A DNA stretch of 63,505 nucleotides, filler included, from Stramenopiles sp. TOSAG23-3 (Eukaryota), in NCBI GenBank assembly GCA_900128585.1. It is 5 parts of 5 records of this genome, joined end to end, with 100 filler letters (N's around TTAATTAATTAA, not from the genome) between each part and the next. Parts side by side here need not be neighbours in the genome. Positions count along the whole stretch, not along the records: positions 38,189 to 50,803 come from LT642677.1; 4 more parts are not named here. One strand, written 5' to 3'. The notes under the pieces were generated by a model. The model made no database searches and was not told where the DNA came from. It saw only the letters and a list, made by a program, of their open reading frames with translations. Positions 1-63,505 of this stretch are shown piece after piece. A program made the translations under genes and the position numbers. Each line of letters opens with the position of its first letter. The first letter of the stretch is position 1.

Positions 1-79
1 GAGCAGTGTGCAATTTGGTGTGTTAAAAAGTGGAAACTGTCGTTTGCAAACTTGAGAGACGGTGGGGTTATTCAACAGG
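1..79 (+). repeat. 79-bp exact direct repeat of 1672-1750 (1671-bp period); contig starts inside a collapsed tandem repeat
   Basis: GAGCAGTGTG...ATTCAACAGG is identical at 1-79 and 1672-1750. Confidence 0.95.
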
Positions 80-3000
80 CCCCTGTTATCCACTCCAGAC
101 CTTCGGCGATGGCGAATGTCGGCGGGTTACCAACGAGTGTGCCTGTGGCAGATGTTGTTACGTTGGAGCAAGTCCCGTCACTTCCATACGATACAATCGT
201 GCTGGGTGTAGGGGGGGCGTACATGAAAGGCAAAAACGATGGAGAGTTTATGAAAGCGTGCCCGTACTCTGCAAGCGTAGAGATGGCTATGATTGACATG
301 GGAATATCGTATAAGCTTATTCGAACACACCTTTTGGCACTGGAGAAAGAGGCTTGGTTTATAAATCTGCACCCAAAAGGGAAACCTTCCACGCCAATGC
401 TGTGGAGCCATGGACGGTGGGTGTTCGATACTTTGCCAATTTTGGATGAATTGATGAAACGTTTTCCAGAGCGTAACCACGAGGCGGTTCATGTGTTAAA
501 AGAGAATTGCAATGCACGCGGTACACTAAGGAGCGGTCCGTTGACTAAATTTGCAGGATCAGTGAATGGTAGTGCAGAGGAGTCAACGCACCGTGCGTCG
601 GTGGAGAACGCCCTTCGACCGTTTGTGGACACTTTAAGCCGAAGCAATTATCTAGGCGGGAACAGTATAAGCTTTTCGGATTGTCATTTTTCTCAACAGG
701 TAGCGTCTGCCGCTGGTTTAATTTGGTATTTGAAGCAAGTGGATATAATTGGAGAACGCCCGGCTTTGAAAGCGTACTACGATCGTTTGGCCGTGCACCC
801 TGCGTACAAAAACTCTCGTGGACCAAACAGCATACGGAATACAAAAGAGGGCATTCGTGAGTTGGAGCAAGATTATAGCGAGCAATGCGCGCATTGGTGC
901 GTGAAGAAGTGGAATTTGAATTTTGCAAACCTGAAGCACCCTGTGCCGGACGTAGTGACGTTGGAGCAAGTGCGCGGTCTGCCTTACGATACTATTGTTC
1001 TTGGTGTAGGAGGGGCGTACATGAAGGGTTCGGGAGAGTTTATGAAAGCTTGTCCGTACTCTGCAAGTGTAGAAATGGCAATGTGCGACATGCAGATTCC
1101 GTACAAATTGATTCAGACTCACCTGTTGGCGTTGGAAAAAGAGCCTTGGTTTGTTGCACTTCATCCTAAAGGAAAACCATCAACACCAATGCTGTGGAGC
1201 CATGGCCGTTGGATATTCGATACCCTTCCTATTTTGGATGAATTGATGCGACGTTACCCGGAGCGACAGCACCACGCGGTGCACGTATTGAAGGAGAATT
1301 GCGATGCCCGAGGCACACTTCGAAGCGGACCAATGACAAAGTTTGCGGGCTCCGTGGATGGAAGCGCGGAGGAGTCCCAGCAACGGGTTGCATTGGAGAA
1401 CGCTCTTCGACCGTTTGTGGATCGTTTGACCCAAGGCAAATATTTGGGTGGCGACACACTTAGTTTTTCGGATTGTCATTTTTCTCAGCAGCTGGCGTCT
1501 GCGGCTGGACTGGTGCATTTCTTAAAGGGTGTCGATATTATCGGGGAGCGTCCCATACTGAAGGCGTATTACGAGCGGTTGTGGAAGTTACCATGTTACA
1601 AACAATCCCGTGGTCCGAACGCTATTCGTGACAACGAATTTGGTATCCGAGAGTTGGAGCGTGATTACAGTGAGCAGTGTGCAATTTGGTGTGTTAAAAA
1701 GTGGAAACTGTCGTTTGCAAACTTGAGAGACGGTGGGGTTATTCAACAGGTATTCAACAGGTACCTGTGCATAGGCAGGGCTTGTCATTTAGTGGCAATG
1801 TCGGGGTTTCAGTTCAGCCCATAGTTGCGGGTAGCTTCGATAAAGAATCACAACTGCGAGCAGAGAGAGTGAGGCAGGAATTGACCCTGAAATTCAAACG
1901 GGATCAGGTAGAAAATGATCGAAGGTTAAAGGAAGAATTATTGCTTAAACAGCAAGAAATGGAACGAAAGATGGAGATTCAGAACAGAGATGCTGAACGT
2001 CGGTTTTCCGAAAGACAGCGGCAGTTAGAAGCAAAGATGGAGATGCAGGCATTTGAGCACAGAAGGAAATTGCTTGAATTCTCGTCTCTGGAGCAGAAAA
2101 TAAAAGAGAGGGAAGAGCAGCTCGCGTTTGAGCAGCAGAGGAAGGAACGAGAAGCGCTAACAAAAATGGAAATGATGGAAGAGCGGCTTCAGCGATGGGA
2201 GAATAGTCTGTCTGCTAGCAATGGTTTGTCAGGGGCAAATAAGATCAATAGTAATGCTAACGGAAGCAACAGCCAAGGAACGATGAACAATGGGCCAGGC
2301 GGAAGCAACATGAATGCGATTGCTAGCAACCAGGGTAACAACTTTGGAAACTCTGCTGGTATAAATGACTCACAAAACGCGAACAACGGGTGGGGACGCC
2401 AGGCCGAACAACAGGCAACGCAACAGTCGCATTTCCGGCATGGACAAATGCAGCAGCAGTCTCAGCAACAGCAACATCAGAACCCGCCGGACCAAAATTA
2501 TCACTTCCAGCAACGAAATTTTGAGCAACCCCAAGAACAGCCTGGCCAATTTCAATACCAGTCGCAACATGGACAGGGGCAACCACAGCAGCAGCAGTCG
2601 CAACAGCAGCAACAACACCAGGAGCGGCCAGGGTTTCAACAACAAGGAGTGCAGAATTATCAGCAGCAGCAGCAACAACAACAACCTCCGCGGCAACAAC
2701 CTCCGCCGCAACAACCTCCGCCGCAACAGCAGAGTTGGCAGCAGCAACAAGAGCCCCCGCCGCAACAACCTCCGCCGCAACAGCAGAGTTGGCAGCAGCA
2801 GCAGCAACCCCCTCCGCAGCAGAGTTGGCAGCAGCAGCAGCAGCAGCAACAACAACCTCCTCCGCAGCAGAGTTGGCAGCAGCAGCGACAACAGCCCCCG
2901 CAACAGCAGCCGCCCCCACAACAACAGCAACAGCCACCCCCACAGCAACAGCAGCAGCCAGCATGGCAGAATGGCCAAAACCAAGGCTGGCAACAGCCCC

Positions 3001-3239
3001 CACCTCAAAATTATGGTTCGTACAATCAAACGCCTCAGAATAACCAGCAAGCGCAGTATCAGCAACCGCCACCGATACAGCAACAATATCAACAGCCCCC
3101 AATGCAGCCGCAGTACCAAACTCCTCCTGCTCAACCGCAGTCGCCACAAAAATCTCAAGGTGGGTTCACCCCGACGTTGACCCCTGTAGCAACTGCCCCC
3201 CCGGCCGACGACGAGTCCGAAGAAGGGTTTTGTTTGTGA
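1..3239 (+). CDS. 5'-partial multidomain protein: tandem GST/DHAR/CLIC-like domains followed by coiled coil and Q/P-rich low-complexity tail; frame shifts at an 11-nt duplication (1750-1760)
   Basis: Frame is open from base 1 (EQCAIWCVKKW...). It has two ~260-aa homologous domains, each with CPYS, KPSTPML (cis-Pro region) and YLGG..SFSDC (GST C-terminal N-cap). ORF 1701-3239 continues IQQVPVHRQ... into a coiled coil and polyQ tail. Confidence 0.75.
2450..3140 (+). repeat. coding CAG/CAA/CCG-rich repeat (polyQ/polyP, recurring PPPQQ(Q)SWQQQ units)
   Basis: CAGCAGAGTTGGCAGCAGCA recurs four times; the translation is Q/P-rich. Confidence 0.9.
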
Positions 3240-3362
3240 AAAGTGACATTACCAGTATGATATCATATGATAATGATAACATATCATATGATATTAAAAT
3301 TTAGAATAGAGAGAGCATTTAATTTTATTATTTGAAGAACTTTTATGATAGCTTATATATAA

Positions 3363-3892
3363 TAAAATGAGAGTCTTAAAACATACTATATATTTTGGTT
3401 TTTTTAATAATAATTAAAGAAATTCTAAAACAATTACGCCGCTGCTTTGAAAATCACACAAGGAATGAGTCACTTAGCTTATGTGTCAGATACCGCTCCG
3501 GATAGTTCATGGACTCCACTTTAAAAAAAAATGATTGACAATCATCAATGAGACGAAATTACAGTTTAATTACTTAAATAACAGCCAATTTTCTTGTTTT
3601 GAGTGAGACACCGGACGAGGAAGTTGATTATGGGTCATCTGGAAGCATTGCTAATCCACCTACCGATTCAGATTATGAATGGAGTACAATTGAGAATGAT
3701 AGTCAACACTAAGTGACAAGGGCATATCGATTAGTAAAACCAAAAGGGCAAAGAAAGTTCGAAGTACATGAAGGAATGTAAACCTCGAATGTTTAAATTC
3801 AGAGTTCAGTTCGGCAGTACATTAATTTTAATTACTTAAAATAACAGCCAATTTTCTTGTTTTTAAAAGAATAGCCAATTTTTTGTTTTTTA
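3363..3892 (+). repeat. AT-rich dispersed element, shares blocks with 38609-38694 and 56597-56723
   Basis: TAAAATGAGAGTCTTAAAACATACTATATATTTTG at 3363-3397 is identical to 38660-38694. TTTAATTACTTAAATAACAGCCAATTTTCTTGTT occurs at 3565, near-identical at ~3827, and at 56690. CGCTCCGGATAGTTCATGGA and GAGGAAGTTGATTA..TCATCTG blocks also recur at 56.6 kb. Confidence 0.85.
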
Positions 3893-3893
3893 A

Positions 3894-5287
3894 TTAATTT
3901 TCTTCTTGCTTCAATTCCAACGCAACGAAGTAGTCTCGGATAAACTCAAAGTATGCATCTTGGTCAAAGTCACCGCGAAAAAAGTTACAACTGAAGTTGC
4001 CTTCTAACAAAAGCATGCCATCGTTTTCAGTAAACGCTACGTCCCAGCCGCACAGCGGCACATGGGGAATTAGCCGCAAATGCGCGTCCCGGACGAAGTC
4101 CATCATCTCTTTCATGTTGGGGATCACGTTTCCGGTAATCTTCGTGTTGTTGTCCGGGTGGTGGGTGTAGTTGTGCTCCGACACCCACGGGGTCGTGAAC
4201 ACTTTCGAAAACCCCCGCTGGTACCAGTGTACGTTGGTTGTGCCACGCTTTATCTCTCCCTGGGGTGAACATTGAAGAGGATCGCGGAATGGTCCGTCTT
4301 CGCGTTTGTTCTACCGGCGCGCCAAACGCACGATAGCGCCTGGATGTCATCTATCATGATCGGTTTGTTCTTCAATTTCCCCGGCAGCCCCCGGAGCCCC
4401 CCCCGGGAGGCGCTGATGATTCGAAACGTGGACAGCGGCGCGTTTTTCGGAAGCATCGACTTTAAAAACGGCCCGTTGTCGAGCTTTCGCTGTATAATCC
4501 AGTCCCCGCCCACGCTGGCATTCTTGAAGCTCTCAAATCCCAACCCACCCTCTTCGTTCCTATGTTTGCACACGATGCCCGACATCTTCATGTAGGGTGT
4601 CACAGCGACGTTCTTCCTCTCCGCCTCCAACAAAAATTCCCATTTGTCTTCCAAACGGTAGTCTTTGTTGCCGGTCACACCCGCGTGAAGGGTTGCAATG
4701 CGGCAGTTGAGCCGCCAAAAGCTGAACCAGTCCTGGGGGGCGACTAGCTGCTCAACGAAGCTGTCGGCTGTCTTTCGAACGCCCTGAAGCTTTCCAGCGT
4801 TCAGGGCAGCCACGAGCGCGCACGCTGGGTATACTGCGACGATGAAGAGGAAGGTCAGGATTTTCGAGTGCGCGAACGTGCTCAACGGAATCCCTGTGCC
4901 GGGGAGCGCAACGTCTCTCAAATTTTTCACCATGTCATCCTGAAAGGTGCCATTCCTGTAGTGGGGTTTGCTCCACAAACTGAAAATGATCGACAGGGAG
5001 TAAACGTGGCACCGTGAGTGCAAACTGCCTGGAAAGTGCGGGCAGTCTCGGAACGTTCCCCCTTGGACCCAAAAGTAGTAGAGGGCACTGTAGTATTCTG
5101 CCAACGCACGAAATGTGCGGTTGATGGCGCCCTTGTTTTTTTGGGACAACATCGCGTACGCGACCGCGGAGAGCACCATGGCACCCCCCGCGACGTATCC
5201 CACGACCACGGTGGACGACACGATAACGTTCGTGGCAAGCTTCCCCACCCTTAGCGTTTCGTGCGGTAACATTTGAAGCAACGACAT
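3894..5287 (-). CDS. membrane-anchored ATP-grasp protein (sugar-transfer-associated ATP-grasp-like), split by a frameshift near 4260
   Basis: ORF 4250-5287 has EDKWEF, KHRNEEGGLG, IIQRKL and STFRI. It continues in another frame as GEIKRGTTNVHWYQRG...HHPD...GWDVAFT...LLEGNFS, the ATP-grasp C-terminal E-x-N motif. Confidence 0.7.
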
Positions 5288-6774
5288 AATGGTGCAATAG
5301 AGTTGTACACAACCAAAACTACTATTTACAAAACTGCTGTAATTGATTGATTAATGCGTTGTAGGTTTGTGCTTTTACCTATATTTTTTTTACCTATAAA
5401 TGAAAAAAGAATTACTTTCCACTTTTATATCTGAACATTTAATGGAGTACAACGCATTCAATGAAAAGAAATGAAAGTCTCAAAAAAGCACTACTTCTCA
5501 ATATTATTTAATGTAGTACTGGTAGTTCGTTGTTATTATTGATGATGTCTTCTTCTTCTTTCTTCTTTCTTTCTTCTTCTTTTTCTTCTTCTATGTTAAT
5601 ACTATACGGTACCAGATAGGTATTATAAATACAAGTATAACTATAACTTTTTAACTTAAAAAATTAGATTAGCATATAAATAGAGAGAAGGCCTGGCCTG
5701 ATTCGTCATCTAACATACTTTGTTTTTCACCAATGCTATTTATATGTTTTATTTTTTATATTGTTCATTGATCAAAATAGAAGTTCTATTTCCTGTTCTA
5801 TCTGTGTTATTTTAATGCTGAATCCTACTATCCTACTTATTTTTATAAAATTTAAGAATTGTGGTTCTATTTTATCCTTCCTTTTCTTTCTCCTTTTTCT
5901 TCTTCCTTCCTTCCTTTTCTTCTCCTTCCTTTTCCTCCATCTATTTCTGCTTCTTAAATCTTCTTAAAGTTGTTCTGAAGTTCTTAAATAAGTAAGTTCT
6001 AGGAAAAAATGAGAAAATTAGGAAAACTGTTGCTGTGTTCCTGTATTTAATAATAATATTTTTGGTCAAATTCATTGCTTTTTCCTTCTTCTTCGAACAA
6101 TTCTAGAACAATTATTCAAGAAGAAAGTTATTCCAGTTATTAGTCTCTTTCTATTAATACCATGGTACCTTTGGTATTATACGGTACGAACCTGTACTGT
6201 CCTCGTGGTCGTCTAGTTTAAATCCTTAAACCAATTCAAACAAATTCAGGAATATAATACAAATAAGATAATATAGTATATATAATATAGTACTAAATAA
6301 ATCACTTTAGTACCTATATATTATTCTTATTTTAAAGCTTAAAAGCTTTAATTAATCGAAGTGGAAGTGGAGTGCAAGTGCCAGAAGAAAGAAGAAAGAA
6401 GAAGATGGAGAATGGAGAATTTGGAGATGGAGAATGGAGAATTTGGAGATGGAGAGAAGAAGATGAAATATTAGTTATATAGTAGAGATAAATATCCGTT
6501 TTAAATTTTTTTTTGTTGTTCGTTCTTCGTTGTGATTGATGATTGATTTTATTTTGTTGTTGAAAAGATATACTACAGTGTATATATACTCTTCTTTTCA
6601 TTCATTCACATGACTAATAAATAATATAATATAGAAATGTATGTCTATATATATATATTTATATCTGTATTGATTTTAACTTTTTAACTTCAATGTTGAT
6701 GATTTTTTTCTTTCCTTCTTTTTCTTCTTTTTTGTTTTAGAACGAGAGTTGAAGCGGGACAGGTTTGTTTTACC

Positions 6775-7926
6775 ATGCCGCTGTCAAAGCGGGAAAGGAA
6801 AAAGGCTTGGCGAAATTTGCTGGCTACCAAGTATGAACTAAAGGATCGGGGGTACGAGTTGGAAGTCGATGAATTCGTACGGCGCAAGCTGGGGGAAAAA
6901 CAACGGGAAGCGAGCTTTAACCCATGGATGGCTTACTTGAAAGCGGAGCGTAAGAAAGATGAACTAAACGCAGCTGCCCCGGCGCGCCGCCCAGACACGG
7001 TCCCCACATCGTACGGCCGCACTCGGAAAGCGGCGACGCCAGAGCCCGCACGGGCGCCCCACCCCAACTTCAAGCGAGCCCCATGGTCCGCCCCGCATAA
7101 GGCAGGCGGCCAGGCGCCCACGGAGGACTCTCCATTTTTGCCACTGACAACGCCTTCCCCTAAACGGGGCCCGTACTCATCCCCACCAAGGTCTCCAACA
7201 CCCGGGCCGTCCCCAGCGAGTTCTAGCCCGTATGCCCAGATGCCCCCCCCCGGCTTTGTACAAGACCCCGAACATTACCAAAGCCCGTCGCAGTGGCGAA
7301 TGATCCGGGAAGTTCACCTGCGGGCAAAATCCGGCCGACAGAGCTACTCCTTTCCGAGCTGGGGAGAAAACTCCTCTTTGCCTCAGCTCTCCCCCACCGC
7401 AAGCGGCAAGAAGAAGAAGCGTTCGAAAAAGAAGCGAGCGATCGGCGCCGCGGGAGACAACGGCGACGAGGAGGAGCCCCTGGAGAAGGACTTTTTTTCA
7501 TATTTGAAAAAGCAACGGAAAAAAATGAAGGGGGAAAAGCCGTCTTCTTTGGTGTACGGTCGTATCGTCGACAGGCCCCCCGCAGATGAATTGTTTAGAA
7601 AGACCCTGGGGTTGGAGCAGGACAAGCTGAAACTGTGCGGGCGCCACCCGTCAAAAATTTTGCCCATTCCAACGTTGGACAAGGAGGGATTCCATCGCAT
7701 CGTCGATCAGCACACCGAGATGGACCACATACGGGAAAATTTAAAGCTGATGGAAATAGAAGAAGCGCGGGAATACCGCGTCCGCAAACACTTGCGAGAG
7801 CAGGCAATGTTGAAGAAGAATGCCGAATCGGAGGCCAAAATCAAGCTCATGCTGGTACGAATAAAAAATAGAGTAGCACTGATGTGCTTGCGAGCATGGA
7901 ACGAGCCTCTTCAATGGACCATATAA
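6775..7926 (+). CDS. hypothetical basic, Pro/Ser-rich protein with coiled coil; probably 3'-truncated
   Basis: 383-aa ORF in GC-rich coding-like sequence after an AT-rich spacer. It overlaps the convergent ORF by 80 bp. Confidence 0.6.
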   Translation: MPLSKRERKKAWRNLLATKYELKDRGYELEVDEFVRRKLGEKQREASFNPWMAYLKAERKKDELNAAAPARRPDTVPTSYGRTRKAATPEPARAPHPNFKRAPWSAPHKAGGQAPTEDSPFLPLTTPSPKRGPYSSPPRSPTPGPSPASSSPYAQMPPPGFVQDPEHYQSPSQWRMIREVHLRAKSGRQSYSFPSWGENSSLPQLSPTASGKKKKRSKKKRAIGAAGDNGDEEEPLEKDFFSYLKKQRKKMKGEKPSSLVYGRIVDRPPADELFRKTLGLEQDKLKLCGRHPSKILPIPTLDKEGFHRIVDQHTEMDHIRENLKLMEIEEAREYRVRKHLREQAMLKKNAESEAKIKLMLVRIKNRVALMCLRAWNEPLQWTI

Positions 7927-9355
7927 GGAACGGCTGAGCGGTTACCTTCAAGAGAATGGAGTCTTGATTGGCTTTGTCGCACTCTTTTTTCTTGTTGACG
8001 GCGTTCGAGTCATCGACCGTTTGGAGAAACCATGATACTTGCACGAGGCAAGGAGGGTGCGCCTGGGCGTGAGTGTCTGGGTGGTACGCTACCCGGACGA
8101 ACAAGCTGTCGTCCTCGCTCACCAGCTTTGTTCGCACGAGCCTCTCGTCCCAAGAATCGATGGTGTCGTGGAAAAGCAACTCTCCCCTGTCACTCACTAC
8201 CGAAACCGTGGCCACTGCTCGGGGGCTAGATTGGTAGGATCCATCGTTGGCCCAATCCACCACCAATGACAGCACATACTCATCAGGTGCAAATGCCGTC
8301 GCGTCTATTTCGACTTCGGTGGGCGCGTCCACGCCTAGCTTTCGAAGGAACTGAACGCCCTTTTTCAAAAACTTAATCTCTTGCTGAAACGCACGGACGA
8401 CCTCAACGCCTTTGCTGCTCGGTCCCACTGGTATTTGCAGCCCCGCAGCCATAGCATTTGCCAAGCGGCGCTTTGAAACCTTGGCGCAGTACTCGTGCAT
8501 TGCTGCTTCTCGCCTTCGTAGAAACCCAGAGCTTGTATCCGGACGCACGTTTGCGGAGAAGCTTACATCTTCAAAGTGCCCGGGTTGGTCAGGGCCTAGA
8601 TTTTTGAACAGGCGCGCGTTCGTGTGTGATGTGTTCGCTTGCCACTTGATGTTTTTCTGTGACTCTTCATCAAGCCATGGCAACCACTCCGTGGTCATGA
8701 CGTCCAAGTCCCCGTCCAAATCGTAATCCCCGACGGCAATAGTGAACCCGCCTGTCCATCTGTACTTTCCGACCTTCTGATTTCCCAAACCTCTTTCCAG
8801 GGCTTTCTCAACGAATTTACCTCGCCCATCGTTCACAAACAAGTAAAAGCGCGCATCTCCCACCGTACTGACGTACAGATCGTTGTCGCCGTCGTTGTCA
8901 ATGTCAAATATGATGCAGCCGTTACTTCGAATCGATGGGTAAAATAGTTGGCTGCGTGTCGTGACGTCCTCAAATGTGCCGTTTCCGTGGTTAAGAAAAA
9001 GAGCGTCCGATCCGTCAAAGATAGGGTAGTACAAGTCGTCTATCAAGTCGCCATTTATATCTCCAATGCATGCCCCACCAGTGAGAGTCTCTTCCATACA
9101 GAACCCCCCTTTGTCCCACCGTTCGAGGTTTTCATCAAAGCTAGGAAAAATGCAGTTTGGAGCCGTCCTAACTTTGCTCTGCACATGGTTGTACATTGGC
9201 GTAAACTTGCTGACATCCGTAAAGTAGGGAGGAACGAACTCCCCCTGGTTCCCAGATCGACCGCCAAAACGTTTGTAACAGGAAGCCCCCAGCGCCACTG
9301 GAAAAGAGACAAGCAAGCCTAGGATCACGCTTAGGATCATTGCCGATCGATTCAT
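7847..9355 (-). CDS. secreted FG-GAP repeat (CRTAC1/ASPIC-UnbV-like) protein, probably 3'-truncated
   Basis: Signal peptide MNRSAMILSVILGLL. FG-GAP calcium motifs GDINGDLIDDLY, FDIDNDGDNDLY and GDYDLDGDLDV, plus LFLNHGNGTFEDV. Confidence 0.75.
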   Translation of the reverse strand: MNRSAMILSVILGLLVSFPVALGASCYKRFGGRSGNQGEFVPPYFTDVSKFTPMYNHVQSKVRTAPNCIFPSFDENLERWDKGGFCMEETLTGGACIGDINGDLIDDLYYPIFDGSDALFLNHGNGTFEDVTTRSQLFYPSIRSNGCIIFDIDNDGDNDLYVSTVGDARFYLFVNDGRGKFVEKALERGLGNQKVGKYRWTGGFTIAVGDYDLDGDLDVMTTEWLPWLDEESQKNIKWQANTSHTNARLFKNLGPDQPGHFEDVSFSANVRPDTSSGFLRRREAAMHEYCAKVSKRRLANAMAAGLQIPVGPSSKGVEVVRAFQQEIKFLKKGVQFLRKLGVDAPTEVEIDATAFAPDEYVLSLVVDWANDGSYQSSPRAVATVSVVSDRGELLFHDTIDSWDERLVRTKLVSEDDSLFVRVAYHPDTHAQAHPPCLVQVSWFLQTVDDSNAVNKKKECDKANQDSILLKVTAQPFLIWSIEEARSMLASTSVLLYFLFVPA

Positions 9356-9777
9356 CACCACCCTTCTTAACACAATTTGCCTTGTCCCCATACAAAATGT
9401 TCTTTGACATGCGTTTTGTTTCTCCAATATGAAGAATAATTTACTATGTTGTTCAGGAATAATGTTTCAGAAAACGGACAAACGAAAACTTGATGGAATG
9501 AGAGAAAAAAGAATCGCGTCGTCTAACAACAAACAGCAGACAACCAAACACATTTTTGAATTTTTAAAATGTGTTATTATAAATAATGCTGTGTGCTGTG
9601 TGTGTGTATAAAAAAAGCTGCTGCTTTTTTAAGAGGAGATAATTTTTTAATATTATTATTATTACATTTTTTTCTCATTTTTTTATTTAAAATTAAAATA
9701 TAATAATACAAAACGAATTATTTTTAATTTTTTCACATGAGATTATTTATTCAATGTTGATTCTTGATTACTTAAGA

Positions 9778-12009
9778 CTACTGACAGGAGATTTGAACTA
9801 TAAGAACATCTTGCTCAGCAATAGTCCCAGCAGAAAAAGTAATGTCTGCGTAACCATCGTCGTTCTCCTGCCGAGAACATTGTAATTCTTTGCCAGAGAG
9901 CAAATCTTTGCATGCGAATGCTTGACATTTAGATGGCATGTGGGATTCTATTTTCCCTACCCACCCCCCCCCAGCGTTGTTTGCCAGCGCAACGAAACGG
10001 TTAACTCCATTATTAACAGAAACATGTGTGGTGCTTGTCCAAAAAAGACACGGCAACCCTTCCTTAATTTTAATAGGCTGTGATGGGGAAATGACGCGGT
10101 CGAACACTTCCGTTGCGACGGACGAAAGGCCTTTTCCATTTAAAAACCATGGGACTAGAGAGGTGTAAATAGCACCTTTTCCAAGCGCGCGTTTGACTAC
10201 TATCGGCCTTTTTTCAGGCAAAGATTGGACAACAACTTGGCTGCCATAGAAATCTTCAACTTCCGCAACATTCAACATTTCCACGTGTGCCTCTGGATCA
10301 TTCATAAAATGCCAAGCGCGGCACGTGAAAAAATTACCGGTGAAGGAAACCCCCGAGAATGTTTTGGCTTCGTTCATCCCGACGCTACCTGCAGAAACTA
10401 TGACAGTCCCCCCATCTTCAGCAAAGGCTTCGAGTCGCCCCCTGACCGTTGCGTTTATTGCACCGTCGGAGGAAAGCCAAATTATGATTTTGTAACTTTC
10501 AAAATTTGAATATTGCAAGTCTTCACCCTTGTCAACGAAGACATCTATGATGTCACCCCATCGGCTGTCGGCCATTGGCCGAAATGGGGATGGATCTTGA
10601 ACTTGCCCAGTTTGCCCTCCTTGAAACCAATCGTAAGCTTCCGTCCTGTTCTTGAATTTACCAAACGGTAAGCCCGAAGACGTCGCCCAGGCATCGTCCG
10701 GATTCGGGGCGTAGGTCGTACTAATGGACGAGCGCGCGAACACTGACGGGGGGGGGTTGACATTGTTTGAAAACTCCCCAAACGGAAATGCTCGAAAACC
10801 GACGGTGCCATCAACCCCCGGAAACGCCGTCGAAAAAAACCCATCCACTGCACCACTGCCTGGCTCCGCGTATCCAGGAATATTCGCATAGTTCCATAGC
10901 GTAGTTCCTTGCCCGCCCCTCTTCCAAGCAGGGCGCTCCGAGTAACCGTTGTGTTCGGATAGGACTACTGCAACCGTACTATCGTGCAGACCTCGGTGTG
11001 ACGGAGGCACTTGTTTTTTGACAAATGTACCGAATGCATCCACCTCTTGAAGCAAAGGGAATGGACGTTGCGTATGAGGATCGATGTACCCGCACCCTTC
11101 AACCGTTACGATTTTCGCACCGGCAAAATAAGACAGAAACAATACCCTGCGGTGGAGAGATGCTGGCAAGTTGGTAACGCAACCATCAATCACACCCCAC
11201 CAGAGGCTAAGGTCAATCCCCCACGATTTCGCATTTTTACCTCCTATTCTAGCCTGCTGTTTGCTATTTTCCTGCGCACACGCACCGCGAAGAAAAGACA
11301 ACGCAGTTGGTAACGAACCCACATCATCGTTCACGCGCTCAACTAAAAGGGTGTTTGCATAATCGAGCAATGCGTGAACACTGGAAGGGAAGCCTGGCCG
11401 AGCAAAAAGGTTCGCCCCCTTTGCGCTTCCCAAATACCCAATCGTATCGTGAAACGCTGCTTCAGCATAGCTTTTCCACCCTTGGAAAGCAGCTTCTGGT
11501 GTCATTCGCGTGTTACCATTTGTGTATCCAGCCTGCCGTGCCATTGTTAAAATGTCCGGGGCGTAGCCAGTGCCACCACTATCATCTTCACAAATATACT
11601 CCAAATTGATCTCGTCTGGTTTAATACCCGCAGAAATCAACGTTTCTACTGTATGCGAAATATTTGGTGTTGGCTGTTTTGGTGTTTGGTGCTTCTGCCG
11701 TCTTTTCTGACGCGCCTTCGACCCTACCACAGTCGTATACACCGACCAGTTCAGTTTATTTCGGACCTCTTTGATTGCTTCTAACGTAGTGTCCCACTGA
11801 GAACTTACGCCCAAATAATCTTGCCAAACCAATGTGCGTGCCCACAAAGTGTCCGGTGAGTTCATGGAACTACCACCTGTTGGGCCTAGGCCTTCCAATA
11901 TTATGTAGAAATCCCTCTCGTTAGAGCCATTGCTATCGGTGGCGGCATAACAAGAAGACAACACAGCTAGTACCACCACCACAAACATTGTGCCTGCTGC
12001 CGTAAGCAT
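9778..12009 (-). CDS. secreted protein, possibly glycoside-hydrolase-like (TIM-barrel region plus class-I-GATase-like trimerisation domain)
   Basis: Long ORF with hydrophobic signal (MFVVVVLAVLSSCYA). YKIIIW...LEAFAEDGGTVIV...LGKGAIY resembles the domain that follows GH42-like barrels. Confidence 0.5.
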   Translation of the reverse strand: MLTAAGTMFVVVVLAVLSSCYAATDSNGSNERDFYIILEGLGPTGGSSMNSPDTLWARTLVWQDYLGVSSQWDTTLEAIKEVRNKLNWSVYTTVVGSKARQKRRQKHQTPKQPTPNISHTVETLISAGIKPDEINLEYICEDDSGGTGYAPDILTMARQAGYTNGNTRMTPEAAFQGWKSYAEAAFHDTIGYLGSAKGANLFARPGFPSSVHALLDYANTLLVERVNDDVGSLPTALSFLRGACAQENSKQQARIGGKNAKSWGIDLSLWWGVIDGCVTNLPASLHRRVLFLSYFAGAKIVTVEGCGYIDPHTQRPFPLLQEVDAFGTFVKKQVPPSHRGLHDSTVAVVLSEHNGYSERPAWKRGGQGTTLWNYANIPGYAEPGSGAVDGFFSTAFPGVDGTVGFRAFPFGEFSNNVNPPPSVFARSSISTTYAPNPDDAWATSSGLPFGKFKNRTEAYDWFQGGQTGQVQDPSPFRPMADSRWGDIIDVFVDKGEDLQYSNFESYKIIIWLSSDGAINATVRGRLEAFAEDGGTVIVSAGSVGMNEAKTFSGVSFTGNFFTCRAWHFMNDPEAHVEMLNVAEVEDFYGSQVVVQSLPEKRPIVVKRALGKGAIYTSLVPWFLNGKGLSSVATEVFDRVISPSQPIKIKEGLPCLFWTSTTHVSVNNGVNRFVALANNAGGGWVGKIESHMPSKCQAFACKDLLSGKELQCSRQENDDGYADITFSAGTIAEQDVLIVQISCQ

Positions 12010-12636
12010 GGTGGAGATGGATAGTTGTTTCGGCGACGACTGGGGAGTAACAATAATACTTCTGGTACTCCTCTTCGTTCTTCTGGTAAGGATAAATTTC
12101 AATTCATTTCAATTCTTTTTTATTCACTTGCATCCTTCGTTGAAATGGGAAATTAGACATTTTTACCCTCACCTCAATCAATCAATCAATCACTTCTTGC
12201 TGATATAATTTTGTTTACCCCTTCTTCATTTGTATTAAAAAAATGGTGCTTCCGCTTCGTCGTTCTTCTTCTTCCCCTTCTTCTTCTTCTTTTTTTTTTT
12301 TAATAATAATAATAAAGTTCTTCTTCTTTTCTTCTTCGTTTTGTTGTTGTTATGTTGTAATATTATATTGTGTGGTGTGGGGTGTGCGCTGACACTATTT
12401 TTCTAAAAAAAAAAAAAAGAAAGAAAAGAAGAAGAAGAACGAAGAAAGAAGAAGAAGGAAACAGAAACAAACAAGCGCATGTATCATCAATCATCCAATT
12501 ATAATCATCTCTATCAGAAAAAACATCATCAGAGCAGCACCAACAACTATAATCGTCCGTCCGTCCGTCGGTCGCGACGTCATCATCAGTCGTCAGTGGT
12601 GTCTTGTGATCGTCTCGTCGAAAGGAAGACTTAACA

Positions 12637-12736
12637 NNNNNNNNNNNNNNNNNNNNNNNNNNNNNNNNNNNNNNNNNNNNTTAATTAATTAANNNNNNNN
12701 NNNNNNNNNNNNNNNNNNNNNNNNNNNNNNNNNNNN
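12637..12736. other. artificial contig linker (N44-TTAATTAATTAA-N44)
   Basis: Exactly 100 nt with a six-frame stop core; identical at all four junctions. Confidence 0.97.
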
Positions 12737-13293
12737 GGAGAGAGAAATAGAAGACGAAGAGAAGAAGAAGAAAAGAAGAAAAAAGAAGAAGATGAAAGAA
12801 GAAAGAAGAAGAAGAAAGAAGAAGAAGAAAGAAGAAGAAGAAAGAAGAAGAAATAATAGTTAATTTTATAAAAGAAGAAGAAGAAGAAAGAATAATAAAA
12901 AAAGAAGAAAGAAGAAGAATATAATAATAATAAAAGAAGAAGAATATTTTGATTGTTGTTATGGGGTTTGGTTACTGTACAGTGGGAGATTAATAGTACG
13001 ATCGTGATTGATCCAACAACATCAGACTTTTTTCCATTGCATTTCTCTATATGATGTATTATTCTGTTGTAGGTATTATTAGAGTAATAAGTAGAGAAAG
13101 AAAAACAACAACAAAATCCTTCAGCCTTTTTATTATTCCAATTATATATTACACTATATAATCCGTATAAAATAATAAACACCCCACAAGAAGGAGGCAG
13201 CAGCGGGAAAATGAATAGATGGGAAGGGCGTTCATTCATTCCACGCATTTTGGGGGAAAACCTATTTTATTAAGTACGTTATATCTACAACTG

Positions 13294-13959
13294 CTAAAAA
13301 AGGTTACACATTCCACTCTTGCTATTGGTGTATTTTTTTTCCACCTTTGAATCGAGGACCAAGTGCCACTCGGCTATGGCGCATAGAAGTTCGTCTCTCG
13401 AAATGTTTCCATCCTGATCCAGGTCGCACAATTCGATCACTAAGTTGGAGTCCGATAGGTCCACCCCGATGTGGTCCAAGTGCAGTACCAGCCTACTTTG
13501 ATGATCCTCTTGTAACAGCCGGAGCAACTCATCGGGGGACAGTACACCGTTTTTATCGATCACGTCGTATTTGTCCATTAATTTATCTAGGTAGGTTTTC
13601 TGCTTCAAGTACATGTAGTACTTTGAAACAACTTCTATCACTTCTTCCTTTGTCAGCTCGGCCGGGTGCGGCAGGTGCTTCTTCATAAAGTCAATAATCG
13701 TCTTGGCGTTTTCATACTTATCTTTGTTTTCCCGTGCCTCGGACGACAGGTTGATCAAATTAATCTTTTCAAACATATGAACCATTTCTTTGTGATCTAA
13801 CAGATTGTTTTTGTTTTCATCGAAGCGGTCGAAATAACCTTCTATAACCTTTTCGTACACCCGCTTTCGTTCCATGCGCAGCTTTTCCTTCGCTCGCTTG
13901 GCTTCCCTTTTGCGAACTAGTTGGTCCCGGTGTCTCTTGGAAAACCCATGGTTTATCAT
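13294..13959 (-). CDS. EF-hand calcium-binding protein with C-terminal CaaX (CNLF)
   Basis: EF-loops DENKNNLLDHKE, DVIDKNGVLSPDE and DLDQDGNISRDE; the protein ends KSGMCNLF. Confidence 0.85.
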   Translation of the reverse strand: MINHGFSKRHRDQLVRKREAKRAKEKLRMERKRVYEKVIEGYFDRFDENKNNLLDHKEMVHMFEKINLINLSSEARENKDKYENAKTIIDFMKKHLPHPAELTKEEVIEVVSKYYMYLKQKTYLDKLMDKYDVIDKNGVLSPDELLRLLQEDHQSRLVLHLDHIGVDLSDSNLVIELCDLDQDGNISRDELLCAIAEWHLVLDSKVEKKYTNSKSGMCNLF

Positions 13960-14769
13960 GATAATTACACAGATCGAAGAAGATTGTTTCCCTCCCGTAC
14001 ATCTACTACGGGGACAGCCGGTGTAGCTTTGGTGTAGAAAATAGCCGACAAAATTGTCTAGTAACTGCCGGAAGGCGTTCTTCCGCAGAAAATTACCAAA
14101 CAGACCACGAAAAAAGAATGATAATAATATTATTATATATTATTTTTTATCGTAGTAGTACTAACGGTATCATCCATACATTAATTAGAATATTTTTTTT
14201 CTCACCTTCGGTCCTGGTATTATATTACCTGTAGTACTCCTCGTATACCAAACGAAAGAAACCAACACTGACCGCAAGCTCTTCCATATTTCGTGACTAG
14301 ATAGCTTTTACAGCCAACAGCTTCGACAAATTTATTAGGTATTAATACCAGGTACGGTAAATAAGGAATAAAACCAGGTTCCCTTGTTCCCTTCCTGGCA
14401 TCAAAGGGGAAAGGGGAAAGGGAAGGAGTCGCTGTACTATTGAGGGACCTTACATTAATGTCTGGTGGGTGAATGCTACACATCTTGGTAAAACTTCGGA
14501 AGAAAAAAAAGCTAATAACAGGATAGGAAAATTAACACATAAACACAGGATAGAAAACAAAAAAACGATCATTTTATATAGGTAATTTAACGTACAGAAT
14601 ATGTGTATAGTAAGTGATTAGACTATCAAAACAAAAAAATATTATATATGAAACATATTTCATATTATCGACGATACGAGGAAGAAGTAAATGCAAATAT
14701 TAATAAAGATAACATATACATTTTGATCGTATCATTTACGGGTCCAAAATATACATTTATCTAGGACAA

Positions 14770-16035
14770 CTAATCTCGTTTTTCAAAGTAAGCATGAGCC
14801 AGACGGTTCAACGCATCCTTGGCATTTAAGCGTATTCCTACGTGCCCTTTGGGAACATTGCAATCACCAGGGTCGATTCGAACGACTTTACAGTTTTTGT
14901 GCCTCCAAAGCTTCTCGCAAAGCAGTTCGCTTTCGTCCCGAAGGCTATGCGCTGATGTGCCACACCCAACTTCAAGGACGACCAATTTCTCATTCCTATG
15001 GGCCTTTATCCATTCATGAAACCGCTGCTCCTGTGCACCCTTCCGTTCGTAGCATATATCTTCGGGGTGATCTGTACAGTGAGATATATTTGGCCGGGAC
15101 ACTTGCTTGCATTTAGGGCACGTGGGTATTACGGACATGTTCGTTATCTTCATATCCGCGCCTAATTTCGCGTCATTGAACCATTTGGTGGAGCCCTTGA
15201 CGGGCGGGCAAAACAGGCCAGCAGAGCATGCGACGCTGGCACCAGTCGAATCACTCGCTGAATCACTCGCTGAATCACTCACCGAATCGCTCGCTGCGTT
15301 TTCAGCTTGTCCCCCACTTTCTCCGTAGGCCCTGTAATTTGTGCATTGCAGCGTGTCAACGTTCCCGTGCGATTCAAAAATATTCTCTTCCGAATACCCG
15401 GTCCTCGCAAAGTAGCCGTCGATGTTGGATGTGAAGACAAAGAACGACTTCATGGAGCGGGCAATCTTAAGCATGGAATAATAACCTTCGTGGGGTGTCT
15501 TTTCATCAAAAATTTGCATCATGCGCACAAGAAGTCCCCAAGAGAGGGCCATGTCCCCGTTCCGCTCCGGGTGGAAATTTATCGCTTCCATGGGAATATC
15601 TTTTCCGTTCGCGCGGTAAAAGCCAGCCGGCCCCCTAAATGTAGGGACACCGGAGTCGGCAGAGGCGCCGGCTCCTGCAATGATGCACAGGCAGTCGGCC
15701 GCTTTTATCAATTTGACGGCGTCCTCCACCGCCACACCAGGGTCTGCGGAACAACCAGACCGAGAACTTACCAAAGGGGACACCGTTGGTGGCAAGATTT
15801 CCGGATGAGAGCTCCAGCTGATGTAACTCGGGTCAATATGGGCAGTGTACCAGTGCATGCCAATTGTGTCGCACAGAATGTTGATTCTATCAAAGCATTT
15901 GTCGCACAGCAGAACAGATTTGTTGTTCGGGGGTAGAACGAGCGATTCTTCGCAGCCTTTCGCGGCACAGCAAGTGTACTGTTTGACTCTCTTGTTCGCT
16001 GCTTTTGTTTTTGCCTGACTCTTCCGTTTAGGCAT
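14770..16035 (-). CDS. Sir2-family NAD-dependent deacylase (sirtuin)
   Basis: GAGASADSGVPTFRG, TSNIDG, ESHG, CPKC...RPNI and LEVGCGTS motifs. Confidence 0.9.
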   Translation of the reverse strand: MPKRKSQAKTKAANKRVKQYTCCAAKGCEESLVLPPNNKSVLLCDKCFDRINILCDTIGMHWYTAHIDPSYISWSSHPEILPPTVSPLVSSRSGCSADPGVAVEDAVKLIKAADCLCIIAGAGASADSGVPTFRGPAGFYRANGKDIPMEAINFHPERNGDMALSWGLLVRMMQIFDEKTPHEGYYSMLKIARSMKSFFVFTSNIDGYFARTGYSEENIFESHGNVDTLQCTNYRAYGESGGQAENAASDSVSDSASDSASDSTGASVACSAGLFCPPVKGSTKWFNDAKLGADMKITNMSVIPTCPKCKQVSRPNISHCTDHPEDICYERKGAQEQRFHEWIKAHRNEKLVVLEVGCGTSAHSLRDESELLCEKLWRHKNCKVVRIDPGDCNVPKGHVGIRLNAKDALNRLAHAYFEKRD

Positions 16036-16715
16036 TCTGTTTTGTAGATGCGTTTACCACCCCCAGTCTCTTTCCCCGTGTTGACTACTACCTCTTCGCC
16101 TGCCCTTGTATCCACCACTCCTAAGCTTTCAATATTCACACTACAGGAGAAAATGCTGGTTTTCAAATCATAAAGGTACCGAGTACAATGTTTATCTTTT
16201 GCTTAATATCATATTATGTATGGAAAGCATATTGAAAAAACATTCTGAATATGTAACAATGTGATGATGGAAGAGGAGAGAGAAGAACGAAGATGATGAT
16301 GATAGATATTATTATTTTAGATTATTAATAATAATAATAAGAAGAAGAATGACGACGAAGAGAAAAGAAAAAGAAAAAAGACCAAATAATTATTTCCTCT
16401 CCTCAAAGGTCTTACCTTGAGTACATAATACCTCAATTTATACTTACTACTAATGTAATATTCTATATAGTATATAATAGGTAGATGACTATATATAGAA
16501 AAATAAAAAAATGAATAATAAATATAATAATTAGACGACTAATAATAATAAAGAAAAAAAAATGAATCAATAAATAAAAAATCATCTTCTTCTTCTCTCT
16601 CCTGCCCCCACCTCTCTTCTCCTGCTATTCACTATTTATAGTCGCCTAATAATAATTATTACAACTAAAGGCGTTTTATAAGCCAAGCTCAAAGCTAAAA
16701 AGTAGTACAATCCAA

Positions 16716-17777
16716 TTATACCTCCAGTAAGATCGAGACAGTTGGCCCTGTCCTAGTTCCACCAATGTCTAGAACATCGCACGAAGTAGTTTTCGGACTA
16801 CTTCGGCTTGACCTTGGGGATTTGACGACAGCAGAATGAGGAATACCAGTTTTCTGCAACATATTTACATACTGGTGGTCACTTATCGTTGCGTGGGCGT
16901 GACTATCGCCTGCCTTCTTTGCCAGGGCTGCGCCGGATCGACGGAGCTGCGGGCTTGGATGTGATCGGGCTGCAGCAGTCTTTCGGACAGCGCTTGCCTT
17001 AGCACGTGACTTTTTGACAGGGGTGGTGCGAGAAGCTGCTTTTTTGGTACGCTTTGTTGTTGCCTTTGCTTTCCCTTTCTTCGCGGGAACGCGCTTCCTT
17101 TTCTTTTTGGCTCCATCGGACGGCTTGGCGGCACTGTTTACTATCTCGTAAAACTCGGCCAACAGGGCGGCTTGGTAAATATCTTCTGGCCCCGATTCCG
17201 ATACTATCTTCGTGCCCCTTTTCTTCGGGGCCATTTTAGTGCTCGTCTTGCTGCTAGTTTTTGCTTTCGGGGATTTTTTCCCCGAAGCTGGCACCGTCTT
17301 TACTTTGACCTTGCGTCGACCGGCTTTCTTCTTGGCGCCGCGCTTTCCTTTTGCTTTGGGCGACTTCGTGTACTTGACGTGATGTCCTGCGGCTTCGCGA
17401 ATCCGGCATAGGAGTTTGTCGTGGTAACTTACCTTGCCCCATCCAGTTTCTCTCCGCTTTGGGTCGCCAAAATGATACTTGGCGACGCTTGCAGCAAATT
17501 TACTAGGTGTAGCAAATTTTCCATCAACAATGTCCAGCTTTTGAAAGTACTCCAGTAAATTCGCATCAACGGAAGTTCCGACGGCGGCATTTTCATGAAC
17601 TAGGCCCTTGCAGACGATGTAGCAGTCCTTGTCCAGGGATGCATAGTACCGTTTGTACCCGACGCGTTTGGACCCGTACTTCATCGTAAAGCAGTTCTCC
17701 CCAGGCTCAATATGCCCAGCTGAGAACAGGTCCCACAACGTCTTGGTTTTTTTGTCTTCCTTGATGGTAAACGCCAT
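16716..17777 (-). CDS. RAMA-domain-like protein with long Lys/Arg-rich tail
   Basis: TLWDLFSAGHIEPG...FATPSKFA...TGWGKVSYHDKLL matches the RAMA (MPND-type) pattern. The C-terminal half is basic and H1-like. Confidence 0.65.
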   Translation of the reverse strand: MAFTIKEDKKTKTLWDLFSAGHIEPGENCFTMKYGSKRVGYKRYYASLDKDCYIVCKGLVHENAAVGTSVDANLLEYFQKLDIVDGKFATPSKFAASVAKYHFGDPKRRETGWGKVSYHDKLLCRIREAAGHHVKYTKSPKAKGKRGAKKKAGRRKVKVKTVPASGKKSPKAKTSSKTSTKMAPKKRGTKIVSESGPEDIYQAALLAEFYEIVNSAAKPSDGAKKKRKRVPAKKGKAKATTKRTKKAASRTTPVKKSRAKASAVRKTAAARSHPSPQLRRSGAALAKKAGDSHAHATISDHQYVNMLQKTGIPHSAVVKSPRSSRSSPKTTSCDVLDIGGTRTGPTVSILLEV

Positions 17778-18655
17778 AGTCGATGCACAAAGCAAGCACG
17801 ATGCACAAAGCAAGAAACGAAGTAAGTGTGCAGTGAGAAAGGGAACGAATTCGGTTGTAGACTTGAATAAGGAAAGTAAATGTCAATGACTTTTAATCGA
17901 ATCGTTAATTTATAATTCATATGTTTTCCATTTTTAAAACTATTTCTACAATTGATATTATACTAAACTCTACGTATATCGGGAAACACTAATAACAATT
18001 ATATATATAATTAGACTATTATTATAATAATAATAATAATATTTTAAAAAATAGAAAGGGGAATACAACAACAAAACAAGCAGCAGCAGCATCCAGGGCT
18101 TCTTCTTCTTCTTTAAATAATATAATAATAGGCCTTATCAGCATGCAAAAAACAAGAACAGTCTTTCATCATCTTTTTTAATATAGAAACAGTATTGAAG
18201 TATTATACATAGAACTAATGTGAAGAAAACTAGAAACTCTATCTAAGAAAGAAAATAGATCAATCGACAACAAAGCACATACATAGGAATAGGCACTGTT
18301 TTGAAAAATTAATAAAAAAATCTTAGTCCGTTCGTCCAATAATTTCTTCATAAGAAGGAATTCTTCTAGGAATCTACAAAGTCTTTAAATTGAATGCTGT
18401 ACAATGTATTTAAATATAAGCCCTTCATTTGTCTACTTCCCCAGTAGCTGAAAGAAATTTCCTTGAAAAGGAAGTTGAATTTCTTTATATAGAGAATGTC
18501 AGTATGATTATACTTGTGTTCTGTATACCGTTCTCAATGTTTTTCAAAATAATATAATACTATTTATATGTAATGTTTTACACGCACAATATTTTATTTC
18601 TCTATGTAAATACCGTATCAAATAATTGTACTAACGGCGGTGCCAAATAAATTTC

Positions 18656-18985
18656 TCAAATAAAATCTCCTGATGCGTATCCACTGTCCTCTCGTTGAGT
18701 AAGTTTTAAATTTTCCAGAACGATTGGTTTCGTGATCTTTCGAATAACTTTTGGCGGTTTATCACTTTCATCACTAGAAAATCCAGTATGACTGTCTTCC
18801 TCGTCTTCCTCCTCTCTCCCGCTGTCCTCTTCCGAAGTTTCGCCTACATCGTTTAAGCTTTCGTCTTCCACCGTGTCCGCGATGGGGATAACCGCGCTTT
18901 TCCCCCGGCACAGTCTCTCCTTCAACCATGTGTAGATCAGGCACGGAAGCTTCAGGTAAAAATATATGTAAAACAAACTAGTCTC
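18656..18985 (-). CDS. displaced C-terminus of the Dispatched-like gene (continues 20968-25367)
   Basis: 18906-18985 is the exact reverse complement of 25288-25367. The peptide ETSLFYIYFYLKLPCLIYTWLKERLC continues RGKSAV...GDFI*. Confidence 0.85.
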   Translation of the reverse strand, partial: ETSLFYIYFYLKLPCLIYTWLKERLCRGKSAVIPIADTVEDESLNDVGETSEEDSGREEEDEEDSHTGFSSDESDKPPKVIRKITKPIVLENLKLTQREDSGYASGDFI

Positions 18986-19881
18986 ATTTTACGAATACTT
19001 TTTGGCTTTTTGAACAAGCTCAAGAGCTTGTAAATGTACCATATCGTCAGAAATTCGAAGAGTACGGTCCACAGGGCAAACACGTAGGTTATTGGATCGG
19101 AATCGTTCTGCATGTATCCTGTAAACACCCAAAAAATGTAAAAATGCAAAATCCCAAGGTTTGCTGTAAGCGAGAGCAGTACTATTGATTCGGCCTGACA
19201 GCACTCCTTTAACTTCATTTTTAAAGGAACATCATGGGCGAATCTACGCTTAGAGCCACTACCGAACAGAATCTTCTTTTTTTGCCGTACTTGCGTTGAA
19301 CTATTCTCCGCTTCGCTGTCACTAGAGTCAGAAGAATCTACAGAATCACTATCGTCCCCGAACTCATGCTGATTTGATACTTTCACTTGTTTGTTGCATT
19401 CCTCAAAACAGCTATTGCATACCCTAACAGAGACTAGTTTGCCCCGTATGTCATGGGTTTGCAGCGAATGAAGGCTGCACTGTCCGCAGAAAATGTGGCC
19501 GCATTTGCGACAATGGTGTCGTCGATGTAATGTTGTAAAAACAATATCGCACGAAGGACATTTCTTTGTGGTCCAGTCAGCGTCCCATTCTCTGTCGCGC
19601 CTTAATATGATGTGAAAGTCCGTCTTATCATTCATTTCGCCACTTCCTTTTTTGACCACTGACGATGCATTTAAAGGGTTGGAAATGCTCATGCTCATTG
19701 GAGGATCAGTTGTTGGTTTTACCGCTGCCGTCATCTTCGCCCCTTGATAAGTTTGGGTCTTCTGCAGGGCAGGCATGTCTGCCGAACGCGCCTTGCTGTG
19801 CACGTCTTTTTTCTCGTTTACCTCTACGCCAGTGGCCTCAACATCGATTTCAACATCGCCGACTTCCCTCACCTGGTCCAT
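18986..19881 (-). CDS. FYVE zinc-finger protein with two C-terminal TM helices; true 3' end lost at chimeric junction
   Basis: WDAD...CPSC...RRHHCRKCGHIFCGQCS...RVCNSC is a canonical FYVE. Confidence 0.85.
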
Positions 19882-20967
19882 TTTTCTATTTTGGCGTAAC
19901 ACAGAAGCCCACGGCTGCCTTTGTGTTTGCTGTAAAATAAATCTACCAATCAACGAGTACGACAGGAGGAACACGTGCTGGAATAAAACAGGTTCGCTTA
20001 TTATATAAATGAGATTTTCGCTTCCAATTACTCAATATCGGTATATAATATTCATTATCGTTGTATGTTTAGCGTTAGACCATAAAAACGTTCGTTCATC
20101 ATTTTTTGTTTTGTTTTTGTTGTTGCTGGAATGATTATGTGTAAGATATATACTTTTTTGTATTTATCTTATTATTCAAGTTCTTCTTTTTTTTCTCTAT
20201 CTCTTTCTTTCCTTTCGCTCGTGTCAAATGTAATTATTGTAGTCGTCTAGGAAGAATAATAATTATTCTCACAAAAAAAATACGAACTAACTGATGATAT
20301 ATTGTCGTCGTACTCTCCTCGTATTATTTATTTAATATTCTATAGAATAAAAGAGTATCATTGGCAATCATCTATTTTATTTCATTCTTCTAAAAAATAA
20401 AAGAAGAATGAAATATAAGTGATTTAAATAATAATACAGATATATATCATAGCATAATAATATATAAATAAGTACATATATTCATAGTCTATATTATTAT
20501 AGAGAAGAAGAAATGGAGTAAAATTTATTTATTATTTCATTAAAATTACTAATAGAGAAGAAGAGAAGATGAAGCAAGAATGGCACAGGAGGTGTGGTAT
20601 GTACGTAAGGTGGTGTAGAATAATAGAGAGATATAATGAAATATCACTTGTACACTTGTACATCATATAGAAGAAAACAACTTTTGTTTTTTAACGTTTT
20701 GTGACGGTTCCCCATAAATTAGGATGAACGAGAATGGAAGAAAATCGAGCGTCTTAGTCTCAGTTCAACAGCAGAGATATTTAAAATGTAACGAGTTCCT
20801 GGCAATCGTTGCGTCTTCGTTCTACTAAATCCCCCAGTGAAAACAACCCCTTCTTTTCTTAGAGATGCTTACTGTCATTCTTTACACTTCACACGAAGTG
20901 ATTGACTAAGAATCAAGATCATCACTGACAAGTAAAATTGAATTTCACTGTACATATTGCCGTTGGC

Positions 20968-23900
20968 ATGTATAACCAAGGGCTGGAATTCTTCCTTGGG
21001 TTGCCCATTTTCCCCCATGTGACGGCTATCCTGACCGGCATTGCCATCCTCCTTATCTGGTCGTCGTGCATTTGCATCCGTCCATGCAAACGTTTGCGAA
21101 AGGGAAAGCAATGCTACGGTCCTTGCGATATTGCAACCTTTTTGTCTACGAGATGCCCGTGCATAGTTATACTCTTCGGCATTGCAATGCCCTTGTATAT
21201 CGGGTACCTTGGCATTTCTGCATCCAACTACACGGTCGTAGTCGATACCAACTTTGCGTCCTACCTTGAGAGCACGTCTTACTTGAAAAGCATAGAGGAT
21301 TCGTATCAAAGTTTAGTAAACGAAAAATCAAAAACCATCAAGGAAGAAGATGCTGGAAATGAAAGGCGACGGCTGGTTCCAGCGGAAGAAGAGGACGCTG
21401 CCCGGTCAACGTGGACGCTTTCTGTATTTTATCAAGTTCGTCCCTCCAGCTACAAGGCAAATCGGGGGATATTTTACAAGGAGGCGTTGGACGAAATCAA
21501 GTATGTAGAGAACGCAATAAAGAGGCACAAAAATTACGGGAAGTACTGTTTTCGCGAAAAAGTACCAGGGAAAAAGGACCAGTTTGCAAGCAACTGCGCG
21601 CTCCCGACCACCCCTGTAAATATATTCTACAGCGAGCACGGGCACGAGGTGCGATATGATGGAAAAGGTCAGCTAAGAGCCTTATCCGCTTCCATACAAG
21701 TGTTGAAACAAATGGAAGTGCCCTTTTTTGTCGATGCAAAGACTTTCGTCGGAAACAACCCGTACAGCAACTACACCCGTTCTCGCTTTGTCGGCTTCGA
21801 GGATGTTTCTGGGTATGAGGACTTTTTGAAATCGTTGCACGACGACTTGCTGTCCAACATAAACGAAAGATTGCAAGATGTTACAGTGTCCTGGAGCGAA
21901 GGCGGGGTCTTGACCGCCTATGAAGTCAACTCTGCATTGCTGCATGATAGCCGGTGGTCGATCGGCTCTCTGACGTTCGTCGCGATGTTTGTCCTCTTTC
22001 ATTTGAAAAGCCCTTTTTTGTGCTTTTTCTGCATGCTGTCCATCCTATTGGCGTTTCCAGCAGCTTACGGGGTATTCTACATCGTCTTTGAGGTAAAGAC
22101 GATGATGATTTTGAACTTTGTCAGCCTTTTTTTAATAATGGGGATTGGGGCGGACGACGCCTTCATCTGTTTTGATACGTACCACCAGGCGCGAGCGCTA
22201 ATGGGCCCAAATGCATCGATCGCCAAGCGTATGTCGTGGGCGCTCCGAGAGGCCAGCTCCGCCATGTTTATTACGACTTTTACAACAGCAGGGAGCTTTT
22301 TCTCGAACTGCATCTCCACAGTAAAGGTTGTTCGGGAGTTTGGCCTGTTCATGGGCTCAGTAGTCGTATTCAACTACATAAACATGCTGACTATATTTCC
22401 CGCAGCAATCGTTCTTCAGGAACTGTTTGTAGCAAAAATAACGTGCGCAAAACCGAAGCCAAAGAAAAAGTATCTCCTAGCCCACTCCTTCTCTGCGGCT
22501 GCAGAGAAAATGAAACGACAGAAACTTAGTGGTCTTCAACGCTTTAAATCCGCCGCAAAAACGGTGATAAACATGCAGCAGCTTGGGATATTGGCTCTCA
22601 AATCAAACCATAAAATAAATGTGGACGAGCTGGGCCTGGTCGAGCGATGCTGTTACAAGTGCTACAGCCCACTTTTGAGAAAGGCCCGTTTCGCCGTCCC
22701 GATTCTGCTTACAGCGGCCTCTGTGTTCATGGGACTGCTGGGGGCCGTGAATTTCCAACTTCACAATGGGCCACCAAAAGTGTTCCAAACGACGGAAAAT
22801 TTGGGCCGTGTAGACGTCCTAGCAAGAACATCGTTTCATGGTCAAAGCCTGGGAGACAGTGGCGAGACCACTAAAGTATACTGGGGAGGAGCGTTAGGGG
22901 TGAAAGGCGGGAGCTGTCCCGTCACGACAAACACTTCCGTTACCCAAGGAATCGCGTGCTCTGGTAAGGGCACCTGCAACCTTTATGATTTCTCATGCGA
23001 GTGTGAACTTGATTTTGCTGACTATTACTGCTCGAAACCATCGGTGCCCGGGACACCTTTCGCAAGACCACCAAGTTTATTTGTCGCCACGGACAGCACT
23101 GCGATTGTACAGGGAAAATTTGAATACGGAAATACGGGGGATGAAAGTCTATACTTCGAGTGGGGTTCGTTGGGCCCTTTGCCGAACTGGATCATCTCAG
23201 ATATCTCCGTTTTGAAGTCGGGGACGATAGAGAAGTGCACTTACAATAAACAATTTAAGCACGTGTGTCTTCCTTCTGAGAAAGTCCTCTTTGTTTCTTT
23301 GCGGGCAAGCAACAAAGCCGTTGGGTGGAGCGATACACATACGATCCAATTCAAAACCAAACGCTCCAAAAGCGATGCCCGATGGGTCAATGTAACAAAT
23401 GTAAATATAACTCTGAAAAAAACCGCTCCGCCGCCACAACCTACTATCCCAACGCCGTATACGCCTACCGGCTTGTACGGAGGAACCGGGGATGGGCGAA
23501 TAACCGTCCATTTTTCAAACGCGCAAACCCATCGCGACAATATCAGGCGTGGTCAAACGTATGTATGTCAAACCCAACGGCTAAACGAAATCACTCAGTA
23601 CCAGCATGCGTCTGATGATTACCCAATAGTTATCACCAATCACATATACATCAATCACACCTTTCATGTTAAGTGTCGGGGCATTATGAAAGGTGTTCTG
23701 GGCGGATGGTCTTCCACGATCAGCGTCAAAGTTTTACTGAGCAAGAACAATGCTGATTGTACTCTGAGCTCTCTGGTATCGTCCCCATGGCCGAGGAGCA
23801 ATTCTCTTAACAGCACATTTGAAACAGTGAACGCATCATCGTTCAGAATTTTTCTCAGTGCATGGTTCCCAAGCATAGCAATGAACATAACTGCATCTGT

Positions 23901-25367
23901 TTCCGGGGCATCGCTAGTAGTTGATGGGAAAACCTACACGGGCTCTGGCGTATTCAAAGATGTAATTCATGGTTTACAAGAAACCGATTTATTGAGAGGT
24001 TCTAACTACATTTCTGGTTTGCACACTGAGACCGCTGAAGTGACTGTGGTGGCCCCTGCTGGTTTAAACAGGTCCACTTACTTTGTGCTCGTCCATCGTC
24101 TGGACGGTGTGTGTCCAATGGAGGAATTTGGGTGTGTCAACCCTTGGACGTGCGATCCATACCTGTGGGGGACTTGCTCTTGCTTTAGTGAATCATGCAA
24201 AAAGCAGCTGTGCAACGGGGACTGTTCAAACAACGGTGAATGTGACCCGTTTGAAGGGAAATGTGCATGCTACCAAAGTTACAAAGGCAAATACTGTCAA
24301 ACTTTCATTCCGTACATAGTACCCCTGAAGCAGAGCATAAAAATCACGCTCTTGTGGGGCGCTGCAAAGCTGCAGACAGAAAACAGTTTCAAAATGAACT
24401 CAAAATTCGACATTGCACAGAGCACTTCCATTCCGTACATCATTGAGGTAATTGAACAAATAAAGGCAGACCCTGCCTTGTCAATTCGAAACAAGTCAAA
24501 ACAAACTTGGATAGAGCAGTTTTACAATGGAAGCATGACTGCTAGCGACATTGAGAATTCCCTTTCGAGAGTGTCGCGCCTTGAATCATATTTATACTAT
24601 GTGAGCTTGGCTAATCCCGATGGCATAACTTGGATAGCAGTTGACGTTTATCTGAATGTATCGCGCCACACCCCTGCCTTTTTCATGTATGCCAGTCACT
24701 ACTTGCCTTGGAAAGGCTTCGTCAGCAGAATCAACAAAAATAACCCTGAGCCCTTGGGGAAAGCAATTATGATTTCTAGCGCATGGACGGAGATGGATGT
24801 AACCATTGGTATAATTATCAGTACCATAGAATCATTTGTGACGTCAAATGCCATTTGCTTTTTCTCAGTATTGGTGTTCACCGGCGATGTGGCTTTGTCG
24901 GTTTTGACAATGCTGTCAATTCTCCTTATTGTCATTTGCTTACTTGGGACACTCCTCGGCCCAATTTTCAATTACACTTTCGGGGCCATTGAAGCAGTTG
25001 GTGTAACGGTGTTTGTTGGGATGTCTGTTGATTATGCGCTGCACATTGCCCATGGATACCACAGTGCTCACACGAAACGTCGATTTGACAAAGTCAGAGA
25101 CACGCTTACGCACTTGGGAGTCTCCATCCTAGGAGGTGCCATCACGACCGGAGGAAGCGCCATATTTTTGCTTTTCTGTAAAATATACTTTTTCCTTCAG
25201 TTGGGCACCATGATGCTTCTAAATACTCTGTTGGCGCTTTGCTTCTCTATTGGCTGGTTATGCGCGATTCTTATGATTATCGGCCCAGAGACTAGTTTGT
25301 TTTACATATATTTTTACCTGAAGCTTCCGTGCCTGATCTACACATGGTTGAAGGAGAGACTGTGCCG
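20968..25367 (+). CDS. Dispatched/Patched-like RND sterol-sensing transporter with inserted EGF-like, FN3-like and cadherin-like modules (runs into contig end)
   Basis: SSD motif GIGADDAF and second-repeat VGMSVDY..H; two TM bundles. EGF patterns CSGKGTC...CEC...YC and CSNNGEC...CAC...GKYC. Confidence 0.85.
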
Positions 25368-25467
25368 NNNNNNNNNNNNNNNNNNNNNNNNNNNNNNNNN
25401 NNNNNNNNNNNTTAATTAATTAANNNNNNNNNNNNNNNNNNNNNNNNNNNNNNNNNNNNNNNNNNNN
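25368..25467. other. artificial contig linker
   Basis: N44-TTAATTAATTAA-N44. Confidence 0.97.
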
Positions 25468-25794
25468 GCATAGGTATCAATCTGTGATGACAACGACGAC
25501 GACGACGAAGAACATCAAAAAATCGGTTCGAAGTAATAATAAAAGGCTTTTATATTATTAGTTATATTTGTATTCTATTCTCTGTGGTAGTTCTATATAG
25601 TACAGAGTATTAATATTTTATTTTGTTCTTTTACTTCTTCTTTTTGCACTATCTTCGTAGAATAGACTTTCGGTAAAGACAGTAAACCATGAAGAGTCAA
25701 ATTCGAGGGTATGGATGGATTAACTTGCTATTTTTGCGGAACGAGTGTTTCATAGTTTTACCACGATTATTTGATGCGCGAGTAAATTGTAGGC

Positions 25795-27954
25795 ATGACA
25801 AAAGAAACCAAAGACCGGGAGAGCAAAACTGGGAGCCATAAAATGGAGGCGGTAACAAATGCCCCACCTTGCGTGAGTCAAGACGAAACCAAGGTGGCCC
25901 CGAGGGGCACGGGAGAAAGCAAGACGTCCGGAGATAAAAAATGCAAGTATATTATATTTCCTTGGGGAAACAGTTGCGGCTGTTTTCATGATGTATTTCG
26001 GGAACGATCGGACCGATGGCAAGAAGTAAGTTATGAGAAGGTTGACGTGGAGCACCCCAGAACCTGGCATGCCAATTTTGTGTGGAAAATTCGTCGTCAA
26101 GGAATTAGTGGTTACAGAACGGTCGAAGGCCCCCCGCCTAAAGGGTATGGAAAAAACGAAGGGGAGGAATTGCAGATATTGAATTACATGCCTCATTTTA
26201 GGGAGATAATGACAAAGGTAGGACTGGCAGCAGCGGCGAAAAAGTATGCGAAAATAAGGCAGGTAGATTGGCCAGATTTTCTACCGATAAGCATCGTCAT
26301 AAATCCATTTTGGCAAACTGACTTTGAAGAAGGAGAACACCCCCTAAAGTCTTCACAATTCCAAGATTTTATCAACATTTTTCGCAAGTCTGCCAAAGGG
26401 AATGCTGCGCACATGTCCAACCAATGCGAAAAGAACATGTGGCTGATCAAGCCTGCCGCTGCAAATCGGGGGATTGGGATTGAGATTTTCACCAAGCTGA
26501 ACGAAGTAAAAAGCTTTCTTCGAGACAGCGAGAGGTGGAAGGAACACTGGATCGTGCAAAAATATATAGAAAAACCATTACTCATTGAAAAGCGAAAGTT
26601 TGACATTCGCTGTTGGTTATTGATAAGAGGATCGAGAACTAGCCCGGGATTAGAAGCCTTGATGTACAAAGAATGGTATGTCCGTTTGTCAACTGAAGAA
26701 TTTTCTATGGACACAAATGATCGGTACGTTCACTTAACGAATTGGTCAGTGCAAAAGAAGCACCCAAATTTCTCCCAACACGAAGATGGGAACACGTGGA
26801 GCATGGACATGTTTAAGAACTATATTGGGGCAAGTACGAAGCTAAATTTTGATGAAATAAATTCAAGTATCGAAAACATACTTCAGCAGACGTGTAACAT
26901 GGTTTTTACTTGCCGAGCCAATGGCCGTGGGAATTCGTTTCCACCTGTCGTAGAAGACAAAAGGCGGGAGAACTATGAGTTGCTAGGGTATGACTTTATG
27001 GTAGACGAGTATGGAAAAGTGTGGATGTTGGAAGTAAACGGGAACCCGTCTCTATCTTACCAGAACAAGAACCACGAGGGCTTAGTCAAACGAATGATTG
27101 GCGATTTAATTGATACAATGTCAAGCAATCTTCCAAGTATCAAGACGGGTGCAAACTCCAGCCCTAGCTCATTTAAGACCATATTTAACTCAGGGACAGA
27201 CTGCGACGAATTGTCGACCGCTCCTGTCGTCACTGAACAAAAGCAGAAGGTTGAAGATGACAAAAAGCTCCCAAGGCTGGTCCCTGCCCACCGATTTGTT
27301 GAACAAGAGAAAAAAACGCGCTTCCCTCAAGCAACGCACGTTATTAACCCAAAACAGTCAAAGAAAAAATTGACAATCTTGGAGCCACCACCGAAAAGAA
27401 AACGACTATATAAATTGAAGAAGAAGCACGTTTCTGTGGTGGAACGAGCCTCGGAAGCTGCACAAATGATGTATCACGAGAAACTCCTAGAGTTGAAAGA
27501 GGAAGATGAAGAGTTTGAAAAGCGGAACCATAGAGTTCCGTACATTTGCTCTCCGTCATTCGTGCCCCCACCGAGAACTCAAAGTCGCCGACATGGAAAG
27601 AGAATAATGTCCATAGGTAGACATGGGCAAGTTGGTACACATTCCACGAAAGTTGTCCCCATGAGTTTTTACCAAGTTCAAAGGCAACGAAAACCATTTT
27701 TACAGTTTTTTGAGACATCAAAGATACGAACGTTTTTGCAGACGAAAAGTGCACCCCCCCCCATCCCTGAAAATAAATGGTTTAAACAACAGAAAGCTAG
27801 GCATACGCTGAACTCTCCAAGACCCTGGGAAAATAGCAAAATTGTGGACAGAAGAGGTGCTTCTGAACCTGCCCATGGAAGTCGATCAACCATCGTAGCC
27901 CTTGATGACTCATTCAGTGTCCCCTTCAGAGTAAGCTGCATCAATATCCAATAA
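25795..27954 (+). CDS. tubulin-tyrosine ligase family (TTL/TTLL) protein
   Basis: WLIKPAAANRGIGI, IVQKYIEKPLLI..RKFDIR, HLTN, ELLGYDFMVD and MLEVNGNPSL motifs. Confidence 0.92.
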   Translation: MTKETKDRESKTGSHKMEAVTNAPPCVSQDETKVAPRGTGESKTSGDKKCKYIIFPWGNSCGCFHDVFRERSDRWQEVSYEKVDVEHPRTWHANFVWKIRRQGISGYRTVEGPPPKGYGKNEGEELQILNYMPHFREIMTKVGLAAAAKKYAKIRQVDWPDFLPISIVINPFWQTDFEEGEHPLKSSQFQDFINIFRKSAKGNAAHMSNQCEKNMWLIKPAAANRGIGIEIFTKLNEVKSFLRDSERWKEHWIVQKYIEKPLLIEKRKFDIRCWLLIRGSRTSPGLEALMYKEWYVRLSTEEFSMDTNDRYVHLTNWSVQKKHPNFSQHEDGNTWSMDMFKNYIGASTKLNFDEINSSIENILQQTCNMVFTCRANGRGNSFPPVVEDKRRENYELLGYDFMVDEYGKVWMLEVNGNPSLSYQNKNHEGLVKRMIGDLIDTMSSNLPSIKTGANSSPSSFKTIFNSGTDCDELSTAPVVTEQKQKVEDDKKLPRLVPAHRFVEQEKKTRFPQATHVINPKQSKKKLTILEPPPKRKRLYKLKKKHVSVVERASEAAQMMYHEKLLELKEEDEEFEKRNHRVPYICSPSFVPPPRTQSRRHGKRIMSIGRHGQVGTHSTKVVPMSFYQVQRQRKPFLQFFETSKIRTFLQTKSAPPPIPENKWFKQQKARHTLNSPRPWENSKIVDRRGASEPAHGSRSTIVALDDSFSVPFRVSCINIQ

Positions 27955-28199
27955 AAAAAAGATAGTTCCCAGCAGTTCTTCTCCGTCGAAAAAATATATA
28001 GAATCATTTAGTAATAATAAATACTAAAGGCTAAAATGTATTACTTGCTATCGCCTATTAATTAAATATCCAACCACTAAAAATCGATCGGCCCCATGAT
28101 TATTTGGTGAAAATCAAATTTTACGAACGCGCTCAACACTCACTTTTTGTTTTCGATTTTCAATTATAGGCGAAGTGCCTCCGAAAATGCGACCGGTTT

Positions 28200-31100
28200 T
28201 TACAGCTCGGGTGTACAGAGCTTCAGCAGCTCCTCCCTTCTCTTCTTTACGCGCAATTCTCTCTTCATGCGACTACTGGTCCTCATTTCCGAAAAGCTGT
28301 TCAAAAATGACGCCCTCACGGACGCCGAAGGCTTTGTAAGATTAAGAGACTCAGCGTTTCCGTCCATCTGGATGTGCCCCAGCGCCAACGACTCCAATAC
28401 GTTCTCCTTCTTCTGGGATTTAGAGGCTCCGCGACTATCTCGCCTCCCTACTGTTCCTGAATACCCACTTTGGGCTTTGCTACCACTAACCCTTGACAAA
28501 AGTCTACTTTCTCCAGCAGAACTCGACATAGGCGCCCCAGATGGCATAACACGACTGTTATTTCTACTTAAAAGAGTGCTACGATTCGTAGAATGTGACT
28601 TGCGCGATCCAACTGATGGCGCGGCCATGTGCTCCGAGGTGCTGGGCGCTTGCGGTACAGCGTTTCCGTAAGGTTTGGGGTGCAGTCCCGCAGGCCCAAA
28701 AAGAAACGCGTTCAAGTCTGCCGCTGGATCAGATCTTTGTTCTGCTGTGGTGATCGTGAATAGGCGCTTTGCGTTCTGCACGGCATCAATGTTTCCTTCG
28801 CAGCATAACGCAATCGCAGGGTACGAGTCACAAATAATTTTCCAATCTGCATATCCGGTAAATTGAAAATCAACTGACGGCTCGGCAGGTACTTCGCTCA
28901 CTATTTCTTCACTGGGGTCTTCCCCCTCTGCTTCTGGCTTGGGGGTGGGTGGGACATAATTTATTTTTTCTTTCGATTGGGCCTGGTCTGCGCATAAAAC
29001 GAAAACACTGGAACCACTCACTTCTGCCAATATTTTTGTCGCCCCTAACGACTTTTTCCCTCCCAGTGCTGTGACTCCCCTGCCCGCCGTTCTATTTGAC
29101 ATCAACCGCCCGCTCCGACTAGCATCTCCTTGTGGCCTAGCGTCCATTTCCGTGTTGTTGTCCTCGCCGCACTGGCCAAACATCCAGCGGCAAGACTCGG
29201 CATCCATTTCTTTGCTCTCTCGTAGATCCAAACAGCCCATAAAAGTCCCACTTGGGAGGTCATACAGTCTCAAAACAACAACGCCGTAAGAATCTTCGCA
29301 AACAGCTATTGCAATCGGGATATCTTTCATGCAAAACAAATTTAGTACAGATTGCGAACCATCTTTTTCGCGCATACTAATCATTTTCGAAGAAGGGCCA
29401 AGGGGTTTTAAAGTATTGGCACGAGAAACGGGGCGCCTGCTAGGAACCATTAACTTTTTGCATCGAAGATTTACGCTGCCATCAAGCAAATCATTTATTT
29501 GCAAACTGCCATCCATAGCTCCCGACACAACGTAGCGCTGACCATACAAGCACAGGGAAGAAACGGACGCGCGGTTTCCTTTGAGTCCCGTATGCCGCCG
29601 AAAAACGGCCCGGCTTGTTCCAGTGGATATATCCCACACCATAACGCTGCCGTCGGCAATGCCCAGTGCTAGAATACTGCACGATACATCCACTGCTGAT
29701 GCAGTGATTGCATTTGTCAACATCCACTCTGAGTGCAGCAAGCGAGTAAGTTCGTTGGTCCCCTCTTCTCCTTCTTTGGTTTCCTCTTTCTCCTCTTCGC
29801 TGTCTACCAAAAAGTAGCGCCTCAAATGATTGCATCCAGGCCACCAGACGAAGAATCCCGTGGTGTGACAGTCCCCTTCTGTCGAGCTAGGCGTCTGGAT
29901 GAAGTGTACAATTGCTGTAGGACTATTATCACTTCCTTCGTTTGCACCAACTGAAGTGCCGGTATCGGACAGCGGCCCCGCCTCCTCGTTGTCTCCGCTC
30001 GCATTAACATCCCCAGCAGCTTGGACTGAAGCATGGGTAGGCCGCAGGACGCCTTTGCGGTCTTCGGGCAATAGTGCCACAGTCAACATCGTGCGCTCCA
30101 ACACCGTCTTTTCACGCGAATATCTAGACGACCCAGAGTCCTCCCCGTCATCTTCTTTTACGCCGGTTTCAGCTTCCTCCGCAACAGGTTCCATGCCACC
30201 CACCCCTGAAGTCTCGGTTGTAGATGGCTGGGGGGGCAACGGGCGCTTCGGGAGGGGATAAACTTGTACCGACCCGTCGGCTAGCGACACTGCCACATAC
30301 CGGGAGTCCTCTGCGACAGTGATTGACGCGATTTCTTGAGACGCTTCGATCGTAGACACCTGGACAAACCGATTTCCGTTCGGCCAAACCTCATACACGT
30401 GTGCAATACCTCCACCAGCCCCACCGTCTTCTGGCTCATCTGGTGCTGCACCTTTCTTCCCTTTTCCCTTTTTAGCTTTCGGGTCCTCTTCTTGGGGCGC
30501 GTTTGCTGCCGCTAATTTGGCTGCAACTTCTGCCTTCGTAGTTGTTGAGGCAGCAGCAGCGAAGACGTACGGCTGATCCCCATAAACAGAAAAGTTCTCT
30601 GATCTGACAAGTTTCGAAATGCACTTGGTCCCACCATGCGACTCGGGAAACGCTGACACGTTCTCAAGCACGTTGTATCCGACACAATCCACCAGCTGCA
30701 TCGAACCGTTTTCGCTTCCAACGATGCAGATTGCACCGTCAGGTGAAACTGCTGTGCATGTCGGGGTTTGGGAAATAGTTGTAAAATTAATAGGGTAGCA
30801 CGACGTGGCCATTGCCATTGCAATTTTCTTTGCCTCTTCTCCCTTCCCGTCGTCTTCATCCCCTGTTCCAATGGATGATTGGGCAGAGAGCTTGTACTTT
30901 TTATCAATAAATTCCCAAGCAGCGTCAATAATGAACTCTTCCATGATCTCTACTATTGAGCGATAAGGTTGCGGCAACTGGTCAAAGAACAGGTCAGGAT
31001 CTGCATGGTCAGCTGGTGCGCCTAAATTTAGGGCTCGTACAAAATGTGATATTCGAATATCGCCCTTGTAATCACAGAACTTTCGGAGCAGGGTTTCAAA

Positions 31101-31397
31101 CTCTCCTGGTGTTAACTTGTTGGAAGTGTTCTCGTTTGCAACGTGAAGGGCCTCCACGAACTGTTCGTCGGTAACGTTCCTGTCGTCCGAACCGCCCCCT
31201 TCAGTCTGTTGCGCGCGCAAAATGGAATCCCAATCAATGCGCGTGGAGTACGTAATATCTCGCAGCTTCAAGAGGCAATCTTTTACTGCAACTATCTCAG
31301 CGGCACGTTTCAAGGCCTGTAGCTCTTCATCTTCCTCCATCCGAAGTTCCTCCAGTGCCTGGAGTGCTGTGGCAGCATGAGACTCTCCCGCGGCCAT
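28200..31397 (-). CDS. WD40-repeat protein, WDR93-like, with N-terminal EF-hand-like region
   Basis: DQLPQPYR motif typical of WDR93; WD repeats (DGSVMVWD, SGAMDGSLQIND); ends with a basic coiled coil. Confidence 0.65.
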   Translation of the reverse strand: MAAGESHAATALQALEELRMEEDEELQALKRAAEIVAVKDCLLKLRDITYSTRIDWDSILRAQQTEGGGSDDRNVTDEQFVEALHVANENTSNKLTPGEFETLLRKFCDYKGDIRISHFVRALNLGAPADHADPDLFFDQLPQPYRSIVEIMEEFIIDAAWEFIDKKYKLSAQSSIGTGDEDDGKGEEAKKIAMAMATSCYPINFTTISQTPTCTAVSPDGAICIVGSENGSMQLVDCVGYNVLENVSAFPESHGGTKCISKLVRSENFSVYGDQPYVFAAAASTTTKAEVAAKLAAANAPQEEDPKAKKGKGKKGAAPDEPEDGGAGGGIAHVYEVWPNGNRFVQVSTIEASQEIASITVAEDSRYVAVSLADGSVQVYPLPKRPLPPQPSTTETSGVGGMEPVAEEAETGVKEDDGEDSGSSRYSREKTVLERTMLTVALLPEDRKGVLRPTHASVQAAGDVNASGDNEEAGPLSDTGTSVGANEGSDNSPTAIVHFIQTPSSTEGDCHTTGFFVWWPGCNHLRRYFLVDSEEEKEETKEGEEGTNELTRLLHSEWMLTNAITASAVDVSCSILALGIADGSVMVWDISTGTSRAVFRRHTGLKGNRASVSSLCLYGQRYVVSGAMDGSLQINDLLDGSVNLRCKKLMVPSRRPVSRANTLKPLGPSSKMISMREKDGSQSVLNLFCMKDIPIAIAVCEDSYGVVVLRLYDLPSGTFMGCLDLRESKEMDAESCRWMFGQCGEDNNTEMDARPQGDASRSGRLMSNRTAGRGVTALGGKKSLGATKILAEVSGSSVFVLCADQAQSKEKINYVPPTPKPEAEGEDPSEEIVSEVPAEPSVDFQFTGYADWKIICDSYPAIALCCEGNIDAVQNAKRLFTITTAEQRSDPAADLNAFLFGPAGLHPKPYGNAVPQAPSTSEHMAAPSVGSRKSHSTNRSTLLSRNNSRVMPSGAPMSSSAGESRLLSRVSGSKAQSGYSGTVGRRDSRGASKSQKKENVLESLALGHIQMDGNAESLNLTKPSASVRASFLNSFSEMRTSSRMKRELRVKKRREELLKLCTPEL

Positions 31398-32265
31398 GAC
31401 AAATACAATATGTTCCCAATAATATTATTCTCGTCAAAAAGACACGCCAATCGATTTTATACGCTTTCGATTTTTTCTCTGTGTATATCAATCCATATTG
31501 TCGCACAACAAGTAGCCAGTTTTGTTTATTCTATCATTGAAATCGACCGACCGATGATGCAAATCAAAACGAATTGGTTTACGAAATTCTCTTCTTCTTC
31601 TACATCTTCATAAATTATAATATACTCCTAAATAGCATTGTTTTGAATAATACAAAAATCGATGGTGGCATCATTATCATCCATCATGAGGAATCATTTT
31701 TTCTAATATTGAATTAGAAGGGGGAAGAGGATGAGGATGATAAAAAAACAAAAAATAACGGCAACAATCTAACAACATCCCAATTTTACGAATAAATTAA
31801 ATACATTTTATAAGTATAAATTATTTGTATATTATATAGGACATAATTATATTTTAATTATATATATTTAGTACTAGTTAATGTAATATGATATTATTAT
31901 TGATAAATAGTATAATTTATTAAAAATATAAATGTATTTATAAAAGTATACAAAATCCAAATTTGACTGCATAGTTATAGTTTTAGCACGACTAAACAAT
32001 AGGACTTCGATGACTGCTAGCTTCTTCTCGTGTTTTGCCACAACTTGTATTAATACTACAGTGCAGGAACGAATTTATACCACAGGAAAGACAGGAAAGA
32101 CAACCTCTGCCGTGAATAATAATATCCTTTTCTATACAGTCTTCTTCATGAAATTTAAAGATCCCAGAATCATGCCCGATAAATAAGATAAGTGGAACGC
32201 GTTGTTTTGCATATTTCTTGATTGTTAACTACTTTTAGGCGGCGTTGGGTTTTTATAAAATTAGG

Positions 32266-33180
32266 ATGTATCGCCGGCGCCGACTATGGCCGTCGTTATA
32301 CAAAGACTCCCAAGAGTTTGCGCAACAGGAACGGTTTAGCAGAGACGCGCCTTTGGAGCACCATAGAACTATGCTGCCAGCATTAATCTCTGAAAATTCT
32401 TTGCCGTATAAAGTGTATCTGCCTCAATTTGTGCCCTTGGACAGTGTTCCCTTCGTCCCCGAATTTCCGCGAAATTCGGGCGGCGGCGCAGTCCAGAAGC
32501 TTCGGCAAAAAGTCGTAGACAGCAGGGAGACGGCGCCTTCTGGTTGCAGCGACGACGACGAGGGTGCAGAGAAAGCCCTGTTTGGTGATGCAATGGGAGA
32601 CGGAGACCTTTACTACTCTAGCTCCAGTGGTGTTTCAATAGGTATAACGTTTCGTGCGAAAGGGGAAGAACAGGATTCCAGCAGCGGCGCAGATATAGGC
32701 ACTACATTTCAGACAAAAATACGGTCGGCTTCCGAGTCCAGCGGTGTTGAAATCATGGGAGGGGGACTAATGAGAGACACTCCCGATTACGGCGCTTGTC
32801 CACCGGACGATGCTTCAGCGGTTGAGGGACCAGGAACGCAAACGGTTGAGGAGGCGAAGCAACGCAAACGTGTAGATGCGTTGATGCAAAAATCTATTAA
32901 GCTGAAAACTTCGCAGTACAAACGGTGTGCTATTCGATTGTGCTGTCTTATAGAGATGTACACGAAGGAGAAGGAAATGAAAGTGGAAGACAGGAAATTG
33001 GTGAGAAAAGCTTGTTTCAGAACATGCAAGGTTCTCAATGGTAAAGGGAAAGACTATGAAATTGAAGCAAAGGTTTTGAAGGAACTGGAGGGGGATGGCA
33101 CTTTGGAAAGAGTTCTATACGCTTCAGAAGAGAACGAAGAAAAAGGGCCCGTGGAGAAAAAGGAGAAGAAGGCACCATAG
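32266..33180 (+). CDS. hypothetical protein
   Basis: ~304-aa ORF with coding-like composition, low-complexity middle and helical C-terminus. Confidence 0.6.
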   Translation: MYRRRRLWPSLYKDSQEFAQQERFSRDAPLEHHRTMLPALISENSLPYKVYLPQFVPLDSVPFVPEFPRNSGGGAVQKLRQKVVDSRETAPSGCSDDDEGAEKALFGDAMGDGDLYYSSSSGVSIGITFRAKGEEQDSSSGADIGTTFQTKIRSASESSGVEIMGGGLMRDTPDYGACPPDDASAVEGPGTQTVEEAKQRKRVDALMQKSIKLKTSQYKRCAIRLCCLIEMYTKEKEMKVEDRKLVRKACFRTCKVLNGKGKDYEIEAKVLKELEGDGTLERVLYASEENEEKGPVEKKEKKAP

Positions 33181-33331
33181 GGTAGCGTGGTCTAAAATGC
33201 GGGAGGCTCATTTTTGTCGTTTAGGTAAATCTAACTTTTAACTACATTTCGTATTTTTATGTCTCAAATTATGGATAGCTTTACTTCCTTTTAACCACAA
33301 AGACACACTTTTACAATATTTACAAATGTAT

Positions 33332-34129
33332 CTAACACAGGAGGTCATTGTTCAATGTTAACTCATGCCGTTGTCGACCATTTACTCCGTTTGATGCATT
33401 ATTCTCGCTTTCACCGCGCCGATTTCTTTTTCTTCTTTCGTGCACTCTTGGGACGCCCCCTTTTGGCTTCATTGTCATTTTCGCGATGTGATCCCGGACT
33501 TGCTTTTTTGTTCTGCTTCCACCTATCCATTTCGCAATGTATTCATAGTTATGCCTTCCATTTCTGCTGTGCTTTTTAAACACCGTCATCGCCTCTACAC
33601 ACTTGGCATGCTCTTCGGCGGTCCATTTCCCTTGGACAGTTGGTGTTTTCGGTATTTCAACCACTTCTCCATTTTTCTTTCGTGAGATAATCTTCGCCTT
33701 CAAAACCGATTTCTCGGGGTCTTTTCTAATTCTGCTTTCTAAATCATCGTTCGTGATGCCCCCTCGACTATTCGAGGACTGTGTACCGACTCCATCAGAT
33801 GAACCTAAGGCAAGTCTATCACTGCTACGGCTTTGTAGTATATAGTGTTGAAGTATATTGCCTAAAGGGTCCCGTGTAATTATCTTGTCCGTTTCCTCCA
33901 TAGCAGCTATGGCCCCAGCACTTAGCAGCAGGTTTTTGTGCAGACTTTCTTGGTATATAGAAGCGGCCTGGTAATCTCCAAGCGCAATCAGCTGCCTAAT
34001 TGTTTTTATGTACAGTGCATTTAATTTCGCCGTTGTACCCAGTTCCCCAAGGGCTTTCGTTCTTCCCCACTGCATGCCGTTGAGGGCGGTCTCGGCCACC
34101 CGGCGTTGACTTGAACTAGCCGATGCCAT
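33332..34129 (-). CDS. single Myb/SANT-domain protein
   Basis: GKWTAEEH...YEYIAKWIGGSRTKKQVRDH. Confidence 0.8.
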   Translation of the reverse strand: MASASSSQRRVAETALNGMQWGRTKALGELGTTAKLNALYIKTIRQLIALGDYQAASIYQESLHKNLLLSAGAIAAMEETDKIITRDPLGNILQHYILQSRSSDRLALGSSDGVGTQSSNSRGGITNDDLESRIRKDPEKSVLKAKIISRKKNGEVVEIPKTPTVQGKWTAEEHAKCVEAMTVFKKHSRNGRHNYEYIAKWIGGSRTKKQVRDHIAKMTMKPKGGVPRVHERRKRNRRGESENNASNGVNGRQRHELTLNNDLLC

Positions 34130-34788
34130 GTTGGGGTCAAGTACAAATCACACTCTCTCAAACTGTCTATGAAGTTTTTGCCCCGTTTAAACTATAAACC
34201 ACAACATTAACTTGTACCCTTTCTCATATCATTGAAATACAACCGGAGTAACATGAAGGAAGGTTTCAAATGTTTCATTTGTTTGTTAAAAACAAACCAA
34301 ACAACTAAAAATAAATGCACTAACATATTTTTCAAAAAAGAGTTATTATTTTGAAGTTGTGTATGTTAGTCATCATTGTCTTCTTCTTCTTCGTCCGTCG
34401 TCGTCCGTCCTCCCTTTTATTATTAATAATAATATAATATTTAATTTAAATTATTAATATGAACAGAGCAACAAGTAAAAAATTGAAGAAGAAGAAGGAG
34501 AGAGAAGAAAGAAAGAAAAAAGATAATTAATAATAAATTATTTTTTTTTTATATAAATATTTATTTTTTTTTAACAAACAAAATAGTCGTCCTCCTCGTA
34601 GGCTGATCATCAATCACGTAATGGTTTTGCATCTGTCTGTATCTTGATGATACAAAATATACTTGACATCAAATGGATTCCAGATTTACGCGTATTTTTC
34701 TTAAATGCGATTGGATAGATCCATTTGAATATTTGATTTTTAATCCACGCACTGATTTCGTAGCATAGAGATCTATTAAAAAAACATT

Positions 34789-35730
34789 ATGTCTTCTGCG
34801 GGGCTTTTCAAGTATTTCAACAGGGCAGGGGCAGGGGGGGTAAAACGAGTGGCAAGTGGCAACACGGGCACTCCAAACACTGCGCAAAAAAAACAAAAAA
34901 CGGGACAGCTGGCTACCATGGCATCGTCTCGTTTGTCAATGGACCAGCAGAAAAAGATCCAGGAAAACAAGAAAAAGGCAATGCTGAAGCTGCAACAAAA
35001 GCGCCAACTTTCCGCGAGCCCTTCGGCTGCTGGTCCTTCGTTTCAATTGACCTTGGACGGGCTAGAACCAGGTTGGCAGAAGCTATTGAAGCCGGAAGCG
35101 AACCGCGACTACTTTAAAAGCATGAAAAGCTTTTTAGGAAAGGAAACGGCGCACCACAGAGTTTATCCCCCCGCCAACGAAATATTTGCTGCCTTTAACA
35201 GCTGCCCGTTCGACAAAGTACGGGTCGTAATCATCGGGCAGGATCCGTACCACGGTTCTGGCCAAGCGCACGGGCTTTGCTTTTCTGTCAAGAAAGGCAT
35301 TAAGACCCCGCCAAGCCTGCGTAATATCTACAAAGAACTTCACAACGATGTGGGCACGCCATTGCGACCGTCACACGGGTGTTTATCCAAGTGGTGTGAT
35401 CAGGGGGTCTTTCTGTTGAATACGTCCTTGACAGTGAGGGCCAACAAAGCAAACTCGCACAGCAAATGTGGTTGGGCAAAGTTTACAGACAGGGTCGTGC
35501 GAGTCTTGAACAGGGAGAAAGAAGGACTTGTCTTTCTATTATGGGGCAAACACGCAGAAAAAAGTGCAGAATGCGTCAACCGAAAGAAGCATCATGTATT
35601 TACGTCCTCTCACCCATCGCCGCTCGGTGCTACAAAGACGAAATCGCCGTTTATTGGCAGCCGCTGCTTCAGCAAGGCCAACAAAATTTTAACTAAACAA
35701 GGTGGTCAGCCAATCAATTGGAACGTGTAA
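34789..35730 (+). CDS. UNG: uracil-DNA glycosylase, family 1
   Basis: GQDPYH, AHGLCFSV, PPSLRNIY, VFLLN, VFLLWG and HPSPL motifs; N-terminal IQENKKKA RPA-binding-like helix. Confidence 0.97.
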   Translation: MSSAGLFKYFNRAGAGGVKRVASGNTGTPNTAQKKQKTGQLATMASSRLSMDQQKKIQENKKKAMLKLQQKRQLSASPSAAGPSFQLTLDGLEPGWQKLLKPEANRDYFKSMKSFLGKETAHHRVYPPANEIFAAFNSCPFDKVRVVIIGQDPYHGSGQAHGLCFSVKKGIKTPPSLRNIYKELHNDVGTPLRPSHGCLSKWCDQGVFLLNTSLTVRANKANSHSKCGWAKFTDRVVRVLNREKEGLVFLLWGKHAEKSAECVNRKKHHVFTSSHPSPLGATKTKSPFIGSRCFSKANKILTKQGGQPINWNV

Positions 35731-35924
35731 TTTTGTTTCTTTTCTGTTTAAATACAAAAATGCGCACATTCTCCTCTCTCTCAGTAAATGCCAGTAATCG
35801 CACTTTTAGTTAAAAATGATTGAAACTAATTATCATTCTTACAACATTAAGACCCTTGTAAGTTACGGTTAATAAAGGTGTAATTTTAAGAGTTAAGAAG
35901 TTCTTAATATTTATGAGACTGCGT

Positions 35925-37505
35925 TCACACCGGGGCTACCTCGTACATAACAGTAGTCAGACTCTTCTTCCACGTGTGCAAAATCTTTACGGTATAATTA
36001 TTCAAGCGCCCCTCGTGTACTACAAAATCATTTACGATAGAAACAGGATGACCGCGGGGTGGCCGCTCCTTAAATGTTAGGACCAGCAATGACGCTGGCT
36101 TGGATGGATAACCAGACCGAAACCAGCGCTGGACATCGGACGCTGGAGAAACATCTTTGTTTCCAACAAACGACGTTTCAAAATCTCCATACATTAAAAT
36201 AGTTTTAAATCCCACACGGTCGTTTGATGCTAGCCAGTAATCAAGACGCTGGGCTTGCAGCCCAATGTATGTGTCGTCTAAGCCATTTGGAACTGTTCTG
36301 TTTACCATCTGAAAGTACTGAAGAACGTCGGCTTGCGGTATTACAATCTGGTGGGCACACTTATGAAGTTTTGGAAAATTCGCCATGATTGAATTTGTCG
36401 TTGCCAGGCTTGGCGCATCCAGCAGCAGTAGAATTTCATTTGGATTCTTTGCAAGCCGAGCAGATAGCGACAGTTCCCCGTCCGCCCCATTCTCACAAAC
36501 TGCGTTGTACTGAATAATTCTTCGCAACTCGGTGCAGATCGACTGGTTAACTTTGTCTTTCTCGTCTCTGCTGGCGGCGGAATCGTAAGGAAACTGTGAT
36601 GGAACATCAATGAAAGATTTGTTTTTCTGGGGCTTCTCGTTTCTCCCTGCGGTTGCTTGCAAGAGTGAGTTAATAGAATTGTAATTTCTTTTCTGCTCTG
36701 CTACCGCTGAGTCTTCCAAATCATTTTTGTCGCTTTGCTGCACGCTGTTGCGCAATGGTGGCGTCGTGAGAAAATTGCTGGGACGAACAGCGTTCAGTCT
36801 TTCGTGATACATTCCTAGCTTCCTGTTGGCTTTCATCAGTTTTTCAATTCTCTTGTTTGCTTTTTCCAACTCTTTTTCTATGTCCGTTACTGGGACCAAT
36901 TCTTTATGCATCGGAGATTTAGAAAGAGCGCTACCATAACTGCTGCTCTCCCTCTTGATGTCCTCTTCGCCCCCCAAACGCTTGGAAGGCGTTGGAAACT
37001 CTGGCAAATGCATCACCCAGGAGAAATGCTGAGAATTGCCATGCTTCGACCTCACCCAAAAAAATCTAGCGCATATGTACACTACATACCCTACAGGCCC
37101 AAGGTAACACGCGAGTGCAAGGCATGGCCATAAAACGACTAATGGCATAGAAATGGATATTGCATTTGCGCATATTATGTGCCCTACAAAAAGATCAAAC
37201 GCGAGATAATGCACCCAGCCCAGCAAGCACGTAAAATCGTCAGAAAAGATATTCTGTATGTGCTCAATATAAAAAAACCCGACACTACCTTCGTTACCAT
37301 TCTTTGGTCCAACTTCTGAGCGAATAAACACCGCTGCATACACCAACGACAAAATTAAAGGGAATACAAGAGTATGAACCATAAAATGTAGCAGGTGAAA
37401 CCGGACGTCCCGATGAACCAGCGAAAATAACGCCAAGGCGATCCAACATATAATAGCGAAAACGTTAAATACGAAAAGATACGGGTCCGCAGGGGAGGAC
37501 GACAT
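35925..37505 (-). CDS. ABA4/DUF4281-like membrane domain fused to coiled coil and unknown alpha/beta domain
   Basis: GWVHYLAFDLFVG and YLGPVG in four N-terminal TM helices. Confidence 0.7.
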   Translation of the reverse strand: MSSSPADPYLFVFNVFAIICWIALALFSLVHRDVRFHLLHFMVHTLVFPLILSLVYAAVFIRSEVGPKNGNEGSVGFFYIEHIQNIFSDDFTCLLGWVHYLAFDLFVGHIICANAISISMPLVVLWPCLALACYLGPVGYVVYICARFFWVRSKHGNSQHFSWVMHLPEFPTPSKRLGGEEDIKRESSSYGSALSKSPMHKELVPVTDIEKELEKANKRIEKLMKANRKLGMYHERLNAVRPSNFLTTPPLRNSVQQSDKNDLEDSAVAEQKRNYNSINSLLQATAGRNEKPQKNKSFIDVPSQFPYDSAASRDEKDKVNQSICTELRRIIQYNAVCENGADGELSLSARLAKNPNEILLLLDAPSLATTNSIMANFPKLHKCAHQIVIPQADVLQYFQMVNRTVPNGLDDTYIGLQAQRLDYWLASNDRVGFKTILMYGDFETSFVGNKDVSPASDVQRWFRSGYPSKPASLLVLTFKERPPRGHPVSIVNDFVVHEGRLNNYTVKILHTWKKSLTTVMYEVAPV

Positions 37506-38088
37506 TTTTAAGCTGAAGCCTTCGTAGATCAAGGAGGACGTCTTCACCACTCTGAACAAAAGTACTGCTGCCGTTGCTACTGTTTCATTCGTAGAAAAAT
37601 TGCCTTCTAAGAACTTTCTCTTTCCATTACGGAAACGATACAAAATTCATTCCAGTCCCATTTAAATTATACAAATGTATTTTAATATTCAATTTCGAAG
37701 ACTGCGGACGAAGCAAGACACGCACTCGTCTCCGAACGAAGGAGGAGGACGAGACGGAGAGGCACGAGAAATTTATTTACCCTAATATATAACACTATTT
37801 GTATAAAAATAAGAAGTTCTAAATTTTTAATTATAAGTTCTTCCAGTCTAAATAATTTTTGGGTTTTTTTTTTGTCTGGTGAAGCAGTCCGTCGTCCCCA
37901 AATTATTAATAAATAATTATTTACGAGATCATCTATAATATATATATAATAAGCAAAAGCCAATTGTATAGCTATGTAAATTATACCACTTGCATTTGAT
38001 TTTTTCTAGGTTATATTTAGTTACCAATTTATTAAATATTCAAATTTTGGATTTTAACTACTTCTTTGGATAGTCTAGAACAAGACTA

Positions 38089-38188
38089 NNNNNNNNNNNN
38101 NNNNNNNNNNNNNNNNNNNNNNNNNNNNNNNNTTAATTAATTAANNNNNNNNNNNNNNNNNNNNNNNNNNNNNNNNNNNNNNNNNNNN
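38089..38188. other. artificial contig linker
   Basis: N44-TTAATTAATTAA-N44. Confidence 0.97.
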
Positions 38189-38413
38189 AAATTGCCGAAA
38201 AGGGTGGAATTGAACTTGCCATTGAAGCGTTGAAACGGCACCCAGGGGTGGCAAGAGTTCAGGAATGGGGGTGTTTCCTGCTTGCAAATCTGGCACAAAA
38301 CGATGACAACCAAGTGAAAATTGCCGAAAAGGGTGGAATTGAACTTGCCATTGAAGGGGAACGAAGGAGTTCAGGAAGAGGGGTGTACCATGCTTGCAAA
38401 ATCCCTTAGATAA
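38189..38413 (+). CDS. 3' fragment of armadillo-repeat protein (129-bp near-identical repeat units; last unit has a frameshifting deletion)
   Basis: IAEKGGIELAIEALKRHPGVARVQEWGCFLLANLAQNDDNQVK-IAEKGGIELAIE. ATTGCCGAAAAGGGTGGAATTGAACTTGCCATTGAAG recurs at 38191 and 38320. Confidence 0.75.
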
Positions 38414-38608
38414 TGGTATATAAAATATATTATAATTTTACTTTAGTATGTATACTTTTTTATCAAAATGGGATTCAAAATAGTATCAAACAATTGGGAT
38501 TTGGATCGTTTTGTTGAGTACAATTCGCCTTTACAAAGAAATGAAATATTATCATCTGATAATAATTCTTCTCATTGGACTAGGAATAAAAACAATTCAT
38601 CTGTGATG

Positions 38609-38694
38609 ATGATTGACAACCATCAACGACGAGGGTTGGATTTGAAGTAGTATTTGATTTAAAATGAGAGTCTTAAAACATACTATATATTTTG
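38609..38694 (+). repeat. copy of the dispersed AT-rich element
   Basis: 35-bp exact match to 3363-3397; ATGATTGACAA.CATCAA matches 3531-3548. Confidence 0.8.
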
Positions 38695-38754
38695 TGTTTA
38701 ATTGATGATATCCGTTCTCAGGAGGGAGGTACTTTTATACATCCTTTTTTTCTT

Positions 38755-40872
38755 TCATGCCATCTCCCCAAACCGATCGATCCATGCTTCTAAGCTTCCT
38801 GCAACAATTAGTTCTTGCGCAACGCCGCTTAATGGTGGCATTTTAAGTGTTAACTCTGCGGGCATGGAACGTGGGTCGTCCTTCCCGCTTGACAGCACTA
38901 TTGTTTTTCTTTTAAAATCGAGTTTCAAAGGAAGTTTGGTTCGAACGGTCAGGATGTCCGTCCCAACGGTGTCCAGGAGATGAGCCACCAGCTGGGGGGA
39001 TTCGATGCACAGGACCCCGTTGTTGAATGCGTTCCGTTTGAACGTTTCGCTGAACGACCCGGCCACGATGACGTCAACGCCGCAGGACCTCAGCGCTGTT
39101 GCGGCCTGCTCGCGGGACGAACCACAGCCGAAATTGAACCCGCCCACCAGTATGTCCCCGGCGTTTACGGTCGTGGCAAATGTGGGGTCGTAGTTCTCCA
39201 TGACGAACTTTGCCATGTCCGCGTCCGTCAGGTTCTCCTTGTACGTGTGTGTCCCTGCAAAAATGCCGTCAGTGTTCAAATTGTCCTGGTGGCAAAAGAG
39301 CGCTTCCCCAACGATCGTTTCCGGAAACCCGCCGACCAGGCTTGCCTGGTCGCTCGCACCGCCCTCGCCCTCGCCCTCACCCGCCTCCTCGTCCTCCTCT
39401 CCCTGGACCGGCCCATGCACGGCGTACTGAAACTCCGGCACGCTGTCCTCTTCTGAAAACTCCCCCAAGTAATTCGGGCCGCAGATGATCCCAGCAACGG
39501 CAGAGGCAGCCACGACGGCGGGCGACCCCAAGTACGCTTCGGAGGTCCGCGACCCCATCCGGCCTTTAAAATTCCGGTTTGTCGCTGAAATTCCGACCTC
39601 CCCGTCCTTCAACAGCCCCTTCCCCAAGCCGACGCACGGGCCGCAGCCGCTCGGCAGCGGGATCGCCCCCGCGTCCATGAGCACTTGCCAATCCCCGCGC
39701 TCCCGGCTCGTCGCCTCGACCTCGCTGCTTGCGGCGGCAATGTATAGCTCGACCCCCTCCGCGACCCTTCTCGTGCTCGCCGGGTCCAGGCCCCGGATGA
39801 CGTCCGCCGCGGCCGCCAGGTCGTCGACTCGGCTGTTGACGCAGGACACGATGTACGCTTTCTGGATGGCCACGCGCTCGGCCTCGATCGCTTTCACGCT
39901 GGACATCGTCTTGACGTGGTTCGGGCCCGACACGTGCGGGCGGACGGTCGAAATGTCCAGCTCCAGGTCGACGGCGTACTCGGCGCCCTCGTCCGCGCTG
40001 AGCGCCCCGGCCTCCCACTGCCGCCGCAAGGCGTCCACCACGCCGCCATCGAGGCGAGAGAGCGCGTCCCTGTTTCCCCGCGCGTTCAGCCTCCCCGCAC
40101 GTTCCTCCAGCCACGCCATCGTGACCGCGTCCAGCGGGAACACGCCGGCGATCGCGCCCCACTCCGTGGTCATGTTGGCGACCGTCAAACGGTCGTCGAC
40201 CGTCAGGTCCTTCACCCCGGGCCCGGTGAACTCAATGGCGTGGTTCAATACCTCGTCGTGGTTGAACAGGCCGCACAAAGCGATGATGACGTCCTTGCTC
40301 GTCGCCCCCGTCGCGCGTTGGAGGCTTCCGGTGAGACGGATCCGCCCGATCGGCGGCACCTGCCACCACGTTTGCCCCGTTTTCCAGATGCACGCGGCGT
40401 CGGTGCGGACGACGGGGGTGCCAAGGCAGCCCAGGCCCCCGTACATGTTGGAGTGGCTGTCGCTGGCGACGACCATGCTTCCGGGGAGCACGTACCCCTC
40501 CTCCACCAGCACTTGGTGGCCAATTCCCCGCCCGGCCGGGTAGTGGTTGATCCCGTGCCCGTTTGCAAAGTCGGCGATGGACCGGTACTTTTTCAAATTC
40601 GTCTCGCTCTTGTCCTGAACGTTGTGGTCCAACGTGAACACAATTTGCTTCGGGTCCGCGACGGTCGGCGACGACGCGCCCGCACCCCCAGCGTCCAGCG
40701 TTGCAAACTTTTTCATCACCGCCGCAGTGTTGTCGTGCGTCATCACGTACTTTGGTTGAATCTGAACAAACTCCCCCGTCCTCACGTCACCCTTAACCAC
40801 GCAGGGCGCAACAATCTTTTCGACCAAGGACCGCCGCCCGTGCCGCCCGACTCCGGCGCGCACCGCCGCCAT
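38755..40872 (-). CDS. LYS4: homoaconitase (Lys4-type aconitase-family [4Fe-4S] hydro-lyase, fused large+small domains), mitochondrial
   Basis: MTHDN, GIGHQ, ASDSHSNMYGG, TPVVRTDAA.IW.TG.TWWQ, SCVNSR, CGPCVGLG, SATNRNFKGRMG and NFGCGSSRE motifs; Arg-rich N-terminus. Confidence 0.85.
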   Translation of the reverse strand: MAAVRAGVGRHGRRSLVEKIVAPCVVKGDVRTGEFVQIQPKYVMTHDNTAAVMKKFATLDAGGAGASSPTVADPKQIVFTLDHNVQDKSETNLKKYRSIADFANGHGINHYPAGRGIGHQVLVEEGYVLPGSMVVASDSHSNMYGGLGCLGTPVVRTDAACIWKTGQTWWQVPPIGRIRLTGSLQRATGATSKDVIIALCGLFNHDEVLNHAIEFTGPGVKDLTVDDRLTVANMTTEWGAIAGVFPLDAVTMAWLEERAGRLNARGNRDALSRLDGGVVDALRRQWEAGALSADEGAEYAVDLELDISTVRPHVSGPNHVKTMSSVKAIEAERVAIQKAYIVSCVNSRVDDLAAAADVIRGLDPASTRRVAEGVELYIAAASSEVEATSRERGDWQVLMDAGAIPLPSGCGPCVGLGKGLLKDGEVGISATNRNFKGRMGSRTSEAYLGSPAVVAASAVAGIICGPNYLGEFSEEDSVPEFQYAVHGPVQGEEDEEAGEGEGEGGASDQASLVGGFPETIVGEALFCHQDNLNTDGIFAGTHTYKENLTDADMAKFVMENYDPTFATTVNAGDILVGGFNFGCGSSREQAATALRSCGVDVIVAGSFSETFKRNAFNNGVLCIESPQLVAHLLDTVGTDILTVRTKLPLKLDFKRKTIVLSSGKDDPRSMPAELTLKMPPLSGVAQELIVAGSLEAWIDRFGEMA

Positions 40873-41574
40873 TGTTCAACTCTCGATGTGGACGGGGCAC
40901 AAGGGCGAGCGAGGACTAAGGGTCGGGCGGGGGCGTTGTTCTTCTTCGTGTTCTTGTAATAGAAGAGTGTGATTCTCGAGGTTTTCGTGTAATGTAATTT
41001 GTATCAAATGCATGTCATCTTTTCTTAAATTTAGATAAGCGTAAACAGATTATACACATATATATAGTATTTATATAATATTGGATGTGTCTTGTTGGCC
41101 TTCTTCTTCTTTTTTTTTCCATCTATCTCTTTCTTCTTCTTCTTCTTCTCATTATTATTTTTTGTGTTTTCTTGTTGTTGTTGTTGTTGATTTTTGTGGT
41201 TTAGTTTTTTGCGCTGACTTTTTTCTCTTTACCCTTCATTATGTAAGGTATTCAATATCTTTATCACCATCATGCAAATCGTTGAACGTTTATATCTATT
41301 AATATAATTCAATCTATAATACCATTGGTAAGACAATGTCCTTAATATGAAATTATCTTCGAAAAGCTTAGTTTATTTTATTTAGACACGACGCGCAAAA
41401 CAGTCAACGCTTGTGCAGCAATAATACTAGTCGTCTATTAGTAGCTGGGAGAAGAAAACAATATAGGAGATTAATTCTTCTTTCTTTCATAATTTGAACG
41501 AGGAGTGATCCCCACTGCGTATACCGTTATAAAGTACCACGCTGCGCGCACGCACCCCTCCACCGTTTTCTACC

Positions 41575-43020
41575 TCACAGCTTAACGTTGGAGTCCCCGC
41601 CCCGTGGGATCCACATGGTGTTTTCTCGGCTTGCACGGTTCTCTTCGACGTGGACAATCTTCAACAAATCGTCTTTCAACTTCACCTGCCACGTTCGAAA
41701 CCTCTTGTTCCCTTCGGCATCGAACTGGCGGATTAGGTCAAACGTGTCGGGGAACGGGGCGGCTTTGTAGGAGCCGTAAAAGATAATGCTGGCGTTGGCC
41801 GCATCGTTGCTGTCGATGACCTTTCCCCAGCCAACGATCTTCTCGCTGTCGATCCGGCAAAACCCGGTGTTGTCAAACGCGCCGTGGAACAGGTACGCTT
41901 CCTCCTTCGTGACCTTCCCTGCCTCGTCCTTCCACCAGTACGTGTTCCTTTGGCTGTAGTATTTTCCGTGGATGCCGATGTCGAGCCTGCAGTAGTGGTA
42001 GTCGAGAACTTTCCCGTCCTTCCCAAGGTGGGTGTACGTGCCTTCCCACGACCCAATGTGGTTCACGAACGCTTTCGGGACCCACGGGCACGGGCCCGGC
42101 AGCGTGGCCGGGTCGGTGACGGACCAGTCGACTTTTGGGGCCGCGAGCGCCGAGTGCGGGGGGAAACTGGCCACCCGGCCGCACTGGGAAAGGTCCTGGT
42201 CGACGCGGACCAGGAACAGGCAGCCGTCCGGGCTAATGTGGCGGGGGGATACGGACGCGTAGGGGACGTACCCGTAGTATCCTGCCCTGAAGTTGTGCTC
42301 GCCGTACTCGCACGACCCCTCCAAGCACAGCGCTTCCTCGTTGTAGTTCTGGATGAACGGGTGGTTCGAATCGAAGTGCGGCAGGACGCCAAGGAGCCAC
42401 GTGCCGCCCCCATTCGGGCCCTTCCGCAGCCACTTCTTTCTGGACACGGTGAACTCGGCCGTTTGGGTGCCCCCCCAGGGCTTTGCGTACGAGTCGATTA
42501 TCGGTATGTAGTCGGTGTGGAACGCGGCCCCGGTCGCCTCGCCGGGGGTGAACGTGCACTGCCCGCTCTGCATGAATTGGAGCTCCGTGTCCTCGTCTTT
42601 GAGGTCCCCGTGCGGGCCGTCCGGCTTGTCGGTCTGGAGTACGGCCATTTCGCCGATGACTTGGCCGGCGGGGATGTACGTGTACCCGTGCCTGCGCAAG
42701 ACGATGTTGCCTATTTTCAGCACACCACGCGTCACGAACACCTCGACGTCGCAGCTGAACGACCCGGGCGCGCGCTTGAAGGCGGGCTTCAAGAGCACCG
42801 ACGCCGTCAGGGCCCCGTCCCCTGGTTTTTCCCCTGACCACGACAATGGCTTTACTTGAAGGGATTCGCTACCCAAAGGGAACGACGATTCGACGACGCT
42901 AGTGTCGACGGGAACGTCCCGGATAAAAAACGCTTGGTACGTGGACGGCGTAAACGTGTCCGGACTCGTGTACGTCTTTCGCCCGTCCATGAAGGAGGTG
43001 GTGGTGGTGGTGGTGGCCAT
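41575..43020 (-). CDS. bicupin (DUF4437/ChrR-like) fused to C-terminal lipocalin-like beta-barrel (DUF3598-like)
   Basis: Two cupin patterns (EVFVTRG..KIG....HGYTYIPAG; EEALCLEG...G..F.AGYYGYVP). C-terminal HIGSWEGTY...YSQRNTY is a GxW barrel start. Confidence 0.65.
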   Translation of the reverse strand: MATTTTTTSFMDGRKTYTSPDTFTPSTYQAFFIRDVPVDTSVVESSFPLGSESLQVKPLSWSGEKPGDGALTASVLLKPAFKRAPGSFSCDVEVFVTRGVLKIGNIVLRRHGYTYIPAGQVIGEMAVLQTDKPDGPHGDLKDEDTELQFMQSGQCTFTPGEATGAAFHTDYIPIIDSYAKPWGGTQTAEFTVSRKKWLRKGPNGGGTWLLGVLPHFDSNHPFIQNYNEEALCLEGSCEYGEHNFRAGYYGYVPYASVSPRHISPDGCLFLVRVDQDLSQCGRVASFPPHSALAAPKVDWSVTDPATLPGPCPWVPKAFVNHIGSWEGTYTHLGKDGKVLDYHYCRLDIGIHGKYYSQRNTYWWKDEAGKVTKEEAYLFHGAFDNTGFCRIDSEKIVGWGKVIDSNDAANASIIFYGSYKAAPFPDTFDLIRQFDAEGNKRFRTWQVKLKDDLLKIVHVEENRASRENTMWIPRGGDSNVKL

Positions 43021-44300
43021 CGTGAGTGGTAGTGGTATAGTGGTTGTTGTGTTGGAGGGGGAAAGTGGGTCCGTATAGGTGAGAGAAGGGAGAAATGGAG
43101 AGGAGAGACAGGCAAACCGGCAAACTGTAGGGGAATGGATTCCAAATCAAGTAAATGAAATACAAATTAAATTTATATTAAAATATCTATATTTTATATA
43201 ACAATAATTGTTGGAGTAGTAATTGAGAATTGTTGTTGGGAGCAATTATTATTATTATTTGGAGGAAGAGAAGAGAAGATAATTAATATACACACCAATA
43301 AAATAATAATCACCTTCTTTCTTTCTTTTATCTTCTTCTTTTATTGTTTCTTCTTTCTTCTTCTTCTTTTATCTTTTTTTATTTCTTCTCTCTTCTTCTT
43401 TCTTCTTTTATCTTTCTTCTTCTTTTATTTCTTCTTCTTTTATCTTCTTCTCTTCTTTTATTTCTTCTTTTATTTCTTTCTATCTATCTATCTTCTTCTC
43501 TTCTGATGGAACTAACAGCCTAAGCCTTTTTATATATATACACAGCAGGGTCTATTTTTATACCACAAAATCAATTTCTTTTACTTCTTCTTCAACTAAA
43601 AAAATTAGTTATTTTGGTCTGAAAGGATTTTACACATTTTTTTGTTCTAATTTTTATTTAATTCCTCGTAGACCATAGTCACTATAATACTCATCTTCTA
43701 GCATCCAATTGTCAAAGAAAAAGAATAAAAATAGAATAAAAAAATTCAGTTCAGTTCAGTACTTTTTTTATAGACTAATAACCCACCAATCCATCCATCC
43801 ATCCATCCATCGTCCATTCTATTCTATTCTTATATTAGAGTATCTATTCTTCTATAACTTATTTCTATTTCTTCTTCTATTTATTATTATTATATTTAAT
43901 AATAATAACCATTCATTCAATATTTTACAATCCCACCTATTTCTATATTTTAGTATTTTTATACATTTAATAAAATACTTTTTATTATAATTATATATAT
44001 TTTATAATAATTAAAATATACATACCTTAATTTATATAATACTTCAGTAAATTTTTTTCTTTTTTTTTCTTCTTCTTCAAACAACAAGAAGAAGAACCAA
44101 CAAAGCAAAAAACAAGAAAATGAAGAAAACTCAACTCACTATTCATTTTGTTACATTACACAACCTATGACGTACCAATAGCGTATATGTACATATTTCA
44201 TTATTTCTCTCTTTGTCATTTCTAGCGTCATTTTACATACGCACACACACATTCATTCCTTCTCTCTCTCTTTCTCTCGCCGTCGTTTTACACCACCACC

Positions 44301-45875
44301 ATGCTCTTGTCCACCCTGCCCCTGCGCGCTGCGTCTCGTTTGGCGTCCCGGGCAATGTCGACTGGGGGGACTCCCAACAACGGCCTGGACCTGCTCATAC
44401 AGAACGCCGCGACGGTGCAGGAGAACGACTCGGTCGTGCGCCTCCTTGATTTAGGGGTAAAGGACGGAAAGTTCGTGGAAATCGCCAAAGCCGGGAGCGT
44501 CCAGGCCGACCGGGCCACGGCGGTCCACGACGCGAAAGGGCTCATGGCCTTCCCCGGAGTCGTCGACGCCCACACCCACATTGCAGGAATCTACCAGGAT
44601 ATTGAGCTGGACATGTTCCAAGAGTCCAAGTGCGCCGCGCAGGGCGGGGTGACCACCGTCATGCCGTACATTCGGTCCGGCCAGTGCTACCTGTGGGAGG
44701 GGGGCGCGTACAAGGACCTGTACCAGAAATTCCTTGACCACGCGACGGACAACTACCACTGCGACTACGCGTACCACGTCTCGCCGATCGAGGGCCAGCA
44801 CATTGGGGAGCTCGAGTGGCTCATCAAGGACCAGGGCGTCGTCTCCCTCGGCGAGGTCTTCATGTTCTACGGCCAGCACGGCCTCCACGGGGCCAGGACA
44901 AAGGAGCGCCAGCAGGACTTTCTCATGCTCGAGGCCGACGACGATCGGTACGACCTCGGCCACTACGACTTCGTCCTTCGGGAGCTTGGGAGGCTCGCAG
45001 AGAAGCACCCGGAGCTGAAGGAGTTCATACAGATAGGCTTCCACTGCGAGACCCCGGAGCTGTTGGCAAAGTGGACCAAGCTCGTCCAAGGCCGGGGGGA
45101 CCAAGGGCACAAGGCCTGGTCGGACGCGCGCCCGACCCACAGCGAGGGCCTGGCGATCTGGACCGCCGCGTACCTCTCCGCCAAGGCCAAGGTCCCGAAC
45201 GTCAACATCCTGCACATCACGTGCGCCGATGCCATGGAGGCCGCGCTGAACGTGGAGAAGATCTTCCCAGACGTCAGCTTTGGCAGGGAGGTCACCGCCG
45301 GGCACCTCCTCCTCGACTACCACAGCCTGGACGACAAAGAGCCGTGCTGGATGAAGGTCAACCCGCCCATTCGCTCCCGCGAGGACGTCGAGACCCTCTG
45401 GGAGCACGTCGCGCAAGGGCACGTGGACTGGATCGTCACCGACCACGCGTCCGCGCCGACCGACTTCAAGGTGAACGCCGAGGACCCCACGAACATCTGG
45501 GACGCCAAGGCCGGGTTTGGCGGCGTCGAGTACCTCCTCGCGGGGATATACAGCGAGGGCGTCGTCAATAGGGGCGTCCTCACCCCGCAGGACGTTGCCA
45601 GGATGCTCTGCAGCAACCCCGCCAAACGCTTTGGCCTTGGAAAGTCGAAGGGGTCCATTGCCGTTGGGTACGACGCCGACGTGGCCCTCTTCGACCCGAA
45701 CAAGAAGTGGACCATAGACGCGAACGACTCGTTCTCCACGCAGACGTACACGCCCTTCCAAGGGATCGACGTGACCGGGCAAGTCCAGTCGACCTTTTTG
45801 AGGGGAAAGAAAGTTTTTGACAACGGGGACGTCGTCGGGGCCCCAAGCGGGAAAAACCTCGTCCGACCAATGTAA
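44301..45875 (+). CDS. cyclic amidohydrolase (allantoinase/dihydroorotase/hydantoinase family), mitochondrial-type presequence
   Basis: PGVVDAHTH, GGVTT, FHCE, ILHIT, KVNPPIR, VTDHA, NPAKRFGL and KGSIAVGYDAD motifs. Confidence 0.9.
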   Translation: MLLSTLPLRAASRLASRAMSTGGTPNNGLDLLIQNAATVQENDSVVRLLDLGVKDGKFVEIAKAGSVQADRATAVHDAKGLMAFPGVVDAHTHIAGIYQDIELDMFQESKCAAQGGVTTVMPYIRSGQCYLWEGGAYKDLYQKFLDHATDNYHCDYAYHVSPIEGQHIGELEWLIKDQGVVSLGEVFMFYGQHGLHGARTKERQQDFLMLEADDDRYDLGHYDFVLRELGRLAEKHPELKEFIQIGFHCETPELLAKWTKLVQGRGDQGHKAWSDARPTHSEGLAIWTAAYLSAKAKVPNVNILHITCADAMEAALNVEKIFPDVSFGREVTAGHLLLDYHSLDDKEPCWMKVNPPIRSREDVETLWEHVAQGHVDWIVTDHASAPTDFKVNAEDPTNIWDAKAGFGGVEYLLAGIYSEGVVNRGVLTPQDVARMLCSNPAKRFGLGKSKGSIAVGYDADVALFDPNKKWTIDANDSFSTQTYTPFQGIDVTGQVQSTFLRGKKVFDNGDVVGAPSGKNLVRPM

Positions 45876-46077
45876 AGGGGCAGGCAGGACGGCATTCCGC
45901 TTGAACGATCAACATCTGAATTAAAAATAGTCAAAAATGAAGAAGATAAAATTTTAAATTATGTGCCTAAATTAACAGCCATTATTTTGTTTTTAATGTG
46001 TAATACTACACGTAATAAATTTTAAATACCCAAATAACAGCGCCATTGTTTTGTTGTGAAAAGGCTTTTTATATGTG

Positions 46078-47040
46078 TTACCGCCCCCCACCAACGTTCG
46101 TTGCGCTGGGAAAGCTCCACGGCGCGTCGCTCGAAGGGTCGTACTGAAGCAACTCGTAAAGCTCCTTTCGCACCATCATGTGCTCGTCGTTTGCCTCGGC
46201 CTCGAAGGTGCCGTCTTTCTGCAGCGTGTCGAGCGCCCCGTCCACCGCGCGCATGGCAATGCGGAACAGGCTCATCGGGTAAATGGTCACGTCGTACCCC
46301 AACTCCCCGTACTCCTGCGCCGTCAAGTACGGGCTCACCCCGAACTCGGTCATGTTGGCCAGAAGAAACGGGTGCTCGTCCCCGCCGCTCCCCCCGTGGG
46401 AACTTTTTATCGCGTCCGCAACGTACGCAAACTCCTCCGCCGTTCGAAGGCCCTCGGGGAAGAGCATGTGGGCGCCGGCGTCCGCGTACATCCGCAGGCG
46501 CTCCACCGTGTCGTCCACGGAGCCGTCCGCCACGCCGCGCGCATCCGTGCGGGCACAGACCACAAACCCGTCGTCCCGGGCCGAAGCCTGGACGGCGTCC
46601 GCGCACCGTTTCACCGTGACGGCAAAGTCGTCCGCAGGAACGAGCTCTTTCCCCTGCAAGTGACCGCATCGTTTTGGGAATACCTGGTCCTCAATGTGCA
46701 GCCCGGCGGCCCCCGCTCGAATGTACGCGTGCACGGTCGCCTCCGGGTCTGAAAACCCAGTGTCGGCGTCCGCCAATAGCGGAACCCCAGGGGAAACTGC
46801 GCTTGAAATGTTCCTAATTTTATATTCAAAATCCGTGCAAGCCATGACTCCCACGTCCGGGACACCCGTCAGAGCGCTCGTGCCCCCTCCCGATAAGTAC
46901 AACCCTTGAAACCCTTTATTTACTGCCATGCGAGCAACGATGCCATCGAAACACCCGGGCAAAATCAAAGACCCGTCCGTCTTCCCTGCTGCCCGGCGAG
47001 AACGTAATAATGCACGGAACGCATTTCCTGGAGACGGCAT
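46078..47040 (-). CDS. prpB: 2-methylisocitrate lyase-like (ICL/PEP mutase family, PrpB-type)
   Basis: YLSGG, DADTGF, HIEDQ..PKRCGH, ARTDA, LFPEG and LANMTEFG.SP motifs. Confidence 0.85.
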   Translation of the reverse strand: MPSPGNAFRALLRSRRAAGKTDGSLILPGCFDGIVARMAVNKGFQGLYLSGGGTSALTGVPDVGVMACTDFEYKIRNISSAVSPGVPLLADADTGFSDPEATVHAYIRAGAAGLHIEDQVFPKRCGHLQGKELVPADDFAVTVKRCADAVQASARDDGFVVCARTDARGVADGSVDDTVERLRMYADAGAHMLFPEGLRTAEEFAYVADAIKSSHGGSGGDEHPFLLANMTEFGVSPYLTAQEYGELGYDVTIYPMSLFRIAMRAVDGALDTLQKDGTFEAEANDEHMMVRKELYELLQYDPSSDAPWSFPSATNVGGGR

Positions 47041-47612
47041 GGACGGTGGGGTGCTGGACTTTAATTCTATATATAATTGAGTAAATGCGAATGAACTAAC
47101 AGCAGAAAATAACAATAGAACGAACGGTGTATTACTGATTATTCGATTGTTTTTTTTTAACAGATTTGTCAGGTCGGTTTGTGTGGCTTTCTTCTCATTC
47201 GTTTTCTATTTCATTAAACTCACTTCTTCCGCCGCCGCCCGATGGCTGCTGGGTGCTGGGTTCTTCTTTTCTTCTTTTTTTCTATAAATAATAATATAAT
47301 CACAACAACAAAATCTGCTGACTCGAAAAAAAATGGTCTTTTGCTGTTGTGTTGTTCTGGTAATTGTGGCTGGGTGGTGGTGGTGGTGTTTTCTCAGCAA
47401 TTATTTTAAATTTTAGAAAGAAAGGTTTGAATCCAGAATCAATTTGTTATATCGTTTCTTTTTATTTATTTATCTGTATCCGTCTTTCTTTCTTTACATT
47501 TATTGGTTTTAATTAATGTGCACGCCACAAAGAAGAACATACAACTAATTTCTTTATCTTTATAAACAATATATAGCCGCCTCCACAAAAGGAGTCAGTA
47601 TTAGAGCAAGCA

Positions 47613-48560
47613 ATGGCGGAGAAGAAACGGGGGCCAATACCCCCGCTGCACAACTTTATTTATTCCTCCGTTGCGGCATCGACGGCGGTCCTATTTACCA
47701 ACCCAATAGATGTAGCAAAGACAAGGTTGCAGCTCCAAGGGATAGCGATGGAGCAGGGTACCCAAACGGCGGCAGGGCAGAGATTGTACCGTGGTCCCTT
47801 GGACTGCATTGTGAAAACGGTTAGGGTGGAAGGGTTGACGGGGGCGCAGAGGGGGCTGACGACGGCGATCATTCGAGAAGCCGCCCTTAACTTTTTTCGA
47901 ATTGGAATGTTCGAGCCAGTGCTGCGGTACTATCACCAAGAGGACACCCCGCCCCCCCTTTGGAAAAAGGTTGCGGCCGGCGTGACGACAGGGAGCACCG
48001 CCGCGTTAGTGTGCAACCCGCTGGACCTGATGAAGACGAGGATGCAGGCGCAGGCCAGCGGGGCGAACGCTTCGGTGGGGTACCAACACAAGTTTGCCGG
48101 CGTCTTGGACGGGTTTTCGATGGCAGTGAAGCAAGACGGGGTCCTGGGGTTGTGGAAGGGGGTGTCGCCGAGTCTGCTCCGGCTGGCCCTTGGAAGCTCG
48201 GCGCAGCTTGCGTCGTACAGTCACATTAAAGAGTATGCCTTGGCCAACGAGATCGCCAGCGACGGCCCCCTTCTTCACATTGGCACGAGCTTTGCGTCCG
48301 TCGTGTTCGGAGTGACGGCGATGAATCCCGTGGACGTCGTCCGGACTAGGCTATACAATCAGCAGTCCTCGGCCGGGTCGGGAGGGGACCTCAAGTACCG
48401 CTCGGGGGTCGATGCGGCGTACAAGATTGCACGGTACGAAGGCCCGGGGGCATTCTTCAAAGGGTGGGGGGCCCATTACTTGCGGGGGGCGCCCCACGTG
48501 GCGCTCATTTTTGTTTTGCTGGAGCAGTTGAAGAAGCGCAGGCCCTTGGAGAAGGTGTAG
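47613..48560 (+). CDS. mitochondrial carrier (SLC25), OAC1/SLC25A34-35-like
   Basis: Three Px[D/E]xx[K/R]xR repeats (PIDVAKTRLQLQG, PLDLMKTRMQ, PVDVVRTRLYNQ); GSSAQLASY and R..PH. Confidence 0.88.
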   Translation: MAEKKRGPIPPLHNFIYSSVAASTAVLFTNPIDVAKTRLQLQGIAMEQGTQTAAGQRLYRGPLDCIVKTVRVEGLTGAQRGLTTAIIREAALNFFRIGMFEPVLRYYHQEDTPPPLWKKVAAGVTTGSTAALVCNPLDLMKTRMQAQASGANASVGYQHKFAGVLDGFSMAVKQDGVLGLWKGVSPSLLRLALGSSAQLASYSHIKEYALANEIASDGPLLHIGTSFASVVFGVTAMNPVDVVRTRLYNQQSSAGSGGDLKYRSGVDAAYKIARYEGPGAFFKGWGAHYLRGAPHVALIFVLLEQLKKRRPLEKV

Positions 48561-48715
48561 GAGGAAGGGGGCGAGCTGGTCTCTCCCTGTGTGCAATGGG
48601 AAAAGAGGGGGGGTACTCTGTACTCTTAAATAAGAGCAATAACGTTAAAAAAATGTTTTTCAAATAAAAAATTTCCGCGTAAAGACATTGCACGCGTGTA
48701 CGTTGAACCGCACCC

Positions 48716-50803
48716 TCACTTCACGGCCTTTCCCGCACTGCCCTTCGGCATGTTCACCCTCTTCCTCCCCCCCCATGTCCCTGCGCTTGTAGTAGTGCGG
48801 GGCAATCTCTTGCAGCCACTCCTCCTTGATCGGCGTGATCTGTCGAATGTACTCCTTCGAGGTGTACACCAGCTCGTGGTACACGAGCATGTCCGCGGGC
48901 GTCTCCTCCGACCGGAACAAACTGCTGGAGGGGTGCACGCTGACAACGTGCTTGCTCTTCACCGTGCGGTACGTTCCATTCTTTTGAAACTTTGCCGCGT
49001 TGAAGAAGAAGCCCGCGGTGATGCTCTTGGCGATGGCGATCGGGTTGGAGTTGCTCTTGACGCTTATCTCCACCCTGTCGCACATGGAGCGAAGCTGGGA
49101 GCGAATGTCCCGGGCCTTCTTCATGCTCTTGATCTGAATGAAGTTCTCGAAGCACCACGACTTGCTGCGGTTTGCCTGGACCCACTCGTTGTAGCAATTC
49201 AGCAGCAGGATGTGGTCGCCGTGCCCCCCCCCCGGCCGAACCTTTTCCGCGCGTTGTCGGCGTGGATCTTCTTGCCTTTCGGGCGAAAGAACACGCTGTT
49301 GGACACGTCCAGCATGGCCGCGATGGTGATGCACTCCTCCGTGCACTCGTACGCCTCGCTGGCGATCATCATCTTGGCCAGCTGCGGGTCGGACGGGAAC
49401 TCGGCCATCTTTCGGCCGAGCCGCGTCAGCTCCCCCTTGTTGTTCAGGGCCCCCAGCGCGTACAGCTTCTCGAGGGCCCGCATAAGGGTCTCGGCGGGGG
49501 GGGCGTCCATAAAGTCAAAGTTGATAAGGTTGTTGATGCCGAGACCCTTGAGTAGCAGGATGACGCTGCACAGGTTGGTCCGTTGAATCTCTGGCGTCGT
49601 GTTCTCTGGGAGCTCGTTCTCGTACGCCCATTTGGTGAACAGGCGAAAGGCTTTCCCCGCGCTCGTGCGCCCCGCCCGACCGCTCCGCTGGTTCGCTGCC
49701 GCCCTTGAAATGGGCGTCACGACCAAGCTCTCCATCCCCGTCCTTGGGTTGTAGCTCTTCTGTTTGCAAAACCCCGTGTCGATCACGTACTTGATGCCGT
49801 CGATCGTCAGCGACGTTTCAGCAATGTTCGTCCCCAGGATTACCTTGCGCCCGCCGTTCGGCGGTGCTGGCAAAAATATCTTCGCCTGCTCCTCGCTCGG
49901 CAGCGACGAGTAGATGGGCAGGACGACCAGCTCCTTGATCCGAGACCCGAGGCCCTGCGTCCGTCGCCGGAGCTCCTCCGCCGCGTCTTCTATCTCCTGC
50001 TGCCCCGTGCAAAAGACCAGTATGTCGCCCTCGGGCTGGGTGACGTGTATCTGGAGCACCGTCACCACGACAGCGTCGAGGTAGTTCGCCTCCGGCTGCT
50101 TGCAGTACATCGTGTCGACGGCGAAGCGCCGGCCCGGTATGTTGAAAATCGGCGCGTTGTCAAAGTACCTGCTGAACTTTTTGGCGTCCAGGGTGGCGCT
50201 GGAAATGATGATCTTGATGTCGTCCCGAAACCTTGCAATGTCCTTGATCAGGCCAAAGAGCACGTCCGTGTGCAGCGTGCGCTCGTGCGCCTCGTCGATC
50301 ATAATTGCTATGTAGTCCTTCAGGTCTGGGGTGTTCAGGAACTCCCGCAACAGCATCCCGTCGGTGAGGTACTTTATCACCGTCTTGTCGGACGTGCAGT
50401 CCTCGAAACGGATGGAGTACCCCACCTCTTTCCCTAACCGGACGCCCGCTTCCTCCGCGACCCGCGCGGCCACGCTCATGGCAGCCACTCGCCTCGGCTG
50501 CGTGCAGGCCACTTTTCCTATTTTCGTGTACCCGACTTCGTGCAGGTACTGCGGAATTTGCGTCGTCTTCCCGCTCCCAGTCTCGGCGACGACGACGATG
50601 CACTGGTGCTCCTGGATGGCCCGCAGGAGCGGCTCTCGCCAGGCGTATATTGGTAGCGATTTTCGAACTTCCCCGATCGATAGCGCGCGCTTCGGCAGTG
50701 GGGCGGCGGCGGGGCTGGGCCCCGGGGCCTTTTTCGCCTTTTTCATCCTCTCCCCGCTGCCGTCGACAAAGCCAATGTGCTCTTCGTGCAAAAATGTATT
50801 GTA
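48716..50803 (-). CDS. DHX16: DEAH-box splicing helicase (Prp2/DHX16-like), 5'-partial, two poly-G frameshifts (49224-49233, 48767-48774)
   Basis: [32 protein letters not shown] and QRSGRAGR motifs; HA2 and OB domains; C-terminal KRVNMPKG. Confidence 0.85.
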
Positions 50804-50903
50804 NNNNNNNNNNNNNNNNNNNNNNNNNNNNNNNNNNNNNNNNNNNNTTAATTAATTAANNNNNNNNNNNNNNNNNNNNNNNNNNNNNNNNNNNNNNNNN
50901 NNN
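50804..50903. other. artificial contig linker
   Basis: N44-TTAATTAATTAA-N44. Confidence 0.97.
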
Positions 50904-50905
50904 TC

Positions 50906-51403
50906 CAAAGCATTTGCAAGAGTCGGGATGGCGGCGGTATAGATTATTTAAAAGAGCACAGCGCCGCCCATCGGTTTACCAAGATAGCAAGCCATTACAA
51001 CAAAGCTGCTGATAGCAATGAATTCCTGTTTCCGATATCAACAAATATTATAGATTACGCCGGGGAAGCAAGCGCCGAGGGGCACGTCTCCATGCTTGAT
51101 TTTGCCGAAAGTTCCATGCAAATGATCTTTGGCGTCTCTGCTTCTGATATCATGAAGAGGCTTCATTCTATGGGCGACGACAACAATGCGTTGAAGAAGC
51201 GCTTGAATGCTGTTAACGAATCCATATACAAAGCGAACATGGGGCGCTGGAGCCAGCGCGACCTTGACGACCTCATGGATTCCGAAGTAAGGATAGCGGA
51301 CGCAGCGAACGTGGTGTTTTCGACAAGCCAGTCCAGCTTCAACCCATTGCAAGAAATGGGCCATAACGTCTTGAAGCTCGGCACATTGAAAAAGAAGTCT
51401 TAG
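50906..51403 (+). CDS. 5'-partial hypothetical protein
   Basis: Frame is open from the contig start (QSICKSRDGG...) through ORF 51092-51403. Confidence 0.55.
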   Translation, partial: QSICKSRDGGGIDYLKEHSAAHRFTKIASHYNKAADSNEFLFPISTNIIDYAGEASAEGHVSMLDFAESSMQMIFGVSASDIMKRLHSMGDDNNALKKRLNAVNESIYKANMGRWSQRDLDDLMDSEVRIADAANVVFSTSQSSFNPLQEMGHNVLKLGTLKKKS

Positions 51404-51458
51404 GTTTAACCACGTCTACGTTTATTCTTAAGATTCTGAATCTTATATTTTATTATTA

Positions 51459-51839
51459 TTAATGCAACGTCATGTAGACGATGAGAGCAGGCGCGAGTCC
51501 TTGCATGCATGCCACTGGGATGTACTTTGCCCCTCCTGTACTGACGAGAACAATACCTGCCCCTGCTTGAACAATGGATGAAGCACATAACAGCCCGGCC
51601 CCGAAATCAACTTTCTCCTTCGAAAAAAACATTAAATAATATCCGTAAGCACTCGACAGAGCCAGCAACAAATTATAAAACCCCTGGTTGTACGCAAAAG
51701 CAGCCACTTTCCCTGCATCCTCTTCACGCACACCAAATACTTTATGCGCCTTCCTACTTGTCCACCAGATCGACTCTAGAAGAAAGGCATACACGTGAAA
51801 ACTAAAGCTCACAAATAAACAAAGGCCAATGATCATCAT
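51459..51839 (-). CDS. DUF1304-like small membrane protein
   Basis: FHVYAFLLESIWW...F...YNQGFYN motif; four hydrophobic helices. Confidence 0.8.
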   Translation of the reverse strand: MMIIGLCLFVSFSFHVYAFLLESIWWTSRKAHKVFGVREEDAGKVAAFAYNQGFYNLLLALSSAYGYYLMFFSKEKVDFGAGLLCASSIVQAGAGIVLVSTGGAKYIPVACMQGLAPALIVYMTLH

Positions 51840-52278
51840 AGTTACTTATGGGCGCCTCTCTTTGCTCAAAACGGTCAGTGGACGATGATATCATATCAGC
51901 AATAATGCTCAACAATTTTCTCCCCCTTCGATATAAAATCAAAATTCTGACATCACAACAAATCCATTTTGTGTATGAAATATACGACGACGAGAAGAGT
52001 TTTTTTATCAATCATCCCAATCCATCCTCCTCCGCCCTCCTCCACCACCAGCTTCTTCTTTTTTTTCTCTCACCACATTTATTATTATTTATTAATATAA
52101 TATAATAATCTATAAAAGCAGCCCTTTATTTTATATAATAGAAAACTCATTGGCTATATATCTTTCATGTTCTAATTAATCCCTACCACTCCTCTGCCAC
52201 CTCGTTCAAAACTTATAGACTTCTTTTGCTGTACTGTATTTGCCCTGAACTTCGCTTGAGTTAAACAACAATACCATC

Positions 52279-53331
52279 ATGCCATCAGTTAAACCAGGGG
52301 ATACCATTGCGGTTACTGGCGCGAACGGCCTGGTCGCGAGTCACTGCATAAAAGTGCTTTTGGCAAAGGGGTTCGATGTTGCCGCATGCGTTCGTGACCC
52401 TACCAATGAAACGAAAGTGGCGCACTTGAAGGCCATGGCAGAGGGTGCTGCTGGCTCAATCGTCTTTTACAAAAGCTCGCTAGACGTCGACGGTTCGTAC
52501 GACGAAGCTTTTGAAGGAGCCCAAGGAATAATTCACACTGCGGCCGTCGTGCACGACCATTGGTCTCTTAGTTTGCTGGATTCGCACATCCAAGGGACGA
52601 CGCGAGTTGTAGAGAGCGCCAAGAAAAGCTCGACGTTGAAGCGGTTCATACAAACTTCTTCCATTGCTGCAATTATCGACCCATTTGTACACGAAAAAGA
52701 CCCAGAGCACGTTTTCACGGAAAAGGATTTCAATCAAACGGAAGACCCCTCGGTCACTGGTGATTTCTACGGCTACGCGAAGCGAGTCGCTGAAAAGATT
52801 GCTGTGGAAGCTGGGGCGGATGAAAATACTGGGTTCGATGCCGTCGTCATCAACCCGGGGGTTGTCATAGGCGAAAGTCTTTGCAAAGCGCACACGAAGG
52901 CATCGCCCGTATTTATTCGCCAAGTCGTTTATGGGAATGAACAGCCTGAAATTTACTTTAGTTGGTGCGATGCTGAAGACGTCGCAAACGCGCACCTGGA
53001 GGCCCTTACGAGAGAGGATGCCAGTAAGTCACCAGGTCGGTACATCATTGCGGACGATTTTCACGGTTCAGTTGTCGACGTCTTGCCTTTGCTCGAGAAA
53101 ATATTTCCAACTTATGCTATGGCAGCAGTGACAACCCCATGGTGGAAACGGGCAGCACAGTATTTCTTCATGAACAAGTACCAGTACGCCATGCTTTCCT
53201 CTCGAATGAAGGTTGATGGTTCCCTTGCGACTGAACGGTTGGGTATAAACTATGTTGGCATCGAGGAATCTTTGAGGCGGACAGTGGAATCAATGGTAGA
53301 GAATGGTTACATAAAGCCAAAGGTGAAGTGA
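52279..53331 (+). CDS. extended SDR, dihydroflavonol/cinnamoyl-CoA reductase-like NAD(P)-dependent oxidoreductase
   Basis: VTGANGLVASH, IIHTA, TSSIAA, YGYAK and INPG motifs. Confidence 0.9.
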   Translation: MPSVKPGDTIAVTGANGLVASHCIKVLLAKGFDVAACVRDPTNETKVAHLKAMAEGAAGSIVFYKSSLDVDGSYDEAFEGAQGIIHTAAVVHDHWSLSLLDSHIQGTTRVVESAKKSSTLKRFIQTSSIAAIIDPFVHEKDPEHVFTEKDFNQTEDPSVTGDFYGYAKRVAEKIAVEAGADENTGFDAVVINPGVVIGESLCKAHTKASPVFIRQVVYGNEQPEIYFSWCDAEDVANAHLEALTREDASKSPGRYIIADDFHGSVVDVLPLLEKIFPTYAMAAVTTPWWKRAAQYFFMNKYQYAMLSSRMKVDGSLATERLGINYVGIEESLRRTVESMVENGYIKPKVK

Positions 53332-54049
53332 GTTGTGCGCGAACTATTTAAAAGACCTCTGGTACTGTTACTCTTACTTTATTAGAAAATCAGGGTTGGA
53401 CAGACAAGTTTCATTGGTCAATGGCGTTTTGGCCCCACAAAGGATTTGAAAAGAGTCGAAGACGGGAGCCCATTTAGTCGGTCCCACGTTAAAATGCTTT
53501 ATATTTCTCCCTATTTTTCAATTTCTTTTTACTTCTTTATTTTTTGGTTATATTTGAGTTGTTGAATTTCCTAAAGACTGACAATTGTTTAAGTTTAAAA
53601 AACATAATTTGTTTCCATTTTCTTTCTTTCTTTCTTTCTTTCTTTCTATATATATTATCTCTTTTTTCTTCATCCTTGTCTTATAGTGTTATATATTAGG
53701 GTTTCATTATGTAGTTATAATTTTAATATGTATTTGTTCTGTTTTATTTCCTATATATACGTATTTTTGTATTATGTTCTTATCCTATTATATGTTTAAT
53801 ATATGCTATATAGACTATATAAATATACAAGTATAATCCATAATTCACAACGTTCACTTTTATTAGTTTTAGTTTTAGGCCTTCGACCTTCTTTAAAAAG
53901 TATCAATTTAAAGTGCAATAGTATTGAGTTCATCTTTTCATTCTTTCTTTCTTTCTTTCGTCATTCCGTTATTATTATTAATTATTAAAATATTAATTTC
54001 AATTTATTTATAGATGCTATTGTCCTATATAATATATAATTTAATAATA

Positions 54050-54082
<33 letters not shown>

Positions 54083-54573
54083 AGAAGAGGAGAAATGTGG
54101 TGTAACCAAACCAAAAGGGGTAACACACACACACACAATAAGAAGAAGAAGAATCTTTTTTGTTTTTTTTATTTATTTTATTATTTTTTATATTAAGAGA
54201 TATGATGATGGATCGATGATGATGAAATATTATTATATATGTTGGGAGGATATGTGATTGTTGAAATGGTGGTGGGATGATCGATACGTTTTGAGGAATC
54301 CTCTATAATGAATAAAAGGAACAATCGACCAAGAATTTATTTGTCGTTGTTCTTGTTCTGCTTCGAAGGGCTATCTTGAAAGAAAGAGAGCGGTAATATT
54401 TAATATTTGGAATATTCGAGGCTCGCCACTGCCAGGAAGTTTGTTGTACAAGAAGAAGTATAAACGTCGTCTGCCTGCTGGTAATCTAAAGTTCAACTGT
54501 AAAGTGTAAATATATATACGATTGCCCGCCACAGAAATACGTTGATTTTTGAATATTTTTCTTATTATCTGTA

Positions 54574-56517
54574 ATGGGGCAGGAGTTGTCTTCAACAGTT
54601 TCATACAATGACGTGCTGAACCAATCGCCGGAAGGCCTGGCCTCGGTTGCAAAGCGGTCTAATTTTTCAAGTTTTGTTGTGGAAAAAATTAAAGAATTTG
54701 GCATCAGCGGAGAAGTTGCGAGTGAGTTGGAAGAGAACGATATCCGCGAACACTGCGGGGACGAATATACGTCATTTCAAAAGAAGCAGCTGTGCGCAGC
54801 CGTTCGAAAATTTCGCAAGCATTTCCCGGCATCCACAGAAAAGCTCGAAGCGAAAATTCGCGCTTCTATTTTGGAAGAGGCGAAGCGGGACTGCAATTCT
54901 TGCTGCTGCGGCAAGGCTATTCCCTGGGAGAATTTGCTGGCAGCATCGATGGCAAAAACAGCAAACACACATGTACATAGTAAATCAAAATCGCAGCAAA
55001 GCCAACCTGGCGATAGTGTAGACACTGCCGAGAACGAAAAAGAAGAAGAGCCAAAGAAACAAGAAACAACGGGGGAGACGAACGATGTATACGCCATCGA
55101 ACAGATTGTGGACGACAAGTGCACCAAAGGTGAAAAGAGATGGCTCGTGAAATGGCTTGGGTACGATGCATCTGAAAATACTTGGGAACCCAAGGCATCG
55201 TTTCCTGACTTGTCCATCATTGCTGATTACGAAAACGAAAAGAAGAAGGCTGCATGCGCCAATGTCGAAAACACAAAGGGGGGTAATTTCCAACACGGGG
55301 CTGGGGAGCTTCAAAGTTGCCAAAAGAAGGTCCAGAAGCCCGTCCCACTGCCGGACTCGCTCCGCGAAAAGTACAGGAGCAATTCAGAAGTGGGGCAAGT
55401 GGACGATGCGATGAATATTTTGAATTTCGAGACGACAGATGTCAATGCAAAGGACGACGAAGGAATGACTGCCGTGGGGTATGCTGCAATGTGGAACCAC
55501 CATGAAATCATTTCGCTTCTTCATCGTGCCGGTGCCAGCTTGAGCGTACAAGACAACGATGGGGATACCCCTACGATTCAGGCCGCGTACAACAACAGCC
55601 CCGAAGCCCTTCAGCTCTTGCTTAGATTGGGGGCGAACATCAACACAAGAAACAACGATGGGAAATCTGCGTTGCAGTATGCGGTGGAGAAGAAATACCG
55701 GGACTGTGCCGCAATTTTGCTGGACCACATCAAGGGAAAGGAACAGCCGCTAGTGACCCACGAGGAAATGACGCCGTACACCTTTTCGGCAAGGTGCAGT
55801 TTCGACAACACGGTCGTGCGGGCCGTTAAAGACGAGTATGGGGCGTATGCTTTGCACAAATCGTGCGGGGCGGGTCTATTGGAGGAGGTAAATATTCTAA
55901 TTGCTAGTGGTACGGACGTGGAAGAGCCCAATGGATTTGGGTGGACCCCGCTATTCTACGCCTCCAGCAGAAATCACCCCAACGTGATCGAAATGCTGCG
56001 GAAGGCTGGGGCCTCTTTGAATAAAAAGATGCTGTACAACGGCGACACGCCCACGACCGTAGCGGCTGAGAACGACAGTTCTGCGGCGTTGGAATATCTG
56101 GTTGAACATGGCGCGGACATTCACGCGTGCAACAATGCAGGAAATTCTGCCCTTCACTGTGCTGCACGATACAACACGAACGAGACGGTTGTCATCGTGA
56201 ACATGCTACAGGAAGCAGGGATTGGGTTGGACACCCAAAACAAGGAAGGCTGCACTCCCGTCATGTTGGCGGCTATGCACAACAGTTTTAGGGTTTTGAG
56301 TGCCCTTTTGCATCACGGAGCAGACTTTGCAATTAAGAGCGATGCGGGGAAAATCGCCTTGGACTATGCTGAAGAAAAGAAGCACCACAAATGCACCAAG
56401 ATCCTTAGACTGTACGAGAGTGAGAAGAAATCGAACAAACGCCAAAGGACAGCAAATGGTTCAACTACTCGGGCCAAGCGGTCACGTCGCCAGACCACGA
56501 CTTCGATGATGCGATGA
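54574..56517 (+). CDS. chromodomain + ankyrin-repeat protein with SAM-like N-terminus
   Basis: YAIEQIVD...WLVKWLGYDASENTWEP is a chromodomain. About nine ankyrin repeats follow (GMTAV, GDTPT, GKSAL, GWTPL, GNSALH, GCTPV). Basic NLS-like tail. Confidence 0.88.
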   Translation: MGQELSSTVSYNDVLNQSPEGLASVAKRSNFSSFVVEKIKEFGISGEVASELEENDIREHCGDEYTSFQKKQLCAAVRKFRKHFPASTEKLEAKIRASILEEAKRDCNSCCCGKAIPWENLLAASMAKTANTHVHSKSKSQQSQPGDSVDTAENEKEEEPKKQETTGETNDVYAIEQIVDDKCTKGEKRWLVKWLGYDASENTWEPKASFPDLSIIADYENEKKKAACANVENTKGGNFQHGAGELQSCQKKVQKPVPLPDSLREKYRSNSEVGQVDDAMNILNFETTDVNAKDDEGMTAVGYAAMWNHHEIISLLHRAGASLSVQDNDGDTPTIQAAYNNSPEALQLLLRLGANINTRNNDGKSALQYAVEKKYRDCAAILLDHIKGKEQPLVTHEEMTPYTFSARCSFDNTVVRAVKDEYGAYALHKSCGAGLLEEVNILIASGTDVEEPNGFGWTPLFYASSRNHPNVIEMLRKAGASLNKKMLYNGDTPTTVAAENDSSAALEYLVEHGADIHACNNAGNSALHCAARYNTNETVVIVNMLQEAGIGLDTQNKEGCTPVMLAAMHNSFRVLSALLHHGADFAIKSDAGKIALDYAEEKKHHKCTKILRLYESEKKSNKRQRTANGSTTRAKRSRRQTTTSMMR

Positions 56518-56596
56518 CACTCTTTAAATAAAATTTACGCGCAGTGAAAACTGAAACTCTCTAAAGTTAACTTTTTTAATGAAAAAAAATAGTTTA

Positions 56597-56723
56597 GAGA
56601 TATCGGATGAGGAAGTTGATTACGGTTCATCTGCAAGCAATGCCAATTCAGATATCGCTCCGGATAGTTCATGGAACGACGAAGCTAAATTTAATTACTT
56701 AAATAACAGCCAATTTTCTTGTT
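56597..56723 (+). repeat. copy of the dispersed AT-rich element
   Basis: Three blocks match 3487-3513, 3565-3598 and 3604-3655. Confidence 0.85.
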
Positions 56724-56794
56724 ATATTTAAAAACAAAGTTCTTAAAACCTTTCCTTATTTAATTCAAGCCTACCATATAATTTGTTTTTTAAT

Positions 56795-59700
56795 TCAAGC
56801 CGAGAAGACTTCTTCGACAAGATCTTTCGTTTCTTGCAGGTGAACTCGAAAACTGCCGTGTGCTGGGGTTGATGCACCCTGGCGGCTAATTGAACGGATG
56901 ACTCGATTGCCTGGGTGCTCATTGTTGTATACACGAAGGCATGTGTCAAGACGGGGGGATACATACGACCAATACCCTTGGTTTTCCGGTTCCTCTTGCA
57001 CAAACACGATTTCAGCATTTTGGTATTTTCTGCACACTGCTGCAACATGATCGTGAGGAAACGGCGCTATTTGCTCCAACCGTACAATGGCAACGTCATG
57101 AATTTTCCGTTTCCTCCTTGCGTGGTACAGGTCATAATAAAACTTTCCCGACACAATAACCAGCCTTCGGATGTCTTCGTCGGGCAGTAGCTCGTGGCGG
57201 TAGCGTTTGCTTTGCTGAAGATTATTAGCACGCGAAGTTTCCGAGATAACACGACGAAACCAAGTGCCATGGACGATTTCATCCATCGATGAAGTACATG
57301 GCTTGTGATGGTGCAGCTGCTTCGGGGACAACACCACCAAAGGCTTTGAGAACGGCCGGTGTATCTGGCGTCGAAGACAATGAAAGTAATTGGCAGGAGT
57401 GGTGGGCGCACAGACGGCGAAGTTGGCCATCGATTCAGTATTTCGGTGCAACCAGCTCAATGCAAATTTCATGTATTGCTCCTTTGAGACGACCTTGTCC
57501 GATCTACGCGTTGCTTGGGCATGCACTGCATTCAGCTCGGCGATAATAATATCCCATCGCTCACCGAGAGCATCTGGGTCGATTGTTTTCCCAAGTGTGT
57601 CTCTCAAATTATCAATGGATATGTAACCAGAATTATCGATATCTATCGCATCAAATCCTCGCTCTAAATCATCGCGCATTTTTGGGGTAAGCACCGACAA
57701 ATCAATGTTGGGGTCATCATCCACTAGCTGCAAAAACCGTTCTGGCCGGGCGGAGGAATGTTCTGGCCCGGCACCCTCCAGGCCGTGTGGTAGCAGCATC
57801 ACAAGGCTCGACTGGACAGACCATTTGTGCTCCCCGCTAACAATAAAATTGTCAATCATGGGCTGGGCAACATTAACAAAATCACCGAATTGAGCCTCCC
57901 AGACGACAAGTGCATTATCGTTTTCAAGGCTGTACCCATACTCAAACCCAAGAACAGCCGCCTCACTCAAGTTGCTATTGCAAATGTGGACTTCCTCCTG
58001 TTCCCCAGGGCCCAGAATGTTGTTTAAAGGCCAATACCGTTCGTTCGTTTCTTGGCAAACCAACAGAGCGTGACGTTGGTTAAAGGTTCCCCGCTCACAG
58101 TCTTGCCCACTCAACCGTACATGAACAGTGGGATGTTCCACAACAGGAGGAAGAAATTCTGATCGTAGGCTACCGGCCGCGCCTACTCGTGACCACGACC
58201 GTTCCAGTACACTGCCGCCCTTTCCTGAGCTCACATGTTCTGTGCGGGACACATCCCTTTTCCCAAACATTGGATTGCCACTCCTATCCTCTTCTTTGAC
58301 CGGCAGCGCTGTCACTCCGAATGCCAACGATTCAGCCAATGCGAAGTCGATCCCCTCGCCCGTTGCCAAGGCTTTCTTACGCTTTTCTACAATTTTGCAA
58401 ACGTCAGGATGGAGCTTCAAGTTCTCCCTGTTTTCTCCACAAATCGCTTTCCCCACTAACTGCAGCAAGTCCTTGTCCGCACCAGTCATGTTGTGTGCCC
58501 GGCCTGGCTTTTGCACTTCGCCCAAGCCAGCGGACAGTGCAACTCCTTGCCAGCTACTTGCTAGCCACTCCAGGGAGGTGGAATCGTAAGTGACTTCCCC
58601 CTCGGTGTTGGCAATATCGTACTCTGCCTCGTATTCCTGTACCAAATCTCGCCGTTTTGATTCCACAAGCTCTTCGGAAAGCACACCCGAGTCGATCAGC
58701 CTCTTCTCAAACATTTCTAGAGTCGACGGGTGTTCGTCGATAACGCGCTGTCTAACGGGTTGTGTAATCCGAGGATCTTCTGCCTCGCTATGCCCAAACC
58801 GGCGAAAGCAGATGTAATCGATAATAACATCTTTTCTAAACCTGTGCCGGTACTCTATCGCTAGCTTCATCACACGAACGACCGCCTCGGGATCGTCACT
58901 GTTCACATGAAAAATGGGCGCCCCAGTAGCCTTGGCCACGTCCGTTGGGTAAACTGACGAATGACTGTCGCTGCTTTCGGTGGTAAAACCAATGTTGTTA
59001 TTTACCACAATATGGATCGTCCCTCCTGTATAAAATGCAGGTAGCTGTGACAGAGCAAGCGTCTCCGCGACGATTCCTTGCCCTGCAAACGCGGCATCCC
59101 CGTGCAGCACAACCCCCAGAGCTTTGCGCCTCTCCCAATCTTTCAAATAGTACTGTTTCGCGCGCACTTTGCCTACGACCACCGGGGTCACCTGCTCCAG
59201 ATGTGACGGGTTTGGTAAAATGCCGATTTGCACGGGCTGGCTCTCTTTTCCATCCGTCCGTGCAAAAGTGCACTCCGACTGTGTACCTAAATGGTATTTT
59301 ACATCGCCCAGCCTGAGATAATCATCCTCTGCCCCAGGCTCTACATCTTTAAACTCCCGTAACACGGCACCGATGGGTTTGCCGATTATGTTTACTAGAA
59401 CGTTGAGTCGCCCGCGATGCGTCATTCCCATCTCTACGTGATTTACCCCTAGCTCCGACGCCCTGCCAAACAGCGCGGAGAGCCCCGGGATTAAGCTCTC
59501 TGCCCCGGCGAGCCCAAACGTCTTCGCATTTGGATGCTTTCCACACAAGAAAGTCTCCAAGTAGTCCGCCCGCAGAAGCTGTTCCCAGATAAGTTTTTGG
59601 GACTGCGGATCAAGGTCACTCCCAAAAAATGATTGCCCGTTGCGGGTTAAAGACGCGCCCTTCCGGGAGTCTTTGGTCTCTTTTTTCCGCTTTTTGGACG

Positions 59701-60517
59701 ATTCCAGTTCCCTGTCGACATTGATGAACTCTCCCAAGGTGCGGTACTTCGGAGGCCTTTGCGGTTCGCTCTCTGACCACAAAAGGTGCGAATGTTCGAG
59801 TCTATGCTGGAGCCATTTGTGCTCTTTCCTATCAGTTATGTGGGTATACTCTAATCCCACACTCCCGCAGTAGCAACGCGTCAAAAAATCAATAAACTCG
59901 CCGGCCGTGCTGGGAACAGAAACTCCTACGTCACCAATGTCCAAAAGCTCGGTCATGACACCCTCCGGGATTTGTTCGGTGTACGGCGTTCTATTGCTCA
60001 GCCCCCATGCGGACAAGTCCAGTTCTACTGTATTTTTCCCGTCCGCATCCTTCCTGCTCTTTTTTATAACCTCGACGAGTCTTATTATTTCCCTGTTATA
60101 ATATGGATTGTTCACCACCATCCGCTGCAAAAATGGAGAGCTCCGTTTTCGAACGAAGTGCCCCCGAAGTTTGGGAGGTAGGAGGTTCATGCTCTCTTGC
60201 AGAGGGTCCGTGTTCGCGACTAGGTGGCCGCGCTGTCGAAATGCAAGGGTCAACCTGTAGTACTTCAGAACGTTGCCCGCAATAGTCACCGCCGCCGATG
60301 CTGTGGAGGAAGCTCTTTTAAACGCGACTCCTACTGAAGGGGTCTGGTGCACTAAGCTTTCCCACATTCGTGGCCGACCGGACGGCCTTCGCATTCTAGT
60401 AAACATAGTTGCTGTGGAGGAAGCTCTTTTAAACGCGACTCCTACCGAAGGGGTCTGGTGCACTCGGCTTTTCCACATTCGTGGCCGACCGGACGGCCTT
60501 CGCATTCTAGTAAACAT
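56795..60517 (-). CDS. OGDH: 2-oxoglutarate (or 2-oxoadipate) dehydrogenase E1 component, mitochondrial
   Basis: GMTHRGRLN, GDVKYHLG, NPSHLE, HGDAAFAGQG, RLSGQDCERGTF, WEAQFGDF, GPEHSSAR and QEEPENQG motifs. Confidence 0.92.
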   Translation of the reverse strand: MFTRMRRPSGRPRMWKSRVHQTPSVGVAFKRASSTATMFTRMRRPSGRPRMWESLVHQTPSVGVAFKRASSTASAAVTIAGNVLKYYRLTLAFRQRGHLVANTDPLQESMNLLPPKLRGHFVRKRSSPFLQRMVVNNPYYNREIIRLVEVIKKSRKDADGKNTVELDLSAWGLSNRTPYTEQIPEGVMTELLDIGDVGVSVPSTAGEFIDFLTRCYCGSVGLEYTHITDRKEHKWLQHRLEHSHLLWSESEPQRPPKYRTLGEFINVDRELESSKKRKKETKDSRKGASLTRNGQSFFGSDLDPQSQKLIWEQLLRADYLETFLCGKHPNAKTFGLAGAESLIPGLSALFGRASELGVNHVEMGMTHRGRLNVLVNIIGKPIGAVLREFKDVEPGAEDDYLRLGDVKYHLGTQSECTFARTDGKESQPVQIGILPNPSHLEQVTPVVVGKVRAKQYYLKDWERRKALGVVLHGDAAFAGQGIVAETLALSQLPAFYTGGTIHIVVNNNIGFTTESSDSHSSVYPTDVAKATGAPIFHVNSDDPEAVVRVMKLAIEYRHRFRKDVIIDYICFRRFGHSEAEDPRITQPVRQRVIDEHPSTLEMFEKRLIDSGVLSEELVESKRRDLVQEYEAEYDIANTEGEVTYDSTSLEWLASSWQGVALSAGLGEVQKPGRAHNMTGADKDLLQLVGKAICGENRENLKLHPDVCKIVEKRKKALATGEGIDFALAESLAFGVTALPVKEEDRSGNPMFGKRDVSRTEHVSSGKGGSVLERSWSRVGAAGSLRSEFLPPVVEHPTVHVRLSGQDCERGTFNQRHALLVCQETNERYWPLNNILGPGEQEEVHICNSNLSEAAVLGFEYGYSLENDNALVVWEAQFGDFVNVAQPMIDNFIVSGEHKWSVQSSLVMLLPHGLEGAGPEHSSARPERFLQLVDDDPNIDLSVLTPKMRDDLERGFDAIDIDNSGYISIDNLRDTLGKTIDPDALGERWDIIIAELNAVHAQATRRSDKVVSKEQYMKFALSWLHRNTESMANFAVCAPTTPANYFHCLRRQIHRPFSKPLVVLSPKQLHHHKPCTSSMDEIVHGTWFRRVISETSRANNLQQSKRYRHELLPDEDIRRLVIVSGKFYYDLYHARRKRKIHDVAIVRLEQIAPFPHDHVAAVCRKYQNAEIVFVQEEPENQGYWSYVSPRLDTCLRVYNNEHPGNRVIRSISRQGASTPAHGSFRVHLQETKDLVEEVFSA

Positions 60518-60518
60518 A
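60299..60518 (-). repeat. 111-bp tandem duplication of the OGDH start codon and presequence
   Basis: MFTRMRRPSGRPRMW(K/E)S(R/L)VHQTPSVGVAFKRASSTA occurs twice; ATGs at 60517 and 60406. Confidence 0.95.
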
Positions 60519-60694
60519 CCTTGCCCTTCGAAAAACGAACGAACGTAACAAACACAAATAAATAATGGATATGTGGGAAATCCATTAGATTGTTTCAAAT
60601 GCCATCGTCTCTTTCAATGGAAAGATGTTGTGTTTTGTCCGTATCGGACTATAAATTATTGACAATTCTATGATGTATAATACTCATCATATAT

Positions 60695-60803
60695 CTTCTT
60701 CTTTTCTTCTTCTTCTTCTTTCTTTTTCTTCTTCTTCCTTCTTCCTCCTCTCTTCTCTTCTTCTCTTAAAAAAATATTATTAATACCAACACCACCACAC
60801 AAC

Positions 60804-60837
<34 letters not shown>

Positions 60838-61120
60838 AAATGAATTAATAATTTTTTAGAGAGAAGAGAGAAGAAGAAGAATTAAAAGAAGAAGAAGAAG
60901 AAGAAGAAGAAGAAGAAAGAAGAAAGAAGAAGAAGAAGAAAGAAGAAGAAGAAGAAGAAGAAGAAGAAGAAAGAAGAAAGAAGAAGAAAGAAGAAGAAGA
61001 AGAAGAAGAAGAAGAAGAAAGAAAGAAGAAGAGGAGGAGGAATAACAATAATATAATAAATATCGGTGGTGGTGAGAAGAAGACTTGTTGCTTGCTTCTT
61101 CCTCCTTCTTCTTCATTCAC
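60695..61120. repeat. (TTC)n, (CAA)n and (GAA)n microsatellite tracts in intergenic spacer; similar tracts at 5545-5950, 6380-6470, 12260-12460, 12737-12945, 43315-43505, 53615-54090
   Basis: Long polypurine/polypyrimidine runs read directly in the sequence. Confidence 0.9.
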
Positions 61121-61387
61121 AACCTCCCCTCTACTACTCCTCTTCTCCTACGGTATTGAATTAATGAATTAATACCTTCCTCCTCCTCTTATTAGCTCTA
61201 ATACCAAAAAAAAACATTACGGACACGAAGGATTATTTCTGAGAAAAAAATAAATTACCTATTCACTTTAAAAAAATATAAGCATATTTACAAAAAGTAC
61301 AGAGATAAAGTAATTATTTACCGCCGGTATAATACCACGTACTACACGATATAATTTTGTTTTATATATTTAAAGCTTCCTTCTTCA

Positions 61388-62812
61388 TTACTTCAGCTGT
61401 TCTGGGTTCAGCCATTCCCTTAGTGTTTGTACTTGCTGGAGCACGGACGATTTCGCCGTCCCGCCCTCTGCGAAACGGGTCTCAACGGACGCCTCCATGC
61501 TCCACACGGCCGTGACATCGTCTTCGAACGCATCGTGGACTTGTTTCAAGTCTTCGATGGTCAAATCCCACAGCTCGACCTCCCTCTCTTCGGCAAGTTG
61601 GACGCACTCTCCAGAAATATGATGAGTTTCCCGAAACGGCACGCCTTTGCGAACCAAATAGTCTGCCAAGTCAGTGGCCAGCATTTCAGGGGCCAGGCTC
61701 TTCTTCATGTTCTCCTCGTGAGGCTCCAACGTCGACAGGACGCCCGTAGCAATCTGCACAACGTCCGACGCAGTCTCCACGGCATCGAACAAGGGCTCCT
61801 TGTCTTCCTGCAAATCCTTGTTGTACGTAGACGGGATGCCCTTGAGGGCCATCAGCATCGTCATCAAATGTCCCGTCACCCGGGCGGGCTTTCCGCGCAA
61901 AAGCTCACAAGCGTCTGGGTTCTTCTTCTGGGGCATCAGGCTGCTCCCCGTGGTGTACGCATCGGACATTTTGACAAAGCCAAACTCCGAGGTGCTGTAA
62001 ATTATAAGGTCTTCCGCAAACCTGCTCAAGTGCGTGGCCATCAGACTCGCGCAAAATAAATACTCGGCAACAAAGTCCCGGTCGCTTACGGAGTCCATGC
62101 TGTTCAGCGAGACGCTGCCGAAGTCCAAGTCTTTCGCAAGGCTTTGGCGGTCTATGCCGAACGGGTGCCCCGCAATCGCTCCGCTTCCAAGTGGCATCAC
62201 GTTTATTCGCGATTGGAGACTCTCCAGCCGCTGCACATCCCGCTGCCACGACGCCGCGTGGCTGAGTATCCAGTGGCTCCATCGAATCGGCTGAGCTGGT
62301 TGCAAATGGGTGTAACCGGGCATGATGATATCTACTTCCCTCTCCGCGCGGTCGATGGCTACCTCTATTAATACCTTCACATGACCTATCAGCGCTGACG
62401 TTTCCTCGCGAAGCCACAGGCGTACATCGGTCGCGACTTGGTCGTTTCGGCTTCTGCCAGTGTGAAGCTTGCCTCCGGTGGGACCAATGATTTCCGATAA
62501 ACGGCGCTCGTTTGCGGTGTGTATGTCTTCGTCCATGGGCTTTAACTGAAACGTCCCGCTCTCCCATTCGACCTTTTCCTCCTCCGTGATAATGCCGACC
62601 CGGCAAAGGGCAGACGAGTACGCCTTGCTCCCCTCGATATCAACCTTCCAAAGGCGTTTGTCATACTGAATGGACGCATTGAATTTTTCCATGAGAGGGT
62701 CAGTATCCCCGGTAAACCGACCACCCCATAGTTTTGTGGAACCACCTGCTGCGGTGGACGCGCCCCTCCACACGCGGGGAGGCGGCACAAAGGCAGTGAA
62801 CCTGCCAGCCAT
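61388..62812 (-). CDS. ASL: argininosuccinate lyase
   Basis: [46 protein letters not shown] and YNKDLQEDK motifs. Confidence 0.96.
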
Positions 62813-63505
62813 CTTTCGTGCTGTGAGAAACATTACAAACGAACCACACCGAATCGAAGTAAACGCAACCAGATGACAAATTAACCGTTTTAATGAAATT
62901 ATTACGAGGGGATACTATGAGGACAACTTGAGAGAGAGAGATTTTTAAATAAAGTAAACCAATTGTATCTTTTTGTCTTCTTCTTCTTTCTGTTCTATAT
63001 TATTATTATACATGTATAATATCGAAATCAATATAGGAGGTGGTCTTCCTCGTCTCTCCTGCCTTGGCGTCATTCGTTTATTATTATAATAAAAATTAAA
63101 TTTATTTTAATCTTCGAAGAAGACGACTCCTCGTCGTCGTATATTTTTTTATTAAATTATTATTTATTTAATTAGTCCAATTAGGTAGACAGAGTATTGG
63201 TGAGAGTCGTCCGTCGTTTTATAATCGTCTATTTTTTCTTTTTCTGTGGTAGTAATAATATGCAATAATACTACACAGCATTATATTTATTATAAAATAA
63301 AATTGTGATTTAACCAACAAAACAAAAACAAAAACAAAAAGAAGAAATTGATTATGATGCTGTATCTATATTAATATATATTAATAATATTATTAAAATC
63401 TAATAAAATCAAATCTGATGATCATGGTGGTGGAGAAAAAATATCTTTCTTTTTTTGTCTTGTTCATCATACTATGTTCCTGTAATCTATAATTAATATT
63501 TTTTA

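Follow-up and report, generated by a model that had tools for sequence, protein, structure and literature searches.

The divergently oriented genes for a cupin-barrel fusion protein and a cyclic amidohydrolase are the only members of a five-gene metabolic run that demonstrably form a functional unit. On balance we favor reading them as a bacterial-type module, which, judged from its sequence families, probably serves the hydrolytic opening of an N-heterocycle. We link only these two genes, since their counterparts lie side by side in a conserved cyanobacterial cluster. The window, by which we mean the whole 63,505-nucleotide stretch of DNA that was analyzed, consists of five pieces of about 12.6 kb separated by N spacers. 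The genes under study are on piece 4, a gene-dense, intron-poor stretch of eukaryotic contig with the following features:

38189-50803: piece 4, six genes (five metabolic genes and a DEAH helicase)
38755-40872, minus strand: homoaconitase ORF (Pfam and NCBIfam matches)
41575-43020, minus strand: cupin-barrel fusion ORF (DUF4437 plus C-terminal barrel)
42136-43020, minus strand: DUF4437 bicupin domain of the fusion, residues 1-295 (PF14499, 2qdr match)
41575-42135, minus strand: predicted C-terminal 10-strand beta-barrel of the fusion, DUF3598/nitrobindin-like, residues 296-481 and stop codon
43021-44300, no strand: divergent spacer between cupin fusion and amidohydrolase, 1,280 bp, AT-rich, low complexity
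44301-45875, plus strand: cyclic amidohydrolase of an unnamed subfamily
46078-47040, minus strand: PrpB-type lyase (ORF to 47115; TIGR02317, PrpB motifs)
47613-48560, plus strand: mitochondrial carrier (three Mito_carr repeats)
48660-50791, minus strand: DEAH-box helicase, the sixth and non-metabolic gene (Pfam DEAD, Helicase_C, HA2, OB_NTP_bind)

An earlier note on this DNA had read the first five of these genes as a metabolic cluster, and profile matches confirm every one of the five ORFs and its family. The genes are real and consecutive, but the run stops at the DEAH helicase, whose gene reads as two ORFs because of a frameshift in a stretch of ten C's (C10, 49224-49233). Of the 21 large ORFs that the other pieces carry, roughly 4-5 encode small-molecule enzymes, a background rate at which several such five-gene runs would be expected in a genome of ~10,000 genes. 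By this rough estimate, five metabolic genes in a row are not on their own beyond chance. The contrast drawn earlier between this piece and the four other contigs is likewise weak. Piece 5 has two metabolic enzymes side by side, and codon composition differs, with a GC3 of 0.74-0.87 in all six piece-4 genes versus 0.47-0.67 on the other pieces, so that piece 4 and the others may come from different genomes. The divergent pairing of amidohydrolase and cupin fusion about a single spacer was described correctly. The 1,280 bp between them (GC 0.276) contain no genes, tRNAs or Rfam matches, and no ORF of at least 200 aa; a short ORF of 93 aa lies at 43709-43990 on the plus strand. The amidohydrolase and lyase genes converge on a gap of 202 bp, and the lyase and carrier genes diverge from a spacer of 572 bp.

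Bacterial neighborhoods clearly set the pair apart. We used the best 80 of 108 confirmed cupin-relative loci, all cyanobacterial or from unnamed MAGs, and searched by tblastn for neighbors within 10 kb of the cupin. A full-length amidohydrolase orthologue (47-50% identity) is present in 57 of the 80 loci, with a fragment in one more, and in 41 of the 57 it is the immediate neighbor of the cupin, at a median gap of 68 bp. The barrel occurs near the cupin as a separate gene in 27 of the 80 (26-31% identity). Other genes of the cluster encode an ene-reductase-like MDR, an AspH-like oxygenase, a SnoaL-like protein, an aldehyde dehydrogenase (ALDH) and a CN-hydrolase. Counted over 32 genus-level groups, the barrel is found in 24, the MDR in 22, the amidohydrolase in 19, the AspH-like oxygenase in 17, the ALDH in 16, and the SnoaL-like protein and CN-hydrolase in 15 each. 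Gene content is kept between cyanobacterial orders and gene order is changed. Gene order in eukaryotes is mostly not functional, and it could be argued that every adjacency seen here, that of cupin and amidohydrolase included, reflects chance or neutral synteny. We consider this very improbable: the three domains are neighbors in up to 24 of the 32 groups and, in the eukaryote, a fusion joins two of them and the third lies alongside, an arrangement that is very unlikely without common descent or selection. That gene order is shuffled across orders further argues against close relatedness of the genomes as the source of the pattern.

The N-terminal part of the fusion protein matches DUF4437 (Pfam PF14499, 95.6 bits against a cut-off of 24, residues 63-279) and aligns over residues 60-289 with PDB 2qdr from Nostoc punctiforme (3.7e-51), a protein of unknown function; its identity to the cyanobacterial proteins of the 80 loci is 35-40%. 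None of the papers in the collection searched mentions DUF4437. The C-terminal ~190 aa beyond this domain are confidently modeled as a 10-strand barrel (AlphaFold, pLDDT 92.6). Foldseek matches to the model include BFA1 (5yvf), Rv0813, nitrobindin and CpeS, and extend over DUF3598/nitrobindin/CpcS-type barrels (2o62, 2a13, 4tq2), with TM by query of 0.53-0.62 (nitrobindin 0.61-0.62, CpeS 0.53). BFA1 is an assembly factor, nitrobindin binds heme, and the function of 2o62 is unknown. Sequence identity to these matches is just 8-14%, a likeness at superfamily level only, and we therefore transfer no ligand or activity from them. The Pfam model DUF3598_N reaches only E=0.037 on the window barrel and matches 18 of 26 aligned relatives. 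Only three clusters of full-length fusions were found among 1.84 billion representatives, a word-based search gave five full-length relatives, and the architecture was not found in the 80 bacterial loci. As the barrel is a gene of its own beside the cupin in cyanobacteria, the eukaryotic protein is two cluster genes fused, with the third kept adjacent.

Phylogenies, which had been proposed as a check for horizontal transfer, bear out the grouping and leave the direction aside. The eukaryote-type amidohydrolases (6 rows) form one clade with support of 100, and in the cupin tree the fusions fall together with cyanobacterial cupins of the cluster type (100), separate from other DUF4437 proteins; in neither tree are the eukaryotic sequences nested inside the cyanobacteria. 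The relatives of both genes are mainly bacterial, as they would be if the pair were bacterial contamination or a chimeric join within a eukaryotic contig. This is the least credible of the readings we weighed. In codon usage the pair resembles the helicase and homoaconitase of piece 4 (correlation r 0.76-0.86); together with the uniform GC3 over all six genes, carrier and DEAH helicase included, this indicates that the pair is not a chimera. Intergenic composition is uniform throughout, eukaryote-type relatives exist at 71-81% identity with presequence-like extensions, and the fusion itself is the architecture missing from the bacterial loci.

The amidohydrolase falls below the cut-off of every named NCBIfam equivalog, and its family profile lies equally far from allantoinase, L-hydantoinase and D-hydantoinase. 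By sequence it shares superfamily and fold with D-hydantoinase (1nfg, 1.1e-37), L-hydantoinase (1gkr), allantoinase AllB (3e74) and dihydropyrimidinase (1e-37 to 1e-57 overall), although a region of ~85 residues has no counterpart in alignments with the enzymes of known structure. The HxH/His/His/Asp metal ligands that it has in common with the hydantoinases and allantoinase (H91, H93, H248, H305 and D381) are invariant across 22 aligned family members. Where those enzymes have a carboxylated Lys, the window protein has Glu with an inserted Gly (GEVFMFYG versus SFKIFMFYG of the cyanobacterial type), a change that marks a eukaryotic and Chloroflexota-type branch. Among 120 listed relatives the position is Glu in 44, Lys in 75 and unclassified in one; the closest bacterial proteins by motif are of the Glu type, and the named ones are Chloroflexota. 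The earlier note had also seen mitochondrial-type N-termini on three of the proteins. That of the amidohydrolase is clear, a presequence-like ~28 aa beyond its bacterial relatives; the homoaconitase has an extension of only ~15 aa, the cupin fusion has none, and the lyase most likely has none either. It is thus possible that the two members of the pair act in different compartments.

These features suggest a mechanism for the module. A binuclear-metal amidohydrolase, with Glu where the bridging carboxy-Lys would be, would hydrolyze the cyclic amide, imide or ureide bond of a small N-heterocycle, and the cupin-barrel protein would bind and oxidize or isomerize the same compound or a precursor of it. 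In bacteria, the ene-reductase-like MDR, AspH-like 2OG oxygenase, SnoaL-like protein and aldehyde dehydrogenase could carry out further steps, and the CN-hydrolase may remove an amide or carbamoyl group. The uncharacterized cyanobacterial cluster would then probably serve the breakdown of a small nitrogen-containing ring compound; substrate class, step order, catabolic direction and compartment are what we infer here, on top of the observed gene identities, bacterial co-localization, fusion, conserved catalytic ligands and barrel fold. A Lys-type homologue on a Rhodococcus plasmid has as neighbors an FAD-binding protein (PF00890 FAD_binding_2), a CoA-transferase and an amidase, with hydantoinase A/B, MmgE/PrpD and a CoA-ester lyase also nearby, a context that fits ring opening followed by organic-acid catabolism.

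The pair might instead serve biosynthesis or tailoring, for example of a modified amino-acid-derived heterocycle, with the amidohydrolase closing or processing a ring. SnoaL-like (45/80 loci), AspH-like (55/80), methyltransferase (23/80) and ABM (5-6/80) families are common in natural-product clusters, and the HisRS gene that sits between barrel and cupin in 19 of the 80 loci could be a resistance or substrate-activating copy. We nevertheless think this unlikely. No NRPS, PKS, ligase or exporter recurs with any consistency in the cyanobacterial loci, and CN-hydrolase, aldehyde dehydrogenase and ene-reductase-like MDR suit degradation better. Actinobacterial contexts comprise uptake systems and organic-acid catabolism, and a eukaryote with two genes only is hard to square with multi-step biosynthesis.

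The remaining three genes have no comparable support, and of the catabolic module that had been proposed it is the pair that stands, with N-heterocycle opening as its most reasonable role. The homoaconitase is a fused large and small subunit of the Lys4 type (TIGR00139, 766.1 bits against a cut-off of 529.9; Pfam Aconitase 335.4 bits, Aconitase_C 72.5 bits). For the lyase, the most probable start codon is the ATG at 47040, whose Met lines up with the second residue of E. coli PrpB (1mum), so that the enzyme would carry no N-terminal extension. Its gating loop KRCGH and motifs ANMTEFG and YPMSLFR agree with PrpB and not with dimethylmalate lyase 3fa3. Among named proteins, its closest relatives are methylisocitrate lyases of dinoflagellates and ciliates (46-49% identity). 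The carrier, with three Mito_carr repeats (196.5 bits), appears to be generic and OAC/ODC-like (OAC1/SLC25A35/ODC-like): Atlas feature matches at 0.95 are to 2-oxodicarboxylate carrier, SLC25A35-like and UCP2-like clusters, and the best Atlas structure match is an 'oxaloacetate transport protein' cluster (TM 0.87). The simplest view is that all three are ordinary genes, serving lysine synthesis, propionate catabolism and mitochondrial transport, and lie nearby by chance. In a relative, the amidohydrolase (P0027) and lyase (P0148) come from one source, both listing a longest contig of 6,625 bp; this hints that their adjacency is conserved, and counts against the lyase as a mere bystander.

A single mitochondrial pathway of all five genes can be phrased more sharply with a dialkylmaleimide from tetrapyrrole breakdown as its substrate. 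The amidohydrolase would open, for example, hematinic acid imide, with deamidation to follow; the homoaconitase-type enzyme would hydrate the resulting 2-(2-carboxyethyl)-3-methylmaleate, a methyl-substituted cis-homoaconitate; the PrpB-type lyase would split the hydrated acid to pyruvate and glutarate; and the carrier would transport the acids. This scheme is chemically coherent by our own reasoning, though unproven; its genes are physically adjacent, and the LeuCD-like dimethylmaleate hydratase and dimethylmalate lyase of Eubacterium barkeri offer a precedent. In its fold the barrel is similar to barrels that bind heme or bilins (nitrobindin, CpeS), a PrpD-family protein and a C-C lyase are among the neighbors of the Rhodococcus homologue, and the hint of amidohydrolase-lyase synteny points the same way, as does a PrpB-like gene found no more than 10 kb from the cupin in 3 of the 80 loci. 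A red-chlorophyll-catabolite-reductase (RCCR) homologue (PF06405 79.1 bits; PDB 3agb 6.8e-11) heads an operon-like array in 4 of the 80 loci. Hematinic acid and maleimides are reported breakdown products of chlorophyll and heme whose fate is open, according to the accessible part of PMC7318184, in agreement with the proposed substrate. Even so, we judge it improbable that the five genes form one pathway. Within 10 kb of the cupin, the cyanobacterial loci show no gene of the aconitase family (0/80); none has a carrier homologue near the cupin (0/80), and the PrpB-like neighbors in 3 of the 80 are of another subtype, at 28-36% identity. The homoaconitase clears the Lys4 equivalog cut-off, and the lyase motifs suit methylisocitrate, with no visible adaptation. 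The RCCR-like gene is confined to Nostocales, in 3 of the 32 genus-level groups; the barrel likeness is again that of a superfamily, and the cupin fusion has no presequence. An 11-mer common to both divergent spacers is not significant, being equaled in 15 of 100 shuffles.

Known systems place the linked pair and its neighbors in different company. Nicotinate fermentation in E. barkeri uses enamidase, dimethylmaleate hydratase DmdAB and dimethylmalate lyase Dml, that is, an amidohydrolase-superfamily ring opener, an aconitase-family hydratase and a PEP-mutase/ICL-family lyase, three families also present in the window. The window hydratase, however, is a fused homoaconitase below the cut-off of the LeuD/DmdB model (95.2 against 108.95 bits), the lyase has PrpB motifs, and no bacterial locus examined combines the three families. 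Hydratase and lyase look instead like ordinary members of the alpha-aminoadipate pathway (Lys4) and the methylcitrate cycle (PrpB), although the lyase is under the TIGR02317 cut-off for bacterial PrpB (253.9 versus 354.4 bits). Lys4 is mitochondrial in fungi, as the available text of PMC3556520 has it. The portion of PMC9304392 at hand mentions the E. barkeri ring opening and describes the hxn clusters of Aspergillus nidulans, where an N-heterocycle is reduced or oxidized, opened hydrolytically by the cyclic imidase HxnM and deamidated by HxnN. The logic is the one proposed here for the bacterial cluster, but the enzyme families are unrelated, HxnM being polysaccharide-deacetylase-like; the hxn nicotinate pathway is experimentally proven and has a dedicated regulator, whereas here only two genes are linked, by sequence comparison. 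In the horizontal operon transfer of enterobactin genes to yeasts, so far as the accessible parts of bioRxiv 10.1101/399394 and PMC11043216 describe it, bacterial neighbors likewise remain adjacent in a eukaryotic genome, and a host gene is integrated with the transferred genes (PMC11043216). The present case differs in that only two genes, comprising three domains, are kept, and these are fused or divergent rather than collinear.

The cupin-barrel fusion (here the cupin fusion) and the amidohydrolase transcribed away from it form a predicted functional unit of bacterial type, and judged by its sequences and their bacterial neighbourhoods the pair most likely acts in the hydrolytic opening of a small N-heterocycle. 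Both genes lie on piece 4 (38189-50803), which holds six long ORFs with no obvious introns:

38755-40872, minus strand, homoaconitase
41575-43020, minus strand, cupin fusion (N-terminal DUF4437 bicupin, C-terminal DUF3598/nitrobindin-like barrel)
44301-45875, plus strand, amidohydrolase
46078-47040, minus strand, PrpB-like lyase
47613-48560, plus strand, mitochondrial carrier
48660-50791, minus strand, DEAH helicase, frameshift at the C10 run 49224-49233

Pfam and NCBIfam scores bear out the families that the earlier note had assigned to the first five genes. The divergent pair surrounds a single spacer, as that note described; it is AT-rich, 1,280 bp long, and has nothing else inside. The break in the helicase frame falls exactly on the ten-C run (G10 on the coding strand), which suggests a miscounted homopolymer and not an intron. 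The range 38189-50803 gave no tRNA and no Rfam match.

The linkage of the pair emerges from bacterial genomes. An alignment of 21 of the 22 cupin fusion relatives (the fragment P0006 was left out) was used to scan bacterial and archaeal genomes, giving 160 pattern matches. Confirmation left 108, and the best 80 of these, all from cyanobacteria or unnamed MAGs, form the set of loci compared. By tblastn the amidohydrolase has a match in 58 of the 80 loci (57 full length at 47-50% identity, plus one 145-residue fragment), and the C-terminal 186 residues of the cupin fusion have one in 27, there as a separate gene of ~148 aa. The amidohydrolase sits directly beside the cupin in 41 of 57 loci, always convergently and with a median gap of 68 bp. 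We grouped the ORFs of these loci, taken from a crude caller (at least 90 aa, overlaps removed greedily), by single linkage (minimum 30% identity and 60% coverage), thresholds at which divergent family members are perhaps undercounted, and scanned cluster representatives against Pfam and NCBIfam.

Gene families recurring around the cupin (loci of 80; genus-level groups of 32)
MDR / quinone-reductase-like: 57 loci; 22 groups
Amidohydrolase: 57 loci; 19 groups
AspH-like (PF05118): 55 loci; 17 groups
SnoaL_2: 45 loci; 15 groups
DUF3598 barrel: 27 loci; 24 groups
HisRS: 19 loci; 13 groups
Aldehyde dehydrogenase (SSADH-like): 18 loci; 16 groups
CN-hydrolase: 17 loci; 15 groups
Alpha/beta-hydrolase: 16 loci; 13 groups

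Gene content is kept among Nostocales, Leptolyngbyales and Oscillatoriales despite a reshuffled order, and this is the signature of a functional cluster. We define a conserved cyanobacterial cluster of at least eight families, without published function, whose families with a counterpart in the window are the cupin, the barrel, the amidohydrolase and the PrpB-like protein only. The HisRS is full length (TIGR00442 at 364.3 bits against a cut-off of 286.75; for example 8283-9671 in locus L018 and 8477-9865 in locus L009), and in many Nostocales and one Leptolyngbyaceae locus it is flanked, in the same orientation, by the DUF3598 barrel and cupin genes. At the CN-hydrolase end of the cluster, two Oscillatoriales-type loci carry an agmatinase/arginase-family ureohydrolase (L007 14490-15587, L072 16718-17806), a neighbour that hints at a guanidino or ureido intermediate.

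The N-terminal domain of the cupin fusion matches PF14499 (DUF4437) at 95.6 bits, against a gathering score of 24, and the functionally uncharacterised Nostoc punctiforme structure 2qdr at 3.7e-51. Used as a profile against the PDB, the cupin alignment gave no significant match beyond 2qdr (two others were non-significant), an Atlas search with the fusion returned DUF4437 clusters alone, with no feature match, and our literature search found nothing on DUF4437, nothing functional on DUF3598 and nothing relevant on Npun_F5605/2QDR. Relatives of the fusion are few. A word-based search gave 22 relatives, five of full length; an exhaustive search of 1.84 billion representatives gave 106 matches, with only three full-length fusion clusters, and a plasmid search gave one weak match, in Nonomuraea, to the barrel part only. 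In a cupin tree of 49 rows (7 fusions, 16 other matches and 26 of the 80 locus cupins, the L027, L042 and L063 entries being paralogues that were picked by length and fall in a distant clade), the fusions group with the cluster-type cyanobacterial cupins (support 100), apart from other DUF4437 proteins, and the cyanobacterial clade excludes the fusions.

The C-terminal domain reaches 14.9 bits against DUF3598_N (PF12204; gathering score 22, E 0.037), a profile matched by 18 of its 26 aligned relatives, and a profile matches 2o62 at E 0.0023. With those 26 relatives as input, the domain was modelled with confidence as a 10-strand barrel (pLDDT 92.6, pTM 0.86) whose fold matches BFA1 and 2o62.

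Foldseek matches of the C-domain model, at 8-14% sequence identity
BFA1: 7.5e-5, TM 0.56-0.59
Rv0813
Arabidopsis nitrobindin: TM by query 0.61-0.62
THAP4 nitrobindin domain
CpeS, an S-type phycobiliprotein lyase: 1.1e-3, TM 0.53

The model thus describes a predicted ligand-binding barrel of the calycin type, a group in which some proteins carry heme or bilins, and is read no further than that. The barrel alignment keeps a set of polar residues (His47, Gln62, Asn64, Tyr66, Asp70, Arg145, Arg147 and Glu165 in domain numbering) that may mark a catalytic site or bind a specific polar ligand. Long transit-peptide-like N-termini are present in several of the barrel domain's stand-alone relatives, and on piece 3 an ORF (35925-37643) carries an ABA4-like domain (PF14108, 65.9 bits), which is typical of cyanobacteria and plastid-bearing lineages; together these hint at an algal connection of the barrel gene family.

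The amidohydrolase falls below every named NCBIfam equivalog cut-off:

Allantoinase model: 207.2 against a cut-off of 357.85
D-hydantoinase model: 197.3 against 393.25
ErtD model: 199.8 against 650
pyrC_multi model: 196.3 against 279.05

The closest solved structures are D-hydantoinases, L-hydantoinases and allantoinase, and the cyclic-amidohydrolase metal ligands (H91, H93, H248, H305 and D381) are invariant in the 22 of 120 listed relatives that were aligned. The position of the carboxylated bridging lysine is occupied by glutamate (GEVFMFYG). Within the amidohydrolase superfamily, glutamate can take the place of carboxylated lysine as the bridging ligand. The 120 listed relatives divide at this position into 44 with Gly-Glu (Glu-type), 75 with lysine (Lys-type) and one unclassified; the first group includes all seven eukaryote-type sequences and named Chloroflexota, the second cyanobacteria and actinobacteria. 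A tree of 63 rows (31 of the 44 Glu-type, 20 of the 75 Lys-type and 12 of the 57 locus-derived sequences) is a three-clan star of eukaryote-type (support 100), Glu-type bacterial (99) and Lys-type (100) sequences, in which the eukaryotic sequences fall inside neither of the two bacterial clans. Neither this tree nor the cupin tree allows a donor to be named.

Lys-type homologues also occur on two actinobacterial replicons. On the Rhodococcus gordoniae plasmid pDND3A (locus L081, 123375-144817), an FAD-binding protein (PF00890, FAD_binding_2), the amidohydrolase, a family-III CoA-transferase and an MFS transporter follow in order, alongside an IclR regulator, an HpcH-type CoA-ester lyase, a cyclase, an MmgE/PrpD protein, an amidase and hydantoinase A/B, apparently a candidate island for catabolism of a cyclic imide or lactam. 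In Streptomyces, two ABC uptake systems precede the amidohydrolase. Both contexts, single examples each, are consistent with import and opening of a ring compound and subsequent catabolism of organic acids.

It is less clear that the remaining small-molecule genes belong with the pair. The homoaconitase scores as a Lys4-type equivalog (TIGR00139 at 766.1 bits against a cut-off of 529.9, residues 16-699 of 705). The lyase scores below the curated PrpB cut-offs (TIGR02317 at 253.9 against 354.4, NF008455 at 201.9 against 353), yet it can be aligned over its whole length with E. coli PrpB (1mum). Its start is most likely the ATG at 47040 rather than the listed TTG at 47115; the Met of this ATG lines up with E. 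coli PrpB residue 2, so that the lyase would have no presequence. Alignments to 1mum and 3fa3 give it the catalytic Cys loop KRCGH and the PrpB-type motifs ANMTEFG and YPMSLFR. Motifs of this kind are determinants of substrate specificity. E. coli PrpB has the same KRCGH loop, with ANITEFG and YPLSAFR; dimethylmalate lyase (DMML, 3fa3), unlike the window lyase, has LNMVEHG and FPFAALG. Among named relatives, the window lyase is closest to the 'methylisocitrate lyases' of dinoflagellates, ciliates and Platyproteum (46-49% identity), with Phycisphaerales proteins equally close (46-49%). The carrier has three Mito_carr repeats and resembles OAC1/SLC25A35- and ODC-type carriers, with its subfamily not separated: in the Atlas, ODC2, SLC25A35-like and UCP2-like clusters tie at 0.95 by features, and an OAC cluster comes first by structure.

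The earlier note had read these five genes as one possible mitochondrial catabolic module and had pointed to hydratase and PrpB homologues near the bacterial relatives as a check. The part of this reading that stands is the pair, linked by bacterial co-localisation; by tblastn an aconitase-family (homoaconitase) homologue is found in 0 of the 80 cupin loci and a carrier homologue in 0 of 80. PrpB-like genes lie near the cupin in three of the 80 (L007, L014 and L063), at 28-36% identity to the window lyase and with the motifs ANMVEFG or ANIVEGG (Val for the Thr of PrpB in two of the three); at so low an identity they are not orthologues of the window lyase. As support for a link to the lyase they are too weak, being of another subtype and in three of 80 loci only. 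Nor are three mitochondrial-type N-termini retained in full: in the amidohydrolase, ~28 residues ahead of the start of the bacterial alignment clearly resemble a presequence, the homoaconitase has ~15 extra residues, and the cupin fusion has none. On present evidence the homoaconitase, lyase and carrier are probably ordinary neighbours of the pair. A eukaryotic metabolic gene cluster comprises at least three non-homologous genes of one pathway; independent linkage extends here to two genes. One amidohydrolase relative (P0027) and one lyase relative (P0148) come from the same source, both with a longest contig of 6,625 bp, an indirect hint that leaves room for a wider cluster.

The setting of piece 4 bears on how its gene content is compared. 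The 63,505-base window is made up of five pieces of ~12.6 kb whose joints (12637-12736, 25368-25467, 38089-38188 and 50804-50903) are paired 44-N runs, and adjacency across them is artificial. Piece 4 is eukaryotic, since it carries the carrier and the helicase. Its GC is 0.60-0.63 in coding regions and 0.28-0.36 in spacers, one short spacer standing at 0.455. GC3 is 0.74-0.87 in all six of its genes against 0.47-0.67 in seven genes sampled from the other four pieces, and the codon usage of those seven correlates poorly with that of piece 4. Piece 4 may derive from a different organism or bin, or from a genome region of distinct composition. Given the GC3 gap, the other four contigs are perhaps an unfair background for contrast; on piece 5, 2-oxoglutarate dehydrogenase E1 adjoins argininosuccinate lyase. 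The spacers of piece 4 contain long CTT/TTC-type low-complexity tracts (for example 43290-43500 and 41100-41200). One 11-mer is common to the cupin-amidohydrolase spacer (43509-43519) and the lyase-carrier spacer (47093-47103) and occurs nowhere else in the window; we rejected it as a common regulatory motif of the three upstream spacers compared, as 15 of 100 shuffles give at least two matches.

A few features hint at what the pair may act on. A red-chlorophyll-catabolite-reductase (RCCR) homologue heads an operon-like array in four of the 80 loci, from three of the 32 genus-level groups, all Nostocales:

L018 1234-2010, RCCR / bilin-reductase-family homologue
L009 4135-4935, RCCR / bilin-reductase-family homologue
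L023 4446-5267, RCCR / bilin-reductase-family homologue
L064 4440-5189, RCCR / bilin-reductase-family homologue

It matches PF06405 at 79.1 bits (cut-off 24.9) and Arabidopsis RCCR (3agb) at 6.8e-11; the CN-hydrolase begins 29-60 bp downstream, and an ABM-fold gene comes after the cupin in five or six loci. Considered alongside the barrel fold, the RCCR homologue and the ABM-fold gene make it reasonable to propose a linear tetrapyrrole or pyrrole fragment as candidate substrate. Breakdown of chlorophyll and heme is documented to yield hematinic acid and alkylmaleimides, and what becomes of these afterwards is described as open (PMC7318184).

It is tempting to extend this to all five genes, as a mitochondrial route that salvages the monopyrrole fragments left by breakdown of heme, bilin or chlorophyll. 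The cupin-barrel protein would bind a linear tetrapyrrole or pyrrolinone and release or prepare a dialkylmaleimide, and the Glu-type amidohydrolase would be the imidase. Hematinic acid would be deamidated to 2-(2-carboxyethyl)-3-methylmaleate and hydrated by the homoaconitase-type enzyme, the PrpB-type lyase would split the hydrated product into pyruvate and glutarate, and the carrier would exchange the acids; the cyanobacterial cluster, with its RCCR homologue in some Nostocales, would be the bacterial upper pathway. By chemical reasoning, the opened and deamidated imide of hematinic acid would be a methyl-substituted cis-homoaconitate, and the scheme is coherent because hydration by a homoaconitase-type enzyme and cleavage by a PrpB-type lyase would turn that product into pyruvate and glutarate. 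The 80 loci compared gave no support for a part of the homoaconitase, lyase or carrier in it, and we consider the five-gene pathway improbable.

In summary, part of a cyanobacterial cluster is present in a eukaryotic lineage as a fused, still-adjacent pair, and this putative ring-opening pair offers a concrete, testable entry point to a predicted, uncharacterised N-heterocycle pathway. If the tetrapyrrole link holds, for which the present basis is the barrel fold plus an RCCR-like gene in four of 80 loci, these genes would bear on what happens to the small pyrrolic compounds in which chlorophyll and heme breakdown ends (PMC7318184). If it does not, the pair is still a tidy case of bacterial gene linkage retained in a protist. 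Set against known cyclic amidohydrolases, the window enzyme is a naturally occurring variant with Glu in place of carboxy-Lys: the D-hydantoinase 1nfg has FKVFMAY at the carboxylated-Lys site and the cyanobacterial relatives carry SFKIFMFYG, whereas the protist enzyme has GEVFMFYG.
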